64,000 bases of DNA from a virus. The DNA lies in IMG/VR virus record IMGVR_UViG_3300010348_000599. One strand, 5' to 3'. The notes under the pieces are model-generated. The model saw nothing but the letters and a program-made list of their open reading frames with translations. It was not told the DNA's origin and ran no database searches. Made by a program: the position numbers and the translations under genes. Positions 1 through 64,000 of the stretch are shown here, in pieces. How positions within the stretch are numbered: the stretch's first letter is position 1; each line of letters begins with the position of its first letter.

Positions 1-505
1 CACTCTCGTATATTGGTTTTGGTACTGCACCCGGTGCAGATGGAACCCCTACTATATCAACAGTCAAAATCATGCAATTACTTACATTACCATCATTATC
101 AACAGAACCAGTACCACGTGTGCTAAATCCCAATTTGGCACCACTTTCAACTAGTGCTTTTGCAATAGAGCCACAAGGAGTTTTACTAATAATTTTTGCT
201 TTACCGTACCCATCATTACCAATCATTTTCAAAGATGTAATCATATGCGAGACACGATCTAAATTCACAATAACAGATTGAGGATGATCTAATTCACCCA
301 TTAAGTTGTTATTGCTAATTTGTTCTTGTAAATTAACAACATTATTTGATAATTCATCTAAACGATAAGTACGTTTATTACGATTTTTGATACCTGCTTG
401 CATCATGATGCCATCAAGGTATAAATTTTTCTGGTCATCATAACTTTCAATCATATTGAAAGATGGACCGATTAATGCTTCATTTAATAATAAAAGATCA
501 GACAT
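1..505 (-). CDS. gp21: Prohead core protease, T4 gp21-like (3' end runs off the window)
   Basis: Not in the ORF track. Manual minus-strand translation from ATG at 505: MSDLLLLNEA...GIMMQAGIKNRNKRTY...GELDHP...LGFSTRGTGS...DIVGVPSAPGA, the characteristic gp21/peptidase S77 motifs. TAAATA at 526-531. Confidence 0.93.
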   Translation of the reverse strand, partial: MSDLLLLNEALIGPSFNMIESYDDQKNLYLDGIMMQAGIKNRNKRTYRLDELSNNVVNLQEQISNNNLMGELDHPQSVIVNLDRVSHMITSLKMIGNDGYGKAKIISKTPCGSIAKALVESGAKLGFSTRGTGSVDNDGNVSNCMILTVDIVGVPSAPGAVPKPIYES

Positions 506-546
506 TTTTTTCTCGTGTTTTTAGGTATTTAACGATATTGACCATA

Positions 547-1278
547 TTACTCAAACAATGACTGTATCATACCAAAATTAACATATGTTAATTTTACAGT
601 TATATTAGCTTCTGTAACATCCAAGTTTGTTGTGGTTGTATAAATGCTAGAAAGTGGACTATCTATTTCACTGAATATCATAACAGATGGTCCAATATTA
701 TAAACAGTGTTTATATTTGTAATCTCAAAATCAAACATTAATGCATCACCAGGATCAGGTGCCACACCAAAAGCTCTTGTTAAATCATTAGATCTACCAT
801 TTGCAGTTGCGTATATACGTACCCTACAAGGAACATCTGCTTCAATTTGCATTAATTGAAAATTGGTTGTTATGCTATTATCGTTCATATAATAATCATT
901 TGGTAAGACAGAATAAGCAGTATAAATATAATTAGTCCTTGCTAACATATTAATAAAAGAGGTATCTGTAAAATACAAATTAGTAGTACCCTCTGGTACA
1001 TCATCAGTTGTTATTGTGTTAGAAATAGCTGAAACAGCTTGATATGATAAAGTATAGTCATCGGTTTCACCATCATAAAATACTACTGGTATAATTTCTA
1101 TAAAATCACCATACATATACACATATCGTTGTTTTGTATCTTCAACAAACACCATCATACCTTCATATCGTACTTCATCTACTATATCAATCATAGACTG
1201 ATAATCAGGAACTACCATTCTACTATCAATTGGGGCAGATGTTAAAACATCAAACTTATCTGCGATTTTAATTGCCAT
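547..1278 (-). CDS. Putative virion structural protein
   Basis: 243-aa ORF between portal and protease genes. TDDVPEGTTNLYFTD and PIDSR motifs are typical of phage fibre/structural proteins. Confidence 0.55.
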   Translation of the reverse strand: MAIKIADKFDVLTSAPIDSRMVVPDYQSMIDIVDEVRYEGMMVFVEDTKQRYVYMYGDFIEIIPVVFYDGETDDYTLSYQAVSAISNTITTDDVPEGTTNLYFTDTSFINMLARTNYIYTAYSVLPNDYYMNDNSITTNFQLMQIEADVPCRVRIYATANGRSNDLTRAFGVAPDPGDALMFDFEITNINTVYNIGPSVMIFSEIDSPLSSIYTTTTNLDVTEANITVKLTYVNFGMIQSLFE

Positions 1279-1284
1279 TATATA

Positions 1285-2037
1285 TTACCTCTTAAACGTA
1301 TATTGATAATTTCCTGCTGCCACAGGATTGTTAAAAGTATAAACCTTATATGATTGAGTACTGCCATCTAGGCAATCAAGAATCTTAGTGGTTTTTGTCC
1401 ACGACGAAATTGTTTCAAAACTATTGACATCAAGAATAGATGTAAGATCAGATATACTAGCCGGATATGCAATATAAAAAACATCACCAGCATTAGCTGT
1501 GAAGGTTTTTGTATAATTAGTTTGAGCTGTTTGGATGATTTTTTCCAATAATATAATATCAGCTTCTAATAATCCCGATACATCAGCTCCTACGTAATAA
1601 GGATATACAAAAGTATATGTGATTGATGATGATGTACCTATTGTTTGATCACCACCACTTAATACATCATCTACTTGGGCACTAAAAGAAATAGTATCAC
1701 TAAAAGCATTATTATATACAAATGTTGATTGACCACCAGTTGGTATTGCACCTCCAGAATTCTGTGTGCTCAATAAGGTTGCGCCCTGATAAAATCGTAC
1801 CTCACCAATAATGTTAGATTTTTTCACAATATTAGCTGTTAGGGTTATAGAAGAAACCACATCACCTTTTTCTCTAATTATGTTTGTTGAACCAACCAAA
1901 GAAATTGTCGGAGCCAAATATGTAATACGAATAATCTTATCTAAGGTATCTTTTACACCAGCAGATGTAAATTGCTGACCCGTCAACAGGCTTATTCCAT
2001 CATATAAAGATGAATTAAGTAATGTTGTTATATTCAT
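1285..2037 (-). CDS. Putative virion structural protein (beta-rich, Ig-like)
   Basis: 250-aa Thr/Ser-rich ORF in the head cluster, with FVYPYYVG and YIAYP motifs; TAAATA upstream at 2126-2131. Confidence 0.5.
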   Translation of the reverse strand: MNITTLLNSSLYDGISLLTGQQFTSAGVKDTLDKIIRITYLAPTISLVGSTNIIREKGDVVSSITLTANIVKKSNIIGEVRFYQGATLLSTQNSGGAIPTGGQSTFVYNNAFSDTISFSAQVDDVLSGGDQTIGTSSSITYTFVYPYYVGADVSGLLEADIILLEKIIQTAQTNYTKTFTANAGDVFYIAYPASISDLTSILDVNSFETISSWTKTTKILDCLDGSTQSYKVYTFNNPVAAGNYQYTFKR

Positions 2038-2157
2038 GTATATTTTCCTTCAAAATTCATAATGGAATTAAAACATGCATTAATAATATTTTTATATATG
2101 CAATGTTGACAATACCATTTTTAGGTATTTATCAACATTGGAGTGAGTTAAAAATAA

Positions 2158-3888
2158 TTACGTTTCAGCACCAGAACTTCCGAGCTGGTCACCAGAACCT
2201 GCATTTAGTGTTCCTTTATCATTACTGTTTAGTACATTATCTTGTTCATCAGTGTCACCCATATCAAGTTCATTTCCGCCAAAACTACTATCCAAATCTC
2301 TAAATGAACCACCACCAATATCTCCATCTTCTTGAGCGGTATCATCATAAATTTTTCTAAACGCTGTTGGATCATTTGATTTGAGACCTAATTCTTGACG
2401 TTTCCATTGCTCATTCATTGCTATTTCAGCTTCATTCCAATTGAGATATTTTTTCATAGCATAACGCTTGCTTATACTACGAATGCCATCAGCAGTTGAT
2501 ATTGCATTTAATAATTCGACATTCAATTCCAATTCGCGATATGTTGCAAAATTTGTGGGGCTTGGTAATTTAATGGAAAAATATGATGGATCAATATTTA
2601 ATCCTATTTCGGCCACAAATTTTTTAAATTCCGTGTCATAAACCTTTTCTTGATCTGCTTGTAAGCGCTCAATATATTGACTAAATCTCATTTCTTCAAT
2701 ATAGGCTAATCCAATTTTACCATCATTAAAAATCGCAGGATTTTCAGCTTTGGTTTTAATGTATGATAAAGGAACTCTCATTCCACGAAAAACCTTATCT
2801 TCAAAATATTCCAGATCCTGTAATTCACCTAGATTCATGCCACCTTGTAAAATCTCAACAGAAGAACCTTTACCATCTTCGCCAACGGGAAAATAAAAAT
2901 TCTCCATCATAGAAGATGGATTATATGTAGATTCTATTCCACCAGATGCGTTAGGTGAAGGAATCATTTTTTGATTCATATCATTTTTAACTTTATCTAA
3001 AAATCTATGAACATTATGAGGTTGAATACCTCTCGTGTCAATTTTAAACAACATCCGTTCTGGTGCACGCGCTAATCTATAAATTAAAATTGCATCTTCT
3101 AATAATTGCTTTTGTCTAAATGTTCTATAAACTGATTGTAATACTGATTCACCAAACGGTGCAGTATCAGCTAATTCTGTGTTAATTGAGAATCTTACTA
3201 TTTCGTCTGCATTAACAAGTTCATAATCAGCATCATTTTGTTCAGTTCCAACAATTTGATAATTTCCAATTGTTTCAGAACCATGAGCTTGTAATAAATT
3301 TTTATGGATTTGCCACCCTAAAATATCTGTTACATCATCTTTGTTTACTACTGCACCAATAATTTGTTTTGGGCTAAGTGGAATCCATTTTTCCACATTG
3401 TTTTTCTTTTTATAGAAGGTATCACCATATTTTATAGTTTTTCTATTAGTTGGGAAAATTCTTGTAGAAAAGCTCTGTATCTCACACCAGCGTTTTAGAG
3501 CTGCTGTTAATGCAACAACATAATGAGAGTTTTTAGGCATTTGACTGTCATTTGACATATCTAATACAAAAGGTAATTCATTTTTTCCAATATTGCCACA
3601 CATTTCTTCAGCAATGATATCTAAGGCACGCGTAATGTCACAATCACCATCCATCAAATCGTATTCTTTATATCGATTTAATCTTGCAGCAGAACCGTAT
3701 GTTACAAATTGATACCAGCTACTATTTGAGTATAATGAAGAACCATCAATTGATTGGCTGTCTGTTTGTAGCTGTGTTTGGGTGAGTGGTTGAACTACTT
3801 TAAAATATCCTGACCATTTTGGTCGATTGATATCATTACTGTCCAACTGTTCTGGAACATCCTCTAACAATAATTTGTTCTTTTCCAT
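2158..3888 (-). CDS. gp20: Portal protein, T4 gp20-like
   Basis: QLLEDAILIYRLARAPER, GSSVEILQGGMNLGELQDLEYF and EEMRFSQYIERLQ motifs; acidic C-terminal tail. Confidence 0.95.
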   Translation of the reverse strand: MEKNKLLLEDVPEQLDSNDINRPKWSGYFKVVQPLTQTQLQTDSQSIDGSSLYSNSSWYQFVTYGSAARLNRYKEYDLMDGDCDITRALDIIAEEMCGNIGKNELPFVLDMSNDSQMPKNSHYVVALTAALKRWCEIQSFSTRIFPTNRKTIKYGDTFYKKKNNVEKWIPLSPKQIIGAVVNKDDVTDILGWQIHKNLLQAHGSETIGNYQIVGTEQNDADYELVNADEIVRFSINTELADTAPFGESVLQSVYRTFRQKQLLEDAILIYRLARAPERMLFKIDTRGIQPHNVHRFLDKVKNDMNQKMIPSPNASGGIESTYNPSSMMENFYFPVGEDGKGSSVEILQGGMNLGELQDLEYFEDKVFRGMRVPLSYIKTKAENPAIFNDGKIGLAYIEEMRFSQYIERLQADQEKVYDTEFKKFVAEIGLNIDPSYFSIKLPSPTNFATYRELELNVELLNAISTADGIRSISKRYAMKKYLNWNEAEIAMNEQWKRQELGLKSNDPTAFRKIYDDTAQEDGDIGGGSFRDLDSSFGGNELDMGDTDEQDNVLNSNDKGTLNAGSGDQLGSSGAET

Positions 3889-3918
3889 AATTAAAATATC
3901 CTTGTATCTATAGTATAC

Positions 3919-6822
3919 TTATTTTTTATTTGAATTGCCACGAGCTGGAGTTACAGGTGTTTTCGGAATTGGAAATCCTTTTTCTGTCATCATTTTTCGT
4001 AAGGCATCTCTTGCTTCTCGTTTATCAACATCTGTTATTTTTTCTTGTTTTTCAATTGCTATTAACATTGCAGTCATTTTTTCAGCGACTGTTTTTTGAT
4101 ACTCCAACATTTGTTCGTTGTAATATGGTATCATTTCTTTTGTTTTGTCATTAGCGATTTCTGTTTTAGCGTTAGATATTGATTTTGCACTGGAATCAAT
4201 AAATTCTTGCGCATAGTTAGTAAATTGTCGAGCTAATAATTTTGACACTGGTGCATCTTTTATCGAGAACAAATCTAATTTTGATGGATTCTGCAGTAAA
4301 TTGTCAACATTATACAAATCATAACCATAATCAAAAGTGCTAGTTCTTTTGAACGCTAAATTTTCTCTTTGCGATACTATTACTTTACCAGCAAATACCT
4401 TGAGTGTGTCCACAGTTGGATCTACTGTGTTTACTCCGATGTTATATAATGCTAACGCTTTTGTGGTTGTTTGATCGAAGACTTTCACACTTTTATCGAA
4501 AGATTGGGCGAAGTGTGATAACGATTCATTTTCACTTTTATTATTAGCTTGGGCAGGATTATTTGTATATTTTCTAGCATCTTTGGTAATGAATGGATAC
4601 AAACTCTCAAATAATGACGACAGCGCCGGTGACATTTTGGAAAATTCAGATACCAGTATATTTTGAGCATTAGCGCCTTTTGTTGGACTATAAACATTTA
4701 TCATTGCTGACTGTTGTTTTTCTATAATAGATCTAAACTTTGGATCCTTTATAAACTCTGTTGTTAACTTTTGTTGTTCAAGTCCTTTAGCACCAGCTAA
4801 TAAACCAAATTTTTTAGCAATACTATCATCAGCGCCAAGTATTTTTGCATAATGCTGGGCGTATACCTGATTTGTAACTTGATCCACAAAATCCCCTTTG
4901 GCGTTTGATAAAATTGATTTATTCAATGCTTTTGTCGCTTCTGTATTTGCACCTAATGTTCTACCCAGTAATAGAAAATTATCTGTAAGATTCATAAATT
5001 CATCTGCACCAACTTGATTTATTTGGGCAGTTGCATATAAACCATCAGCAATCTCACCATAATAATCTATCAATTCTTTAGGTAGCATTCCTGTTTTGTA
5101 TGATACGTCCATTATTCCATCTGATTCCGTTAAAGCTTTTTTAATAGCATCAGCAGTTGGTAAAATACCCATTTTCGCTAAACTATCTGTTAAAGCTGAG
5201 TATGTTTCAGCTTGATAATCAGAATCACCACCTATTAATTGAGAAAAAGATAATTGTTTCCCACCATAATTAAGCATTTCAACTTGGGGTAAATTTGATA
5301 TTCCTTTAATATAGTCAGTTGGAATGTTCATAAATTTTCTGAATTGTTCAACACCCAACCGTTCTCCACCTATTGCTGTATTTGTATTTCTATTTTTATA
5401 TTTCCATTCAGCTATACTTGTATTAGATAAACCTGTTCCTATACTATCTTGAAAATTAGATAACATGCTTCGCATGTTAACACCATATTTTTGTACAGCT
5501 TTTTGATCTTCGACTATTTCTTTAATCAATCCCACGGAGAGATCAGCCGTAAACTTAATAGTTTTTAAAGCAGAGGTTATCCCTGCTATCGCTGGGACTC
5601 TTTCAATCATTTTCTTACCAAAATCTCCAAACGCATCATTTAAACTACTCTTATCACCTTCTTTGTTTTTTCCTGTTTCTAGTGTACGTTTTAAATCTTC
5701 TAAGAAAGTTCGAAAGTCATCTCTAAAAGATGGCTTATTTTTTGTCATACGTGAGAGTACTGAACTAGATTCTTCACGTAAAGCGGTAGCGGTTTTTGTT
5801 ACCTCATCAATAAATTCCTCCATACGCTCTGGTGTTTTTTGTACTACTTTATCCCACCTATCCAAGTTCATTTGCAATTTTTCACGCTGAGCTTGTAGAA
5901 TGTTTGACATAGCTATATCTTCTTCGGCAAATATATCACCTCTTGTTTCAGCAAGATGGTTTATTTGCTCCATATTTTTACCAATTTCTTTCAACATCAC
6001 ATCAAGAGCAGATACTTCTTTTCGTTTATTGCCGATGTTTTGATTTGAATCTTCAACAGCTTGGTTGAAATCTTGAACATGGAGGGCCGTTTTGCCCATT
6101 GCAATAATAAAATCATCCAATGATCTAGACATATTTGTTGATGGTGATAATCCTCTAATTGTGTCTCTCAATGCCCTCACAGCTAGCGCACGATCTGGAT
6201 CTTGCTTACTCATAGTTTCTCTCGTGTGAGTAAGTGTTTCTTTTATTTCTTTTTCTATTGCTGGTAATAAAGCTTTCAATTCACGTAATCTTAATGAAGC
6301 ACGTTTTCTTGCATCTATTTCGGCTTGACCCTTTCCTTTATTTTTTTTAATATCTTCCTGTAATTTTTTGGATTCTTCCTGTATTGATGATAATCGTCTA
6401 AATGCGTTAGATGATTTAGAAGCGAATTTGTCCATTTCTTGATAAAAACCATAAATCGTTTTTGAACTGTCTCCCACAGATTTAGCTAATGATTCGGATG
6501 CATATTTCATGCTATTATTATATGTACCTTGTTCTTTGATGATTTTAATATACATATCATTAACACTACGTATCACTTTTAATTCATGTGCACGTAATTT
6601 TAATTCTTGTTGAAGAATTTTAGTTAAGTCACGTTCACGTTTAACTCTATCATAGATAAATTTATCTTCGTGCAACACATTATTTTTGTTTTTTGTATTA
6701 CTGCCACTTCCACTATTTTGACGTTGCATTTCTTTATTATATTCAGACACAATAGATGGCATGCTACTTATAAATTTACTCACAATTGAATTGGAAAGAT
6801 TTGTTATGTCTGTTGGAGTCAT
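3919..6822 (-). CDS. Large helical/coiled-coil protein, probable tape measure protein
   Basis: 967 aa, helical composition, late TAAATA at 6848-6853; divergent neighbour of the gp26/gp51-like pair once the IS is removed. Confidence 0.55.
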   Translation of the reverse strand: MTPTDITNLSNSIVSKFISSMPSIVSEYNKEMQRQNSGSGSNTKNKNNVLHEDKFIYDRVKRERDLTKILQQELKLRAHELKVIRSVNDMYIKIIKEQGTYNNSMKYASESLAKSVGDSSKTIYGFYQEMDKFASKSSNAFRRLSSIQEESKKLQEDIKKNKGKGQAEIDARKRASLRLRELKALLPAIEKEIKETLTHTRETMSKQDPDRALAVRALRDTIRGLSPSTNMSRSLDDFIIAMGKTALHVQDFNQAVEDSNQNIGNKRKEVSALDVMLKEIGKNMEQINHLAETRGDIFAEEDIAMSNILQAQREKLQMNLDRWDKVVQKTPERMEEFIDEVTKTATALREESSSVLSRMTKNKPSFRDDFRTFLEDLKRTLETGKNKEGDKSSLNDAFGDFGKKMIERVPAIAGITSALKTIKFTADLSVGLIKEIVEDQKAVQKYGVNMRSMLSNFQDSIGTGLSNTSIAEWKYKNRNTNTAIGGERLGVEQFRKFMNIPTDYIKGISNLPQVEMLNYGGKQLSFSQLIGGDSDYQAETYSALTDSLAKMGILPTADAIKKALTESDGIMDVSYKTGMLPKELIDYYGEIADGLYATAQINQVGADEFMNLTDNFLLLGRTLGANTEATKALNKSILSNAKGDFVDQVTNQVYAQHYAKILGADDSIAKKFGLLAGAKGLEQQKLTTEFIKDPKFRSIIEKQQSAMINVYSPTKGANAQNILVSEFSKMSPALSSLFESLYPFITKDARKYTNNPAQANNKSENESLSHFAQSFDKSVKVFDQTTTKALALYNIGVNTVDPTVDTLKVFAGKVIVSQRENLAFKRTSTFDYGYDLYNVDNLLQNPSKLDLFSIKDAPVSKLLARQFTNYAQEFIDSSAKSISNAKTEIANDKTKEMIPYYNEQMLEYQKTVAEKMTAMLIAIEKQEKITDVDKREARDALRKMMTEKGFPIPKTPVTPARGNSNKK

Positions 6823-6840
6823 TGTATGATTTTAGTTTGT

Positions 6841-6962
6841 ATGTATCTATTTAATGTTTGGTGAACTTACCCACACCTGAAGGTGTGGGCTTCTCAACGA
6901 TGGTTGCAGCTTAAGCTGCAACCAATTTTTGGTGTTGAGCAATCCCCGCCATTCCAGCGGTT
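6841..6962 (-). ncRNA. TnpB omegaRNA (reRNA): scaffold 6962-6861 plus about 20-nt guide CAAACAUUAAAUAGAUACAU
   Basis: Overlaps the tnpB 3' end, multi-hairpin, ends at the right-end TCAC; 85/102 nt identical (counted by eye) to 11291-11392. True 5' end unknown. Confidence 0.8.
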
Positions 6963-8014
6963 CTGATATTGATTGCCGCATTTAGATCTCTACTCATTTC
7001 TAAATTACAACAATCGCATTTATATATGCGTTCCGACAAAAGTATTTTTGATTTGACATTTCCGCAATTGCTACATTTCTTCGTAGATGGAAAATATCTA
7101 TCAATTACAAAACATTTTTTGCCATATAACTCGCATTTATATTGAATCATTTTTCGAAATTCATAAAAATATGAATCTTTCTTCAAGTGACCAATAAAAT
7201 CCTTAACGGAAAGATCTTCTAAGCATACGAAATCATAGTCTTTTACAATTTGCAAACTAAGTTTATGATAAAAATCTTTACGTTGATTTCTAATGTGTAA
7301 GTGAATTTTACTCAACTTCTTTTTATATAAATTGAATCTAGAACTATTCTTACATGCTCGACTCATCTTTCTTGAATACCTAACTATTTGATTTTGGCTT
7401 TCTTTCAAAAATTTAGGTATTGAAATTTCGTTTGTATCTGATAATACAAAAGTTTTACTATTTAAGTCAATTCCAATTGACTTGTTTATATCCAATTTTG
7501 TATTTGCTATTACTTCTTTGGTGCAATGAAAAATAATAAAATATTTAAAATTTTCATACTTAATAGTGCAAGATTTGAAATTGGTAGGAAAAGACCTATG
7601 AAATTTACACTTTAAATTACCCAATTTAGGTAATTTGATTGTTGAATAATCCATATCCAAATGTTTATCATTAATCATTAGAATATTAATGGATTTAACT
7701 GGTTGTCTTTTGCTTTTAAATTTCGGAAAACCTTTTTCTTTTTTGAATGATGCTTTCATTGCTTTTTCAAGATTTTTTAAAGTTTGTTGGAGAGATGTAG
7801 ATGGTGAATCATTTAACCATATCAACTCTTTTTTCAGCTTTGTTAAATCTGTACAATTTTGGTAGAAAAAATTAAATTTATTGGTTGATTTATGCGTTTC
7901 AATTTCTTTATTCAAAAAGTAATTCCAAACAAATCTTGATTGACCAAAAATATTAGCCAATTGATTTTGTTGAGATTTATTTGGATAGCATTCAAATTTG
8001 AAATTAAGATTCAA
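6911..8014 (-). CDS. tnpB: RNA-guided endonuclease TnpB
   Basis: N-terminal FGQSRFVWN, GFPKFKSK, RuvC-I GIDL, RuvC-II LEDL, zinc ribbon CSNC...CDCC, RuvC-III RDLNAA; TTG start. Confidence 0.95.
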   Translation of the reverse strand: MNLNFKFECYPNKSQQNQLANIFGQSRFVWNYFLNKEIETHKSTNKFNFFYQNCTDLTKLKKELIWLNDSPSTSLQQTLKNLEKAMKASFKKEKGFPKFKSKRQPVKSINILMINDKHLDMDYSTIKLPKLGNLKCKFHRSFPTNFKSCTIKYENFKYFIIFHCTKEVIANTKLDINKSIGIDLNSKTFVLSDTNEISIPKFLKESQNQIVRYSRKMSRACKNSSRFNLYKKKLSKIHLHIRNQRKDFYHKLSLQIVKDYDFVCLEDLSVKDFIGHLKKDSYFYEFRKMIQYKCELYGKKCFVIDRYFPSTKKCSNCGNVKSKILLSERIYKCDCCNLEMSRDLNAAINIRTAGMAGIAQHQKLVAA

Positions 8015-8042
8015 TTGAAACCAATAAAGAAAAATTGTTACT

Positions 8043-8050
8043 TATTTATA
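8043..8050 (-). promoter_or_regulatory. T4-type late promoter TATAAATA upstream of tnpB, inside the element's left end
   Basis: Exact TATAAATA about 30 nt upstream of the tnpB start; TAAATA retained at the homologous position of the second element (11239-11244). Confidence 0.55.
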
Positions 8051-8182
8051 TCTAATAATTTTATAGGTAAGTGAATATTTTATCACTGCCCTAAAGAACA
8101 GGGCTTTCATATTCATCTTTCTTGGTAAAATAATAGTTGACCATTAATTTTTAATACACTAAATCATAACAAATAAGACTGT

Positions 8183-8983
8183 ATGTGTATGTCATTATTA
8201 GCAAAACTCGAACGAATTCCTGGTGAAATTTGTAGATTACCATCTCATGGGATGGGTTACGACCTTGATATGTTTGATGATACTGTAACAAATGGGGATG
8301 TTATGGTTTATCCTGTATCGAGTTATGATGAGATTATCCTTAAAACCCCTGAAAAGTTATTATCAGGAACCGCAATTTTCGAAGTTTTTAGTCGTCGTAT
8401 TCCATCAATTAAACATCCTGAAAAATTATTTCATAAAGATATTGATTTTTTGATGGCAGTGTTGAGAAAAGTTTCGTACGGGGATGAATTACAAATTTCA
8501 TATAACCATGAATGTAAAGAAAATTCCAAAGAACATAACTATATTGTTAATGTTAATAATTTTTTAAGTCAAACTAAAAGAATTGACCCAACCAGTATTC
8601 AAAATACGTTTACCTTAGAAAATGGACAAGTAGTAAAATTAGGCTCAATGTTGTTTGCTGATATGTTGGAATTAACGCAACTTAGATTAAAAATGATGAA
8701 TCAAGAAATTAGTAACACTGATGGACTCATTCTTCAATATGAACAAACAGCATGTGATGCATTATCACGTTCTATTATTAGTGTAGATGGTGTTGAGGAT
8801 AAAGATCAAATCAAAGAATGGTTGTTTAATATTCCTGTCAGTTTTAGAGAGATTTTAAACAGTCAGATTGAAAGTTTTAATTCTTCTTGGGGAATGGATA
8901 CAGAACAATTTGTAACTTGTAAAGATTGTGGTGAAAAAATATCACTTAAACCCGTAGTGAATCCTGTAAGTTTTTTTATGTAA
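8183..8983 (+). CDS. gp26: T4 gp26-like baseplate hub / tail assembly chaperone
   Basis: LPSHG N-terminus, DEIILKTPEKLLSG, DIDFLM..LRKVSYG, C-terminal CxxC and NPVSFF ending typical of this family. Confidence 0.75.
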   Translation: MCMSLLAKLERIPGEICRLPSHGMGYDLDMFDDTVTNGDVMVYPVSSYDEIILKTPEKLLSGTAIFEVFSRRIPSIKHPEKLFHKDIDFLMAVLRKVSYGDELQISYNHECKENSKEHNYIVNVNNFLSQTKRIDPTSIQNTFTLENGQVVKLGSMLFADMLELTQLRLKMMNQEISNTDGLILQYEQTACDALSRSIISVDGVEDKDQIKEWLFNIPVSFREILNSQIESFNSSWGMDTEQFVTCKDCGEKISLKPVVNPVSFFM

Positions 8984-9007
8984 CCCTGAGATATGGTACA
9001 TCTCAGG
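8971..9007 (+). promoter_or_regulatory. Putative programmed -1 ribosomal frameshift signal
   Basis: T TTT TTT heptamer (8971-8977), 7-nt spacer, 8-bp hairpin CCTGAGAT/ATCTCAGG (8985-9007); the -1 frame is open into ORF 9019-9216. Confidence 0.65.
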
Positions 9008-9018
9008 ACAAACAAAAA

Positions 9019-9216
9019 ATGATAACAGATTTGCATATCAGTATTCGTGAAATAATTAAAGAATGTCAACGTATAGCATGGTATAGTAGGGGTTCAATAC
9101 AATACGACTCTGCATATGATTTAACCCCATTTGAACGTCAAAATTTTATGCTAATGATTGAAGAAATTGTCAAAGATCAATGTAAGGGTGATGTATCAAG
9201 GATGATAATTTTTTAA
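9019..9216 (+). CDS. T4 gp51-like baseplate hub assembly protein (possibly the C-terminal part of a frameshift fusion)
   Basis: WYSRGSIQYDSAYDLTPFER motif; directly follows the gp26-like gene in the -1 frame. Confidence 0.65.
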   Translation: MITDLHISIREIIKECQRIAWYSRGSIQYDSAYDLTPFERQNFMLMIEEIVKDQCKGDVSRMIIF

Positions 9217-9234
9217 TTATTATCCTTGATAGTG

Positions 9235-9438
9235 TCAAGCCCAACACCCTGCATATTTTCGAATTAATTCAACAGCATCTTTAATTCTCTCAATATCTTC
9301 ACGCCATAGTTGAGCTTTAATTTCATTGCCATCTTCTTCATATTGTTGAGCGATTATTTCTTTTTCATCAGCTTTTGATTCCATTACGTGGGCGGTATTG
9401 AGTACCATTTCATTGATGATAGTATATTTGTCTTTCAT
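9235..9438 (-). CDS. Hypothetical protein
   Basis: 67-aa ORF with GAGGT Shine-Dalgarno upstream. Confidence 0.6.
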   Translation of the reverse strand: MKDKYTIINEMVLNTAHVMESKADEKEIIAQQYEEDGNEIKAQLWREDIERIKDAVELIRKYAGCWA

Positions 9439-9487
9439 AGTAACACCTCATCATTAATGTTGATAACTTGTTCGATTTGTGCGTTTT

Positions 9488-11083
9488 TCATAATTTAGTT
9501 ACCGCCTCGTGCCAATATTCAGGAAACATATAGTATGCATTTTTGATTAATTGGTCATAGCAACTATCAAGCATATAAGTAACGCCATAGTCATTAACAT
9601 CTCTAACAACACGTCCTGCTCCTTGTACTATATTAATAACTGCTTGCTTCATATACCATTCTTGTGAAACATCAGCTCTTTTCTTAACCCATTGATCACC
9701 CAAATATGGGTAAGGAACTTTCACAAAAATTGCAAAACGTCCTAGATCACCATTTAAATCCAATCCTTCCGTGATACTTGGTGAAATAAGTAATTTAACT
9801 TCATGTATATTACCAATAAAATCTTGAATTACCTTATCTCTATTACCATCATTATGCTCATATAAAATATGTGTTGTACCACGATTTGTTAATTCTTCGT
9901 GTAACCATTTGGACATTGCGAAACTAGACGTATGTATGATACCATTTTCGTTTTTATGTAAGTCCAACAAGTCCAACACAGTATTGATCATGTTTTCCTT
10001 TAGAATATCATCATTATTCCAGTTTGCGTTTACCTTACCAATGGGTAAGTAAACAAACTGTCTATTTTCTTTAGCAAATGTTGTCGGTAACCTTAATATC
10101 TCACACTCTTCAGATGGTATACCCAATTCTTCAATAGTTTCTAAAATATTTGGGAATGTACCACTTAAAAATACCATTTTCTCACAATAATTTTGCATAT
10201 ATTTGATACAATTTTCAGCACCAAATAAATGTTTAATTTTCCATCCATTTTCCATAGTTACAATTGTGTGTTTGAAATCAAAGTCATTTTTTGACAATTT
10301 AACCATATCACCCATTTTCAGTAAATCTTCAAAACCACTATTATAGCGTTGTATAATCTTAGCTTGATTTACATCCAATTCACCTCTTTCGCCCATAATA
10401 TATGGGTATTCATCTTCCATGAATGATAAATATTCACGCAATAAAGGAATTGCGACTTCATTAAAATATCTACATAAATGTTCATATGTGTCGATATCCA
10501 TATAATCAACTTCATAATACCCACATTTTTCAACAGTCCACTCTAATGTATTGAAATCTGTGAGAAATGATTCTAATTTATGTGCTTCATCGCAAATTAT
10601 TGATGAAAATCTAACATCTCTAAAATTTTCTGAATATTCCTTTAGTGATAGAAATAAATCATAATTCATAACACATAATTGAGATGCTAATGCTTTTTCT
10701 CTTGCTTTGTCGTATGGACAAGCCTTACATTTCGTACCAAATAAAGCACCTGTTTCACAGTTAGTGTTTTTACTACTACACTTATAATTCTGTCTACCAT
10801 AAAAAGATGCAAGATTTATTTTGTTTCTTTTTGATACATCTTCGTATTGTTTTTGTAGTATTTTTTGTGGTGTTAGAATACATGTATTACCACCAATAAG
10901 TTTGTTAATGTAATTACCAATTGTAATTGCAATATTTGATTTACCTGAGCCAACAGATGCCTCTATAAAGAAGTATTTCTTTTTGGGTTCTTTTAACAGA
11001 AATGTTTCTATCCATGCGAAACTAATTTCTTGTACCTCTCTTGGCTGAGATGTAAAACACCAAGAATCAAAGATATCTGTCAT
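9488..11083 (-). CDS. SF2 helicase, DinG/Rad3-like
   Basis: Q motif, Walker A VGSGKS, Cys cluster, DEAH, EGLDL, KVPYP, QGAGRVVR. Confidence 0.9.
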   Translation of the reverse strand: MTDIFDSWCFTSQPREVQEISFAWIETFLLKEPKKKYFFIEASVGSGKSNIAITIGNYINKLIGGNTCILTPQKILQKQYEDVSKRNKINLASFYGRQNYKCSSKNTNCETGALFGTKCKACPYDKAREKALASQLCVMNYDLFLSLKEYSENFRDVRFSSIICDEAHKLESFLTDFNTLEWTVEKCGYYEVDYMDIDTYEHLCRYFNEVAIPLLREYLSFMEDEYPYIMGERGELDVNQAKIIQRYNSGFEDLLKMGDMVKLSKNDFDFKHTIVTMENGWKIKHLFGAENCIKYMQNYCEKMVFLSGTFPNILETIEELGIPSEECEILRLPTTFAKENRQFVYLPIGKVNANWNNDDILKENMINTVLDLLDLHKNENGIIHTSSFAMSKWLHEELTNRGTTHILYEHNDGNRDKVIQDFIGNIHEVKLLISPSITEGLDLNGDLGRFAIFVKVPYPYLGDQWVKKRADVSQEWYMKQAVINIVQGAGRVVRDVNDYGVTYMLDSCYDQLIKNAYYMFPEYWHEAVTKL

Positions 11084-11166
11084 ATATTTTTTCCATTAAG
11101 ATAAAAATGAAATATAATTATAACAAAAATACAAAGGTAAGTAAAAAACCAAATATTATTTTTTAC

Positions 11167-11392
11167 AAATCTTGAATATGTCATCCCTGTTCTTTAGGAC
11201 AGGGATGACATATTCATTTACCCAAAATATTTTTGAGATAAATAAGTATATTAATTGAATGAAAACCAAATTCAGTTACTTTAAAAATACAACCGCTGGA
11301 ATGGCGGGGATTGCTCAACAATAAAGTCTGGTAGTGGCTTAAGCCACTACCATCGTTGAGAAGCCCATTTCTTTAGATATGGGTAAGTTCAC
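11167..11392 (+). mobile_element. 226-bp non-autonomous IS200/IS605 derivative (left end + omegaRNA/right end, tnpB deleted)
   Basis: Follows TTAC (11163-11166) and ends in TCAC. Left part homologous to the left end of 6861-8124, right part homologous to its omegaRNA. Joining the flanks restores a copy of the neighbouring repeat unit. Confidence 0.85.
11259..11324 (+). pseudogene. 21-codon tnpB relic (MKTKFSYFKNTTAGMAGIAQQ)
   Basis: TAGMAGIAQ is identical to a stretch near the TnpB C-terminus and lies in frame with an ATG near the homologous start position. Confidence 0.55.
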
Positions 11393-11412
11393 GTGTGTTT
11401 GTTGTACACATA
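11291..11412 (+). ncRNA. Stand-alone TnpB omegaRNA: scaffold 11291-11392 plus guide GUGUGUUUGUUGUACACAUA
   Basis: Ungapped 102-nt match to the tnpB-linked scaffold with five compensatory base-pair changes in two hairpins. Confidence 0.78.
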
Positions 11413-11630
11413 AAAAACAATATTATTATAATAGTTGGTTCACTTCGTTCACAAAAATAATTATTAATTTCATTACATTCAATTAATAATTATTTTTAAT
11501 AAAAAATTTTATTTTTATGTGTGTCTGTATAACAATCACACATAAAAAACAATATTATTATAATAGTTGGTTCACTTCGTTCACAAAAAATGATTACTAA
11601 TTTCATTACATTCAATTAGTAATCATTTTT
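11393..11630. repeat. Two direct repeats (period 132 bp) built of hairpins with TCAYTWCRTTC motifs
   Basis: 11406-11497 nearly identical to 11538-11630; differences are compensatory changes in a 17-bp stem with invariant loop TCATTACATTC. Confidence 0.9.
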
Positions 11631-11682
11631 ATATAAATAATTAATATAAATAATTAATATAAATAATTAATATAAATAATTA
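11631..11682. repeat. Four perfect tandem 13-mers ATATAAATAATTA
   Basis: Read directly; 100% AT. Confidence 0.95.
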
Positions 11683-11707
11683 TAATCATCATTTTTCATA
11701 ATAATTA

Positions 11708-11736
11708 ATTATACACCTGTTTAAAAAACGTGTCAA
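11708..11736 (-). promoter_or_regulatory. Perfect sigma70 consensus promoter TTGACA-N17-TATAAT pointing into the repeat region
   Basis: Minus strand reads TTGACA CGTTTTTTAAACAGGTG TATAAT. Confidence 0.8.
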
Positions 11737-11836
11737 CATGGTTTTAAAAACCAACTTTTAGATAACAAGTTCTTTAAAATTTTTATCTGTTTTTAAAAAC
11801 AAATTTAATTTTTGATATAAAAATCATTTAAAAACA

Positions 11837-11930
11837 CGTTAAAAATCGTTTTTAACGTACGATAATTTTAAAAACGTATATTTTATCAAAAATAGATGTA
11901 CCACACCGTAAAAACGATTTTTACGCGTGG
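11837..11930. repeat. Two related palindromes (11837-11859 and 11901-11930)
   Basis: ACGTTAAAAA-TCG-TTTTTAACGT and CGTAAAAA-CGA-TTTTTACG are near-inverted copies; the second may also terminate the resolvase transcript. Confidence 0.6.
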
Positions 11931-11931
11931 T

Positions 11932-12525
11932 TTAAGAATTAATAAATTGGTTTAACAAATTATTATAAATTGAATGTTCTTTTTTTGCTTCTTCCAAAAA
12001 AGCATTAATCATCGAGGTTTGCTCGTCGATTGATAATAGTGTGAAGTTTTTAATCACATCTAGTCCTGTTTCAAGGTCAACAATAACAAATCCTTTATAT
12101 CCACAATAATGTGGAATGTGTTGATTTATCACACATGAGGGAATCGCCATACCAGTAAATATTCTTGTGGTTTTAAATATAACCAATGATAATGTATTTG
12201 TATTGATACCATCATGTATACTTTTACTCAACCATTCATCCATTTTATTATCACCAGTTGAAGATAATAAATTATGATACAGAGGACTTTTGTCGTAGTG
12301 TTTGCATTCAATATTGAATGCAAACCATTTAGGGACCATTATATCACCAGCTAATGCGTTTTTCACTTCTGATGACATGCCTTTGCGTTTACCCCAATTG
12401 GATTTTCCAACGAAGGCTCCACTTCCAAAAGCTCTTGAAAATTCGTCAGTTGCAAAAAAATCATTTAACTTTTTTGCAACGTCGCGTTCAAAAGTACTAC
12501 CTTTGATTTTTGATTTACTGGGCAT
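11932..12525 (-). CDS. Holliday junction resolvase-like PD-(D/E)xK nuclease
   Basis: SKIKGSTFERDVA, SGA, GDI, IECK motifs. Confidence 0.85.
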   Translation of the reverse strand: MPSKSKIKGSTFERDVAKKLNDFFATDEFSRAFGSGAFVGKSNWGKRKGMSSEVKNALAGDIMVPKWFAFNIECKHYDKSPLYHNLLSSTGDNKMDEWLSKSIHDGINTNTLSLVIFKTTRIFTGMAIPSCVINQHIPHYCGYKGFVIVDLETGLDVIKNFTLLSIDEQTSMINAFLEEAKKEHSIYNNLLNQFINS

Positions 12526-12528
12526 AGT

Positions 12529-12822
12529 TTATTCATCCATGAAATCATTTGTACTTCTAGTTGTTAGTATTTCCTTTGTTGCTAGAGATACAACACTATC
12601 ATGCCAAATTACATTATATGGTTCATTTAAAATTCTTAAATCGTCAATATCTCTCAAAGTTAATACTTGTCCAGCAATAGCTGGACAAGTATTAACGAAA
12701 AATCGTTTAATCATTTCATTCGCCACGACAATAAAACATTTTATTTGTGATTGTGTTACTGCTGTGATAATATGGTCAATATCCCGGGAACTAGAATAGA
12801 TAAATTCTTTGATTGCTGACAT
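12529..12822 (-). CDS. Hypothetical protein
   Basis: 97-aa ORF packed between the gp47-46 fusion and the resolvase with 2-3 nt gaps. Confidence 0.6.
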   Translation of the reverse strand: MSAIKEFIYSSSRDIDHIITAVTQSQIKCFIVVANEMIKRFFVNTCPAIAGQVLTLRDIDDLRILNEPYNVIWHDSVVSLATKEILTTRSTNDFMDE

Positions 12823-12824
12823 TA

Positions 12825-15644
12825 CTAAGACTCCTGTTGTATGTTGGAAAAATTGTTTTGTAGTGTTACTTTAAATTTACTATCATAATGAATATGAGTA
12901 ACCTCTTCTCTATGTGTTACAATGAAAATTTTGATATTTTCTTTCTTGGACTTCTCACGAATTAATTTAACAGTATTTGCAACACCATTAGCACTTAAAC
13001 CTGTATCCAAACACTCATCTAACATTAACAGATTGATTGGTGAATGCATTCTAGCTATTACATCTCTAAATGCCAAACATAACGCAATATTTACTCTAGC
13101 AATTTGACCATTTGAAATGGTACTAAAAGCAAATGCACGACCATTTAATTCAATTTTTGTTAGTAATTCTTCTGTGAAGTATACTAAATGAGGTAATTTA
13201 AGTTGGGTCAAATATTCATTGATTTTGGTATTCAAAAAAGGTAAGTTTTGTTTTAGTAGTGATTTACGCACAAAGCTGTCTTTTTTGGTCAACAACTTAA
13301 CCAAAAATTCACTATGTTCTATTTCTTTCGTCAAGTTTTGTTTTTTTGAATAATCAATGTCAATTAATGTTTGATCGATTGTTTCTAAGGCTATCTCAAA
13401 AGGATTTGATGATTTACGTAACATTTCGAGTTTGCTTTCTAGTACAGCTTTTTCCGAGAACACACGTGAAATATTTGGATATTTATCAACATATTGAAGT
13501 TTTGTGACATCTATTTCAATATTTTTCAAAATATTTTCATGCTCGAGTTTTTCTTGTGTTAATTCACTTATCATATCATTATTTTCAATAATAATACGTT
13601 GTTTGTTTTTTAATTTTTGCTCATCAGTGTGAACTTGCTTGCAAAATGGGCAAATATTTTGTGATAGAGCTGTAATCTCAATATTCAGAGATTGTTGTTC
13701 TTTTGATAAATCATTTATATCACGAGTAATCTCTTTAATTATTGATTGTGTCTTTTTAGCATTATCTCTTAAAAGATTAATAGTATCAATATCAGAAATA
13801 ATACGCTCAACATTTTCAGGAATTGATTGTAATTGATTTTGAATACGTTCAACATCTTTCAGTTTGGTTTGTTCCCAATTATCAAAATTATTAATTAAAT
13901 TTTGCATAGTGGACATTTTTTGGTTGTTTAGCTGCTCTTTCTGATTTAAAATTTCCAACTCAATCTTTAATTCATCCTTCATAGATTTAGTGAGTTTTTT
14001 GATGTTTTCAGCTTTCGTTGTTAATTCTTTTAATCGAAATAAATCTTCCAATATATCTGTTTGAGACAATTCTGTTGAAGATGTAACAGGTAAGGAAAAA
14101 AAAGGAGTATTAGAAGCTGAAAATAAAACCATTCTAGTAAATGTTTCAAACTGCAATCCAATAATATCTTTAATAAATTTATTGGTGTTTGCTGCAGAAT
14201 CTTTGGTTAAATCTTTAACCACGATACCATTTTGATCAATGATTTCAAAAGTTACATCATTAATACTTTTTTTGCCAAATTTTCTACGTCTTGTTATTTT
14301 ATACAGAATTTGTGATTTTTCAAATACTAGTTCACAATACAGGTTTGCTTTATTAATGTTGTTAATCATATCATCGAATGTAACATTGTTTTTAATAACT
14401 CTATCATACAAACAATATGAAACAGCGTTCAAAATGGTTGATTTACCAGTACCAGATTTACATTTATCATTATCATCATAAACTACATCATGATTTTCAC
14501 CATAAATCAAATTAAATAATCCAGCATCATCAAACACAACCGTATTCAAATTATTACCATAAGAGTAAAGATTTTTAAAACTCAACTGTTTGAAAGTTAT
14601 AGCATCTGAAGTTGAATTAAATGTATCAAATTCACCACTTTTGTTTAAAATGGATTTTAATAGTGTGTTATCAATATCAGGTGATACAATATTATCAATC
14701 ATCTGATCTAATAGCTGTTTGAGTGTTGAAAAATCAGACACGTTTATTTGCTCATCCGCATCCAATGAAAACATATCTTCAAATGCTATTTTAGGTTCTT
14801 CGCATAAAACTTCTCTGATACCTGTTAACGATAGTTGTTTTTTAACTTCAACTAATTGTTCTTGTTCAACAATAACATCCATTAAACATTTAACACGTGA
14901 TTTGGGTGGAAATGATACTTTATCGATTTCAGAATATTTTATACGATGATATGTTGGCTGATCAGGCCACGCTAAGAAAGAAAGTTGCAAATCAGTTTCA
15001 TTAAGGATACATATCCCACGTTCTGTATCATTAACATCTGAAAAATCCATCGGAAATGTATTTCCAATATAAGTAGTATTTTCTGATGATTGGCGTTTGT
15101 GATAGTGACCACTTAATATTAATTTTACATACTTAAAACTATTATGAGAAGGACCACCTTCCTTTTTTGTGTTGTATGATGTTATACTAAACCCTTCAAA
15201 TTCAAAATGACCCGCCCAAATAGGAATATTTTTATATTGATGTAATGAATCATACTCTTCTTCAAACAAAAATGGGCAAAATAACATATTATCATGTATA
15301 GTAGGTTTATCAACAATAATAAAATTTGATAATTCATTATAATGGACTGTTGAAAAATGTTCTCTTGAATAACGTTTATATAAATCATGATTACCAATAC
15401 AAAACAATATTGGTATGTTTAATGAATTTAATAATTGAGCACTATCATACCCATAAGTCATGGTCATAACATCGATAGCGTTTCTATTTTCAAACCAATC
15501 ACCGAGAAAACCAATTCTTGTGATCTCAGGATGATTGATACAATAATCATACACCCATTTAACAAAATTATAACAATCTGTGTTATGCTCTATAGAATTA
15601 TTGCGACGTCCAAAATGAATATCTGTAAAAAAAAGTGTAGACAT
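12825..15644 (-). CDS. Fused recombination endonuclease gp47-gp46 (Mre11/SbcD + Rad50/SbcC)
   Basis: N-terminal DIH, GD, GNHD, GH, GHYH phosphoesterase motifs; C-terminal Walker A GTGKST, zinc hook CPFC, signature SNGQ, Walker B LMLDE, VTH; one continuous ORF. Confidence 0.92.
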   Translation of the reverse strand: MSTLFFTDIHFGRRNNSIEHNTDCYNFVKWVYDYCINHPEITRIGFLGDWFENRNAIDVMTMTYGYDSAQLLNSLNIPILFCIGNHDLYKRYSREHFSTVHYNELSNFIIVDKPTIHDNMLFCPFLFEEEYDSLHQYKNIPIWAGHFEFEGFSITSYNTKKEGGPSHNSFKYVKLILSGHYHKRQSSENTTYIGNTFPMDFSDVNDTERGICILNETDLQLSFLAWPDQPTYHRIKYSEIDKVSFPPKSRVKCLMDVIVEQEQLVEVKKQLSLTGIREVLCEEPKIAFEDMFSLDADEQINVSDFSTLKQLLDQMIDNIVSPDIDNTLLKSILNKSGEFDTFNSTSDAITFKQLSFKNLYSYGNNLNTVVFDDAGLFNLIYGENHDVVYDDNDKCKSGTGKSTILNAVSYCLYDRVIKNNVTFDDMINNINKANLYCELVFEKSQILYKITRRRKFGKKSINDVTFEIIDQNGIVVKDLTKDSAANTNKFIKDIIGLQFETFTRMVLFSASNTPFFSLPVTSSTELSQTDILEDLFRLKELTTKAENIKKLTKSMKDELKIELEILNQKEQLNNQKMSTMQNLINNFDNWEQTKLKDVERIQNQLQSIPENVERIISDIDTINLLRDNAKKTQSIIKEITRDINDLSKEQQSLNIEITALSQNICPFCKQVHTDEQKLKNKQRIIIENNDMISELTQEKLEHENILKNIEIDVTKLQYVDKYPNISRVFSEKAVLESKLEMLRKSSNPFEIALETIDQTLIDIDYSKKQNLTKEIEHSEFLVKLLTKKDSFVRKSLLKQNLPFLNTKINEYLTQLKLPHLVYFTEELLTKIELNGRAFAFSTISNGQIARVNIALCLAFRDVIARMHSPINLLMLDECLDTGLSANGVANTVKLIREKSKKENIKIFIVTHREEVTHIHYDSKFKVTLQNNFSNIQQES

Positions 15645-15689
15645 AAAATTCCCGTTTGATAAAAGTATTGTGTTATGTTGTATTATATC

Positions 15690-16232
15690 CTAATCAATCC
15701 GTTCTTCACAGATTAATGTCTGGTTTTCATCATGTTCTTCAGATATATCTTTTTCTGAATCAATGTCGGATATTTCATCATACTTCGGCAACGGTACTCC
15801 ATCGATTGTTTCATCACGATCACCTCCAATCGAGAATCCACGAACATTTTCATAATCTTCTTCAGAAAAACCAAACGATGGATTTAATCCATTATCTACC
15901 ATAATAGAATCTCGACCACGTTGTTCTTTTTTCTCCACACGTAATACATGATTAAATGCATTTTTTACAAAAGATGTGTAGTATGCAAAACAATTTGAAT
16001 ATTTCAAATCAAATTTATACCATCCCTTACATAAAGTTAATATAGCTGTACCTTTCATTTCATCCAAATACGTATATGAAGCATAGCATGATTTCTTAGC
16101 GATATTGTCAACAAGTTGAATAAACATTCGACCCATTTCTTCTGTCATTTTTCCTTGTGCTAAGCTTTTTTCCAATTCTGCTCGCAAATCCTTGTTTGTT
16201 AAATAAATTACTGGTTTTCGTTGAATACTCAT
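15690..16232 (-). CDS. gp55: Late-transcription sigma factor, T4 gp55-like
   Basis: YLTNKDL, YTYLDEM, KFD...NCFAYYT...NAF...EKK motifs; next to gp47/46 as in T4. Start moved to the ATG at 16232. Confidence 0.85.
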   Translation of the reverse strand: MSIQRKPVIYLTNKDLRAELEKSLAQGKMTEEMGRMFIQLVDNIAKKSCYASYTYLDEMKGTAILTLCKGWYKFDLKYSNCFAYYTSFVKNAFNHVLRVEKKEQRGRDSIMVDNGLNPSFGFSEEDYENVRGFSIGGDRDETIDGVPLPKYDEISDIDSEKDISEEHDENQTLICEERID

Positions 16233-16257
16233 ATGGCTAATCCATTTTTCCCCCAAC

Positions 16258-16286
16258 TATATACACTATTTTATGTATATTTGCAA
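16258..16286 (-). promoter_or_regulatory. Sigma70-like promoter for the gp55-gp47/46 operon
   Basis: TTGCAA-N17-TATATA on the minus strand. Confidence 0.45.
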
Positions 16287-16291
16287 CACAT

Positions 16292-16297
16292 TAAATA
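16292..16297 (+). promoter_or_regulatory. Late promoter TAAATA(C) of the baseplate operon (representative of a recurrent motif)
   Basis: Same motif precedes genes at 21108, 24457, 36350, 38292, 43482, 46901, 48821, 49875, 51210 (+) and 526, 2126, 6848, 33444, 36326 (-). Confidence 0.7.
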
Positions 16298-16313
16298 CAC
16301 ATAAAACATTTTT

Positions 16314-16898
16314 ATGGCTTTTATTATACCAAAAGAACAGGGTACGGTTAACCAACATTTTCGATCAATGATTACACTGTCAGATGGAAAAAATATGTTG
16401 GTATTTGACTGTAATCCGAAAATTAACGAAACAACAAATGTTACTTATAACAACAAAAACGTGTCTCAGTTACCAACAAGTATTAATTACTTTGACAGTG
16501 TTTCAGCCCGAACGTTTAACTTATCAGATATAAAATTTATATCAAGAACACGTCAAGAGGCTCAAAACAATAATAATGCAATATATTATTTGAGATATTT
16601 AACTAAACCTAATTTTGGTATGCTTAGTAATGGATTACCACCAAAAGTATTGCTTTTAAGTGGATTTAATTCATCAAATAATTCTGAATCTATTGGAGCG
16701 TTAAATAGTATTCCAGTAGTTATCACTAATTTGGATATTGATTGGCCAAATGATTGTGATTTTATCCCTGATAATAATGGAGTAGTTACACCAATTATCA
16801 GAACAGGTTCTATATCTCTCTTGGAATTTCATAGCCCCAAACAAATTTCTGAGTTTGATTTGCAAAAATTCTTAAATGGTCAATTATTAGGTTGGTAA
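16314..16898 (+). CDS. Tail-tube-initiator/baseplate protein (tube-like fold)
   Basis: First gene of the baseplate operon; PPKVLLLSG and IPVVITNLDIDWPND resemble contractile-tail tube-initiator proteins. Confidence 0.6.
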   Translation: MAFIIPKEQGTVNQHFRSMITLSDGKNMLVFDCNPKINETTNVTYNNKNVSQLPTSINYFDSVSARTFNLSDIKFISRTRQEAQNNNNAIYYLRYLTKPNFGMLSNGLPPKVLLLSGFNSSNNSESIGALNSIPVVITNLDIDWPNDCDFIPDNNGVVTPIIRTGSISLLEFHSPKQISEFDLQKFLNGQLLGW

Positions 16899-16900
16899 AA

Positions 16901-17164
16901 ATGAAAAGATTAGAAAGTGGTGTAATTTTATCAGAGAATGGAAAACAATTTTGGGTTGGCAAACAAATAGAACAACATTATACAGATACCGTTTTGGTGT
17001 TGGTACCAAAATATAACACTCAACCAGATTTGTTAGCATACGAGTTTTATGGTAACACTGTTTACGAATGGTTGATACTGTATTACAATAACATAACTGA
17101 TCCTTGGACAGAATTTGTTACTGGTAAAACAATTAGATTACCAGTTTTGGATAGAATTAAGTGA
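16901..17164 (+). CDS. gp53: Baseplate wedge protein, gp53/LysM-like
   Basis: PDLLAYEFYG...WLILYYNNI.DP...G..IRLP. Confidence 0.85.
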   Translation: MKRLESGVILSENGKQFWVGKQIEQHYTDTVLVLVPKYNTQPDLLAYEFYGNTVYEWLILYYNNITDPWTEFVTGKTIRLPVLDRIK

Positions 17165-17171
17165 GTTTATA

Positions 17172-19616
17172 ATGAAATTTGGAACAGATAACCCTCTGAA
17201 TGAGTTTATATCATATACGGTACGATACAGACTCTTTTGTACAACCAGGTTTGAAGATGCTATTAAATTAGTGCAAAATATTAATAGTGAACGTTTCTTA
17301 AACAAACTGGTTTTGTATAATACATCTGAACAAACTTTTATACGTGATAAAATAATTGATAAAGATAAAGGGTTTGTATATTACGACATTGTGGATTCTG
17401 CACGAGACGTAGATTTGTTTGTGACAAAATATGATTTGACAAGTTTTTTGAATATTAGTCCAAATGATACAAGGGGTTATGGTGAAGCTATTCAAATGCA
17501 AATTGATATTCATGAAGCATATAGTGGGAATTTTATAGGATGGTTAAGTCGTTTATTAGATGAGGCGGATTCTGAGCAACTTTTCTTTGTTATTAAGCCT
17601 ATTTTTACAGGATTAATTAATGATGGTGAAACGTTTACAGAAAAAACATATAAAGATAATCCAGCCAATATTATGATACTAACAGAATTATTGGCTGATT
17701 TCTCAACACAAGGTTCTAATTATACGTTAAAGGGTGTATGTAATATAGGCGGTATTGGTAATTTACCATCCAAGCATTTAAATATTATAGATCAGTTATC
17801 TGTTAATATTCCACCAAATTCATCGTTTGAAACCTTTTTTGAACAAACTTTAGTTCAAAAATTAAACAACATTGTAGAAACGAGACATCTAAAAGATAGT
17901 GGAACAAAAACTTTTTCAAGGTATCAATATAAAATAGTACTAGATAATGAATACAAAACAGCAGAGTATAAATTTGACAATATAACAACAATAGCAACCA
18001 AAACAGGAAAAAAAGATCCAACGTTATCGTTCAGAGATTGTAATGTTTATGACATGTTGTTTAAATTACTCGCATGTTCCAATCAAATATTAACTAATGC
18101 TCAAAAAACAGATGATTACAAAATAATAAACAACAAGAAAGTTCTCAAATACTCAAGACCTTATATAACTAGTGAAATGGTTGAAGTTAAGAATAATGTT
18201 AAAGTAATTACATTTAAAATTAATAAACAATATTTTTTCAAAACCAATGATTCTTTAAGTTTAATTAATAGTATTGAGGATATTAAAACAATTGAAAGTA
18301 TGTTTGACGTAGCTGATATACGACCTGAAATACTGATTTATCAGTATTTATTTACTGGAAAAAATGTTGATGTTTTAGATTACAGAATGGCGATATCCCG
18401 TGGTATCGTGGCCACATTAGTAAACGAATCTAATAATTTGTTAACATCTAATACACAGGTTAATGGAAATTTACTAAACACAGTAAACACAGATCAAATT
18501 TTAAATAAACAAGCAGAACAAACAGCTCTTAAAAATCAACAACAAGCCACAATAAATCAAAATAACAGTTTGACAAGTGGTTTTTATGATGTTATCAATA
18601 GAGCTAGTTTTATGGAAGTTATACAAAATAAACTAACTGTGACCGGAAATCCTATATTATTTGGTTCGTTAGCTGAGGGTTATGAAAATAGAGATTTGAA
18701 AAATAAACCTTTATTGTTTGTTCGAGAAAAAATACCAGCTATGATTTTTGTTGATGTTCAGTATCCAACATCTCCTGAATTTTGGACTCATGAAACAAAC
18801 TATACACAAAAACCACTATTAGATTCATTTTGGTATAGAGGCATCCAACAAATTTTAAAGATACAATCTGTTTTTGAAGGTAACAATTTTTATCATATTA
18901 TAGATACATATCCTTTAATGACAGACAGTCAACAAGCTGGCGACATTTTACAAGAATTAAGTAACCAAGTTGCTGAAGAATTAAAATTACAATCAACAGC
19001 TACTTCCGCTGTGGAAAAAGTAAAAAATGAACAAGAAAAAATTAACGCCGTTCAAACCGCAACTATTAAAAATACAAGTTCAAGTAAATCTGCTCAATCC
19101 ATGCATCAACGTTTACCTGCTGCTGTTGCTAACTTTAAACTAAATCCTCAAGCACCCGTGTCTCAAATAACTGTCACATCATCATATGGTGTTCCACGTA
19201 AACGTAAGAAATTAATTAAAGGTAAATATGTTACTGTTCAGGGATATCATTATGGTACTGATTTACACGCTGGTGCTGGAACTGCTGTAAAAAGTGGTAT
19301 TGCAGGAACAATAACCTGTTTTGCAACAAGTACAGATTTAGCAGCTGGCTATGGAATTGATATTGTGGGTAATAATGGTATTACTATTAGATACTTTCAC
19401 GTCAAACCATTAGCAAAATTTCTAGGAAAAAACAGAGTAACAACTGTAACAGATACGGATGTTATTGGAACAGTTGCAAACTTTCCAGCAAATTCTACAT
19501 CTAAACCACACATTCATATTGAATTATTTTATGAAGGCAAATTGTATAATTCTTTGCAGGTATTAAATAATCCCAACTTTAAAAATGATGCTGATGTTAT
19601 AAACATTCAATTTTAG
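17172..19616 (+). CDS. Baseplate hub-like protein with C-terminal M23 peptidase
   Basis: Between gp53 and gp5-like genes; C-terminal VTSSYG, HYGTD, YFH, PHIHIE zinc metallopeptidase motifs. Confidence 0.75.
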   Translation: MKFGTDNPLNEFISYTVRYRLFCTTRFEDAIKLVQNINSERFLNKLVLYNTSEQTFIRDKIIDKDKGFVYYDIVDSARDVDLFVTKYDLTSFLNISPNDTRGYGEAIQMQIDIHEAYSGNFIGWLSRLLDEADSEQLFFVIKPIFTGLINDGETFTEKTYKDNPANIMILTELLADFSTQGSNYTLKGVCNIGGIGNLPSKHLNIIDQLSVNIPPNSSFETFFEQTLVQKLNNIVETRHLKDSGTKTFSRYQYKIVLDNEYKTAEYKFDNITTIATKTGKKDPTLSFRDCNVYDMLFKLLACSNQILTNAQKTDDYKIINNKKVLKYSRPYITSEMVEVKNNVKVITFKINKQYFFKTNDSLSLINSIEDIKTIESMFDVADIRPEILIYQYLFTGKNVDVLDYRMAISRGIVATLVNESNNLLTSNTQVNGNLLNTVNTDQILNKQAEQTALKNQQQATINQNNSLTSGFYDVINRASFMEVIQNKLTVTGNPILFGSLAEGYENRDLKNKPLLFVREKIPAMIFVDVQYPTSPEFWTHETNYTQKPLLDSFWYRGIQQILKIQSVFEGNNFYHIIDTYPLMTDSQQAGDILQELSNQVAEELKLQSTATSAVEKVKNEQEKINAVQTATIKNTSSSKSAQSMHQRLPAAVANFKLNPQAPVSQITVTSSYGVPRKRKKLIKGKYVTVQGYHYGTDLHAGAGTAVKSGIAGTITCFATSTDLAAGYGIDIVGNNGITIRYFHVKPLAKFLGKNRVTTVTDTDVIGTVANFPANSTSKPHIHIELFYEGKLYNSLQVLNNPNFKNDADVINIQF

Positions 19617-19624
19617 GAACAAAT

Positions 19625-21097
19625 ATGTCAATTGATATTTCTGAAGAATATTATGATCGCGAACCCCACACTTTTTCAAAAATAACACTTGGAGTTGTTG
19701 AAAAAGTAGACGACACACTTCAACAATTACGTTTGTATATTAGATGTCCATCTCTTGGTGATTTTCCAGAAAAATTAACAGATGATTTACCAGTTAGTTT
19801 TTTAATGTCACCATTATTGGGAGAATCTGTGTATCGAGATGATGGTTCAGGTTTACCAGAGGGCTCAACATGCTATGGGTTGGTTTTACCACCACGAGTG
19901 GGTGCTCAAGCTATTGTTGCTTGTATTGATGATAATACTGATCTACGTATCTGTTTGGGATTTATTAATACAGACTTTATTTTAGACACATTTCCGGGAG
20001 GACGCTACACAACAAGTAACAACACAGCAGTTGGTCCTCTCACATCAGATGAATATGCGTTATCTAAACAAAGTCGATATTATGCACAAGCTTTTGGTGA
20101 TTATGATGAATCTAATTTCGAAAAAATATCAAGATGTTATGATAGACCCATCTCTAAAATACCAGATTATCTTGAAGAGGAAATAAAAAACATAACAACA
20201 AATGATACACCATTAAAAATGAATAATGGTAGTGATATACAGTTAAATCAAGGTTATATTGATGACCCCAACTTGCCTGACGTGGATCAAAAAGCAGGTA
20301 CTGTATATGGATTAACTACACCAATGGGTCATATGATTTATTGTGATGATGCTCCTACTAATAGTAGAGTCAAGGTTAGAACAGCAAATGGTTCCCAAAT
20401 ATTACTTGATGATACAAATGAAAGAATTTATATTAATACTGCAGAGGGCAATAGTTGGATAGAGATGGATTATGATGGAAATGTTGATATGTTCTGTTAT
20501 AACTATAATGTGCATGCCACCAATGATGTTAATATCACTGCTGATAACAATATCAACATAAAATCAACAAATTTCAATAATGTGGTTGTTAACAATGCTA
20601 AATTCAAGCAAAACAATCTTAGTATTGATACTACAACAAAAACCATTTTATACTCAAACATAATAAATGAAACATTTAATACTCACGTATACAAAAGCGA
20701 TAATACAGAAGCTTTATGTACAAACTTCAAACAAAAATCCACAAATATTTCTTTTGATAGTGATAAGTTTGAATCTCTATCACAAACATTGCTTTTAACA
20801 GGATCTGATACAAATATTTTAGGTTCATCCCAAATATTACTAACAGGTGGCTCTATACATTTTAATGGTCCTGGTGCACAAGCAGCTAATAGTGTCACTA
20901 CAACAACACCCGAGATGCCCACCTTTACAAAATGGACAACTCGTCGTCCTGATCATGAACCTTGGCCGAGAATGAGTTTTGCTGATGATGATGTAAATCA
21001 TACAGTGTATAAATTTAGTTCTACAGATCCCAATATTGGAAAGGAAAATATATCAAACTTAATGTATAGACGCAGAAACGCTTTTTGGAGAAGATGA
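19625..21097 (+). CDS. Baseplate central spike, gp5/VgrG-like
   Basis: N-terminal OB-fold-like region (PPRVGAQ), RTANGSQILLDDT, SWIEMDYDGNVD, beta-repeat region, PDHEPW. Confidence 0.8.
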   Translation: MSIDISEEYYDREPHTFSKITLGVVEKVDDTLQQLRLYIRCPSLGDFPEKLTDDLPVSFLMSPLLGESVYRDDGSGLPEGSTCYGLVLPPRVGAQAIVACIDDNTDLRICLGFINTDFILDTFPGGRYTTSNNTAVGPLTSDEYALSKQSRYYAQAFGDYDESNFEKISRCYDRPISKIPDYLEEEIKNITTNDTPLKMNNGSDIQLNQGYIDDPNLPDVDQKAGTVYGLTTPMGHMIYCDDAPTNSRVKVRTANGSQILLDDTNERIYINTAEGNSWIEMDYDGNVDMFCYNYNVHATNDVNITADNNINIKSTNFNNVVVNNAKFKQNNLSIDTTTKTILYSNIINETFNTHVYKSDNTEALCTNFKQKSTNISFDSDKFESLSQTLLLTGSDTNILGSSQILLTGGSIHFNGPGAQAANSVTTTTPEMPTFTKWTTRRPDHEPWPRMSFADDDVNHTVYKFSSTDPNIGKENISNLMYRRRNAFWRR

Positions 21098-21133
21098 ATA
21101 CAACTGTTAAATACATAAAAATTTAGTTACATC

Positions 21134-21511
21134 ATGAATATTGTGTTTAAGGGAATTTCAACATTTTTGTATGGAATTTCACAAAGGAAAATTAGCTTAC
21201 AGGATGAAGACCTAATAAAACGTGATATATTAAACGCTTTGTTTACATTAAAGGGCTCTGTTCCAAAAAATCGTAATTTCGGAACAAGTTTACCAACTTT
21301 GTTAATGAAACAAATGACTGATGAATTAATAGTAGATGTTAAACAAGAAATATTACAAACCCTATCAAATGAACCTAGAATTAGGGTTACTAACATTTCT
21401 GAAACAGTTAACTACGAACAAAAACGTTTGGATTTCATTATAGTTTTTGAAATAGTAACAATTCCTTTTTCAAATTCAGTATTGGATTTATTTTTAACTT
21501 TCACAGGGTAA
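21134..21511 (+). CDS. gp25: Baseplate wedge subunit gp25
   Basis: LIKRDILN.L.T.KG....NFGT...EPRI motif. Confidence 0.88.
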   Translation: MNIVFKGISTFLYGISQRKISLQDEDLIKRDILNALFTLKGSVPKNRNFGTSLPTLLMKQMTDELIVDVKQEILQTLSNEPRIRVTNISETVNYEQKRLDFIIVFEIVTIPFSNSVLDLFLTFTG

Positions 21512-21520
21512 TACAAATCA

Positions 21521-24427
21521 ATGTCAAAATTTAATATAGTTAAACAATCTTATCAATTAGCAACGTTTTCGGCGTATGATTTTGCTACTGTTAAAAGAGC
21601 TCTGGTTGATAACATCAAACGAGAATTTCCTGAAACATTTAATGATTTTACAGAATTTAGTGAACTAATAATGATCATTAATTCATTTGCGTACATATCA
21701 GAATTATTCGCTTATAGATTGGATATAAACGCACAAGAAAACTTTATTCAGTTAGCTAGCATCAAAGAAAATGTCATAAGATTGGCACAATGGATAGGAT
21801 ATAACCCTAAACGTTGCATTCCAGCCAGGGGATTATTTAAATTACAATCCCTTACGCCATCTTTTGATGTTATTGACAATAGAGGTGAAAATTTACGTAA
21901 CAAAACTATTAGATGGAATGATCCCAATAATGTGTTTTGGAAATCTCAGTTTTTAACAATTATACAAACAAGTATAAACGAAGAATTACAAAATCCACTG
22001 GAATCTAATAGAGTGCAGATTAATAATACATTAATTGAAAAATATTCTTTTGAAAATTTACAATCGAAATTTGGTACACTTTCATTCAAATCTTTGGATG
22101 GTACCAATTTCAATGTATTATCTTCCACAATAGATGAAAAGGGTTTTGTCGAAAACAATCCAAGATCAACAAATAAAACATCATTGTTTTTCTTAGATGA
22201 TAGCACTAGCGATTCTTCTCCAACAACAGGCTTCTTTTTAGATGCTGTGCAGGGAGATATTCAGAGCATACCAGTTTTATTTGAAAATATAGTACCAAAT
22301 CGCACACACGCAATAAATGTACCGAATATAAATGAATTTGATGTTTGGTTATATGAGGTTGACACGAATCAGTTTTGGTATAATTCAAGTAAGCTGTATT
22401 TTATAGACAAACCATCAACAAAACTTTTTAAAGTTAATACCATTAATGACAATACTATTGATTTAGAATTTGGTGATGGTGTTATTAGTGAAATTCCTGT
22501 AGGAAATTTCTTGGTATTTTTTAGAACATCAATTAATGATAACATTTTAATTGATAAAAATTCACTAAGTAACTTATCAATCAATATTCCATTATTCATA
22601 AACAACAATAAAACCAACTTAAATGCATCTATCAGTTGTGAAACGGATCTTTACGCTATTGGTTCAGAAGATATGCAACATATTAAACGAGTTGCATCTT
22701 CACTCTACCAAACACAAGATAGATTAGTCACTGAATATGATTTCAAACACTTCCTGCAACAAGATCCAAGAATTTTGTGTGCCAATCCTCAAAATATAAA
22801 ATCAATCGGTGAAACATCATATTTTAAATGGATGCAACAATCTAATTCAAATTTTAATTTGTTGTTTGATGATTTGTATATTTTTAATGATGTTGAAATA
22901 AGTGTCGATAGTTATAATGATATATCAATACAAGATGTTATAGAAAGAATTGAACAGTTACTTGCCCAAAATACTTTAATGCAAACTCAATCATCTTTAT
23001 TCATGATAAATCCAACAAGAAGTCTATTCAATAGACAGGTAGGAAGTGAATTTGATACATTACAAACTTTATTAGGGTCTAGTAATAATACACTAACAAA
23101 CTTTCCTTTATGTTTATCAAAATCAACTACGAACGATATTTGGGAATTTACGATAACATCAAGACAACAAAACAATCCTGTTTGGAATTTTAATAATATA
23201 ATAATTGTGGATAAAATTTCAACAAATACTAATACCGTTTGGAAAATCTATAGTAAACATACTAATATTGTTGTTGGTAAAAATAATACTCAATTTATTC
23301 ACAATGATTTCTTAACACAACAGAAATTTACAATCCATCCATATAATTTGAATATGAATAATATACCACTATCAAATACCATAACATTAGAAACAGTTAG
23401 TAGTGTAATACATAACGGGTTGATTGTAAAGAACGCTCTACGTGCATATAGTAAGGATACTGACAACAATGGTATACCAAATATTTTAAATTTACATGAT
23501 GAATTAAATTTCTCTTTAAAACATTATATTTGTTCCACATATATCGAGAGTGGAAATTATTATATAGATATACCATTTGAAAATCTACCTGTTATACCTT
23601 ACACAAATGACGTAACTAAGGTAACAGATACAAGCAACAACAACGTTGTGTATGAGTACGGCACTAATAATTATGAGCCAACCAGAAAAATCAAAGTATT
23701 GACAACAGATACATCTGTTAATGTGTTTGTTAAACAATATATCTTTATTAAAACAAGTAGTACATATGAAATCATCAACAAATCATATGACATTTTTAAT
23801 AAAATCATTGCTGTCAATGATAAACATCCCGAATACAAACGTTGCATTGGAAAGGGTAATGTAATTGGTAAATATAATTTTAATATACCTTTTTATCAAG
23901 TACTGAATCCTGAACACACCAATTTAATAACAATTGATATTATAACAAAACAAATGATAGAATCATTTAAAAAATATCTTTCTTATGATGTACCGTATGT
24001 GCCAGAAAATTCGTTTGATCTAACCAATAAGTTCACCTACCTCATACAAAAAAGTATGTTTACTGATGTGGTATCATTGTCACCAGGTAAAATTTCAGCA
24101 TTTATTGGAAGTAAAAGTGATATATCAAGACGGTATGTTATTAATATTCGCAAGAATCCCAATGGATATATGCTACCTATTGATATAAAAAACGCTGTTA
24201 TACAAATTTTAACAGAGGCATTCGAATCCGATTTTGTTATGGGTGAGATAATTTACGCAGCTCAAATTATAGGTATAATAATGTATAAATTATCTCAAGA
24301 GGTTCTAGATATAAATATACTATCTACTAATCCTCTAACCTTTGGACAAGAGATAGATACAATTGTTGGTGATTCAAACGAACTCTTATATCCCCACATT
24401 ACATATAATGACATAAACATCAGTTGA
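21521..24427 (+). CDS. gp6: Baseplate wedge subunit gp6-like
   Basis: YDF...FNDFTEFSE...ENFI.LA...LA..IGY.PKR, LEFGDG...IP.G, QDRLVTEYD. Confidence 0.88.
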   Translation: MSKFNIVKQSYQLATFSAYDFATVKRALVDNIKREFPETFNDFTEFSELIMIINSFAYISELFAYRLDINAQENFIQLASIKENVIRLAQWIGYNPKRCIPARGLFKLQSLTPSFDVIDNRGENLRNKTIRWNDPNNVFWKSQFLTIIQTSINEELQNPLESNRVQINNTLIEKYSFENLQSKFGTLSFKSLDGTNFNVLSSTIDEKGFVENNPRSTNKTSLFFLDDSTSDSSPTTGFFLDAVQGDIQSIPVLFENIVPNRTHAINVPNINEFDVWLYEVDTNQFWYNSSKLYFIDKPSTKLFKVNTINDNTIDLEFGDGVISEIPVGNFLVFFRTSINDNILIDKNSLSNLSINIPLFINNNKTNLNASISCETDLYAIGSEDMQHIKRVASSLYQTQDRLVTEYDFKHFLQQDPRILCANPQNIKSIGETSYFKWMQQSNSNFNLLFDDLYIFNDVEISVDSYNDISIQDVIERIEQLLAQNTLMQTQSSLFMINPTRSLFNRQVGSEFDTLQTLLGSSNNTLTNFPLCLSKSTTNDIWEFTITSRQQNNPVWNFNNIIIVDKISTNTNTVWKIYSKHTNIVVGKNNTQFIHNDFLTQQKFTIHPYNLNMNNIPLSNTITLETVSSVIHNGLIVKNALRAYSKDTDNNGIPNILNLHDELNFSLKHYICSTYIESGNYYIDIPFENLPVIPYTNDVTKVTDTSNNNVVYEYGTNNYEPTRKIKVLTTDTSVNVFVKQYIFIKTSSTYEIINKSYDIFNKIIAVNDKHPEYKRCIGKGNVIGKYNFNIPFYQVLNPEHTNLITIDIITKQMIESFKKYLSYDVPYVPENSFDLTNKFTYLIQKSMFTDVVSLSPGKISAFIGSKSDISRRYVINIRKNPNGYMLPIDIKNAVIQILTEAFESDFVMGEIIYAAQIIGIIMYKLSQEVLDINILSTNPLTFGQEIDTIVGDSNELLYPHITYNDINIS

Positions 24428-24485
24428 CCCTGTTTCTTAAAACAGGGAAACTTTGTTAAATATTTTTATCAAAGTTATAACGGTT

Positions 24486-27400
24486 ATGTCTAAAAAAATT
24501 ATTTCATTAATTCCTGACACTATCAAGTCACCAATAAATCGCGTCTTATATGATAAGGTTTTCCAGAAATATTTTGATCCAAAGGATCAAAATATTTCTA
24601 CTATTAATATGGATCTTGATAGAGAAAAATATGAAATAACACCATCTGTAAATATTGATAGTAATATTTCTTATTATCAACCCATCATAACCATTGATAA
24701 CAAAGAATATAGTTTTTACGATATAATAAGTCTTTTGCAATATCAAAATTTTAATATAGGATTAGATAATACATTTCATAATAATGGAATGGATGTTTGG
24801 GCATCATGTAAGACAAATAGTTTAAAATTACCCATTAACATTGATAAATTTGTTAATTATACTGACTATTGTTGGGTAGGTAATACAAAGCCAAATTATG
24901 TTGTTATCAGAAATGATTTTATCCAACAAAAAGAAATTGAAATTAACAATGCACGAGTAGCAAACAACAACGCTCTTGTTGCTATTCTCCAATCTGAAAT
25001 TACAAATAACATTAACACTCTAGATCCAAATGGTGGGTTTGATAATGCATCTTATGGATTTGATGAATATAATTTCGATTCACAAATTGTAAGCACTAGT
25101 ACACTATCTGGTACAAATTGGGAATTTAATAACAGATGGATTCACAAAGATGATTTGGAAATTGGTGCTCAATATCAAATTGCAAAAATGCCAATTATAG
25201 AATATTCAAATAAAATTGAATTAGTGAAATGGATTAAAATTACCCATGCATGGAAATACCGTATTTCATCTGTTGCAGAATGGCAGGAAGTTGATTTTGC
25301 TCCATCATCTCAAGAAATATTATCTGGTCAACGTGAGCTTGTTGATATATTCACATATAATTACATTAACAACAATGATAAAAGAATATATTTTTTAGCA
25401 AATTCAATACCCTTTTTGAATGGATCTCAATTTGTTATTGATGGTTCTGATATTAGATGGACTGTTAATGGTGCAATTCAAACTGACGTATCAGGTTTGA
25501 AATATATCGAAGTTTTAGAAGATAATTTTAGATATTTCAGGTTTAGTGATTCGAAACAATTAGTTATATTAGACAACTATGACGTGATTAATGTTGATAG
25601 TACTGGAGCTAATACTACTATAACTGTTAAGGGTAATCTATCAAGTTTCATTAGTCTTAGTGGTTCTTTTACAATATTGAATTTTTTCAATGAGTTTGCT
25701 CAAATTTACAATTATGATTCATACATCATAAACTCAGGCAATACTGTTATAACTTTAAACAACGCATCTCCACGTCCAACTAATGATTTAAATGGACGAT
25801 TCACACCAACAACATTTACCTCCCAGGGAGATGAGTGGATAGGTTTCTTCAATCAATGGTGTTATGATGGTATTAAACATTCAAAAGTCACTAATGATGT
25901 TGTTGAAATACAACCAATAGGTATTGATATTAATAAAAACACTCTCAATGAAATTGTTCAAGTAATAGAATTAGGTACAAGTGTACCTAATTCAGATCTG
26001 TTAGTGAAGTTAACCATTAATAATATATCAGTTTATGATTTTGAATATGGTAATTATGATGGAATTACTTTTGAGCCCTTAACATCCATATATGGATTAA
26101 TTAATGCTATTAAATTGAAAAATGCAATAACCATAACCGTCCCACTAAATATCAAGATCACGGTTGGTGCTTGTACTGCAACAGATATACCAAAAGAAAA
26201 TCTACAAGTCAGAACGGATATCGAAACAAAGACTATATCAAATGTTTCTTTATTGGAATATCAAACTTTTAATCAAAAACAAACAAAATTTAACATATAT
26301 CCATTGTTCAAACAATACACTCTTTCTGCGACACCCCAATTAATGGATAAAGGTGTTCATATTATTAAACACAAACAAGACAAAAATGGATTGTATATAC
26401 CTGAAATCAACACTACTGTTGCAAATAACAACAGTGACCTTTTGTTTGATATAGATATCTGCCAAGATTCAAAACATACAATGTATAAGATTAACAACGA
26501 ATACAAACATCTTTGGTCCAATCAAACCACAACAGTTGTTCCTATTCTACAAGTTGATTCTAATGGTTATGCACCATCTTCAATACATTACACAAGTAAC
26601 ACAACACAATTTCCTTCAATTCCAGATTACTTATATGGAAATATAAACAACAACACATTTAGTGTTGTATCTAGAAATGATTTGTCAAAACATTTTGATA
26701 CAATAGCTCAACTTAATAATGCACCAATTAGAGTATTGAGTGATGTTAATTACCATGATAACACCATATCCAATTTGAATATTTTTGATACTATTTTCCC
26801 ATACGTAGTGAATATCATAACCAACAACAAAAAAATTGATGTGGTATTTGAAGCTCACAAACAAATGCGATTATCTTATCTTAGTATTTTCTTAAATGAA
26901 TTATTCCAAACATTCAATGGAACCAATTTTTTAAATAAAAATGATTGGTATGAAAATATTAAAAATCAAATTTTAATATATGATTCATTAAAAATCTATG
27001 ATAATCAATTGAATCATCCACTAACACCTGCTATGCTAACAAAATCATTTGCTACACAACCGTTTGTTAGTTCAAATTACTTAATGTCACATGATGGTAT
27101 ATTGATTGAATATGATATGCTAAAGTCTTTATATATAAATAAAATGACACTTACGTCTACATATGCAACAACACCGCCGTTATCGCCATCAATTAATCAG
27201 GTATACTACGACAATGACCATTTTTACATTTACAATGGTGTTGTATGGCAACAAGAAACAATACATAGTGTAGTTTTAGATATATTATCAATGCTTGAAA
27301 CAGAATTGTATAATATGTGCATTACTATAGATAGCCCTATTCTCAATGCACAGATTAATAATGCTCATTTTGAGCGTACCCAAACACAATTATACCTAAA

Positions 27401-30400
27401 ATATGCTGATTCAATTCAAAATAAATATCCTTTTTCCAATAGAACAGAGTATGATTTATCAAATGCTTTTACGTGGAATTATCTGGAAATTATTGATATC
27501 ACAAACGTAACATCACCAATTGTTGGATTACCTACATTAACAATTAACCATTGGGGTGCATCCTACAAAGAAATATATAACAATTTATTTAATACACCAT
27601 ATCCAAACATTGAACCTTGGAAAATTCAAGGCTACAAGTTGAAGCCTTCTTGGTGGGACACGTATTATAAAGATAACACCAATACAAGATTATGGAATTC
27701 TTTGATGTGGTCAAACATTTTGTCTGGTATTGTACCTTCTTCGGAATTGTTACCTGATCATATTACGGTTAGTACAGGCTCAATCGGTAGCTGTCAAATG
27801 TATAATTTTGTACCTGTTAATACAACAGCTAGTGTAATTGGTGGCGTAATGTCAGATGGATTGTTGCCACCATTTAGAAGTGTGGTTGATTCGTTATATA
27901 ATAATGTATTAATTAACAACGTTAATTTAATCGATTTATCAATGTCTAATAATGCTGAAGATGTATTCGGTTATGGAACTCTAAGTGAGTGGAGATGGAA
28001 ACAACAAATAACCCATAATTATGATGTGTTGTTAGGTATGGTTAAATCAGATCCAAGAAATTTATTTAAATTCCGTAATGTTATTGAAATTGATAACGTT
28101 AAATTTAACAATGGATTATTAATAACGCCATCAAATATTAGAGACGTTGATGTTAATTTCATATACGAGTTATACAAAAAATATGGAAACTTTTATAATA
28201 AATTACTTTCACCTGAAGAGTTTACTGACTTGAACACATCAATGGCAATAATACCTGGAACATATGTTAACAGAGATGTTGTTGCAATAGATCAAATTAA
28301 TAGGGATTTGGTTGATGTGCTGCGGAAACAAAATCAATTTAATGTAATCAAACCCGTCACAAATTTTAAAATATCCATACAAAATATAGATGCTTCTAAA
28401 CGCTCTGATTTGTTACATAATTGCTCTTTCAGCATAAACTCTGTAACATCATCTGTAAATGTTGTAGAAATTTTTCCATCAATTTATAGCAAATTAGCAT
28501 TCACTACATCAAATTCTGCAACAATAAATACTGATGTTTATAATCAGCTCATAACTGGAACAAAAATAACCGTAACGTGGGATGGATATACACCAGAAGA
28601 ATTCATTGAACAAACAGATTTTTACGTAATAAAACGAGGGTCAAATACAATATCTTTATGCAGATCAATAAAAGAACTTGATACTACAAACTACATCAAT
28701 TTACCTATAAATTATCCATATGACGTGTATATTGGTGTAATAACAAAACAATTTGGTGTATTGAACCGTCAAATAATATCAAAAGATTTTAATATTTATG
28801 CATCAAATTTTAATGAATCACGGACTGTTACGCTACCTGTTATTGTAAATGGAATTCAGGAATTAATTAATTTTTTACATGGATATGTTTTAAAACTCAA
28901 CAATGAAGGAATTTTTGAAACACATTTTACATTACAAAACACTAACGAGGTGTATAATAGAGTTGAAAATTTTCAATTGGCATTGGAAATATTACTCGCA
29001 ACAATCTACGACGATAAAACAAACAGAACATTGTTTTTTGGAAATGATTATTATTGTAACATATTTAAAAACACATTATTTATCAATACAGAAAAACAGT
29101 TATTATCATTAGCTCATGATGAACAATTACGAGACTTGTCGTTATTATATGATATGCAAAATAATAATATACCAACTTCTCAAATTGTAGCATTCCGAAC
29201 TAATCCAATTATCGTTGAATCTGCTGTTAATATAGGTGGTGCTTTGTTGAGTTTAACAACTTCACAAGATATCATTAAACTAGATAACACTGTTTTTACA
29301 ATGCATAACAAAGCATACCCGTCATCAATTTCTTTGACGAGTGGTGTATTATCTACAACTGCTGGATTTGTTGATATTGATGGTACGTATGAATATAATT
29401 TTGAGGAGTTAACTACAAACTTTAAAAATATAAACACAACATCCAAAACCAATCCTCAACTAAAGTCTTTATCACAACAACAACTTGGGTATCAACCAAT
29501 TTCCAATAATAGTTTATATGGTTTATCTGATGATGGTGGATTTAAATTATGGAGAGAATCACTACACCAAAAAGGTTCGTATGAAAATTTAGTACCGTTT
29601 CAAACAGGGTTTAACCAATCTGTGGACACGTATCAGTTAATCAACAGTTATCAATATTCTTTTGGTGAGGATTTCATATTCAACATAACAAACATTGATT
29701 TGAACAATAAGACATACATGAAACAAAATTCAATATTTGATTTTAATAATATACCAATCGACATGAATTTTGATAACAATTTCATGCTTTTGGATTCTAC
29801 CACTATTTCAAGCAGCTCAGCTGTATCTAATATTGATTTCAATGTGTCTAATCATAATGAATATTGTTTGGATATTCATTTTGCTGTGGATGAACCTATT
29901 GTTAAATTTTCAATTCCGAGATTTACCACCACCACTATGACATATAGTATTACTCAAAATACAGACATAACAGGTGTGGAACTGTTTATAAATGGTAGTA
30001 AAACAAGTTTTACTTATGTAAAACTTTCAAATAGTTTTGATATATCGTGTATAATTAATGATCAGCAAACAACTGATGTTGTAATTATTTTACCAACATA
30101 TATTCGTAAAAATCATTACACATTCATTGAACCTTATAAAATTTCTTTTGATTTGGTTGACGTACTTATTACATCAAATACAAATTGTGATTTGTTAGCT
30201 GCATCTATATCAACACCGAGTGTATTGATGACAGAAACAAATTTATCTTCTTTGAAAAAGTTTGAATATGTTGACTTGGCGAATGGTGTTGTACCATATG
30301 TTGATTATGTTTCCAACACCGACCCTTTTTTACAATTATATAATGTTGTTGATAATGTTGAAATATCAAACACATCAAATCGCTGCACACAAATGATCAA

Positions 30401-31508
30401 TAAACTTTGGTATAAAAAATCTAATTGGTATAAACCTTACAATAATGTGTTTTTTGGTGAAAAATACTGTGTTTCAAATTATAATCAATCTTTTATAGAT
30501 GATGATGGTGTGTATCAATTCATTGACACGGATATCCATCCTTCCACATGGATGGATATAATTGATTCACAAGAGACCAATACAATTAATGGTGTACCTG
30601 TACACTCCATTCAAATAAGAACACGTGTGAACAATACTTCACCATGGTCAACGTGGACGACAGCTCAAATCCAACATCAACAGTTAACAACAACATCTCT
30701 CACTAATACTATTACATTATCAATTGGTAACGTGGGAGATGTTATTAATGTTTTTGTTAATGGACAGTTTCATGCGCTTGTATTCCATGAAACATTATTA
30801 CAGGTTAATATATCAAACAGTCTACCAACAAACGTCATAGATTTGTTTATCATTCCGTCTATTAAAGAAAATGATGAATTAATTGAATATAGACGTGGAT
30901 TTAACTATTATACTTATATTCAAAGTGGTAATGTAAGATATACTTATTGGATAAAAGAATATCGTGATTCAACATCCAAGAATGCCTATATTGTTAATAC
31001 AGAATTGAAGAATAAATTGACGAATATGTTTGGTATTATTAATAACAAAATTGTTATTTTCAACAAAGACACAAGATGGAAGTATCCACAACTGTTAGTT
31101 CATAACAATAAAATAACACATGACATTTGGTCACAGCATACAACCTCGTCAAACACATCTAAGATGTCGAGACGAGTTTGGGAACAAGTGATTAAATCAG
31201 CAAATAGTGCATATAGAGATTTACAACTATCTAGCAAAGATACAGTGTGGATAACATGGGCAGAATTGGTATCAAGTATTAATAATATACTAATAAACAA
31301 CGTTGATTTAATTAGTCCATACAACATAAATGAAATTTTGCTAACAATCAACACAACATATGAAAACGTTGATAAGTTGTATGATATGTTAACTAGTCAA
31401 TTGATAAACATAATTATAGCAGAAATAACAAAACGTCTCACTTTTGATGTGTCAGAATATATTATGTTCTCTTCATTGTGTGAAATTTCTTCGACGGAGA
31501 TAATTTAA
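24486..31508 (+). CDS. Very large (about 2340 aa) baseplate/virion structural protein
   Basis: Follows gp6; PINIDKFVNY..Y.W and PWKIQGY..KPSWW segments recall large jumbo-phage baseplate proteins; late TAAATA at 24457. Confidence 0.7.
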   Translation: MSKKIISLIPDTIKSPINRVLYDKVFQKYFDPKDQNISTINMDLDREKYEITPSVNIDSNISYYQPIITIDNKEYSFYDIISLLQYQNFNIGLDNTFHNNGMDVWASCKTNSLKLPINIDKFVNYTDYCWVGNTKPNYVVIRNDFIQQKEIEINNARVANNNALVAILQSEITNNINTLDPNGGFDNASYGFDEYNFDSQIVSTSTLSGTNWEFNNRWIHKDDLEIGAQYQIAKMPIIEYSNKIELVKWIKITHAWKYRISSVAEWQEVDFAPSSQEILSGQRELVDIFTYNYINNNDKRIYFLANSIPFLNGSQFVIDGSDIRWTVNGAIQTDVSGLKYIEVLEDNFRYFRFSDSKQLVILDNYDVINVDSTGANTTITVKGNLSSFISLSGSFTILNFFNEFAQIYNYDSYIINSGNTVITLNNASPRPTNDLNGRFTPTTFTSQGDEWIGFFNQWCYDGIKHSKVTNDVVEIQPIGIDINKNTLNEIVQVIELGTSVPNSDLLVKLTINNISVYDFEYGNYDGITFEPLTSIYGLINAIKLKNAITITVPLNIKITVGACTATDIPKENLQVRTDIETKTISNVSLLEYQTFNQKQTKFNIYPLFKQYTLSATPQLMDKGVHIIKHKQDKNGLYIPEINTTVANNNSDLLFDIDICQDSKHTMYKINNEYKHLWSNQTTTVVPILQVDSNGYAPSSIHYTSNTTQFPSIPDYLYGNINNNTFSVVSRNDLSKHFDTIAQLNNAPIRVLSDVNYHDNTISNLNIFDTIFPYVVNIITNNKKIDVVFEAHKQMRLSYLSIFLNELFQTFNGTNFLNKNDWYENIKNQILIYDSLKIYDNQLNHPLTPAMLTKSFATQPFVSSNYLMSHDGILIEYDMLKSLYINKMTLTSTYATTPPLSPSINQVYYDNDHFYIYNGVVWQQETIHSVVLDILSMLETELYNMCITIDSPILNAQINNAHFERTQTQLYLKYADSIQNKYPFSNRTEYDLSNAFTWNYLEIIDITNVTSPIVGLPTLTINHWGASYKEIYNNLFNTPYPNIEPWKIQGYKLKPSWWDTYYKDNTNTRLWNSLMWSNILSGIVPSSELLPDHITVSTGSIGSCQMYNFVPVNTTASVIGGVMSDGLLPPFRSVVDSLYNNVLINNVNLIDLSMSNNAEDVFGYGTLSEWRWKQQITHNYDVLLGMVKSDPRNLFKFRNVIEIDNVKFNNGLLITPSNIRDVDVNFIYELYKKYGNFYNKLLSPEEFTDLNTSMAIIPGTYVNRDVVAIDQINRDLVDVLRKQNQFNVIKPVTNFKISIQNIDASKRSDLLHNCSFSINSVTSSVNVVEIFPSIYSKLAFTTSNSATINTDVYNQLITGTKITVTWDGYTPEEFIEQTDFYVIKRGSNTISLCRSIKELDTTNYINLPINYPYDVYIGVITKQFGVLNRQIISKDFNIYASNFNESRTVTLPVIVNGIQELINFLHGYVLKLNNEGIFETHFTLQNTNEVYNRVENFQLALEILLATIYDDKTNRTLFFGNDYYCNIFKNTLFINTEKQLLSLAHDEQLRDLSLLYDMQNNNIPTSQIVAFRTNPIIVESAVNIGGALLSLTTSQDIIKLDNTVFTMHNKAYPSSISLTSGVLSTTAGFVDIDGTYEYNFEELTTNFKNINTTSKTNPQLKSLSQQQLGYQPISNNSLYGLSDDGGFKLWRESLHQKGSYENLVPFQTGFNQSVDTYQLINSYQYSFGEDFIFNITNIDLNNKTYMKQNSIFDFNNIPIDMNFDNNFMLLDSTTISSSSAVSNIDFNVSNHNEYCLDIHFAVDEPIVKFSIPRFTTTTMTYSITQNTDITGVELFINGSKTSFTYVKLSNSFDISCIINDQQTTDVVIILPTYIRKNHYTFIEPYKISFDLVDVLITSNTNCDLLAASISTPSVLMTETNLSSLKKFEYVDLANGVVPYVDYVSNTDPFLQLYNVVDNVEISNTSNRCTQMINKLWYKKSNWYKPYNNVFFGEKYCVSNYNQSFIDDDGVYQFIDTDIHPSTWMDIIDSQETNTINGVPVHSIQIRTRVNNTSPWSTWTTAQIQHQQLTTTSLTNTITLSIGNVGDVINVFVNGQFHALVFHETLLQVNISNSLPTNVIDLFIIPSIKENDELIEYRRGFNYYTYIQSGNVRYTYWIKEYRDSTSKNAYIVNTELKNKLTNMFGIINNKIVIFNKDTRWKYPQLLVHNNKITHDIWSQHTTSSNTSKMSRRVWEQVIKSANSAYRDLQLSSKDTVWITWAELVSSINNILINNVDLISPYNINEILLTINTTYENVDKLYDMLTSQLINIIIAEITKRLTFDVSEYIMFSSLCEISSTEII

Positions 31509-31945
31509 TGTTTGAATATTTAAAACAAAATCATATTCCTTTTAGAGTTAAAGTAAAATTAGAAGTTGAAAAAAAACAAACAGCACCTGAACTACAAACA
31601 ACGTATATTGGTGAAAAACTAACTATTACAGAAAATACTCATGTTTACTACCCACTAGTAACAGATGATAATATAGGCTTCAGTTCAACTTCTTTTGGTG
31701 ATCGAAACCCTTGGCCAACAGGGTTAGCCCCAACAAATGAAGAAACAGACGTCTCGTATAACACAAATGATGAAACGGTTAGTGGTGGTTATGGTTTTGA
31801 TTATTTGGGTCAACCAAATAACACAACATATCGCGGTCCTTCTCACCAAGAACCGTATGGTGATAGTATATCAACAACGGAAGTTAATGGTTTGATTATA
31901 GATTTATCAAACACAACTATAATTATTGACAACACAGGATTTTAA
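31508..31945 (+). CDS. Hypothetical, probably structural
   Basis: 145-aa ORF translationally coupled (TAATG) to the giant gene. Confidence 0.6.
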   Translation: MFEYLKQNHIPFRVKVKLEVEKKQTAPELQTTYIGEKLTITENTHVYYPLVTDDNIGFSSTSFGDRNPWPTGLAPTNEETDVSYNTNDETVSGGYGFDYLGQPNNTTYRGPSHQEPYGDSISTTEVNGLIIDLSNTTIIIDNTGF

Positions 31946-31948
31946 AAA

Positions 31949-33010
31949 ATGAATGATAAATTAAACATTAGATGTTCTACACAAATTACTATATATGAAG
32001 ACGGTATGCCTTTGCCACCTGTATGTAATGATATACACCCACAAAACTTTGCTGTTGCAATTGGTAGAGCTATGTGCAATATGTCAAATGGTAGTGTGTT
32101 TACAATGGCATTCGGTAATGGGGGTCATAATAATATTGGTGATAAATTACCACCACGAATATCATCTTGGAATGATACTTTATATAACGAAGTTTATAGT
32201 GAAATAATAGACGCAACATCTGGTAAAATTGGTAGCGGAAATGGTACTGTTCCTGAAAATGACATACAGTTTAGTCTATTTGATACGGGTCCCGGTGCAA
32301 AAATTGTAGAGCATAGTGATGGTGTAAGTATAATTTTTACATGTCATATTAATAACACTGAACCGACAGGTCAAATGGATTATGTTGTTAATACAGCTCT
32401 CCCAGTAAATAACTATTTTGCATTTGATGAAATAGCATTATTTACAGGTGGTCGCCAGCTACAATCAACATATGGATATCAGGATGTTGATATTGGAGAC
32501 GTAAATGGTGATACAAAACCTGGGTTAAATCCAAACACCCAATATAGTTTTAAAATAACAGTTAATAATCGTGACTATAATGTTATTTTTGCAACCCCAA
32601 ATACTAATGCAGATTTAACAATGAACGACATTGTTACAAAATTAAACAATGTTTTTGAAATTAGTGGAATACCCGTTAGTGCAATAGTAACTAATTTAAC
32701 AAACATCAATCCAACTAATACTTTTGGGTATTTACGGTTTCAAAGCAATACACCAGGAAACAATTCTTCAGTTTTTATTAGCCAATCTACATCAACAAAT
32801 GCTCCACAATATCTTATTTCTGCTTTGGCAGGAAACTTACAAGAACCTGTTGATGGTACGGATGCTGGTGTCAGAATGAGTCCCACAAATTCTTCACTAG
32901 AAGGACGACGTATGTTAACACATTTAATTTTAGACAATAAAATTCATAAAGCAAGTAATAAATCATATCTCATTGTTTATGAATTAAAAATGAAAGTAGA
33001 GAATGCATGA
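31949..33010 (+). CDS. Putative baseplate/tail structural protein
   Basis: NDIHPQN, MAFGNGG, FAFDEIAL, MLTHLI motifs; last gene of the structural operon. Confidence 0.6.
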   Translation: MNDKLNIRCSTQITIYEDGMPLPPVCNDIHPQNFAVAIGRAMCNMSNGSVFTMAFGNGGHNNIGDKLPPRISSWNDTLYNEVYSEIIDATSGKIGSGNGTVPENDIQFSLFDTGPGAKIVEHSDGVSIIFTCHINNTEPTGQMDYVVNTALPVNNYFAFDEIALFTGGRQLQSTYGYQDVDIGDVNGDTKPGLNPNTQYSFKITVNNRDYNVIFATPNTNADLTMNDIVTKLNNVFEISGIPVSAIVTNLTNINPTNTFGYLRFQSNTPGNNSSVFISQSTSTNAPQYLISALAGNLQEPVDGTDAGVRMSPTNSSLEGRRMLTHLILDNKIHKASNKSYLIVYELKMKVENA

Positions 33011-33028
33011 TTCTCTACTTTGATGTTG

Positions 33029-33415
33029 TTAAGCGGATGTTTGTACGGGAATTGTTGGAGTGGTGGCAATCATATTCGTATTACCAGCAATTACAGCACC
33101 TGTTGGTGTCATGAACTTAACTAGTTGTTGAAAATATTCTAATGCGTTAATACCATTATTTAACCGCACGTGTGCCATGATTTCATATAATGGGAGCATT
33201 TGGGCAGTACGATCAGTAATTAATCGAAACATACGTTGACGATCAATATTATCTAAACTTTCTACAGGAATAAACCAAACTGAGCCATTTGGATTATGTG
33301 CCACTACAACAACTTCTTGCATTAAGCCTTGACCTTTAATATCCGCCCAATAAACATGATTATAACGTGAAGACTGAAAACGTGCATTTTTTACTGTGGA
33401 ATTTTGTACTTGCAT
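33029..33415 (-). CDS. Hypothetical phage protein
   Basis: ATG with AAGG upstream and TAAATA at 33444-33449. Confidence 0.65.
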   Translation of the reverse strand: MQVQNSTVKNARFQSSRYNHVYWADIKGQGLMQEVVVVAHNPNGSVWFIPVESLDNIDRQRMFRLITDRTAQMLPLYEIMAHVRLNNGINALEYFQQLVKFMTPTGAVIAGNTNMIATTPTIPVQTSA

Positions 33416-33492
33416 AAATTTACCTTTGTTTTTATGTTGAAAATATTTAATAACCATTTTAAACTGGGTGAAACAAAAAACGGAGTTATTGT

Positions 33493-34026
33493 ATGTTTTT
33501 CACATCCGATCTACACTTTTTTCATCAAAATATATTAAAATGGAGTGCAACTAGACCATATACGGACATATATGACATGAATGCCACCATTATCAATACT
33601 ATCAATAATCGAGTTGAACCCAAGGATACGTTGTATATTTTGGGAGATGTTTCTTTTGGAAATATCAAAGAAACTGTTGATGTTATTCAACAAATCAACT
33701 GTAAGAATAAAATACTAATAATTGGTAACCACGATGAACATATGATTAATAAAGTTGAATTTCAACAACTATTTAAAAGCATGCATCATATATTACAAAT
33801 AAAACATAATCACAAAAAATATATTATGTGTCATTATCCAATTCTGTCATGGAACGCTATGCACCACGGCTCCACAATGCTACATGGACATTCACATGGA
33901 GCTACTGACAATAGTGGTGTAAATAGAATAGATGTGGGTTTAGATGTTTATCCTGATTTATTACATATTTCAGAGATTGAACAAATTATTAAACTAAAGG
34001 AACAAGAAAATGTTACACAGATGTAA
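33493..34026 (+). CDS. Calcineurin-like metallophosphoesterase
   Basis: SDLH, LGD, GNHD, HYP, HGHSH motifs. Confidence 0.9.
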   Translation: MFFTSDLHFFHQNILKWSATRPYTDIYDMNATIINTINNRVEPKDTLYILGDVSFGNIKETVDVIQQINCKNKILIIGNHDEHMINKVEFQQLFKSMHHILQIKHNHKKYIMCHYPILSWNAMHHGSTMLHGHSHGATDNSGVNRIDVGLDVYPDLLHISEIEQIIKLKEQENVTQM

Positions 34027-34555
34027 TGTGGTTGATAATATTGATCCATCGTTGATAGATGAACAATATATCGATGATTTGCCTATAGGTCTTACAATGG
34101 ATTATTTATTAGGTAGAGCGGTTGGAATGTTTCATCAACATATAATTGTCAATAATGAGGAAGATGATATTTTAATGGACATTACAGATGAGGTAACTTG
34201 CAAACCATCTGTAGCTTTAACAAATATTTTTGAAATGTTGTCAAACCATATTCATGAAATGTATGTTAATTATGAAGATGGTAGTGTATTTGATGTCAAA
34301 GATTGGATACCTAGTTGTGTGTTTCTTGAATCTTTAAGTTTAGATTATAGAATAACCTATCAAGTAATAGCAGATGATAATAATACGTGTACTGTAATAG
34401 CATCATTAAACAAGGATGATGTACGTAGAAATGTTATGAATAATAATGTCACTGCTACTTTTTTTAGAGCTGAAGGAAAAACCTACAGTGAAGCAATGTG
34501 TAAATGTTTATTAAAATATTTTTTTGATTTGGGAGTACGAATAGATGGTAATTAA
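34010..34555 (+). CDS. Hypothetical protein
   Basis: 181-aa ORF overlapping both neighbours; AAGGA Shine-Dalgarno. Confidence 0.65.
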   Translation: MLHRCNVVDNIDPSLIDEQYIDDLPIGLTMDYLLGRAVGMFHQHIIVNNEEDDILMDITDEVTCKPSVALTNIFEMLSNHIHEMYVNYEDGSVFDVKDWIPSCVFLESLSLDYRITYQVIADDNNTCTVIASLNKDDVRRNVMNNNVTATFFRAEGKTYSEAMCKCLLKYFFDLGVRIDGN

Positions 34556-34802
34556 TTTAACTGATGAGCAAAAAAAATTTATGTTTAATTTACTTTCTAA
34601 TGAAAAACAACGGTTAGACCTTATAGAAAATCATCTCAATACTGTTATTTCAGAAGTTTTGAATGTTGATGAGAGTATCGATGTTAGTGGTATTTTCAAT
34701 GTTATTGGACACATTGAACAAAAACAAGATCATGTGTCTAATTTGTTATTTCGATTATCAAGTGAATCAATGGAAAATATTGATTCACTCAATACCTTAT
34801 AA
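34545..34802 (+). CDS. Hypothetical protein
   Basis: 85-aa ORF; GGGAG Shine-Dalgarno. Confidence 0.6.
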   Translation: MVINLTDEQKKFMFNLLSNEKQRLDLIENHLNTVISEVLNVDESIDVSGIFNVIGHIEQKQDHVSNLLFRLSSESMENIDSLNTL

Positions 34803-36131
34803 TAAATTAATTGGATTTGAAGAATCAATTTGAAGAGTTGATTGTTGATCTTCTTGATTCTTTAATCCAACAACATCTTTAGCGTGTTGATATTTTTGAA
34901 TTTTAATATCAGAAATATCTAAAGGTTCAAAATAATAATCAAATTCATATAAAAGTGCATATATATTATTGATTATAATACCTTCATAACTATAATGCTC
35001 ACCATCCTTAAATTTTTGAATGAGGTATTGAACAAAATTTCTGGTGTTTTTAAATTGATTGTTGATAACCTCATCTGTAAACTTATAACACCTTATTAAC
35101 GTCCAATCAGGTTTATTTAAAAAAACATGATTCAACATGCTATGTGGACCTTCTGTTGAGATTGATATCTCATACATATTATGTACCGCACTTGATGTTT
35201 TTGCTACAAATAACACAGCCCCTGTGTATAATTGTTCTGATAATCTATATGAAATATTGCTTCCAAGAAATATTGGCCACGATTCCCAATAATTTTTATA
35301 ATATACATCAGGATATCTAGGTATATCCATTCTATATTTGGGATTTTTTATCCAGAATTGTCTCCATTCAGCTTCTGATTTAATATTTAAACTTTGAGCA
35401 AACTTTTTGGCTTCCGTGTATTCACATTTTTCTGTTGCAAGAATATCAACACCTTCATATTTGCCTAATACATCGGGCCAAGATGTCCATTGTTTGCGTT
35501 GAGCATAAAACTGTTCTGGGTGTAAAGGATATCCTTTTATACTCATCCCATTAGTTTTGTTCCAGTTTCTATATTGCTCTTCAGATTCAAATACCATTTT
35601 TCTTATATTTTCTCTAAATGTTTCAAATGGCAAATTAAAAGCATGGTTCTCATTAAACTTAACAGGTTGTGGAGTAGGCTGACCAATTTGTTGTTTTGTT
35701 TTATTGATTAGAGCGTTCTCTTTTGTGCCTAGAAAATCTTCCCAACCCTTCCAACATTGCCTGCTTTTTGTAGTATAGTAACGTTCTGGTTTACGAGGAA
35801 AACCTAGTGGCAATTCTATAGTTTTGATTAGTTTAGGCCATTGATCACAAGAAGTTAGTCCAAATTGTCTTGCTACTTTTTTAGCTTCCTCGTATGGCCA
35901 CTCCTCAATACTATCTTTAATTTGTTTATGTTTTGTAAATGCCTCACCTAAAAAATCTTCCCAACTAAAATTATCATCTTTATATATTTTTGCTGGATAA
36001 CTAGGTATTGGTCCATAAGTTTGTAATTCTTTATTACGACGCCATCTTATAAATTCATTTATAGATATAAAATTAAATTGTCTGACTATCGCTTTTGCTT
36101 CTTCATATGTTAAAAAAGGTTCATTACTCAT
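34797..36131 (-). CDS. Protein with four 'phage integrase repeat'-like units and an unknown C-terminal domain
   Basis: Repeated YEEAK...S..EW...P..P...Y....W..W.DFLG units. Confidence 0.7.
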   Translation of the reverse strand: MSNEPFLTYEEAKAIVRQFNFISINEFIRWRRNKELQTYGPIPSYPAKIYKDDNFSWEDFLGEAFTKHKQIKDSIEEWPYEEAKKVARQFGLTSCDQWPKLIKTIELPLGFPRKPERYYTTKSRQCWKGWEDFLGTKENALINKTKQQIGQPTPQPVKFNENHAFNLPFETFRENIRKMVFESEEQYRNWNKTNGMSIKGYPLHPEQFYAQRKQWTSWPDVLGKYEGVDILATEKCEYTEAKKFAQSLNIKSEAEWRQFWIKNPKYRMDIPRYPDVYYKNYWESWPIFLGSNISYRLSEQLYTGAVLFVAKTSSAVHNMYEISISTEGPHSMLNHVFLNKPDWTLIRCYKFTDEVINNQFKNTRNFVQYLIQKFKDGEHYSYEGIIINNIYALLYEFDYYFEPLDISDIKIQKYQHAKDVVGLKNQEDQQSTLQIDSSNPINLL

Positions 36132-36316
36132 GTTTGTGACGGAGGTTCTTTTTTGATATTTATTTTAATACAACTTACTCGTTCATTATTCTTTAACCTA
36201 GATATTAACTGCTTTGAATCTATCAAACTTTTGTTAATTATTGTTATTTCTTTTAACAGCTCATCATAGTTTGAAGTTTGTTTGTTTTGATTAATAATAT
36301 CCATCATCAATACCAA
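36128..36316 (-). CDS. Hypothetical protein
   Basis: About 60-aa ORF overlapping the next start (ATGA); TAAATA upstream. Confidence 0.45.
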   Translation of the reverse strand: MVLMMDIINQNKQTSNYDELLKEITIINKSLIDSKQLISRLKNNERVSCIKINIKKEPPSQT

Positions 36317-36375
36317 ATTTAAAAGTATTTATGATTTAACGTAACTTCATAAATACAATGAGATGATGTTTAATT

Positions 36376-37056
36376 ATGCGTTATATTGTATTATTACACG
36401 GTTTGGGTTCAAATAAAATATTAATGTTACCCATGTATCACTACTTATTAGAAACCCACTCAAATTTCAAAATTTTAAATTACCAATTTAATTCAATTTT
36501 TAAAAATATCAATGAAAATATTCAAGGCTTATTAGCTAAAATGAAACAAAATGTGAAACATGCATCTCAAATAATTTTTATCGGCCATTCTCTCGGTGGG
36601 TTGATTGCTAAACAATTAGCTGAATTTTACCATAGTGTTTGTGACGTCCATTGCATTACTCTTGGTACACCATATAAAGGCGCTTTTCTGGCAGATTTTT
36701 TTAGACATCACATTAGTGTGTTGGATAAAATTTCACCAATGTTGAATAATTTATCACGAAAGGGAAATTACATACATGAGAAAACAAATATACCTCATCA
36801 TATTATAATTGGTCAATGTAAACTTGATGTGAAAAATCCAATATCATGGATAACTAATTTAATATTATTGCCTTTCGACCATCACGATGGTGTTGTTGAA
36901 TTATTACCTCATGACTTTGATCATGTTAATGTTAAAACATTATATTTTGTTAATTGTGATCATGTAAATATGATTTTCAATAAACAGGTTAATTTGATTT
37001 TAACAAACATAGTTCACAAAATCGTTGACTTATCTATTAAACAAAATATATACTAA
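36376..37056 (+). CDS. Alpha/beta hydrolase (lipase/esterase)
   Basis: LHG oxyanion motif, GHSLGG nucleophile elbow, LGTP, DGVV, C-terminal His. Confidence 0.88.
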   Translation: MRYIVLLHGLGSNKILMLPMYHYLLETHSNFKILNYQFNSIFKNINENIQGLLAKMKQNVKHASQIIFIGHSLGGLIAKQLAEFYHSVCDVHCITLGTPYKGAFLADFFRHHISVLDKISPMLNNLSRKGNYIHEKTNIPHHIIIGQCKLDVKNPISWITNLILLPFDHHDGVVELLPHDFDHVNVKTLYFVNCDHVNMIFNKQVNLILTNIVHKIVDLSIKQNIY

Positions 37057-37075
37057 CAAAAAAGGTTATATTTTT

Positions 37076-37339
37076 ATGAAGTTAGTACGTACTGTTGGTA
37101 GTAAAGTTGTAATTAGAGCAGATTTAGAATATCGTGTGCTTAGTCAGACATTAAATATTACAGAAGAAAAACCCACATTTATTGGTACTGTGGAAATTGT
37201 CGGTCCTGATGTTAAACATATTAAAGTAGGTGATCGTGTTCATTATGGTAATGATCGTCAACCCATTAAAATAGATGGCAAAAAAGCAGATATTGTCATT
37301 ATTAATGAAGATGATATCTTTGTTGTAATAGAGGATTAA
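37076..37339 (+). CDS. groES: Co-chaperonin GroES-like
   Basis: GTVEIVGPDV..IKVGDRV...IINEDDI.V. Confidence 0.82.
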   Translation: MKLVRTVGSKVVIRADLEYRVLSQTLNITEEKPTFIGTVEIVGPDVKHIKVGDRVHYGNDRQPIKIDGKKADIVIINEDDIFVVIED

Positions 37340-37346
37340 ACAAAAC

Positions 37347-37682
37347 ATGACATGGTTGTTGATTGTAAAATATTATAAACAGTTGATTTTAATTGGTTTT
37401 ATCACAGTGTTAGGATTTTTATGGCTACACGTAAAATCTTTAGAGTTAACAATTAAAGAACAATCAATAACCATTTCTCAACTCAATTATGAAAAAAATA
37501 AACTTTTAATTTCATATAATAATCAAAAACGTGATTTTGAACAAGTGGAACAAAAATTAAAACAATCTCAGCAACACGTTAAAACTAAAATTATTAAAAT
37601 TGAAGAAACAAAAGTGTCACCAATTTGTGACGAAAGTATTAAATACCTAAAACAAGAATCAAGCAACATACAATGGGAATAA
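37347..37682 (+). CDS. Putative inner-membrane spanin (Rz-like)
   Basis: N-terminal transmembrane helix followed by coiled coil and a C-terminal Cys; overlaps a lipoprotein gene. Confidence 0.65.
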   Translation: MTWLLIVKYYKQLILIGFITVLGFLWLHVKSLELTIKEQSITISQLNYEKNKLLISYNNQKRDFEQVEQKLKQSQQHVKTKIIKIEETKVSPICDESIKYLKQESSNIQWE

Positions 37683-37930
37683 ATATACGTTTATTGTTAT
37701 TATGTATAAATGCTATATGGATGTATGGATGCACTGGAATGCAGTGCAAAATACAAAAACCTGTTCCTCCACCTGTTGTAGAGCGACCCATATTAGCCAC
37801 ATCAAAAATAACTGAAAACTCAACTAATGATCATGTTGTAAAAATGTATAGGATAACTATTGAACAACTTATTTCATATTCAAAACAATTAGAAATGATT
37901 CTTGATACATATAAGGAACAATCTAAATGA
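37673..37930 (+). CDS. Putative outer-membrane spanin (Rz1-like lipoprotein)
   Basis: Hydrophobic signal ending in MYGC (lipobox-like), then Pro-rich KPVPPPVVERP. Confidence 0.65.
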   Translation: MGINIRLLLLCINAIWMYGCTGMQCKIQKPVPPPVVERPILATSKITENSTNDHVVKMYRITIEQLISYSKQLEMILDTYKEQSK

Positions 37931-38268
37931 AATTTTCTACTATTGTACAGTTAATTGAAGGCACTACAGCCAAAAACATTAAACGTTTGTCAGAATTACC
38001 TGCAGCAAGTGTGGAACATCTAAAACGCTTAATAACAAAAGCAGCATCATTAAAACGAGGCTCGAGAGATGAGGACATTCCCGACCACTGGACAAATGCT
38101 TTAGAACTGGTGCACTGGGCATATGACAAATCAAATATTGAACGTCCAGAACCTTATATGCGAAACGCATGGAAACAATACGAAGATGTAATGAGTCATG
38201 CTGTTAGAATGCTCGCTCGATTTAGAGGGTTAGATGGTAATTGGCGTCTTAGTCAAATTAATAAATAA
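37927..38268 (+). CDS. Hypothetical protein, possible capsid-internal protein
   Basis: 113 aa; N-terminus MKFSTIVQLIE resembles a T4 capsid-targeting leader. Confidence 0.6.
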   Translation: MKFSTIVQLIEGTTAKNIKRLSELPAASVEHLKRLITKAASLKRGSRDEDIPDHWTNALELVHWAYDKSNIERPEPYMRNAWKQYEDVMSHAVRMLARFRGLDGNWRLSQINK

Positions 38269-38325
38269 GTTTTAATATCAAACTTTCTCATTAAATACAT
38301 ATAAAATCTGACAAAGGAAACAAAA

Positions 38326-39294
38326 ATGGCTCAAAAATTAGCTGATATACTAAAACAAAAGTTTTTAAAAAAGGGTGATAACGGTAAAAATCCAAAAATC
38401 CAAAATAAAAATATTGTCAATAATTCAGGTAATAATAAAGAAATTATTACTCATACTTTATCAAAAGATGGATTAAAGATTAAAGATAAGGCATTACCAT
38501 CTACAGCAGCTAAAACTTCAAAAATAAATATTAAAAAAGTTTGTGAAGGTATTATCCAAAAACTGGAAGCTCGTAATCATTTATTAAACCTAACAGGTTC
38601 TGATGAACAACGTTCAAACGCTAAGCGAGTACTACATGAAGCTCATGGTATGATGAGTCGATTCGCAAGAGAGTATGAGGAACGACGTTTGAAATTTGCT
38701 CCACCTAATAACGTTACAAATCCAGAAAATAATGTTAATAATGATGATGAAGATCAAGAAGATCAAGATTATCAAGATCGATTTAAACAGTTTAACGATA
38801 AAGTTAATGGTATCACGGATAATGATTCATCAATAGATAATCCTGAAAATTATGATAATCCTGAAAATCAAGATGATGTTGAAAATCAAGATGATGTTGA
38901 AATGGAATTTGGCGCCACTGGTGCAGATGACATGAAAGACGTCACGTCTGAATTAACAATTGGTGATATTATTAATAATGTGATTGATGCTATTAAATCT
39001 AATCCTGATATATCTGTTGTTGATGCGTTCAAGCAAGCTTTAGACCAACAAGATTTATCTGATGATGATGTTGATTATTTTGATGATAAAGAGCCTGCTG
39101 ATGATGATGTTGATTATGAATCTGGACAAGATTATCAAACAAATTTGGAAAAAGATGATGATATTCCTGATGCTGGTAGCGTCGATGATGATAATGAACG
39201 TAACACCATCAAAAATAATCCACTGAATCAAAATCCAACTCAAGTTGCTCAACGTACTGATGGATCCTTAATGGGATTTCGTCGGTTGGGGTAA
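38326..39294 (+). CDS. Late protein with basic N-terminus and very acidic low-complexity C-terminus
   Basis: TAAATA at 38292, AAGGA Shine-Dalgarno, short D/N-rich internal repeats. Confidence 0.7.
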   Translation: MAQKLADILKQKFLKKGDNGKNPKIQNKNIVNNSGNNKEIITHTLSKDGLKIKDKALPSTAAKTSKINIKKVCEGIIQKLEARNHLLNLTGSDEQRSNAKRVLHEAHGMMSRFAREYEERRLKFAPPNNVTNPENNVNNDDEDQEDQDYQDRFKQFNDKVNGITDNDSSIDNPENYDNPENQDDVENQDDVEMEFGATGADDMKDVTSELTIGDIINNVIDAIKSNPDISVVDAFKQALDQQDLSDDDVDYFDDKEPADDDVDYESGQDYQTNLEKDDDIPDAGSVDDDNERNTIKNNPLNQNPTQVAQRTDGSLMGFRRLG

Positions 39295-39309
39295 ACAACA
39301 TTAAAAACC

Positions 39310-39335
39310 AAAACCACTCGTTGAGTGGTTTTTTT
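39310..39335 (+). terminator. Rho-independent terminator
   Basis: AAAACCACTC-GTT-GAGTGGTTTT followed by a T run. Confidence 0.8.
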
Positions 39336-39375
39336 ATTTATAATATAATTTTAAAAACTTAAAAGGAAAATATTT

Positions 39376-40425
39376 ATGAACAACGATAAAACAAGTTCAA
39401 TAGTGCTAAATAATGTAACCGTAATCGATCACGCTTACATAGACGATAATGGTTTTGTTGTGGGTGGTTCTTTCCATGGTTCATTCCATGTTACGGGTAA
39501 AATTGATGGTAAAGAAAAGGTAGTAGTAGATTTTAGTACGATTAAAAAATCAATCAAAAATCTAATTGACGATGATGAAAAAGGGTTTGACCATAAATTA
39601 TGGATTATTGAAGGGTATTCAAACATAAGCTCTATCAACATCAAGAATATTGATGTTGACGATACAAATAAACAAACATACGTAATTGAAACACCACAAG
39701 TTAAAATCACATTACCGACAAATGCTGTTAAGATTGTCACCAAATTACCCATAACCGTACCTGAATATGGACCAGAGTATATTGGATATGCTATTAGTGA
39801 TTTTTTAACTATTGAACTACAAAAATCATATCCAACAGTTCAACTCAACATTAATACAATTTTAACAAATGACATCGGAGTAACACAGTTACCAGGCTGT
39901 ATCCTTCATGCACCAAGATATTTTAGATATGTCCATGGCTTAAAGGACAGCACGTCGTGGGGTTGCCAAAATATTGCTCATGGTCATCTATCTTTTATTG
40001 TAGCATATACAAACATTGAAACGACAAGTCGTGAAACACCTTCTAATGTTATTCAATTACTAAATAAAATAGTTGATGTATTAGATTTAATTGTCTTTGT
40101 CAATAAGGAAAATTTCAATAAGGAAACTATTTCTTACACAACAGAACAACGTGGTTATTTTGAAATGACATTTCAAAATAAGTATATACGTCATGTTGTG
40201 TTGGATACCGAAACTACTATTGAATTTATTACTGAATTTGTCAAGGAAACATGGGGTGATGAATTACAACAGATTGGTGTGACAAAAATTATTGTTAGTG
40301 AAGGTTTAACTAAAGGCTGTATTATAGATATTCCTTGCAGCACAAACACACCAGCGTTTCGTTCACCGGAGGCAATAAAGTTATATGCTCAATTTTCAGC
40401 ACAACAATCATCAAAAAATGATTAA
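39376..40425 (+). CDS. QueD-like (two-domain 6-carboxytetrahydropterin synthase-like) protein
   Basis: TVID, VVDFSTIKK..K..ID...DHKL, HGLK....CQNIAHGH, TTIE, EGL.KG motifs of the long T-fold QueD-like family. Confidence 0.75.
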   Translation: MNNDKTSSIVLNNVTVIDHAYIDDNGFVVGGSFHGSFHVTGKIDGKEKVVVDFSTIKKSIKNLIDDDEKGFDHKLWIIEGYSNISSINIKNIDVDDTNKQTYVIETPQVKITLPTNAVKIVTKLPITVPEYGPEYIGYAISDFLTIELQKSYPTVQLNINTILTNDIGVTQLPGCILHAPRYFRYVHGLKDSTSWGCQNIAHGHLSFIVAYTNIETTSRETPSNVIQLLNKIVDVLDLIVFVNKENFNKETISYTTEQRGYFEMTFQNKYIRHVVLDTETTIEFITEFVKETWGDELQQIGVTKIIVSEGLTKGCIIDIPCSTNTPAFRSPEAIKLYAQFSAQQSSKND

Positions 40426-40888
40426 CATAGATTATAGAAGCGAAAACATTACTGAGAAAGTTCTCAGTAATCTTCAACCTTGTGAATTCGTGTTTTTGGA
40501 AAAACACTGCAAATCCGTCGAAGGTGTATTACAATCTTTAAAATTCACAGATGAGACAAAACAATCAGAAACTATAGTCTTAGCAGGATTTCCTGCTAAA
40601 ATGGCAGGTAAGAATGTAAAATACACCAATCTACATTGGTTTGGTGTATCATTTGATAGAAAATCAAATTTTTATCAAGAGTTTCTAAATGAATTGTTTT
40701 TTTGCTCATTCGAACAAAATTTACTTAGACAAAAGGAGTTGATATCAACTCAAAATCATTCACTAAAACACTCAATAGGTTGCAACGATCCATCTAAAAC
40801 TATTTTAACTGTAGATGAGTTTATTAACAATTTAACTAGTATTAGATACGATCTAATAAATAAACAACTACCAGATTGGTTAACTTAA
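40418..40888 (+). CDS. T4 gp30.3-like (NADAR superfamily) protein
   Basis: LSN....F......SVEGVLQSLKF, L.W.G...R, L.HSIG..DP..TILT..EF. Confidence 0.75.
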   Translation: MINIDYRSENITEKVLSNLQPCEFVFLEKHCKSVEGVLQSLKFTDETKQSETIVLAGFPAKMAGKNVKYTNLHWFGVSFDRKSNFYQEFLNELFFCSFEQNLLRQKELISTQNHSLKHSIGCNDPSKTILTVDEFINNLTSIRYDLINKQLPDWLT

Positions 40889-40898
40889 AGGGAAATAT

Positions 40899-41231
40899 AT
40901 GTCTTATATTAATAATTTCGATGGTGACGTCGAAGAACTTATCAAAAACAATGAAGGATATTTATTAATTGATTGCTATGCACATTGGTGTGGTCCTTGT
41001 AAACAATTTTTGAATATGTTGGATAATCAAATAACGAATCCTTTTCCATCTAACTTAAACATGATTAAAGTTGAAATCAGTGAGTTAGAATCATTTAAGG
41101 CTAAATTTAATATTCGGTCTGTCCCAACATTTTTACTATTTGAGGATGATATATTAATTGCCACCATAACATCAAACAATCTTAGTACAATTGTTGCGTG
41201 GGCAACATCAAATATGGGATTACAAAAATGA
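40899..41231 (+). CDS. trxA: Thioredoxin
   Basis: WCGPC and IRSVPT. Confidence 0.92.
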   Translation: MSYINNFDGDVEELIKNNEGYLLIDCYAHWCGPCKQFLNMLDNQITNPFPSNLNMIKVEISELESFKAKFNIRSVPTFLLFEDDILIATITSNNLSTIVAWATSNMGLQK

Positions 41232-41737
41232 TAGAATTTTTATATTTCGATATGGACGGATTGATTGCAAACTTCAACAAACGTTGTGTTGATATAATGG
41301 GACATAAATTTGATGAAGAAAATGCAAAAGAATGTTGGAGAAAAATAAACAAAGTAGAAGATTTTTGGTTTACTATAGAACCGTATGAAGGTATTTCATA
41401 TTTTTTTAATACCATTATTCCAATTTTGAATGCCAATAATATTAGATATGGTATCTTATCAGGAACGTGTAATAGTAATACAGCAAATTGTGAACGTGAT
41501 AAAATTCTTTGGATTAACGAACATGCAAGTGAATGGTTTCATCCTAGTCAAATACACTTGTGTAAATCAAAGAATAAAAAATACTATGCTACTCCAACAT
41601 CCGTTCTACTTGATGATCGTGGACAAAATATAGATGATTGGAAAAATCACGGTGGTATAGCAATTTGGCATGATTCGGATAATGAATCATTTGATGTATT
41701 AATTCAAAAGATATTAATGGTTATTGAAAACCATTAA
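41228..41737 (+). CDS. HAD-family 5'(3')-deoxyribonucleotidase-like protein
   Basis: FDMDG, K..W, LLDDR..N...W...GG..I. Confidence 0.85.
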   Translation: MIEFLYFDMDGLIANFNKRCVDIMGHKFDEENAKECWRKINKVEDFWFTIEPYEGISYFFNTIIPILNANNIRYGILSGTCNSNTANCERDKILWINEHASEWFHPSQIHLCKSKNKKYYATPTSVLLDDRGQNIDDWKNHGGIAIWHDSDNESFDVLIQKILMVIENH

Positions 41738-41781
41738 TATTTTACATATACTCAACAAATAATATTTTTTATGGTGAGTAT

Positions 41782-42906
41782 ATGTTTACAAATCTATTCA
41801 ATAATTTAATGGCCCTGTGCTCAAATTCTGAGACAGGGTTTTATTTCGTCGATCGTGTATATGATCAAGACAACCACTTATATAGAATCTTCTCATATCG
41901 TGCAACAGGAAGTTATACATCTTGGTTATTGCCAGATGCTTTAAACTGTAGAGGAACGATGTTTAGACAAGAAAGTAGTAAATGGATTCTCGTTTCATTA
42001 CCTATGCCTAAATGCTTTAGATTACGTGAAAACCCAATTATACAGCATCAAGAATCCCATATGGATGAATTAGATTTTTTTATCAAGTTGGATGGAAGTT
42101 TAATTAGTACCTTTGTTGATGCAAATAACAATATTGGGGTTAAATCAAAAACATCACTATCATCACCACACTGCTCAATTGCACGAGGATTGTTACCAGA
42201 TATTCTGAATGAACATAATATAACTGTTGAAGATTGTAAATCAAAAACTTACAATTTTGAATTATGTTCATCTGATCCCGAATTAAGAATCGTTGTTAAG
42301 TATGATAGCACTAAGTTGACACTTCTCAACTCACGTTCACATATCACGGGACGTGTACATCATAATGCTGCATTATTGATGTATCAGCGTACAAGTATCC
42401 CCGCAATAGAATCCTATTTGAAAGTTAGAACCGACATAGAAGGTGTTATTGGCTATGATTATCAAAACGATGTGACATTCAAAATGAAAACAAAATGGTA
42501 TGATGAATTACATACCTCAAAATCTTGTTTTAGTTATGAAAATGTTATTAATTTATATCTAATGGAAAAGTTGGATGATTACCGTAGTTTACATTATGAT
42601 GATGTTGGTTTAATTGGAAAAATTGAAAAAATTGTAACCTTTATCCATCCATTATATAATAAAACAATGGATGCAATTGAAAAATTCTTTAATTGTAATA
42701 AACACTTACAACGAAAAGAATTTGCATGCTTGATCCAATCCACGTTTTGTGATTCTATATATCTGAATATATTAATGCAAATGTATAGTGGAAAAATATC
42801 AAATGAATCAAAATTTAAAGCTCTATCAAAATTTCTAATAGAGCAATACAGTCTACATGGAGTAAAAGACAATGGATTTACAAACTTACCGCAATTGTGC
42901 AGCTAA
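41782..42906 (+). CDS. rnlA: RNA ligase 1, T4 RnlA-like
   Basis: IFSYR, CRG.MF, KLDGSLI, NFEL, IVV.Y, EGVI, KMKT.WY. Confidence 0.9.
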   Translation: MFTNLFNNLMALCSNSETGFYFVDRVYDQDNHLYRIFSYRATGSYTSWLLPDALNCRGTMFRQESSKWILVSLPMPKCFRLRENPIIQHQESHMDELDFFIKLDGSLISTFVDANNNIGVKSKTSLSSPHCSIARGLLPDILNEHNITVEDCKSKTYNFELCSSDPELRIVVKYDSTKLTLLNSRSHITGRVHHNAALLMYQRTSIPAIESYLKVRTDIEGVIGYDYQNDVTFKMKTKWYDELHTSKSCFSYENVINLYLMEKLDDYRSLHYDDVGLIGKIEKIVTFIHPLYNKTMDAIEKFFNCNKHLQRKEFACLIQSTFCDSIYLNILMQMYSGKISNESKFKALSKFLIEQYSLHGVKDNGFTNLPQLCS

Positions 42907-43465
42907 AACTGAAAGCCTACCAGAATCAATTACATGTTCTCATGCTCTGATATCTGGTATTTTAGTTAGCTTAGAAGAATTAACCAATATTCTTGATAGT
43001 ATTAAAAAGAATATGTTTTATAAACGTTCTTTAATGGAAGAAGCTGATATTAAAAGTTCTTTACAAAATATTAGTTCTTTGTTACAAGACTTATCAAAGG
43101 GTGATATCACAACACAAGACGTATCTGTTATTGATGTTCAGCAAATTCGTGTTTTACATTCAATGATTGGTATTATAACTGAATCTGCTGGTGAATTACC
43201 CTCGTTGGTTAATAGCGTTATTAAAGAAGGTAATCTTGATCACGTTAACTTAAACGAAGAATATGGTGATGTAATGTGGTATATTGATAGAGGTTTAGAT
43301 AGCATTGGAACCTCTATTGAACAATCTCTCGATATTAATATCAATAAGCTATCTGCTAGATACCCTGAAGGGCATTTTGATAATGAACGTGCAATTAATC
43401 GCTCTCTTGATGTGGAACGTGAAATTTTGGATACATTAGTGTATGATGAGAAAAAGGAGACCTAG
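42872..43465 (+). CDS. mazG: MazG-like nucleotide pyrophosphohydrolase
   Basis: GI.TE.GE, EEYGDVMWY, NI.KL.ARYP. Confidence 0.82.
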   Translation: MDLQTYRNCAAKTESLPESITCSHALISGILVSLEELTNILDSIKKNMFYKRSLMEEADIKSSLQNISSLLQDLSKGDITTQDVSVIDVQQIRVLHSMIGIITESAGELPSLVNSVIKEGNLDHVNLNEEYGDVMWYIDRGLDSIGTSIEQSLDININKLSARYPEGHFDNERAINRSLDVEREILDTLVYDEKKET

Positions 43466-43477
43466 GTCTCCTTTTTC
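43450..43477. terminator. Bidirectional terminator-like palindrome
   Basis: GAAAAAGGAGACC-TA-GGTCTCCTTTTTC. Confidence 0.75.
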
Positions 43478-43512
43478 ATTATAAATACATTTAAAAATAT
43501 GGATATATTATA

Positions 43513-44058
43513 ATGCATTTACTAGAAGAATTAGATATTTCATGTGATATCATTTACGAAATGGTGGAATTACAAGAAATGCTTGAATTATATGAAGAAA
43601 TATTATTAAATGAATCAGTTCAAACATTAGCAGATAAATTCCAAATGTGGTTAGAGCGTAAAAACATATCACCACAGGATTTGGGTTGCTTGGTGGCAGG
43701 ATTATCGATTTTACTTTCCTCTGAAGGACGAAGTGCCATTACCAGAGATGATTTAATTAATATGGGCTTACATGGTGATTTAAGACGTGCAGAGAAAATT
43801 GATAATGTTGATTTAAATAGTATGATACGAAATCAAATTATACATTTAGGTAAAACAAGAGCACCAAAATTATCATCAATGGTAACAGAAGCTATTAATC
43901 AACAACGTTATAATCAAATTAGAAATTTTTTGTTGAAATTAAGTGTTTATGTCGATAGACTTAAAAATAAGGAAAAATACGTAAAACAAGAACCTCATGT
44001 AATGAAATCTTCAAGACGTAATAATCCTAGCGTGCAATCAGTTCCTACCCATAAATAA
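43513..44058 (+). CDS. Hypothetical late protein, possible capsid-internal protein
   Basis: TATAAATA at 43480-43487; Glu-rich leader with LLEE/LLNE. Confidence 0.65.
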   Translation: MHLLEELDISCDIIYEMVELQEMLELYEEILLNESVQTLADKFQMWLERKNISPQDLGCLVAGLSILLSSEGRSAITRDDLINMGLHGDLRRAEKIDNVDLNSMIRNQIIHLGKTRAPKLSSMVTEAINQQRYNQIRNFLLKLSVYVDRLKNKEKYVKQEPHVMKSSRRNNPSVQSVPTHK

Positions 44059-44067
44059 GGAGTTTTT

Positions 44068-45873
44068 ATGAAACAACCAACACAAGGAAAGATTAATAAA
44101 AATACTAAACGTACACGTGAATCTCAACGTGATACTAAAGTAGAATTCGCATTACGACAAATTTCACCTCTAACAGATAGACAATCTGATATGATGGCAG
44201 GCTTATCCAATAATAATCATACTATTGGATATGGCTCAGCGGGAACAGGAAAAGCCCAGCCACTTACATCAAAAGTATTAACACCCTCAGGATGGAAATT
44301 TATGGGTGATGTTGTTGTTGGTGATGTTGTTAGTACCCCAAACGGTTCTACGTCAACAGTTATAGGTATATTTCCACAAGGTGAAAAGGAAATTTATGAA
44401 GTTACCTTTAGTGATGGTTCATCAACACGATGCTGTTTGGATCATTTATGGGAATGTAATGTTCCTGTTAATTTTCGTAAGTATAATAAATCTTATAAGA
44501 AGATCTTAACAACTAAAGATATGATTAATTTTCTTATGGAAAAAAAAATCCAACCAAATTATGGTAATATATCGATAGATTTAATTTCTGGTCATGAAAC
44601 ACCTAAAGTGGAATTACCGATCCCACCATACTTACTTGGCGTATTGATCGGTGACGGTTCAATAACAAATGGAGTAATGTTTACATCAGCAGATCAACAA
44701 ATAATCGATAATGTTGGAGCTTTATTACGAGATGATTATTACATAAATTCAACAATTGGTCCATATGATTTTCGTATAACATATAAGATAAAAGACCCCA
44801 AAAATCGTCAGAATTATTATTCTATAAAACTTCAAGAATTAGGGTTATATGGAAAAAAGTCTAATGATAAATTTATTCCAGATATGTATAAACATTCCTG
44901 TATAACTGATAGAATTAAATTATTACAGGGGTTATTAGATACTGATGGAACTGTGGGGAAAAAAGGAGATGTTAGTTTTTCCACATCTTCGTATAATCTA
45001 GCTAAGGATGTACAAGAGATTGTTTGGTCTATTGGAGGAAAAAGTTGTATTCGTAAAAGGAAGGCTGGTTATACAAAAAATGGCGTATATATTAAGTGCC
45101 AAGATTGTTATACAGTCAGTATATCATACACACAACCCAAAGATCTATTTACACTAGAACGTAAGGTTCAACGATGTTCGGATACATATCAACCCAAACA
45201 ATTACGACGAACACTAAAATCTATTGAATTGGTATCTGTTGAACAGGCTCAATGTATACTGTTAGATAGTGAAGAACATCTATATATTACAGATGATTAT
45301 ATTATTACACACAATACGATGGTTGCGCTTTATAGTGCATTAGTAAAAGTACTTGTTGATAAATCACATGATAAAGTAATTATTTTACGCTCACCTCTTT
45401 CTGTTAATCATCAAGGTTATTTACCAGGCACGTTAGAGGAAAAAGAAGCTGTGTATGAACGTCCTTATGTTGATATTGTTGATTGGTTAATGATGGAAAA
45501 CGGAGCATATTACAAATTAAAGGAAAAGAACTTAATTGAATTTCAAACAACATCTTATATTAGAGGATTAACTTGGGATAATTGTGTTGTTATAGCTGAT
45601 GAAACTCAAAATATGTTGTGGGAAGAGATTAACACCATCGCAACTCGTAAAGGGTTAAACACAGTTTTGGTCTTCTTGGGAGATCTTAAACAAGACGATT
45701 TAACCCCAACCAAACGTAATCAACAATCAGGTATGTCGAAACTCATTCATGTTGGTCGCATATGTGCAAGTTTCTGTATGGTAAACTTTACCCCCGAAGA
45801 TATCGTCCGTGACGAATTTGTTAAGGAATGGATTTTAGCTGTGGAGCAGATAGAATCCATTCCTTCTAAATAA
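44068..45873 (+). CDS. phoH: PhoH-family ATPase containing an intein
   Basis: GSAGTGK|intein|T, GYLPGTLEEK, YIRGLT, DETQN, GD..Q.D, DIVR. Confidence 0.92.
   Translation: MKQPTQGKINKNTKRTRESQRDTKVEFALRQISPLTDRQSDMMAGLSNNNHTIGYGSAGTGKAQPLTSKVLTPSGWKFMGDVVVGDVVSTPNGSTSTVIGIFPQGEKEIYEVTFSDGSSTRCCLDHLWECNVPVNFRKYNKSYKKILTTKDMINFLMEKKIQPNYGNISIDLISGHETPKVELPIPPYLLGVLIGDGSITNGVMFTSADQQIIDNVGALLRDDYYINSTIGPYDFRITYKIKDPKNRQNYYSIKLQELGLYGKKSNDKFIPDMYKHSCITDRIKLLQGLLDTDGTVGKKGDVSFSTSSYNLAKDVQEIVWSIGGKSCIRKRKAGYTKNGVYIKCQDCYTVSISYTQPKDLFTLERKVQRCSDTYQPKQLRRTLKSIELVSVEQAQCILLDSEEHLYITDDYIITHNTMVALYSALVKVLVDKSHDKVIILRSPLSVNHQGYLPGTLEEKEAVYERPYVDIVDWLMMENGAYYKLKEKNLIEFQTTSYIRGLTWDNCVVIADETQNMLWEEINTIATRKGLNTVLVFLGDLKQDDLTPTKRNQQSGMSKLIHVGRICASFCMVNFTPEDIVRDEFVKEWILAVEQIESIPSK
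44254..45315 (+). mobile_element. 354-aa intein with LAGLIDADG homing endonuclease, inserted in the PhoH Walker A motif
   Basis: Starts AQPL, block B DHLW, LLGVLIGDG and LLQGLLDTDG, block F AQCI, ends THN followed by Thr. Confidence 0.92.
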
Positions 45874-45875
45874 CT

Positions 45876-45909
45876 TTTTTGAAAACTTACATCTGTAAGT
45901 TTTCAAAAA
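45876..45909. terminator. Hairpin after phoH
   Basis: TTTTTGAAAACTTACA-TC-TGTAAGTTTTCAAAAA; a second AT-rich hairpin lies at 45931-45964. Confidence 0.55.
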
Positions 45910-45977
45910 TTAATTTCATTTAAAACCTTATAAAAAAATGTTAAAATGGTTTAACATTTTTTTATTTATTATTTTAA

Positions 45978-46121
45978 GTTAAATTAACCGAAAAGCAATT
46001 ACCAAAGGTCGAAGCTGCCGATGATGCAAAAGAGGTCTTTTGGGTACCCATTATGCATTTAAGTCAAATGAGCTCTTTGTTTTTTGAAGATCACTTTCAC
46101 ATTCTGACTAGTTACCTTTAA
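45978..46121 (+). pseudogene. C-terminal remnant of NadM-Nudix (NatV-like NMN adenylyltransferase/ADP-ribose pyrophosphatase)
   Basis: Manual translation: VKLTEKQLPKVEAADDAKEVFWVPIMHLSQMSSLFFEDHFHILTSYL*. In-frame stop immediately upstream, no start; directly before nadV. Confidence 0.75.
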
Positions 46122-46135
46122 TTTGGAGATAGACA

Positions 46136-46870
46136 ATGTTTTCTTATAATCCTATTCTCGATACTGATAGTTACAAATTTTCCATGTTTTTACAATACCC
46201 ACCACGAACAACTAATATTTTTAGTTATATAGAATCTCGTGGTGGTATTTTTGATAAAACAGTATTTTTTGGACTTCAGGTTTTTATCAAAAACTTTTTA
46301 TTGACACGAATAACTAAAGAAATGGTATATGAAGCTGAGCGAATTATTACATTACACGGTGAACCTTTCAATACCGTTGGATGGTTATATATTGTTGAGA
46401 AACACAATGGTTTCTTACCTGTTTTAATTAAAAGTGTAAAAGAAGGTACTGTGATTCCAACAAAGAATGTTTTGGTGACAGTTGAAGTTACTGATCCAGA
46501 ATGTTTTTGGGTAACAACATTTATTGAAACGGCGTTGTTGCGTTCTGTATGGTATCCAACAACTGTGGCTACAAATAGTTATCATTGTAAACAAATTATT
46601 CTTAAAGCCTTAGAAAAATCAGGAACACCATCTTCTATTGATTTTAAGTTACATGATTTTGGTGCACGTGGTGTTAGTTCTTATGAATCTGCTGCAATCG
46701 GTGGGTTAGCACATTTAATCAACTTCAAGGGAACAGATACTGTTCCCGCATTAATAGCTGCAATAAATTATTATGATTCTAAAGAAGTGGTTGGGTGGTC
46801 AATTCCAGCAAGTGAACATAGTGTTGCTTGTAGTTGGTCTGGTACTATTCCAGAAATTAAATTAAAATAA
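46136..46870 (+). CDS. nadV: Nicotinamide phosphoribosyltransferase, N-terminal part
   Basis: DTDSYK, YIESRGG, VWYPTTVAT, LHDFGARG, GTD, PASEHS. Confidence 0.9.
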   Translation: MFSYNPILDTDSYKFSMFLQYPPRTTNIFSYIESRGGIFDKTVFFGLQVFIKNFLLTRITKEMVYEAERIITLHGEPFNTVGWLYIVEKHNGFLPVLIKSVKEGTVIPTKNVLVTVEVTDPECFWVTTFIETALLRSVWYPTTVATNSYHCKQIILKALEKSGTPSSIDFKLHDFGARGVSSYESAAIGGLAHLINFKGTDTVPALIAAINYYDSKEVVGWSIPASEHSVACSWSGTIPEIKLK

Positions 46871-46930
46871 CTGCTCTGTTGCAGGAATTATTAAATAGAA
46901 TAAATACATTCATATTTAAGATAGATATGA

Positions 46931-48088
46931 ATGTATTTTACGATATATAAAACAACAAATATGGTTAATGGTATGATATACATAGGACAACACATTACCA
47001 ATAATTTAAACGATAATTATCTAGGATCTGGTATTGAAATAAAACAGCAATTAATGCAATATGGTAAACAAAATTTCACAAAAGAAACAATGTTTATATT
47101 TGATAATTTTGATGAGATGAATAACAAAGAAAAAGAATTAATCACAGAAGAATTTTTATCACAACCACACGTAATGAATAGGCAATTGGGTGGAAGTGGA
47201 AAATGGATGACAAAACGAAGTGTTGTTGTATTTATGAATAATAAATGGTGTAGAATTTCTGTGGATAAATATGACTCCAATATCCACATCACACCATGCT
47301 CTGGAACAGTGCGGGTATTTGATCTAACACTACAATCCTATCGAAGAGTACCGTGTGATGTATATCATACAAATAAATCTAATTTCTTAACAGCAAGTAG
47401 TGGTAAGGTAACAATCCGCCATATTGGCAATAATAAAACTGAATCAATTAATATTAAAGATTTTAACAAATTATATCATAAAAAAGTGTTTGGTGGCATT
47501 GTGGTAAAAATTAATGATACTAATATGTATGTAGATAAAGAGACATTTATCAAATCAAAAATGAAAGGCATACATGTCGGTAAAGTAACAGTTTTAGATA
47601 CAACTGATGGTATACGAAAACATATATCAAAAAAGGATTATGATGAAAACCCAAAAAGATATATTCATGCTTCTAAAGGACGTATTACTTGTAGAAATAT
47701 CGAAACTAATGAAACAAGTAGTATCACTAAAGAACAGTATGAAAAAAATAAACACAAATATATCCCAACAACTAAAGGTGAGAAAACTGTATGGTTAATA
47801 CAAGAGCAACGGTTTATTAATATTAAAAAAGAAACATTTAATAGAGATATACATCGGTTAGCATCAGACAAAATGATCAAATGTTTTGATGAACATGGTA
47901 ATATATTAATCGATTTTTGGGGTACAAAAATCGATTTTGTAAAAAAGTACGGTATACTTATATATTTGGAGGCATTAAAAGAGACTAAAAACTTTCAACC
48001 CAAACAACCTCACAAATTTAAAAAATTTCAAAACTGTTCATTTCAACTTATTGATTGGAGAAAACATTATGAACAACATAAAAAATGA
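46931..48088 (+). CDS. GIY-YIG (Seg-like) homing endonuclease with repeated C-terminal units
   Basis: IYKTTN..NG.IYIG.H.......YLGSG...YG..NF.KE; preceded by TAAATA; inserted within nadV. Confidence 0.88.
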   Translation: MYFTIYKTTNMVNGMIYIGQHITNNLNDNYLGSGIEIKQQLMQYGKQNFTKETMFIFDNFDEMNNKEKELITEEFLSQPHVMNRQLGGSGKWMTKRSVVVFMNNKWCRISVDKYDSNIHITPCSGTVRVFDLTLQSYRRVPCDVYHTNKSNFLTASSGKVTIRHIGNNKTESINIKDFNKLYHKKVFGGIVVKINDTNMYVDKETFIKSKMKGIHVGKVTVLDTTDGIRKHISKKDYDENPKRYIHASKGRITCRNIETNETSSITKEQYEKNKHKYIPTTKGEKTVWLIQEQRFINIKKETFNRDIHRLASDKMIKCFDEHGNILIDFWGTKIDFVKKYGILIYLEALKETKNFQPKQPHKFKKFQNCSFQLIDWRKHYEQHKK

Positions 48089-48782
48089 ATTGGCATATAT
48101 TCGCCAAATGTTATCATTGTTAGATACACACGCAGCTGTGTCAATAGTGGGAGATGCCTATAATATTTATAATTTTATTGAACTGATGGGAAGCATTAAG
48201 GATGAAATTATACAAAAAACAAAAAACGGACAAATAATAGTAATACGCCCCGATAGTTGTGAACCAACAGAAGTGTTACCTAAGATTATGGAATTGGCCG
48301 CACTAAAATTTGGGTTTAGTGTTAACGAAAAAGGATATAAAGTTATTAACAATGTACGCTTTATCCAAGGAGACGGTATAACTATTAACACTCTTCAACC
48401 TATTATTGATTCAATTTTAAATGCTGGTTTTTCATTAGATAATATTGCATTTGGAATGGGTGGAGGTTTATTACAACACGTCAATCGTGATGATCAAAAA
48501 TTCGCCATGAAATGCTCTGCCGCATTAGTTGATGGTGTATGGGTTGATGTTTGTAAAGATCCTGTTACAGATCCTGGAAAGAAATCAAAGATGGGTCGTC
48601 TTCAAGTTGTTAAAACATTAAGTGGAGATGTGGTAACATTTCGTGAGGATGAGCATATAAAAACACCATCTGTTCCGTTATTACATACTGTATATGAATG
48701 GAACGGTATTGGTAAATTATGGTCTCAGTTACCAACAACCTCTTTCATCTCGTTTGAAGAAGTGAGACAAAACTCCAACTAA
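48069..48782 (+). CDS. nadV: Nicotinamide phosphoribosyltransferase, C-terminal part
   Basis: VSIVGDAY, VIRPDS, IQGDGI, FGMGGGLLQ, KFAMK, KDPVTDPGKKSK.GR; own GGAG Shine-Dalgarno and ATG at 48069. Confidence 0.9.
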   Translation: MNNIKNELAYIRQMLSLLDTHAAVSIVGDAYNIYNFIELMGSIKDEIIQKTKNGQIIVIRPDSCEPTEVLPKIMELAALKFGFSVNEKGYKVINNVRFIQGDGITINTLQPIIDSILNAGFSLDNIAFGMGGGLLQHVNRDDQKFAMKCSAALVDGVWVDVCKDPVTDPGKKSKMGRLQVVKTLSGDVVTFREDEHIKTPSVPLLHTVYEWNGIGKLWSQLPTTSFISFEEVRQNSN

Positions 48783-48788
48783 AAACAC

Positions 48789-48823
48789 TTAGGTGCGAAT
48801 GATTCAAATATATTCGCACCTAA
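48789..48823 (+). terminator. Hairpin after nadV, overlapping the next late promoter
   Basis: TTAGGTGCGAAT...ATTCGCACCTAA; TAAATA at 48821. Confidence 0.5.
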
Positions 48824-48848
48824 ATACATAAAATGAATATTATATGGT

Positions 48849-49868
48849 ATGTTTTCAGGTCAACGTGTCCAACCACTAAAAAATCAATTTGATGTTACGG
48901 GAAAATTTCCGTCATCTACGTTAGTTTACACAGATACTGATGGTTATATTCAATATTTGAATGTGGGTAATTCACTCCAAATTAACAATGGACAATTAGA
49001 TGTTGTCCTATCTTCGTCAATTTTTAATGATACTTTTGCTACTAATATTGGCACAGGGACAGGTTTATATTCTTTCAAAGACGGGAACACGTTAAAATTC
49101 AAATCATTAACTGGTAATCCACATTTAATTATTACACAAGATTCAGAAAATGTGTTTCTCAATGTGGTAAATGTTGCTGAATTAAATCACACACATTTAA
49201 TATCTGATATTATTAACTTACAATCCACATTAGATTCTCTATCTCCGACAACACACACACATGATGATAGATATTCACTATTATCTCATATACATGCTAA
49301 TGCGAGCTCTCTTTCACATGGATTTATGAGTATTAGTGATTTTAACAAACTTCAATTAATTGAAGACGAAGCTACAAAAAATCAGACAGATGCTTATTTA
49401 TTGGATTTAGCAAATCACACGGGAATTTTGCCAAATAATCATTTAACAGCCAACTTACAGCAACTCGGTGATATAATTTTCACAAACGATGATTATATCA
49501 AATACAACTCAGGTTCTTTAATTCGAGTAACCTTATCCGAAATAAAAATCGATTTGCAAATAGATAATATTGATAATACATCTGATAACAATAAACCAAT
49601 TTCAATAGCTACTCAAAATGCATTGGATAATAAGGAAAATACAATACCAACAGGTAACCCAGGTGAGTTTTACGCCCATAATAAAACTTGGGTTCCTGTT
49701 ACTAAGAATACAGTGGGATTAAGTAATTTAACAAATGATTTACAATTGCGAGCTGCTGATTTATCCAATGATACATCAATGACGGCAGATAGTACCACAC
49801 TGATACCAACACAACATGCTGTAAAAACATACGTTGATACACATGATTGGGATGGTGGATACTTTTAA
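48849..49868 (+). CDS. Putative tail fibre/virion decoration protein
   Basis: HTH/HIH metal-binding fibre motifs, NIDNTSD.NKPIS.ATQ.AL, VGLSN repeats, DGG.F end; late promoter. Confidence 0.7.
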   Translation: MFSGQRVQPLKNQFDVTGKFPSSTLVYTDTDGYIQYLNVGNSLQINNGQLDVVLSSSIFNDTFATNIGTGTGLYSFKDGNTLKFKSLTGNPHLIITQDSENVFLNVVNVAELNHTHLISDIINLQSTLDSLSPTTHTHDDRYSLLSHIHANASSLSHGFMSISDFNKLQLIEDEATKNQTDAYLLDLANHTGILPNNHLTANLQQLGDIIFTNDDYIKYNSGSLIRVTLSEIKIDLQIDNIDNTSDNNKPISIATQNALDNKENTIPTGNPGEFYAHNKTWVPVTKNTVGLSNLTNDLQLRAADLSNDTSMTADSTTLIPTQHAVKTYVDTHDWDGGYF

Positions 49869-49901
49869 TTACTCTAAATAAACATAAAAGGATTTGACAA
49901 A

Positions 49902-50762
49902 ATGTCTGCAGAAACTATTATTCAAATTAAACGTTCTTTCTTAAATGATGCACCTATTAGTTTATCTGAAGGTGAATTAGCTTATTCATTTAAAAATTCA
50001 AGTAAAACATTATATATAGGTGATGGTACAAACATCATTGCAATTGGCGGTCAAGCTGATCATGATAAATTAGCTGGTATTGAAAGTGGAGCCCAAGTTA
50101 ATACAGTTTTCAGTGTTGCTGGTAAAGTAGGAGCTGTTACGTTAGTTAAAGCTGATATAACAAATTTTACAGAATCTGATTATGTTCATACTGTTGGTAC
50201 AGAAACAATTGGGGGAGATAAAACATTTAGTAATAATGTTGTTATCGGTGGTGATTTAACTGTTAACGGTACTGTCACACATGTTAATAGTACTACAGTT
50301 GATATTGGTGATAATATTTTAGTATTAAACAGTCAAGTTACAGGAACACCCACAACTGATGCTGGATTGGAAATTGAGCGCGGCACATCTGATAATGCTT
50401 TCTTATTATGGAGTGAGGTTAATGGTAAATGGGGATCTAAGTTAGGAACAAACGCGTTTGTTGCTTTCTCATTGGAAGGTCATACTCACGTAGCTAGTGA
50501 CATTACTGATTTTAATAGTGCTGTTGATGCTAGAATTACTAATGCTACTTTAGATAATTTATCTGATGTAGTAATTTCTACTCCTGTTAGTGGACAAGTT
50601 TTAAAATATAATGGTACGAACTGGGTAAACATTGCATTAAATTTCACTGAACTTTCAGACGCCCCATCATCTTATACAGGAAATGCTAATCGTTTGGTTG
50701 CAGTGAATAGCGGTGAAACAGGATTAACATTTGTGACTGCTATTGATGGCGGTACTTTTTAA
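49902..50762 (+). CDS. Putative tail fibre/virion structural protein
   Basis: IQIKRS...L.EGELAY...LYIG, KLAGIE.GAQVN, GDLTVNGT, AGLEIERG, L.DV.I.....GQVL.Y.G..W.N, IDGGTF. Confidence 0.75.
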   Translation: MSAETIIQIKRSFLNDAPISLSEGELAYSFKNSSKTLYIGDGTNIIAIGGQADHDKLAGIESGAQVNTVFSVAGKVGAVTLVKADITNFTESDYVHTVGTETIGGDKTFSNNVVIGGDLTVNGTVTHVNSTTVDIGDNILVLNSQVTGTPTTDAGLEIERGTSDNAFLLWSEVNGKWGSKLGTNAFVAFSLEGHTHVASDITDFNSAVDARITNATLDNLSDVVISTPVSGQVLKYNGTNWVNIALNFTELSDAPSSYTGNANRLVAVNSGETGLTFVTAIDGGTF

Positions 50763-50771
50763 GGATTTTTT

Positions 50772-51212
50772 ATGATCGTTTTAACACATTCATCTGTTCA
50801 GCCAATATTATCCAAATCACAAAATGTTGTTATAATAGAGTATTCATTAACATCTTTGATACCTGGTGGAACAACATCAGATAATATTAGTCTACGTTTA
50901 CCAGATATAAGATTAATTGGTTTAACATATTGTCCCAAACTGGTGAGTGTGAAGACGATGTGTGAATCAACAAACTATCAAATAAATTTCGCTGAAACAT
51001 TAAGTAAGCTTCTATTGGAAGATATTGTACTGCAAGTTAGATCAATAGATAAAATTTATTACGAAACAAACATGGAAATATTTTGCAATACTCATAACGA
51101 CAACAATGAAATAATACTATCTATCAATAACAATGATGTTGTTAATATTAATAGCATGTCAATACGTTTAGTTTATGAAGTATTTCAATATACTTTAGTA
51201 CAAAACCCTTAA
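50772..51212 (+). CDS. Hypothetical protein
   Basis: 146-aa ORF with AAGGA Shine-Dalgarno. Confidence 0.6.
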   Translation: MIVLTHSSVQPILSKSQNVVIIEYSLTSLIPGGTTSDNISLRLPDIRLIGLTYCPKLVSVKTMCESTNYQINFAETLSKLLLEDIVLQVRSIDKIYYETNMEIFCNTHNDNNEIILSINNNDVVNINSMSIRLVYEVFQYTLVQNP

Positions 51213-51236
51213 ATACATAAAAAGGAAAAATTATAT

Positions 51237-51770
51237 ATGTTTGAATTACTTAACGAAATGGAAAATATTCTTACTGAATCAATCAAATACCAAGAATCAT
51301 GTGGTTTTACCATTTCAGATCAATTACCAGATCTGGTAATACATAAAATTTGTAAAAAAATTTGCAAATTACAGGAAATGGAAATTATCAACAAAGACAA
51401 ACAATCTATTGTTGAATATTTGGATATCGCATTACGTAATTATAACAATATGGTAACCACTGATAATCGTCAGCAAATAGTAGAGGCTGTTGCAAATTTC
51501 GCGATGCAGCCTGATAATTCATTAACAGATTTCAATATCACTGATCCCGATCATCGTGAGCAATTAAAAAATTACGCCGTTGAAATCATGCGTCGCAATC
51601 CAGACTGTGACCCTCATAAAGCGCTCGCTTGTGCTATGAAAGATTGTGATCCTTCGGAGTGTGATGTTGACGATGATCAATATTTCGCTCATGTTGAACT
51701 ACATTTTAATGAGGAAGATATTGAAGATGTTACTAATAGAGCTCGTGGCGGTTCATTAGAAGATTTCTAA
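51237..51770 (+). CDS. Hypothetical late protein, possible capsid-internal protein
   Basis: TAAATA at 51210; leader with LLNE/ILTE. Confidence 0.65.
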   Translation: MFELLNEMENILTESIKYQESCGFTISDQLPDLVIHKICKKICKLQEMEIINKDKQSIVEYLDIALRNYNNMVTTDNRQQIVEAVANFAMQPDNSLTDFNITDPDHREQLKNYAVEIMRRNPDCDPHKALACAMKDCDPSECDVDDDQYFAHVELHFNEEDIEDVTNRARGGSLEDF

Positions 51771-51777
51771 AATCAAC

Positions 51778-51810
51778 AAAAAGAAAAGGTCTTATGACCT
51801 TTTCTTTTTT
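51778..51810 (+). terminator. Rho-independent terminator
   Basis: AAGAAAAGGTC-TTAT-GACCTTTTCTT followed by a long pyrimidine run. Confidence 0.75.
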
Positions 51811-51881
51811 CTTTTCTTTTCTTTTCTAACCTTTCCTTTTATGTTATAATGTTTTTTATAAAATAGTAAAAGGAATTTCGT

Positions 51882-52253
51882 ATGACAAAAGTTGTAGATG
51901 TATCTTTCAGACAAATTTTCTGTACACTTCAAGTTGAAGGCTTACATAATTGGGAATCATGTGATATTGATGAAGTAATGTATCTTAAATTACCGCATCG
52001 TCATGTTTTCCATATCAAAGCAATTAAAACTGTATATCATAATGATCGTGATATTGAGTTTATAAAACTCAAACACTCAATCCAAAAACATTTTCGAGAA
52101 AAATATTTTTCTGATAAAATTGCGTGTTGTGACTTTAAAGGTATGTCTTGTGAAATGATTGCTGAAGAACTCGGAACATTATTCTCATTAGATGTTGTTG
52201 AGATTTCAGAAGATAATGAAAATGGTTGTATTTTATATTTCGAAGGAAAATGA
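51882..52253 (+). CDS. Small QueD/PTPS-like T-fold protein
   Basis: EG.H.W, HRHVFH zinc-binding-type motif, DRDIEF, SCEMIA, EDNENG. Confidence 0.65.
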   Translation: MTKVVDVSFRQIFCTLQVEGLHNWESCDIDEVMYLKLPHRHVFHIKAIKTVYHNDRDIEFIKLKHSIQKHFREKYFSDKIACCDFKGMSCEMIAEELGTLFSLDVVEISEDNENGCILYFEGK

Positions 52254-53065
52254 AAATGAATATTAATGAACCACAATTTTGTTTTATAACTCCAACAGCT
52301 TATTTGGAAGAGTTTGCATCTCAGTCTTCCAAACATTTGTGTTTAGCTCATCTTGTTGATACAGATGATGATTATGCTGCCTTTTATGCCAATTGTAGAT
52401 CTCGTGGAGACTATATTATTATGGATAATAGTGCATTTGAATTATTGGAACCTTATTCTCCATCAAAATTAATAGAGTTGGGTCATAAATGTTTTGCAAA
52501 CGCAATTGTGCTACCTGATTATCCATTTAAGGATTCAATTGAAACAATAGAGGCAGCTAAATTATGGGCACCTTACTTTAAAGATGAAGGTTTTGAAACA
52601 GTTTTTGTGCCACAAAGTAAAAAAGGTGATCTTGGTGATTGGTTTCGTGGATATGATTTCGCGTCCACAAGTGTGTTAGTTGATATTATTGGCATGTCAA
52701 TATTAGGTATTCCTAATGCATTACCACATATTCCTGCAAGTTATTCACGTGTGGTTATGACGCAATTATTGCAAGCAAATCATCGTTTTTCAAAAAAACG
52801 TCATCATTATTTAGGATTAAATGCTGGTCCTTTATTGGAAATTCCTGCATTACTTAAAATGAATGCATTATGGTCATGTGATAGTTCAAATCCTTTCTGG
52901 ATGGGATTATTAGGTCATGAATATTCACACAATACTGATAGTGGATTATGTGTTAAAAAAGTACATTTTCCAGTTCAATTTGATTACCAAAAAAAATTAG
53001 ATGATAATACAAAACGTGTTATACAACATAATATCAATTTCACTAAAGGACTATTTATCAAATGA
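52250..53065 (+). CDS. TGT-fold (DpdA/queuine tRNA-ribosyltransferase-like) protein
   Basis: IMDNSAFE, LPD, FVPQ, HYLG, SCDSS motifs mirror the D-S-G, PD, Q, H.LG and DS motifs of transglycosylases. Confidence 0.65.
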   Translation: MKMNINEPQFCFITPTAYLEEFASQSSKHLCLAHLVDTDDDYAAFYANCRSRGDYIIMDNSAFELLEPYSPSKLIELGHKCFANAIVLPDYPFKDSIETIEAAKLWAPYFKDEGFETVFVPQSKKGDLGDWFRGYDFASTSVLVDIIGMSILGIPNALPHIPASYSRVVMTQLLQANHRFSKKRHHYLGLNAGPLLEIPALLKMNALWSCDSSNPFWMGLLGHEYSHNTDSGLCVKKVHFPVQFDYQKKLDDNTKRVIQHNINFTKGLFIK

Positions 53066-53634
53066 TTTTATCCCCTAACCAAGCTATCAAAGAAGGCTGG
53101 ATTAAAATTCCAAGTAACGTTCAAGATATTGACAAATATATTCAACAAAATGGTATTGATGTACCTATCGATAAATTATTTAAACTCAACAAAAATGATT
53201 ATAGTATTCTTTCTGAAAAGCATCGAACATATAAAGGGTTGTTTGAAATCAAACCTAATGCCAAATATGCTGAAATGATTAATGATGAGTTAGTTACCAT
53301 TAATGATTGTTTTAAAGTTGATGATGATACTGTATATGATTGGTGTAGTAATTTTGAATTGGTATTACCTGAAAATGTATGCGCGTTGATTATTATTAGG
53401 TCTTCGTTAAATAGAGTTGGTGGTACTATTAATACTGGTAATTATGATAGTGGGTTCCAAGGATTGATTGGTGGAACTCTAACATCCAGAGCTGGTACAC
53501 TTTATATTCAACATTTTACACGAATTGCACAAGTAATGTTTTATGAAGCATCTTCTGCTAAAATGTATAATGGTATTTATCAAAATACATCTCAAACTCA
53601 CTGGCAAACAGTATTGGGTGGTTTAAATGAGTAA
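53062..53634 (+). CDS. dCTP deaminase / trimeric dUTPase family protein
   Basis: QQNGID, RSSLNR, YDSGFQG, RIAQ, Y.G.YQ. Confidence 0.85.
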   Translation: MILSPNQAIKEGWIKIPSNVQDIDKYIQQNGIDVPIDKLFKLNKNDYSILSEKHRTYKGLFEIKPNAKYAEMINDELVTINDCFKVDDDTVYDWCSNFELVLPENVCALIIIRSSLNRVGGTINTGNYDSGFQGLIGGTLTSRAGTLYIQHFTRIAQVMFYEASSAKMYNGIYQNTSQTHWQTVLGGLNE

Positions 53635-54262
53635 ACATTTTAAGACAACAAAGTTGCTTGGAATGGATAGCGAGACTTCGGGTCTCGCTTTCGCAGGCAA
53701 TGTGGATTTAACGAATCCAGATCCAAGTAAGGACATCAACAACAATAAACAATATATGGCAATCAGTTGGGGGTTTGTTGTTGTTGATGTCCAATCTCAA
53801 CAAATAATTGATGAATTATATGTGGAAGTTAAATTTGATGATGTAAAATATGATTGGGAATATGCCGCCGAAAAAACTCACGGTTTAACAAAAGAACATT
53901 TAAATAAACACGGATTGACCAGAGAAGATGCTGCTGTCACCATTGTTGAATTTATATTAAAACACTGGAATATAAATGAAGCGATAAGTACTATTGGTCA
54001 CAATCACGTAAGTTTTGATTTATGGTTTTTACGTGAATTATTATGTGAATTTAACATCATGTTAAAATTTGCCAATCGTCATTACGATACAAATTATTTA
54101 ACTTTGGGTATCTATGATGTGGAGGGTTCTGAAGAGTTATTCAGATTATTTAATGAAGTTCGTGATAAACATAACGCATTGGATGATATTAAACAAACAG
54201 TAAATACATTTTTTGAAACCAAACGGTTATTTGACATTATTTTAAGGAAAACAGATGATTAA
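53627..54262 (+). CDS. DEDDh 3'-5' exonuclease
   Basis: DSETSGL, HGL, GHN..FD, DT, HNALDD. Confidence 0.88.
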   Translation: MSKHFKTTKLLGMDSETSGLAFAGNVDLTNPDPSKDINNNKQYMAISWGFVVVDVQSQQIIDELYVEVKFDDVKYDWEYAAEKTHGLTKEHLNKHGLTREDAAVTIVEFILKHWNINEAISTIGHNHVSFDLWFLRELLCEFNIMLKFANRHYDTNYLTLGIYDVEGSEELFRLFNEVRDKHNALDDIKQTVNTFFETKRLFDIILRKTDD

Positions 54263-54791
54263 TCCCTTTGATCCGAATATTAATTTTGAACCACACTTGA
54301 ATGATATTCTTTTTGACACAATAAGACTTTGTCAAATTATTCAAGCATCAGGTATAAAACCATCCCACATTGTTGGTGTGTCACGTGGAGGATTAATACC
54401 ATCCGTTTTTATGTCTCATAATCTCAAGTTACCACTCATTCCCGTTTGTTTTAGTGGTTCTGAAGGTGCAGGAGATGATAAAACATATACCGAAATTGAA
54501 GTATTACCTGAGTTTGATAAAAAAGATGTTATATTAATTGTTGATGATATATGTGATACAGGTGATACATTATCAAAAATGGTTAAATACTACAAACGTC
54601 AGAAAATTGAAGTTTACACAGCTGTATTGTATTTCAAAGACAATTGGCCAACCAAGGATGCAAATGAACCGACACATGGTTATATACCAACGTTTTATAT
54701 GAATCGTATAGGACCGTTATCACAATGGGTAGTGTTTCCTTGGGAAAATCCTTCAAATCTGATACTTAATCAGATTCAGCAACAAGTATGA
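54255..54791 (+). CDS. Purine phosphoribosyltransferase (Gpt/Hpt-like)
   Basis: GVSRGGL, LIVDDICDTGDT (PRPP loop), WVVFPWE. Confidence 0.9.
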   Translation: MINPFDPNINFEPHLNDILFDTIRLCQIIQASGIKPSHIVGVSRGGLIPSVFMSHNLKLPLIPVCFSGSEGAGDDKTYTEIEVLPEFDKKDVILIVDDICDTGDTLSKMVKYYKRQKIEVYTAVLYFKDNWPTKDANEPTHGYIPTFYMNRIGPLSQWVVFPWENPSNLILNQIQQQV

Positions 54792-55147
54792 AACTTACTA
54801 TAAACAGTGCTCCATTTGTGTTTCAAACATTGTCTCATAATAAATCTTTATTAATGAGACAATGTTTAATTATAGATGATATTCGTAAACGATGCATAGA
54901 ACAAGCTAGGATATCAAGATGTAATCCCACAATGACCGCATGTAATATTATTGATCAGCAATACATGTTGCTACTAATTCTGATAAAAAATCACAATGAA
55001 TTTGAACAACAATGTGTTGAATACTGCAACAGCAATAATATAACTGAAGATGATGTGGATACTCTTAATGCAGTATTAGAACAGTTAACGGTAAGATATA
55101 ATGATATTAAACAAAACATTCTTATACAAGAGAAAGTTTTTAGTTAA
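54788..55147 (+). CDS. Hypothetical protein
   Basis: 119-aa ORF coupled by an ATGA overlap. Confidence 0.6.
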   Translation: MKLTINSAPFVFQTLSHNKSLLMRQCLIIDDIRKRCIEQARISRCNPTMTACNIIDQQYMLLLILIKNHNEFEQQCVEYCNSNNITEDDVDTLNAVLEQLTVRYNDIKQNILIQEKVFS

Positions 55148-55280
55148 ACTTACTGGTAACATGGTCAATGAAGATGGTATTCATTTATATGAAATACAAT
55201 ATCAATCAATGATACCTATATGTTGTTGGACAGCATGGGTTCAACGCCACGAATTAGCCGAAGTACATAATGACTCATAA
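55101..55280 (+). CDS. Possible small hypothetical protein (59 aa, or 39 aa from ATG 55161)
   Basis: Manual translation; fills the gap between two genes and overlaps both; below the ORF-track cutoff. Confidence 0.35.
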   Translation: MILNKTFLYKRKFLVKLTGNMVNEDGIHLYEIQYQSMIPICCWTAWVQRHELAEVHNDS

Positions 55281-55545
55281 TGTACATGATTTAAGAATTT
55301 TACTTGGTGCTGATGGTATATTTCGAACGAAAATAAGTATACACACCCAAAACAATCAAATAGTAATTTCGTACCACATACCAAAAACCGATACATACAT
55401 ATCAGAAGTTATCGATACGCATCAATTACCACAAGTATTAGAAAGAATGAATATACGAAGGTGTATTTTCAACAAAGCGTATGAAAAAAGCATTTCAACT
55501 CAACAGTCCATTTGGTTATATTCAACCAACATAAAGCCAACCTAA
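55270..55545 (+). CDS. Hypothetical protein
   Basis: 91-aa ORF in a co-oriented cluster. Confidence 0.55.
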   Translation: MTHNVHDLRILLGADGIFRTKISIHTQNNQIVISYHIPKTDTYISEVIDTHQLPQVLERMNIRRCIFNKAYEKSISTQQSIWLYSTNIKPT

Positions 55546-55618
55546 TAGTTAAAAATTGAAAGAACCGATTTTTTATTATATAATAACATTATAATTTATT
55601 TTCAAAGAGATTTTGTTT

Positions 55619-57595
55619 ATGACTATTATTGAATGCATTAATCAATTTAAAGAACAGCTTAACATTGATTCTTTTTCAGAAGATCAATGTATAGGTATGC
55701 TAAAGACAATGGATGAAGCTTATGAAAATGATCCAACATTACTCGAAAATAATGGATGGGATGATACAACATACAATTTGCTTCGACAAATGGTCCAAAT
55801 AGAATATAGTGATAATAATTACTTCCAAACAATTGGCTCATCTGTTCGTACGGGTAGTAATATACCTCTTCCATATAAGATGGGTAGTTTAAATGAGGTG
55901 TTTACACAACAAGATATTGATGATTGGGTGAAAACATATAATCTCGACAATGAAATTATAGTGATTACTCCAAAATTCGATGGAAACTCTTGTGAAACGT
56001 TATATGAACATGTTTTCCAACAATCATTCTCAAGAGGTAATGGGTTTGAAGGGGCGGATACAACACGCCACATGAAACATGTTTTATCAAAATATAATAT
56101 AAATTTACGTAACATTAGAAAACAAACAAACGATACTGGTGTTTTGGCATTAAGAGGCGAGGTTATTTGGAAAAATTCAGAATTTGATAATTTTTCTCAT
56201 TTGAATTATAAACATCCACGCAATGCTGTTGCTGGTTTCATGAATGCTGAAGTTACAGATGTTAATATTCTTCATAGTGTTTCTTATATTCCTTTTAGTA
56301 TTGATAGTTGTAGTGCCCAGTTAGATAAATTAACACAATTATCAATATTACACAATAATGGTTTTGAACCTTATGAGGTTTTTACTTGTTTGGGTAAGGA
56401 TTTGAATGTTGAATTTTTAACAAAAACCATTTTGGAATTAAGATCCAAAATGGATTATAAAATTGATGGTATTGTGATTGAAATTAATGATAATTCGATA
56501 CGTCAACGTATACAACCCAATAACACTAATCCTAACCCCGAGTATGCAATTAAATTCAAGGTTGATCAATTACCGGTAACTGCCGTTGTTGATCATATTG
56601 AGTGGAATATTTCTAAAGCTGGTTATTACAAACCTACTATCATTTATCAACCAGTTGATATTGACGGTATAACCTGTACACGAGCGACAGGTTATAATGC
56701 AAGATATATTTTAATGAATCAAATTGGACCAGGTTCTTTAATCAAAATTGTAAGACGTGGTGATGTTGTGCCAAATTGTGTGGGCATCATTAAATCAACA
56801 ACAGCACAGTTGCCTGAAAATTTACAAGATTTAGAATGGACTATAAACAGTAAAGGTGAACAAGTAGATTTATTTTCACCAATTCCTACAACAGAAAGCA
56901 AAATATTACAAATGGTATATTGCGCTGAAAAACTTCAAGTTCCTTTTTTAGGTGAGGGTAATATACGTCAACTACATAATACATTTGGTATATTAGAAAC
57001 ACATGAACTTCTAAAACTAAAAAAGGAATCTTTTATAAATTGTATTGGTTCTAATGGTGAAAAAATTTATGACGGCTTAATGGAACGTCTATCAAATGTT
57101 GATGAATGTGTTTTAGCGGCAGCATCAGGCGTGTTTGGGCGTGGTATCGGTGAACGAAAATTGAAGAATATTTTATCACAAACAAAGTGTAGTATTGACG
57201 CATTAACACCCTTTAAATTATGTGTGTTGGATGGTGTTGGTGATAAAACAATCGATGCTATTGTTAATAAACTAGATGAATATAAACAATGGTTGAAGGA
57301 AATTGAAGGATACGTAAACATTATACCGTCTGTTTCATCTGAAGTAAAAAAATTTGATGAGCTTAAAATAGTGTTTACAGGATTTAGAGATAATGATTTA
57401 CAATGGTACTTGGAAAAAAATGGTGCAACAATTCAATCAGCAGTATCGAAACACACAAATATAGTTATTACACCAGATCCTACTAGTAATAGCTCTAAAA
57501 TCAAAAAATGTCGAGAATTAATTGCAAAAGGAATTGACATTAAGATTATTAGTGTGGAAGATTTTAAACAACAATATGTATTACAGGTCAAATAG
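55619..57595 (+). CDS. ligA: NAD-dependent DNA ligase
   Basis: MGSL, KFDG, SRGNG..G.D.T, RGE, RNAVAG, DGIVI, AIKF, GDVVP, C-terminal BRCT (VFTGFR); zinc finger not apparent. Confidence 0.93.
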   Translation: MTIIECINQFKEQLNIDSFSEDQCIGMLKTMDEAYENDPTLLENNGWDDTTYNLLRQMVQIEYSDNNYFQTIGSSVRTGSNIPLPYKMGSLNEVFTQQDIDDWVKTYNLDNEIIVITPKFDGNSCETLYEHVFQQSFSRGNGFEGADTTRHMKHVLSKYNINLRNIRKQTNDTGVLALRGEVIWKNSEFDNFSHLNYKHPRNAVAGFMNAEVTDVNILHSVSYIPFSIDSCSAQLDKLTQLSILHNNGFEPYEVFTCLGKDLNVEFLTKTILELRSKMDYKIDGIVIEINDNSIRQRIQPNNTNPNPEYAIKFKVDQLPVTAVVDHIEWNISKAGYYKPTIIYQPVDIDGITCTRATGYNARYILMNQIGPGSLIKIVRRGDVVPNCVGIIKSTTAQLPENLQDLEWTINSKGEQVDLFSPIPTTESKILQMVYCAEKLQVPFLGEGNIRQLHNTFGILETHELLKLKKESFINCIGSNGEKIYDGLMERLSNVDECVLAAASGVFGRGIGERKLKNILSQTKCSIDALTPFKLCVLDGVGDKTIDAIVNKLDEYKQWLKEIEGYVNIIPSVSSEVKKFDELKIVFTGFRDNDLQWYLEKNGATIQSAVSKHTNIVITPDPTSNSSKIKKCRELIAKGIDIKIISVEDFKQQYVLQVK

Positions 57596-57597
57596 GT

Positions 57598-58122
57598 ATG
57601 ATAATAGGATTAATGGCTATGGATGGCCAAAACGGAATTGGTGTTAATAACACCATTCCGTGGAATAACAAACATGATATGTTGCATTTTAAACAAACAA
57701 CAATGAACCAAGATGTGGTTATCGGGTCGACTACATATTTGGGTCTAATACCTTTATTTAAAAATGAAGTATTACCTGGAAGACGTAAATTTGTATTATC
57801 TCGACGAGATTACATTGGAAATGAAATTGGATTTTCATTTTCAGAAATACTTCAAATGTATAAACCTATAAACAATTTATATATCATTGGTGGAAAAACC
57901 GTTTATGATACGTTTGCTGCTTATAACTTGTATGATGAATTAATTATTACTTTTATTGATGGTACTTTTAATTGTGATACCTTTCTTCCAATATCAATAA
58001 TGGATTCATGCTTTTCTCACATACAATATTTCAATGTTGATTTTAAATTAACTAGTGAGACCTATATTCCTAATGCTGTTATACGAACATATAAGAATAA
58101 CGGTGTTGTTGACCAACAATAA
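57598..58122 (+). CDS. folA: Dihydrofolate reductase
   Basis: GIG..N.IPW....D..HFK..T, LPGR...VLSR, IIGG..VY, DTF.P. Confidence 0.92.
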   Translation: MIIGLMAMDGQNGIGVNNTIPWNNKHDMLHFKQTTMNQDVVIGSTTYLGLIPLFKNEVLPGRRKFVLSRRDYIGNEIGFSFSEILQMYKPINNLYIIGGKTVYDTFAAYNLYDELIITFIDGTFNCDTFLPISIMDSCFSHIQYFNVDFKLTSETYIPNAVIRTYKNNGVVDQQ

Positions 58123-58165
58123 TAAAGTTATAATGTTTTAACATATATATAAAAGGATATTACAT

Positions 58166-58864
58166 ATGCTGAGTATATCAAAAAAATCTGATGCCGAAAT
58201 CGCTGCAGAACTTCAACAAAATAAAGAGTATTACATCAAATCTTTCTCATGTCCAAATTCAAGAGGTGGAATTTTATACCAACATTACTTGAATAATGAA
58301 GTTACTAGAAATGATGTGTATGTTGATATGATACAACAAATACGAATGGCTCAACCAGACGATGATATTTTTATTTACTTAAATAATCGTGGTGGGTTGG
58401 TTGATACAGGTATTCAAATTATTAACTCGTTTGATGAGTGCCAAGGTGTGGTACATACGGTTGTGGATGGAATAGCAGCTTCTATTGCTGCTATTATGTG
58501 GTTAGCAGGTCATCAAAGGACAGTTCTAAATCATGGATCTTTAATGTTGCATAATTTTTCAGCAGGTGTTTCTGGTAAGGGACATGAAATCATGGAAACC
58601 GTGATGGGATATAATTCTTACATTTTAGAAATGTTTAAACTATATACTACACCATTTTTAACAGATGAAGAATATGCTAAAATGATTGACGGTAAGGATT
58701 ATTGGTTTTCAGCAAATCAAATACGTGAACGTCTTGAACGTATTGAACAACAAGATATTAAGATGAATCTTATGGCAGAACGTGATATGCTTATTGAACA
58801 AATGGCTGAAGATAAGAAACGTCTCAAAGAGCTAAATTTTCAACTTGGTCATCAAACAAATTAA
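58166..58864 (+). CDS. clpP: ClpP-like serine protease
   Basis: LN..GG.V..G, G.AASIAA (Ser), MLH (His), D.WFSA (Asp). Confidence 0.85.
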   Translation: MLSISKKSDAEIAAELQQNKEYYIKSFSCPNSRGGILYQHYLNNEVTRNDVYVDMIQQIRMAQPDDDIFIYLNNRGGLVDTGIQIINSFDECQGVVHTVVDGIAASIAAIMWLAGHQRTVLNHGSLMLHNFSAGVSGKGHEIMETVMGYNSYILEMFKLYTTPFLTDEEYAKMIDGKDYWFSANQIRERLERIEQQDIKMNLMAERDMLIEQMAEDKKRLKELNFQLGHQTN

Positions 58865-58870
58865 CATCAA

Positions 58871-59872
58871 ATGAATATTGAACAGTTAATCAAATCTTAC
58901 GTGAGCTTTAATAGTAGCAATCATACATGGCATAATGTTATGTGCCCAATTTGTAATGATTATAAAGTTAGAGCTGCATTTAGATTTGATAATAATGGAG
59001 AAAGTTGTACTTATCACTGTTTTAATCACAGTTCTTGTGGAGGTGCTTATAATCCACAAGAAACTGCTGGTTTCATGTCAGCTAATTTTAAAAATGTATT
59101 GCATCATTTTGGTATTAGTGAAATCGAGATTAAAGAATTAATTTTTAGAAACAATCTTCAATATAATAATAAAAACACTAGTCATAGTTCAACAAAAAAT
59201 GATATACCAATCAAACCAACAAGTTTATTATTACCACCATATTTTAACAAATTAGATATAGTGCGTGATGCATTTTCTGAGGAATGTGTTGTTTATTTAA
59301 AAGATAGATGTATTGATTACAAAAAATTTGATTTTTATTATACAACTAAAACTCCAATTGATGTATGGGACTATAGATTAATTATACCAGCCTTTTATAA
59401 AGACCAACTTGTACATTATCAGGGTAGAGATATACTGGATATACATGAAAAAAGATATTATAAAATCAATACTCCCATTGAGAATGTATTATACAATATG
59501 AATGAACTATTTCGTAATACATCAGAAACATTACTTGTTTTTGAAGGTGTTTTTGATGGTTTATGTTTATCTAATAATTTTGTGGCTATTACATCGTCAA
59601 ATTTTTCATTAGGTCAAATCAAGTGGTTAAAAAATACGAAACGTCGTATAGTTATTGTTCCTGATATTGATATGTCTGGTTTAGAATTAATTAAACAAGG
59701 CATAGACAACGGCTTTGAAATTAGTTTTCCAAAATTACCAATTAATACTGATATCAATGAATGTGTTAAAAAATTTGGTCAATTATTTGTTTTGAAAGAA
59801 ATTTTTAGTAATATATATAAAGAAGATGAGGCGAGAATACGTCTCGAATTACTAAAAATGGATTTAACATGA
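58871..59872 (+). CDS. DNA primase, T4 gp61-like
   Basis: Zinc finger CPIC...CFN...C, YL..R, RLIIP, QGR, TOPRIM FEGVFD and PDID. Confidence 0.88.
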   Translation: MNIEQLIKSYVSFNSSNHTWHNVMCPICNDYKVRAAFRFDNNGESCTYHCFNHSSCGGAYNPQETAGFMSANFKNVLHHFGISEIEIKELIFRNNLQYNNKNTSHSSTKNDIPIKPTSLLLPPYFNKLDIVRDAFSEECVVYLKDRCIDYKKFDFYYTTKTPIDVWDYRLIIPAFYKDQLVHYQGRDILDIHEKRYYKINTPIENVLYNMNELFRNTSETLLVFEGVFDGLCLSNNFVAITSSNFSLGQIKWLKNTKRRIVIVPDIDMSGLELIKQGIDNGFEISFPKLPINTDINECVKKFGQLFVLKEIFSNIYKEDEARIRLELLKMDLT

Positions 59873-62800
59873 CTAACGATAATGATATTAGCCTTTTATC
59901 CCAAAGAGAACATGTCCGCATTAGACCTTCACAATTTTTAGGTAGTATTATACCTGAAACATCGATTATTCCTTATAATGATAATGGAAAATTTAATACA
60001 AAAGAAATAACATATACTCCTGCTTGTATTAGATGTATAAATGAAATTTTAGAAAACTCTTGTGATGAGTTTTTACGTTCGAAAATTAAAAAACCTATTT
60101 TGAATATTATTTTTGATGAAGATACAAAAAAAATTACTATAAGTGATAATGGTACAGGCATTCCAATTGGTACACACACATCTGGTTTGCCTACACCACA
60201 AGTTGTTGTATGCTATCTTGGTTCTGGTAGCAATTTTAAAGCAAATAAAGAAGCAGGAATGCAAGGTCAAAATGGTGTTGGTGCTGCTTGTGTTAATTTC
60301 TGTTCTAAAGAGTTTACTGTATCGGTGGCACGCGATAAACAAATATATAATCAAACTTTTATAAATGGTACAGAAATTATCACAACCCCTTCAATATCTC
60401 CTCAATCATCAAAACCATATATCACAGGAACAACCATATCTTTTATATTAGATGAAGATATTTTTCCTGTTATTATTCCAACTTTTTGGTTAAATGTAAA
60501 GGCACAAGAAATTGCTAATACTATTCCAAATTTGACCGTGTTTTTAACGGTTATAACACGTGGAAATCAAAATCAATATGAATATTCATATTCTCAATCA
60601 ACCCGCTTTATACACGAGAAAACACACAGTTTAATAAGTGAAAATTGCAATATTACTATTATTACCGATACGGCAAAATATGGTAATTATGCGTGGGTAA
60701 ATGGTGGGTACCTGTTTGATGGTGGTTCTTGCATACAACATTTAGAACAGATATTCATTAACAAAGTAACTGAGTACATTGAACCTATTGTTAAAAAAGA
60801 AAAATTAAAATTTACTAAGGAAGATATACTTCAAAATATTATTTTTTTAACAAACCTGTTAGTATCCGATCCGTTATATGACTCACAAGCAAAAACGAGA
60901 TTTAAAGGTCCATCACAGAAAAAAACACTAGAAGAATGTTTTTGTTTTATTGATAAGTTTTTTAAGTTACATCCAACGTATATTGATAGTGTGTTGGAAA
61001 CAATCAGATCAAAAACAAACAACAAAGCTAAAAAACAAATTGAGAAAAAAAATAAACTTCATTTTATCGAAGGTTATTTAAAAGCTACATCAACGGATAG
61101 AACATTAACGTGGTTATTACTGAATGAAGGTCTATCAGCAGCTAGTCAAGTTTCCGCAGCACGTGATCCCAAGTATATTGGATCTTTGCCACTTGGTGGA
61201 AAAATGAATAACGTATATGATAGAACTCCATCACAATTACTTGCTATGCCAAAGATTGTTGATCTAATGCAAATTATTGGATTAGTTCCAGGTAAAAAAG
61301 CAATCCGCACAGAATTAAACTATTATCATGTGGTGATTGCCACAGATGCAGATCCAGATGGTGATGGTATTTTTGTTAATCTTGTTAATGTTTTTTATAG
61401 TCAATGGCCCGAGCTATTTGAAGACAAAGAAACACCATTTTTATATCGTTTAAATGCTCCTAATATAGTTGCTGTTACATCAAAAGATAGAATGCATTTC
61501 AAAAACCGTCAAGATTATGAACAAAACAAACATAAAATAAAATCTAAATTTCATATTGAATATATGAAAGGTTTAGGATCAATGACTATTTCAGATTGGA
61601 AAAAATGTCTTGAAAATAAAAATTCTTTAGAGCCTGTAATAGCTGATGATAGTTTCTCAAACTGGTTGGACATCTTTTTCTCAAAAGATGTTAAACGAAG
61701 AAAAGAGTGGTTAACTAATCCCAACAATAATGAGACGAATGTAATTGAAAAAGCATATAGAAACTTCTCTTTATATACGCTTGAAGATAGAGCTTTATTA
61801 TATCTTCAAGATGGATTAAGAGCATCTATTAGAAGATCCTTATGGTTAGCTAAAGATGCTAGCAAACAAAAAACGTTATCTTTAAGTGGTAGTGTAGCAA
61901 AACTGCATCCACACGGAGATGTAGCTGAAGTCATCCAAAACTTTACCAGTGTGTTTAAAAACAATATTGCATATTTTAATGGAAATGATGCAGGTTTTGG
62001 AACGTTATTATCTCCATCCCAATATAGTGCTCCGAGATATACATCTGTAGATGTTGCTGATTTTACTAGAGATGTAATACTTAAAGATCTCGAATTGGTA
62101 CCAATGAAAAATAATTACGATGAAACGACAATTGAGCCAGAAATATTATTACCATTAATTCCATTACATTTCCTAAATCCCACATCAGGGATTGCGACAG
62201 GATTTAAATGTGAAACATTACCATATGATCTGAAAGATATTATTGATGCGCAAATATGTATTTTAGACAATAAGCCATTTCCTGACATGGTGCCCTACTT
62301 TAAACCATTAAATCAACATGGTACATTTAGTAAAATCACAGATAATGGTAATAAATGTTGGATTTTTAATGGTACTGTGGAAAAAATATCAACCTTTAAG
62401 TGGAGAGTAACATCTCTCCCATTCGGACTGGTTCATAGTAAATTTATACAGAATATGTATGAGTTATACACAAAGGGAATTGTAACTAATATTGATGACA
62501 GTAGTAGTGATCACATTGATTGTGTTATTTCGTTTTCACGTACAATGGAGTTATCATTGGATAACGTAATAGATGTTTTGGGATTGCAAAATAGTATTGC
62601 AGAATGTTTATACTTTATTGATTTTACCAACAAGTCTGTGAGACATTTTACAATAGAATCAGCATTTTATGAATTTACACATCATAGATTATCGTTTTAT
62701 CCAAAACGTTTACAGCTTCAAAATGAACAATTATTAAAAGAATTATCCTTTTATCACGAATTAGTTAAAACTATAGATATCATTACTGAACATGGTTTAC

Positions 62801-63045
62801 AAATTCAACACACTAAAAAAGATATTGAAAATCTTTTATTAAATAATGGAGTTGTCGATAATTTGGATAGAATCATAAGTTTACCACTCTATAGATTCAA
62901 TAAAGATGAGAAAGAAAAATGTTTGTGTATTATTGATCAGAAAAATGCTCTTGTTAATTATAACACATCTATTATTTGTGATGAGAAATCTTTAAGAAAA
63001 TTGTATAAAAAGGAATTAATGGATATTAAAAAGCGGTATTGTTGA
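59869..63045 (+). CDS. Single-chain type IIA DNA topoisomerase (GyrB-like + GyrA-like fused)
   Basis: GHKL EILENSCDE, DNGTGIP, GQNGVG; TOPRIM EGLSA, DADPDG, KGLGS; linker RRKEWL; DGL, HPHGD, catalytic APRY; one ORF. Confidence 0.93.
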   Translation: MTNDNDISLLSQREHVRIRPSQFLGSIIPETSIIPYNDNGKFNTKEITYTPACIRCINEILENSCDEFLRSKIKKPILNIIFDEDTKKITISDNGTGIPIGTHTSGLPTPQVVVCYLGSGSNFKANKEAGMQGQNGVGAACVNFCSKEFTVSVARDKQIYNQTFINGTEIITTPSISPQSSKPYITGTTISFILDEDIFPVIIPTFWLNVKAQEIANTIPNLTVFLTVITRGNQNQYEYSYSQSTRFIHEKTHSLISENCNITIITDTAKYGNYAWVNGGYLFDGGSCIQHLEQIFINKVTEYIEPIVKKEKLKFTKEDILQNIIFLTNLLVSDPLYDSQAKTRFKGPSQKKTLEECFCFIDKFFKLHPTYIDSVLETIRSKTNNKAKKQIEKKNKLHFIEGYLKATSTDRTLTWLLLNEGLSAASQVSAARDPKYIGSLPLGGKMNNVYDRTPSQLLAMPKIVDLMQIIGLVPGKKAIRTELNYYHVVIATDADPDGDGIFVNLVNVFYSQWPELFEDKETPFLYRLNAPNIVAVTSKDRMHFKNRQDYEQNKHKIKSKFHIEYMKGLGSMTISDWKKCLENKNSLEPVIADDSFSNWLDIFFSKDVKRRKEWLTNPNNNETNVIEKAYRNFSLYTLEDRALLYLQDGLRASIRRSLWLAKDASKQKTLSLSGSVAKLHPHGDVAEVIQNFTSVFKNNIAYFNGNDAGFGTLLSPSQYSAPRYTSVDVADFTRDVILKDLELVPMKNNYDETTIEPEILLPLIPLHFLNPTSGIATGFKCETLPYDLKDIIDAQICILDNKPFPDMVPYFKPLNQHGTFSKITDNGNKCWIFNGTVEKISTFKWRVTSLPFGLVHSKFIQNMYELYTKGIVTNIDDSSSDHIDCVISFSRTMELSLDNVIDVLGLQNSIAECLYFIDFTNKSVRHFTIESAFYEFTHHRLSFYPKRLQLQNEQLLKELSFYHELVKTIDIITEHGLQIQHTKKDIENLLLNNGVVDNLDRIISLPLYRFNKDEKEKCLCIIDQKNALVNYNTSIICDEKSLRKLYKKELMDIKKRYC

Positions 63046-63058
63046 TACCGCTTTTTAA
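63026..63058. terminator. Bidirectional terminator between convergent topoisomerase and nrdB genes
   Basis: TTAAAAAGCGGTAT-TGTTG-ATACCGCTTTTTAA. Confidence 0.8.
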
Positions 63059-63061
63059 CTG

Positions 63062-64000
63062 TTAATCTAATGATAATGTTTTTAGGAACGATGGATCAAT
63101 GTCCATTAAAACGCTACCAACACGATAACTTGTAACATCTGTTTCTTGGGGAGCTTTTTGTACACCCTCAGATGATGTCCATTTCTCTAAGTAATCAATC
63201 GGGTCAGGTTCAACAGCGTAAATTGTTCCCAAATCAATAGAAATACAGCTTTTGTTAACTGTTTGGCGCACGTTTTGTTTTAACATGTGTGCATTAACAC
63301 CAAGTAATGTCGTATCATTTTCAAACAAATAATCTGCCCATTCTTGTTCTTGGTCCCCACATGCTTTTGCAATACTTCTTGCTTCATCGCGACATTCATC
63401 GATAATTTGTATCCATTCAAGATCATTCTCATAATGTTTTAAACATTTAAGAATCATTCGTACCAACGCCACATGCATTTTCTCATCTCGTGCAATAAGT
63501 GTCATAATTGCAGCAATACCTTCAATTAATCCATTTTGAGCAAATGCAAAATGACAAGCAAAACTAACAAAAAATCTTACTGACTCTAACATATACACAT
63601 TAACAAGAGCTAAATAAAGCAATTTTTTTAATGTGTATGTATCACCAATTCCTGTTGTTAGATATTTATATCCATAATCAATAAACGCATCATAGTGTTT
63701 GGTTACATCTTTCGCACATTCAATAATATGTTTGTCGTCAAGAACTGTATCAAAAATTTCAGACGGATTAGTATACATATCACGTAAAATATGTTGATAG
63801 CTACGACTATGGATTGTTTCAAAAAATGTCCATGCTTGAATTGCTGCTTCTAATTCTGGAAGTGTGACAAATGGTAAAAACGCAACAGATGGGCCTCTTC
63901 CATTTGCAGAATCAAGTAAAATTTGACGTTTTAGATTTTTATTAAAAAACACACGATGTTCATCGTTAAACTGCATTTGATAATCATTTCTATCTTTAAT
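63062..64000 (-). CDS. nrdB: Class Ia ribonucleotide reductase beta subunit (5' end outside the window)
   Basis: LLDS, ETIHSRSY (radical Tyr), LESVRFFVSF, IARDE..H, APQE; frame stays open to the window edge. Confidence 0.95.
   Translation of the reverse strand: MKDRNDYQMQFNDEHRVFFNKNLKRQILLDSANGRGPSVAFLPFVTLPELEAAIQAWTFFETIHSRSYQHILRDMYTNPSEIFDTVLDDKHIIECAKDVTKHYDAFIDYGYKYLTTGIGDTYTLKKLLYLALVNVYMLESVRFFVSFACHFAFAQNGLIEGIAAIMTLIARDEKMHVALVRMILKCLKHYENDLEWIQIIDECRDEARSIAKACGDQEQEWADYLFENDTTLLGVNAHMLKQNVRQTVNKSCISIDLGTIYAVEPDPIDYLEKWTSSEGVQKAPQETDVTSYRVGSVLMDIDPSFLKTLSLD

What the first reader, a model, noticed from the sequence alone, without database searches (positions are those of the whole stretch)
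11167..11412. Stand-alone, structurally conserved TnpB omegaRNA with its own late promoter: a possible one-nuclease, two-guide system in a phage
Seen: 3 kb from an intact tnpB lies a 226-bp element with both IS ends but no tnpB. Its 102-nt scaffold aligns without gaps to the tnpB-linked one with 17 differences. Ten of these form five compensatory pairs (GGTTGCAGC/GCTGCAACC becomes GGTAGTGGC/GCCACTACC; CCCACACCT/AGGTGTGGG becomes CCCATTTCT/AGATATGGG). The CCGC/GCGG and CTCAAC/GTTGAG helices are invariant. It keeps TAAATA about 50 nt upstream and carries a different guide (GTGTGTTTGTTGTACAC). Known: TnpB uses a right-end RNA whose guide comes from flanking DNA. Inference: this RNA is expressed late and loads the neighbouring TnpB in trans, giving the phage a second programmed target. 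The covariation could instead predate the tnpB deletion.
Basis: partly seen in the sequence, partly recalled or inferred. Interest (0 to 1): 0.88.

Follow-up and report, generated by a model that had tools for sequence, protein, structure and literature searches.

The report
Guide-RNA-only mini-transposon in a jumbo phage
This 226-bp stretch is a gene-less miniature copy of the neighbouring tnpB insertion sequence that keeps both transposon ends and a structurally conserved guide-RNA scaffold; it likely borrows the neighbour's TnpB nuclease to defend and spread its own insertion site, a kind of element already described in bacteria and here found as a multi-copy family in phage-like DNA.

Summary
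Window 11167-11392 (+) is a 226-bp, ORF-less derivative of the tnpB-only IS200/IS605-type element at 6861-8130 (-). Its 102-nt right-end scaffold aligns without gaps to the tnpB-linked one: 17 differences, 5 compensatory pairs, 1 broken pair.

New here: it belongs to a family. In AT-rich metagenome contigs, several with phage-type genes, I found 18 complete scaffolds. Seven are tnpB-linked and 11 are orphans at 11 different sites. Eight orphans share the window copy's architecture. Two filled/empty allele pairs show precise insertion after TTTAT with no duplication. Orphans alone keep 95.1% of cells paired, and 9 of 35 pairs changed on both sides.

So it is a PATE-type mini-transposon carrying a selected omegaRNA module. 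Trans-loading by the intact TnpB is likely but untested. Its predicted target is simply its own empty site in phages lacking it.

The idea is already in print: standalone omegaRNAs that work in trans, and PATEs encoding omegaRNAs. The "late promoter" is plausible, not shown. I rate it a new member of a known kind, of moderate interest because of the phage setting.

The parts
11161..11166 (+). 5' flank / transposon-adjacent motif region (TTTTAC); the boundary is uncertain by one base
   Evidence: Both window copies are preceded by TTTTAC. Relatives with verified empty sites insert after TTTAT and the element starts with C.
11167..11234 (+). Left end with a 21-bp-arm palindrome (11173-11216)
   Evidence: 62 nt, 81% match to the left end of the full element (I2; I16 for the palindrome). 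Conserved in 8 main-type copies, pi 0.07.
11237..11250 (+). Promoter-like motif GATAAATAAGTA (TAAATA core)
   Evidence: TAAATA is kept in all 18 left ends compared. The region has pi 0.036. The related TAAATAC lies 15-27 nt upstream of 9 gene starts in the window. Function is inferred.
11252..11278 (+). PATE-specific leader hairpin, loop GAAAACCAA
   Evidence: Predicted by RNAalifold on 10 orphans; 5 of 9 pairs changed on both sides between subtypes and the loop is invariant. Present in the single-sequence fold. Role unknown.
11291..11392 (+). 102-nt omegaRNA scaffold / right end (helices P1-P5), ending GTTCAC
   Evidence: Covariance model hit of 118.5 bits. All 55 columns invariant across 17 copies are intact here.
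11393..11409 (+). Predicted guide, taken from flanking DNA (GTGTGTTTGTTGTACAC)
   Evidence: Assigned by position immediately 3' of the right end. All 18 copies have different sequence here. Inferred by analogy with ISDra2 (PMC8612924, passages).
6861..8130 (-). Full-length tnpB-only IS200/IS605-type element: left end, TATAAATA motif at 8043-8050, tnpB 8014..6911, right-end scaffold 6962..6861
   Evidence: A relative (L006) that is 95.4% identical over 6,058 bp has it at the same site.
6843..6860 (-). Predicted guide of the full-length element (CAAACATTAAATAGATAC)
   Evidence: Flank 3' of the right end; unique in the window; identical in L006.

Best explanation
The element is a 226-bp non-autonomous (PATE-type) deletion derivative of the neighbouring tnpB-only IS200/IS605-family insertion sequence, and it likely produces an omegaRNA that the neighbouring TnpB would load in trans. 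Shown: it has the left end, a promoter-like TAAATA motif, a family-specific leader hairpin and the complete 102-nt right-end scaffold, but no gene. It is one of at least 11 orphan copies at different sites in AT-rich contigs, several with phage-type genes, and relatives show precise presence/absence alleles. The fold is maintained by compensatory changes among the orphans themselves. Inferred: transcription would start at the left-end motif and run through the scaffold into the flank, giving a guide of about 16-20 nt (GTGTGTTTGTTGTACAC...). TnpB from the full-length copy 3 kb away, which keeps its catalytic residues, would bind this RNA. The complex would cut DNA that has the T-rich 5' motif joined directly to that flank, that is, the same site in a genome lacking the element, such as a co-infecting relative or an excision product. 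Recombinational repair from the element-bearing genome would then restore or spread the element. Movement to new sites would need a Y1 TnpA transposase supplied from elsewhere; none is in the DNA I could see.
For: Anatomy.

Family and mobility:
- One metagenome scan gave 13 loci, and one genome-collection scan gave 1 true and 1 chance hit.
- There are 18 complete scaffolds: 7 tnpB-linked (TnpB 90-97% identical to the window's) and 11 orphans, each with a different flank.
- Eight orphans share the window copy's junctions, with flank diversity near 0.6 against 0.086 inside the element.
- Empty-site alleles: L014 vs L012 (CTTTAT|AGCTG, unambiguous) and L003 vs L011. Neither shows a target duplication.

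Selection on structure:
- All 17 aligned copies: 95.6% of cells paired, 11 of 35 pairs changed on both sides, 0 of 500 shuffles as high, and 33-49% paired when partners are slid.
- The 10 orphans alone: 95.1% paired, 9 pairs changed on both sides, 0 of 500.
- The 30 nt that were TnpB-coding have pi 0.008 in 8 orphans, where they no longer code, against 0.28 in the adjacent linker.
- Three orphan subtypes with different middles all start the retained block at the same base, AACCGCTGG.
- Fixed G.U pairs in P1, P2 and P5 fit the sense strand.

Nuclease: the TnpB aligns to ISDra2 TnpB residues 6-374 (E 4.7e-44), with D, E and D at the positions of D191, E278 and D361, and both CxxC pairs present. 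D191A and E278A kill ISDra2 activity (PMC8612924, passages); D361 is recalled.

Scaffold size is plausible: the ISDra2 functional scaffold is 116 nt plus a 16-nt guide (PMC10097598, passages).

Trans use is established for the family (PMC10691335; 10.1101/2023.11.20.567912, legend of fig. S10C).
Against: - No expression or binding data.
- The orphan lacks the ~15-bp hairpin that lies just upstream of the 102-nt block inside tnpB in all 7 full-length copies. If TnpB needs that stem, the orphan RNA would be defective. A different hairpin sits at a similar distance instead.
- The promoter motif differs from the full-length element's TATAAATA by loss of the first T, and from the phage's enriched TAAATAC in the last base.
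- The predicted guide folds on itself.
- Part of the covariation could be carried by recombination of whole hairpin alleles between copies, so independent events are fewer than the cell counts. P5 doubles as the hairpin a TnpA would recognise in single-stranded DNA. For P4 the wobble test does not tell the strands apart (5 sense vs 4 antisense).
- No TnpA was found among 61 window ORFs (of 69 ORFs of 90 aa or more, plus two short ORFs below 90 aa) or 55 of 81 locus ORFs. How new sites are reached is therefore open.
- Only the window and L006 carry phage structural genes. The other loci are called phage-like from composition and from 12 of 26 proteins hitting PHROGs.
Confidence: 0.6

Rival explanations
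1. The element moves or once moved, but its RNA does nothing. The hairpins are kept because a Y1 TnpA transposase recognises them in single-stranded DNA during excision and insertion, and because the copies are young.
For: The left-end and right-end hairpins resemble each other (CCCTGTTC TTTAG GACAGGG vs CCCACTCC TTTAG GTGTGGG), as in IS200/IS605 ends. Insertion is precise, after a fixed T-rich motif and without duplication, which is the signature of TnpA. Most copies have a T.T mismatch in P5 (13 of 17), typical of an imperfect palindrome. Overall diversity among the 8 main-type copies is only 0.086.
Against: As recalled from the IS608 literature, TnpA needs only the subterminal hairpin and cleavage site. 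That does not explain a near-invariant P1/P2/P3 block (pi 0.008) in non-coding context, 7 of 10 covarying pairs in P4 among orphans, or three subtypes all keeping exactly the 102-nt block. Truncated right-end fragments that keep P4-P5 but lack P1 and P3a exist (L012 5281-5382, L003 5369-5466), so decay does happen, yet 11 orphans are complete. Fixed G.U pairs are tolerated better in RNA than in DNA.
Confidence: 0.2
2. The element has been co-opted by the phage as a regulatory piece of the 848-bp intergenic region. It would act as a terminator against transcription entering from the minus-strand genes, or as a promoter-bearing cassette, independent of TnpB.
For: On the antisense strand the P4 hairpin is followed by a T-rich run and is called terminator-like in both window copies. 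The element lies antisense to both neighbouring genes (9488-11083 and 11932-12525, both minus). P4 wobble counts do not favour either strand.
Against: The same hairpin and T-run exist in every full-length copy, where they form the tnpB stop region, so the feature is inherited rather than adapted. The 11 orphans sit in 11 unrelated contexts. AT-rich palindromes with T-runs already lie between the upstream gene and the element (11453-11500, 11586-11632). It does not explain conservation of P1-P3, the leader hairpin or the TAAATA motif.
Confidence: 0.08
3. One reading: the phage uses the orphan RNA as a weapon with a target of its own choosing (host or rival DNA other than the element's own empty site).
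For: Altae-Tran et al. [quoted passage not shown] A TTTAT-flanked near-match to the guide lies 130 nt away on the minus strand (11525-11546, 3 mismatches).
Against: The guide is simply the flank of the insertion, as in all 18 copies, each with a different flank. The near-match is a paralogue of the repeat unit the element inserted into and has a mismatch at guide position 6. Five of 100 shuffles give as many matches. The exact guide plus flank gave 0 matches in viral contigs.
Confidence: 0.05

Closest known systems
PATEs (palindrome-associated transposable elements) of IS200/IS605 carrying omegaRNAs, as noted in Geobacillus stearothermophilus by Meers et al. 2023 (PMC10055086; passages read)
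   Same: Gene-less mini-elements with the left and right ends of co-resident tnpB elements. The right end encodes the guide-RNA scaffold, and they need TnpB (and TnpA) supplied in trans.
   Different: Here the family sits in a T4-like jumbo phage and in AT-rich contigs with phage-type genes, not a bacterial chromosome. No TnpA is in view. The orphans carry their own conserved leader hairpin and a motif resembling the phage's upstream TAAATAC motif.
Standalone omegaRNAs of OMEGA systems (Altae-Tran et al. 2021, as summarised in Altae-Tran et al. 2023, PMC10691335; introduction passage read; the 2021 paper itself not seen)
   Same: Mobilised omegaRNA loci that lack an effector, lie in the same genome as effector loci, and are reported to work in trans. 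This is the 'one nuclease, several guides' idea.
   Different: Those were described in cellular genomes and tested biochemically. Here there is no experiment, but there is covariation evidence within an orphan lineage.
ISDra2 TnpB-omegaRNA (reRNA) of Deinococcus radiodurans (PMC8612924 and PMC10097598; passages read; PDB 8bf8/8exa/8h1j matched)
   Same: TnpB of the same architecture with the catalytic residues kept. The scaffold overlaps the 3' end of tnpB and ends at the right end. The guide comes from the flank, a T-rich 5-nt motif lies 5' of the element, and the scaffold size is comparable (102 vs 116 nt).
   Different: The protein match is distant (E 4.7e-44). The scaffold has no sequence match, and Rfam has no family for it. 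The motif is TTTAT-like, not TTGAT. Whether the long-range helix P2 corresponds to the ISDra2 pseudoknot was not tested.
Free-standing homing endonuclease genes of T4-like phages (marker exclusion), as reviewed together with OMEGA systems in PMC13565253 (passages read)
   Same: Predicted outcome: a nuclease encoded by one phage cuts the element-free allele in a co-infecting relative, and repair copies the element and its flanks.
   Different: Recognition would be by RNA guide, and the copied cassette here carries no nuclease gene at all.

Membership tests
IS200/IS605-family non-autonomous element (PATE) | Left and right ends homologous to those of a full-length element in the same genome | tested here: met
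   62 nt at 81% (left end) and 102 nt at 83% (right end) to the element at 6861-8130.
IS200/IS605-family non-autonomous element (PATE) | No protein-coding gene | tested here: met
   The longest overlapping ORF is 37 aa. The short ATG frame in the leader falls in three different frames among copies.
IS200/IS605-family non-autonomous element (PATE) | Subterminal hairpins at both ends that resemble each other | tested here: met
   Left-end CCCTGTTC-TTTAG-GACAGGG and right-end P5 CCCA(C/T)T(C/T)C-TTTAG-G/A..GGG.
IS200/IS605-family non-autonomous element (PATE) | Insertion 3' of a short conserved motif, with no target-site duplication and no terminal inverted repeats | tested here: met
   Met in relatives by two filled/empty pairs. 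For the window copy no empty allele was available. Joining its flanks rebuilds a sequence like the neighbouring repeat unit (by eye).
IS200/IS605-family non-autonomous element (PATE) | Mobilised by a Y1 TnpA in trans | not testable with these tools
   No Y1_Tnp hit among 61 window ORFs or 55 of 81 locus ORFs. The rest of the phage genome and the host are not available.
TnpB omegaRNA (reRNA) | Scaffold at the right end, overlapping the 3' end of tnpB in the full-length element | tested here: met
   The tnpB stop codon lies in the P4 loop, and the scaffold covers the last 17 codons.
TnpB omegaRNA (reRNA) | Conserved secondary structure supported by covariation | tested here: met
   The covariance model scores 108-126 bits on 16 copies and 85.8 bits on the divergent L009, and 124.3 bits on L014.
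TnpB omegaRNA (reRNA) | Transcribed, with a 3' guide of about 16-20 nt from the flank | not testable with these tools
There is only a promoter-like motif.
TnpB omegaRNA (reRNA) | Bound by TnpB and directs motif-dependent DNA cleavage | not tested
   Needs experiment. All 55 columns invariant among 17 scaffolds are intact in the orphan.
TnpB RNA-guided nuclease (the partner at 6911-8014) | HTH / OrfB_IS605 (RuvC) / zinc-ribbon TNB architecture with catalytic D-E-D | tested here: met
   Pfam hits. Alignment to ISDra2 TnpB places D, E, D at positions 191/278/361 and keeps both CxxC pairs.
TldR-type nuclease-dead TnpB repressors | Loss of RuvC catalytic residues or C-terminal truncation, with a guide aimed at a promoter | tested here: not met
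   The catalytic residues and full length are kept. The guide is the insertion flank.
Rfam RNA families | Match at the gathering score | tested here: not met
   0 matches in the window. Only chance-level hits well below threshold in either region.

The most novel reading that the evidence does not exclude
Jumbo phages host a self-propagating family of 'guide-only' cassettes: each is a promoter, a leader hairpin, an omegaRNA scaffold and whatever flank it lands in. They parasitise the TnpB of full-length elements and act as RNA-programmed gene drives between co-infecting phages. Each cassette converts its own locus and drags neighbouring phage genes with it, so a single nuclease gene would drive marker exclusion at many loci at once. 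The homology breaks seen next to cassettes and right-end fragments in related contigs would be scars of this activity.
Probability: 0.3. Interest if true: 0.6.

Novelty: new member of a known kind. Interest (0 to 1): 0.42.

Why it matters
Why TnpB-family nucleases are so abundant, and what standalone guide RNAs do, are still open questions; Altae-Tran et al. 2023 say their biological role is unknown. Phage co-infection is a natural setting in which element-bearing and element-free alleles meet, so RNA-guided homing can be measured directly as biased inheritance. A phage lineage that carries one nuclease gene and several guide-only cassettes, with natural presence/absence alleles, would be a convenient test system. 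It also offers a compact TnpB (367 aa) with a natural 102-nt scaffold, and natural variation shows which stems tolerate change. None of this alters the current picture of how these elements work.

Tried and rejected
- Whole-genome searches of the window's own genome are impossible because none is held. The records behind the loci are not held either, so I could not reach the orphan's site in the 95%-identical relative L006, which stops at window position 9944.
- Viral contigs gave nothing: core scaffold exact pattern, gapped pattern, TnpB, flanking helicase, and guide plus flank.
- Isolated phages: no DNA match to 8000-20000 or to the element. TnpB homologues occur in 422 of 50,697 records, the listed best being 39.5% identical.
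- Earlier findings of this scan: none.
- One search used a wrong spacer length and found nothing; one search corrected it.
- L015 (64% GC, coding) is a chance match to the pattern, has no model hit, and was dropped.
- The tblastx comparison of loci with the window was noise apart from the element itself, so no synteny claim rests on it.
- I looked for a drop in variability upstream of the 102-nt block in 7 tnpB genes to place the RNA's 5' end. None was visible.
- TATAAATA as a general late promoter is rejected: 12 sites, only 2 just upstream of starts. TAAATAC fits better.
- A conserved micro-protein from the leader ATG is rejected because its frame differs among copies.
- The wobble test for the P4 strand was inconclusive.
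- The exact motif and boundary of the two window copies could not be fixed to the base.

Full report
**Setting.** The window is 30.5% G+C and encodes a T4-like portal, prohead protease, baseplate gp25 and gp53, T4-type RNA ligase, PhoH, NAD-dependent ligase, DHFR, topoisomerase II and RNR small subunit. Its portal is 45% identical to those of the jumbo Xanthomonas phages XacN1 and Xoo-sp13. There is no near DNA match among 50,697 isolated phage records. No whole genome is held. I read it as part of an uncultured jumbo T4-like phage.

**The observation.**
- On the minus strand, 8130-6861 is a tnpB-only IS200/IS605-type element. It has a left end with a hairpin, TATAAATA 28 nt before the TTG start, tnpB (8014-6911, 367 aa; Pfam HTH_OrfB_IS605, OrfB_IS605, Cas12f1-like_TNB) and a right end that overlaps the last 17 codons.
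- On the plus strand, 11167-11392 repeats the left end (62 nt, 81%) and the right end (102 nt, 83%) with nothing coding in between.
- The 102-nt blocks align without gaps and have 17 differences. Ten of these form five compensatory pairs in two hairpins, one breaks a pair, one is in a loop and five are in a linker.
- Random placement of 17 changes never gave five compensatory pairs in 300,000 trials, and broke 8.5 pairs on average against 1 observed.
- Both sequences fold into the same five-helix shape.

**It is one of a family.**
- A gapped pattern from the two invariant helix strands found 13 loci in metagenome contigs. In the species-genome collection it found one true hit, a 31% G+C contig of a MAG, and one chance hit that I dropped. 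All true loci are 27-33% G+C.
- Of 26 of their proteins, 12 hit phage families, among them an endolysin and an RNA ligase at E 6e-138 (Pfam).
- L006 is 95.4% identical to window 3887-9944 and has the full element at the same site with the same flank.
- In total I have 18 complete scaffolds. Seven follow a tnpB (TnpB 90-97% identical) and 11 are orphans. There are also three truncated right-end fragments.
- The loci were fetched by a scaffold pattern, so this ratio is not a genome-wide estimate.
- Eight orphans, the window's included, share the same left end, the same middle and the same junction. Sequence identity stops sharply at both ends: flank diversity is about 0.6, against 0.086 inside.
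- Two further orphans form a second subtype and one is divergent.
- The window copy is therefore not a local deletion of the neighbouring element. It belongs to a mini-element lineage that has reached at least 11 different sites.

**Mobility and ends.**
- Two pairs of related contigs carry filled and empty alleles.
- L014 reads CTTTAT|AGCTGTTACC where L012 reads CTTTAT-[CCCATC...AAGTTCAC]-AGCTGTTACC.
- L003 reads TTTTAT|CACATGTG where L011 has the element (here one C is ambiguous).
- Insertion is exact, has no target duplication and follows TTTAT. Eight of 11 orphans have TTTAT at that place.
- Together with left-end and right-end hairpins that resemble each other, this is the signature of IS200/IS605 single-strand transposition.
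- Both window copies are preceded by TTTTAC. The motif reads TTTAC or TTTTA, depending on whether the C belongs to the flank or to the element.
- I saw no Y1 transposase in 61 window ORFs or in 55 of 81 locus ORFs.

**Selection on the fold.**
- With the five helices written on the 17-copy alignment, 95.6% of cells pair and 11 of 35 pairs show changes on both sides. No shuffle of 500 reaches any of the five measures, and sliding the partners drops pairing to 33-49%.
- The 10 orphans alone give 95.1%, 9 pairs and 0 of 500.
- P4 carries most of the signal (8 of 10 pairs), including a completely different but fully complementary stem in L011b.
T43A/A58T is private to the window copy, and another orphan (L001m) has its own private double change in P4.
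- The 30 nt that encode TAGMAGIAQ in tnpB are non-coding in orphans. Yet they have diversity 0.008 in eight copies, against 0.28 in the linker beside them.
- All three orphan subtypes begin the retained block at the same base.
- Fixed G.U pairs in P1, P2 and P5 fit the sense strand. P4 is undecided.
- Caveats: hairpin alleles may be exchanged whole between copies. P5 is also the hairpin a transposase would read in DNA. On the antisense strand, P4 followed by a T-run looks like a terminator.

**The rest of the mini-element.**
- TAAATA is kept in all 18 left ends. Together with a 27-nt leader hairpin it is the most conserved part of the orphans (diversity 0.036).
- RNAalifold predicts the leader hairpin independently. 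Its 9-nt loop GAAAACCAA is invariant and 5 of its 9 pairs covary between subtypes.
- Full-length elements instead have a hairpin of about 15 bp inside tnpB, just upstream of the block.
- In this window TATAAATA is not a general upstream motif. TAAATAC is: 9 of its 19 occurrences lie 15-27 nt before a same-strand start, including genes for a prohead protease and a baseplate protein.
- The element's TAAATAA matches six of those seven bases. A phage-type promoter is therefore plausible. Its timing is unknown.

**The nuclease.** The TnpB aligns to ISDra2 TnpB over residues 6-374 (E 4.7e-44). It has D, E and D at the positions of D191, E278 and D361, and both CxxC pairs. D191A and E278A abolish ISDra2 activity (PMC8612924, passages); D361 is from memory. 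It is therefore not a nuclease-dead TldR type.

**Comparison with what is known.**
- Meers et al. 2023 (PMC10055086, passages) found PATE-like elements in Geobacillus. [quoted passage not shown]
- Altae-Tran et al. 2023 (PMC10691335, introduction passage) state that mobilised standalone omegaRNAs occur beside effector loci, were shown to work in trans, and have an unknown biological role.
- TnpB works with RNA from a separate plasmid (PMC8612924; 10.1101/2023.11.20.567912, legend).
- The ISDra2 functional scaffold is 116 nt (PMC10097598), so a 102-nt block is a credible complete scaffold.
- TnpB genes are found in phage records (422 of 50,697). A review lists co-infecting phages as targets of transposon 'non-restorative homing' (PMC13565253, Table 1 passage).
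- My searches turned up no description of a guide-only mini-element family in phage genomes. These searches cover only the held library, and I did not read supplements.

**Verdict.**
- The element is a PATE-type mini-transposon with a selected omegaRNA module. I hold that part at above 0.9. Its use of the neighbouring TnpB in trans, to cut the element-free allele of its own site, I hold at about 0.55-0.6.
- The idea of 'one nuclease, two guides' is already published for cellular genomes, so this is a new member of a known kind.
- The phage setting, the orphan-specific leader hairpin and the natural filled/empty alleles make it a reasonable experimental system, but not a surprise.

Noticed in passing
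window 525, 16292, 21108, 36350, 38292, 43482, 46901, 48821, 51210: TAAATAC lies 15-27 nt upstream of nine same-strand start codons (19 occurrences in the window). It is probably this phage's late-type promoter core, a variant of the T4 TATAAATA motif.
   Followed up: partly
window 11252-11278 (and the same place in 9 other orphan copies): A hairpin specific to the gene-less copies, with invariant loop GAAAACCAA and a covarying stem, sits 13-17 nt upstream of the scaffold. Full-length elements have a different hairpin of about 15 bp in tnpB coding DNA at a similar distance. Its role is unknown.
   Followed up: partly
window 11393-11657: Two direct repeat units of about 132 nt, including a perfect 52-nt repeat (11406-11457 / 11538-11589). 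Each has a GTGTG...CACAC hairpin, a TATAAT-like hexamer and an AT-only palindrome flanked by A- and T-runs. The mini-element is inserted at the start of the first unit. They may be small transcription units or bidirectional terminators.
   Followed up: no
window 11628-11680: Four tandem copies of a 13-nt unit containing TATAAATA.
   Followed up: no
window 11525-11546 (minus strand): TTTAT followed by GTGTGATTGTTATACAG matches the mini-element's predicted guide with 3 mismatches (positions 6, 12, 17). It is a paralogue in the second repeat unit. It would probably not be cut, but it is a natural near-cognate site.
   Followed up: partly
window 46136-48782: A nicotinamide phosphoribosyltransferase gene appears split into 46136-46870 and 48051-48782 by a 385-aa ORF with no Pfam match (46931-48088), which is preceded by TAAATAC. 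This may be an inserted mobile gene.
   Followed up: no
window 44068-45873: The PhoH-like protein carries a LAGLIDADG_3 domain (residues 284-341), suggesting an intein or a fused homing endonuclease.
   Followed up: no
window 12825-15644: A single 939-aa ORF combines Metallophos with AAA_23/SMC_N, an Mre11-Rad50-like fusion, next to a PDDEXK nuclease gene (11932-12525).
   Followed up: no
L012 5281-5382, L003 5369-5466, L013 3584-3649: Truncated right-end fragments that keep only the 3' 35-70 nt of the scaffold. In L012 vs L014, homology between the two contigs ends at the element or fragment, as if these sites were recombination breakpoints.
   Followed up: partly
L010 3329-3549 and 1815-3084: A gene-less copy lies tail-to-tail 245 bp from the right end of a full-length tnpB element. 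In L011 a divergent gene-less copy lies 2.4 kb from another.
   Followed up: no
L014 (contig of a MAG labelled Neisseriaceae): This 7.4-kb contig is 31% G+C and 92-97% identical to the phage-like metagenome contig of L012. It is probably a phage contig binned into a bacterial MAG.
   Followed up: no
window 24453-31508: A 2,351-aa ORF with no Pfam match lies among baseplate and tail genes.
   Followed up: no
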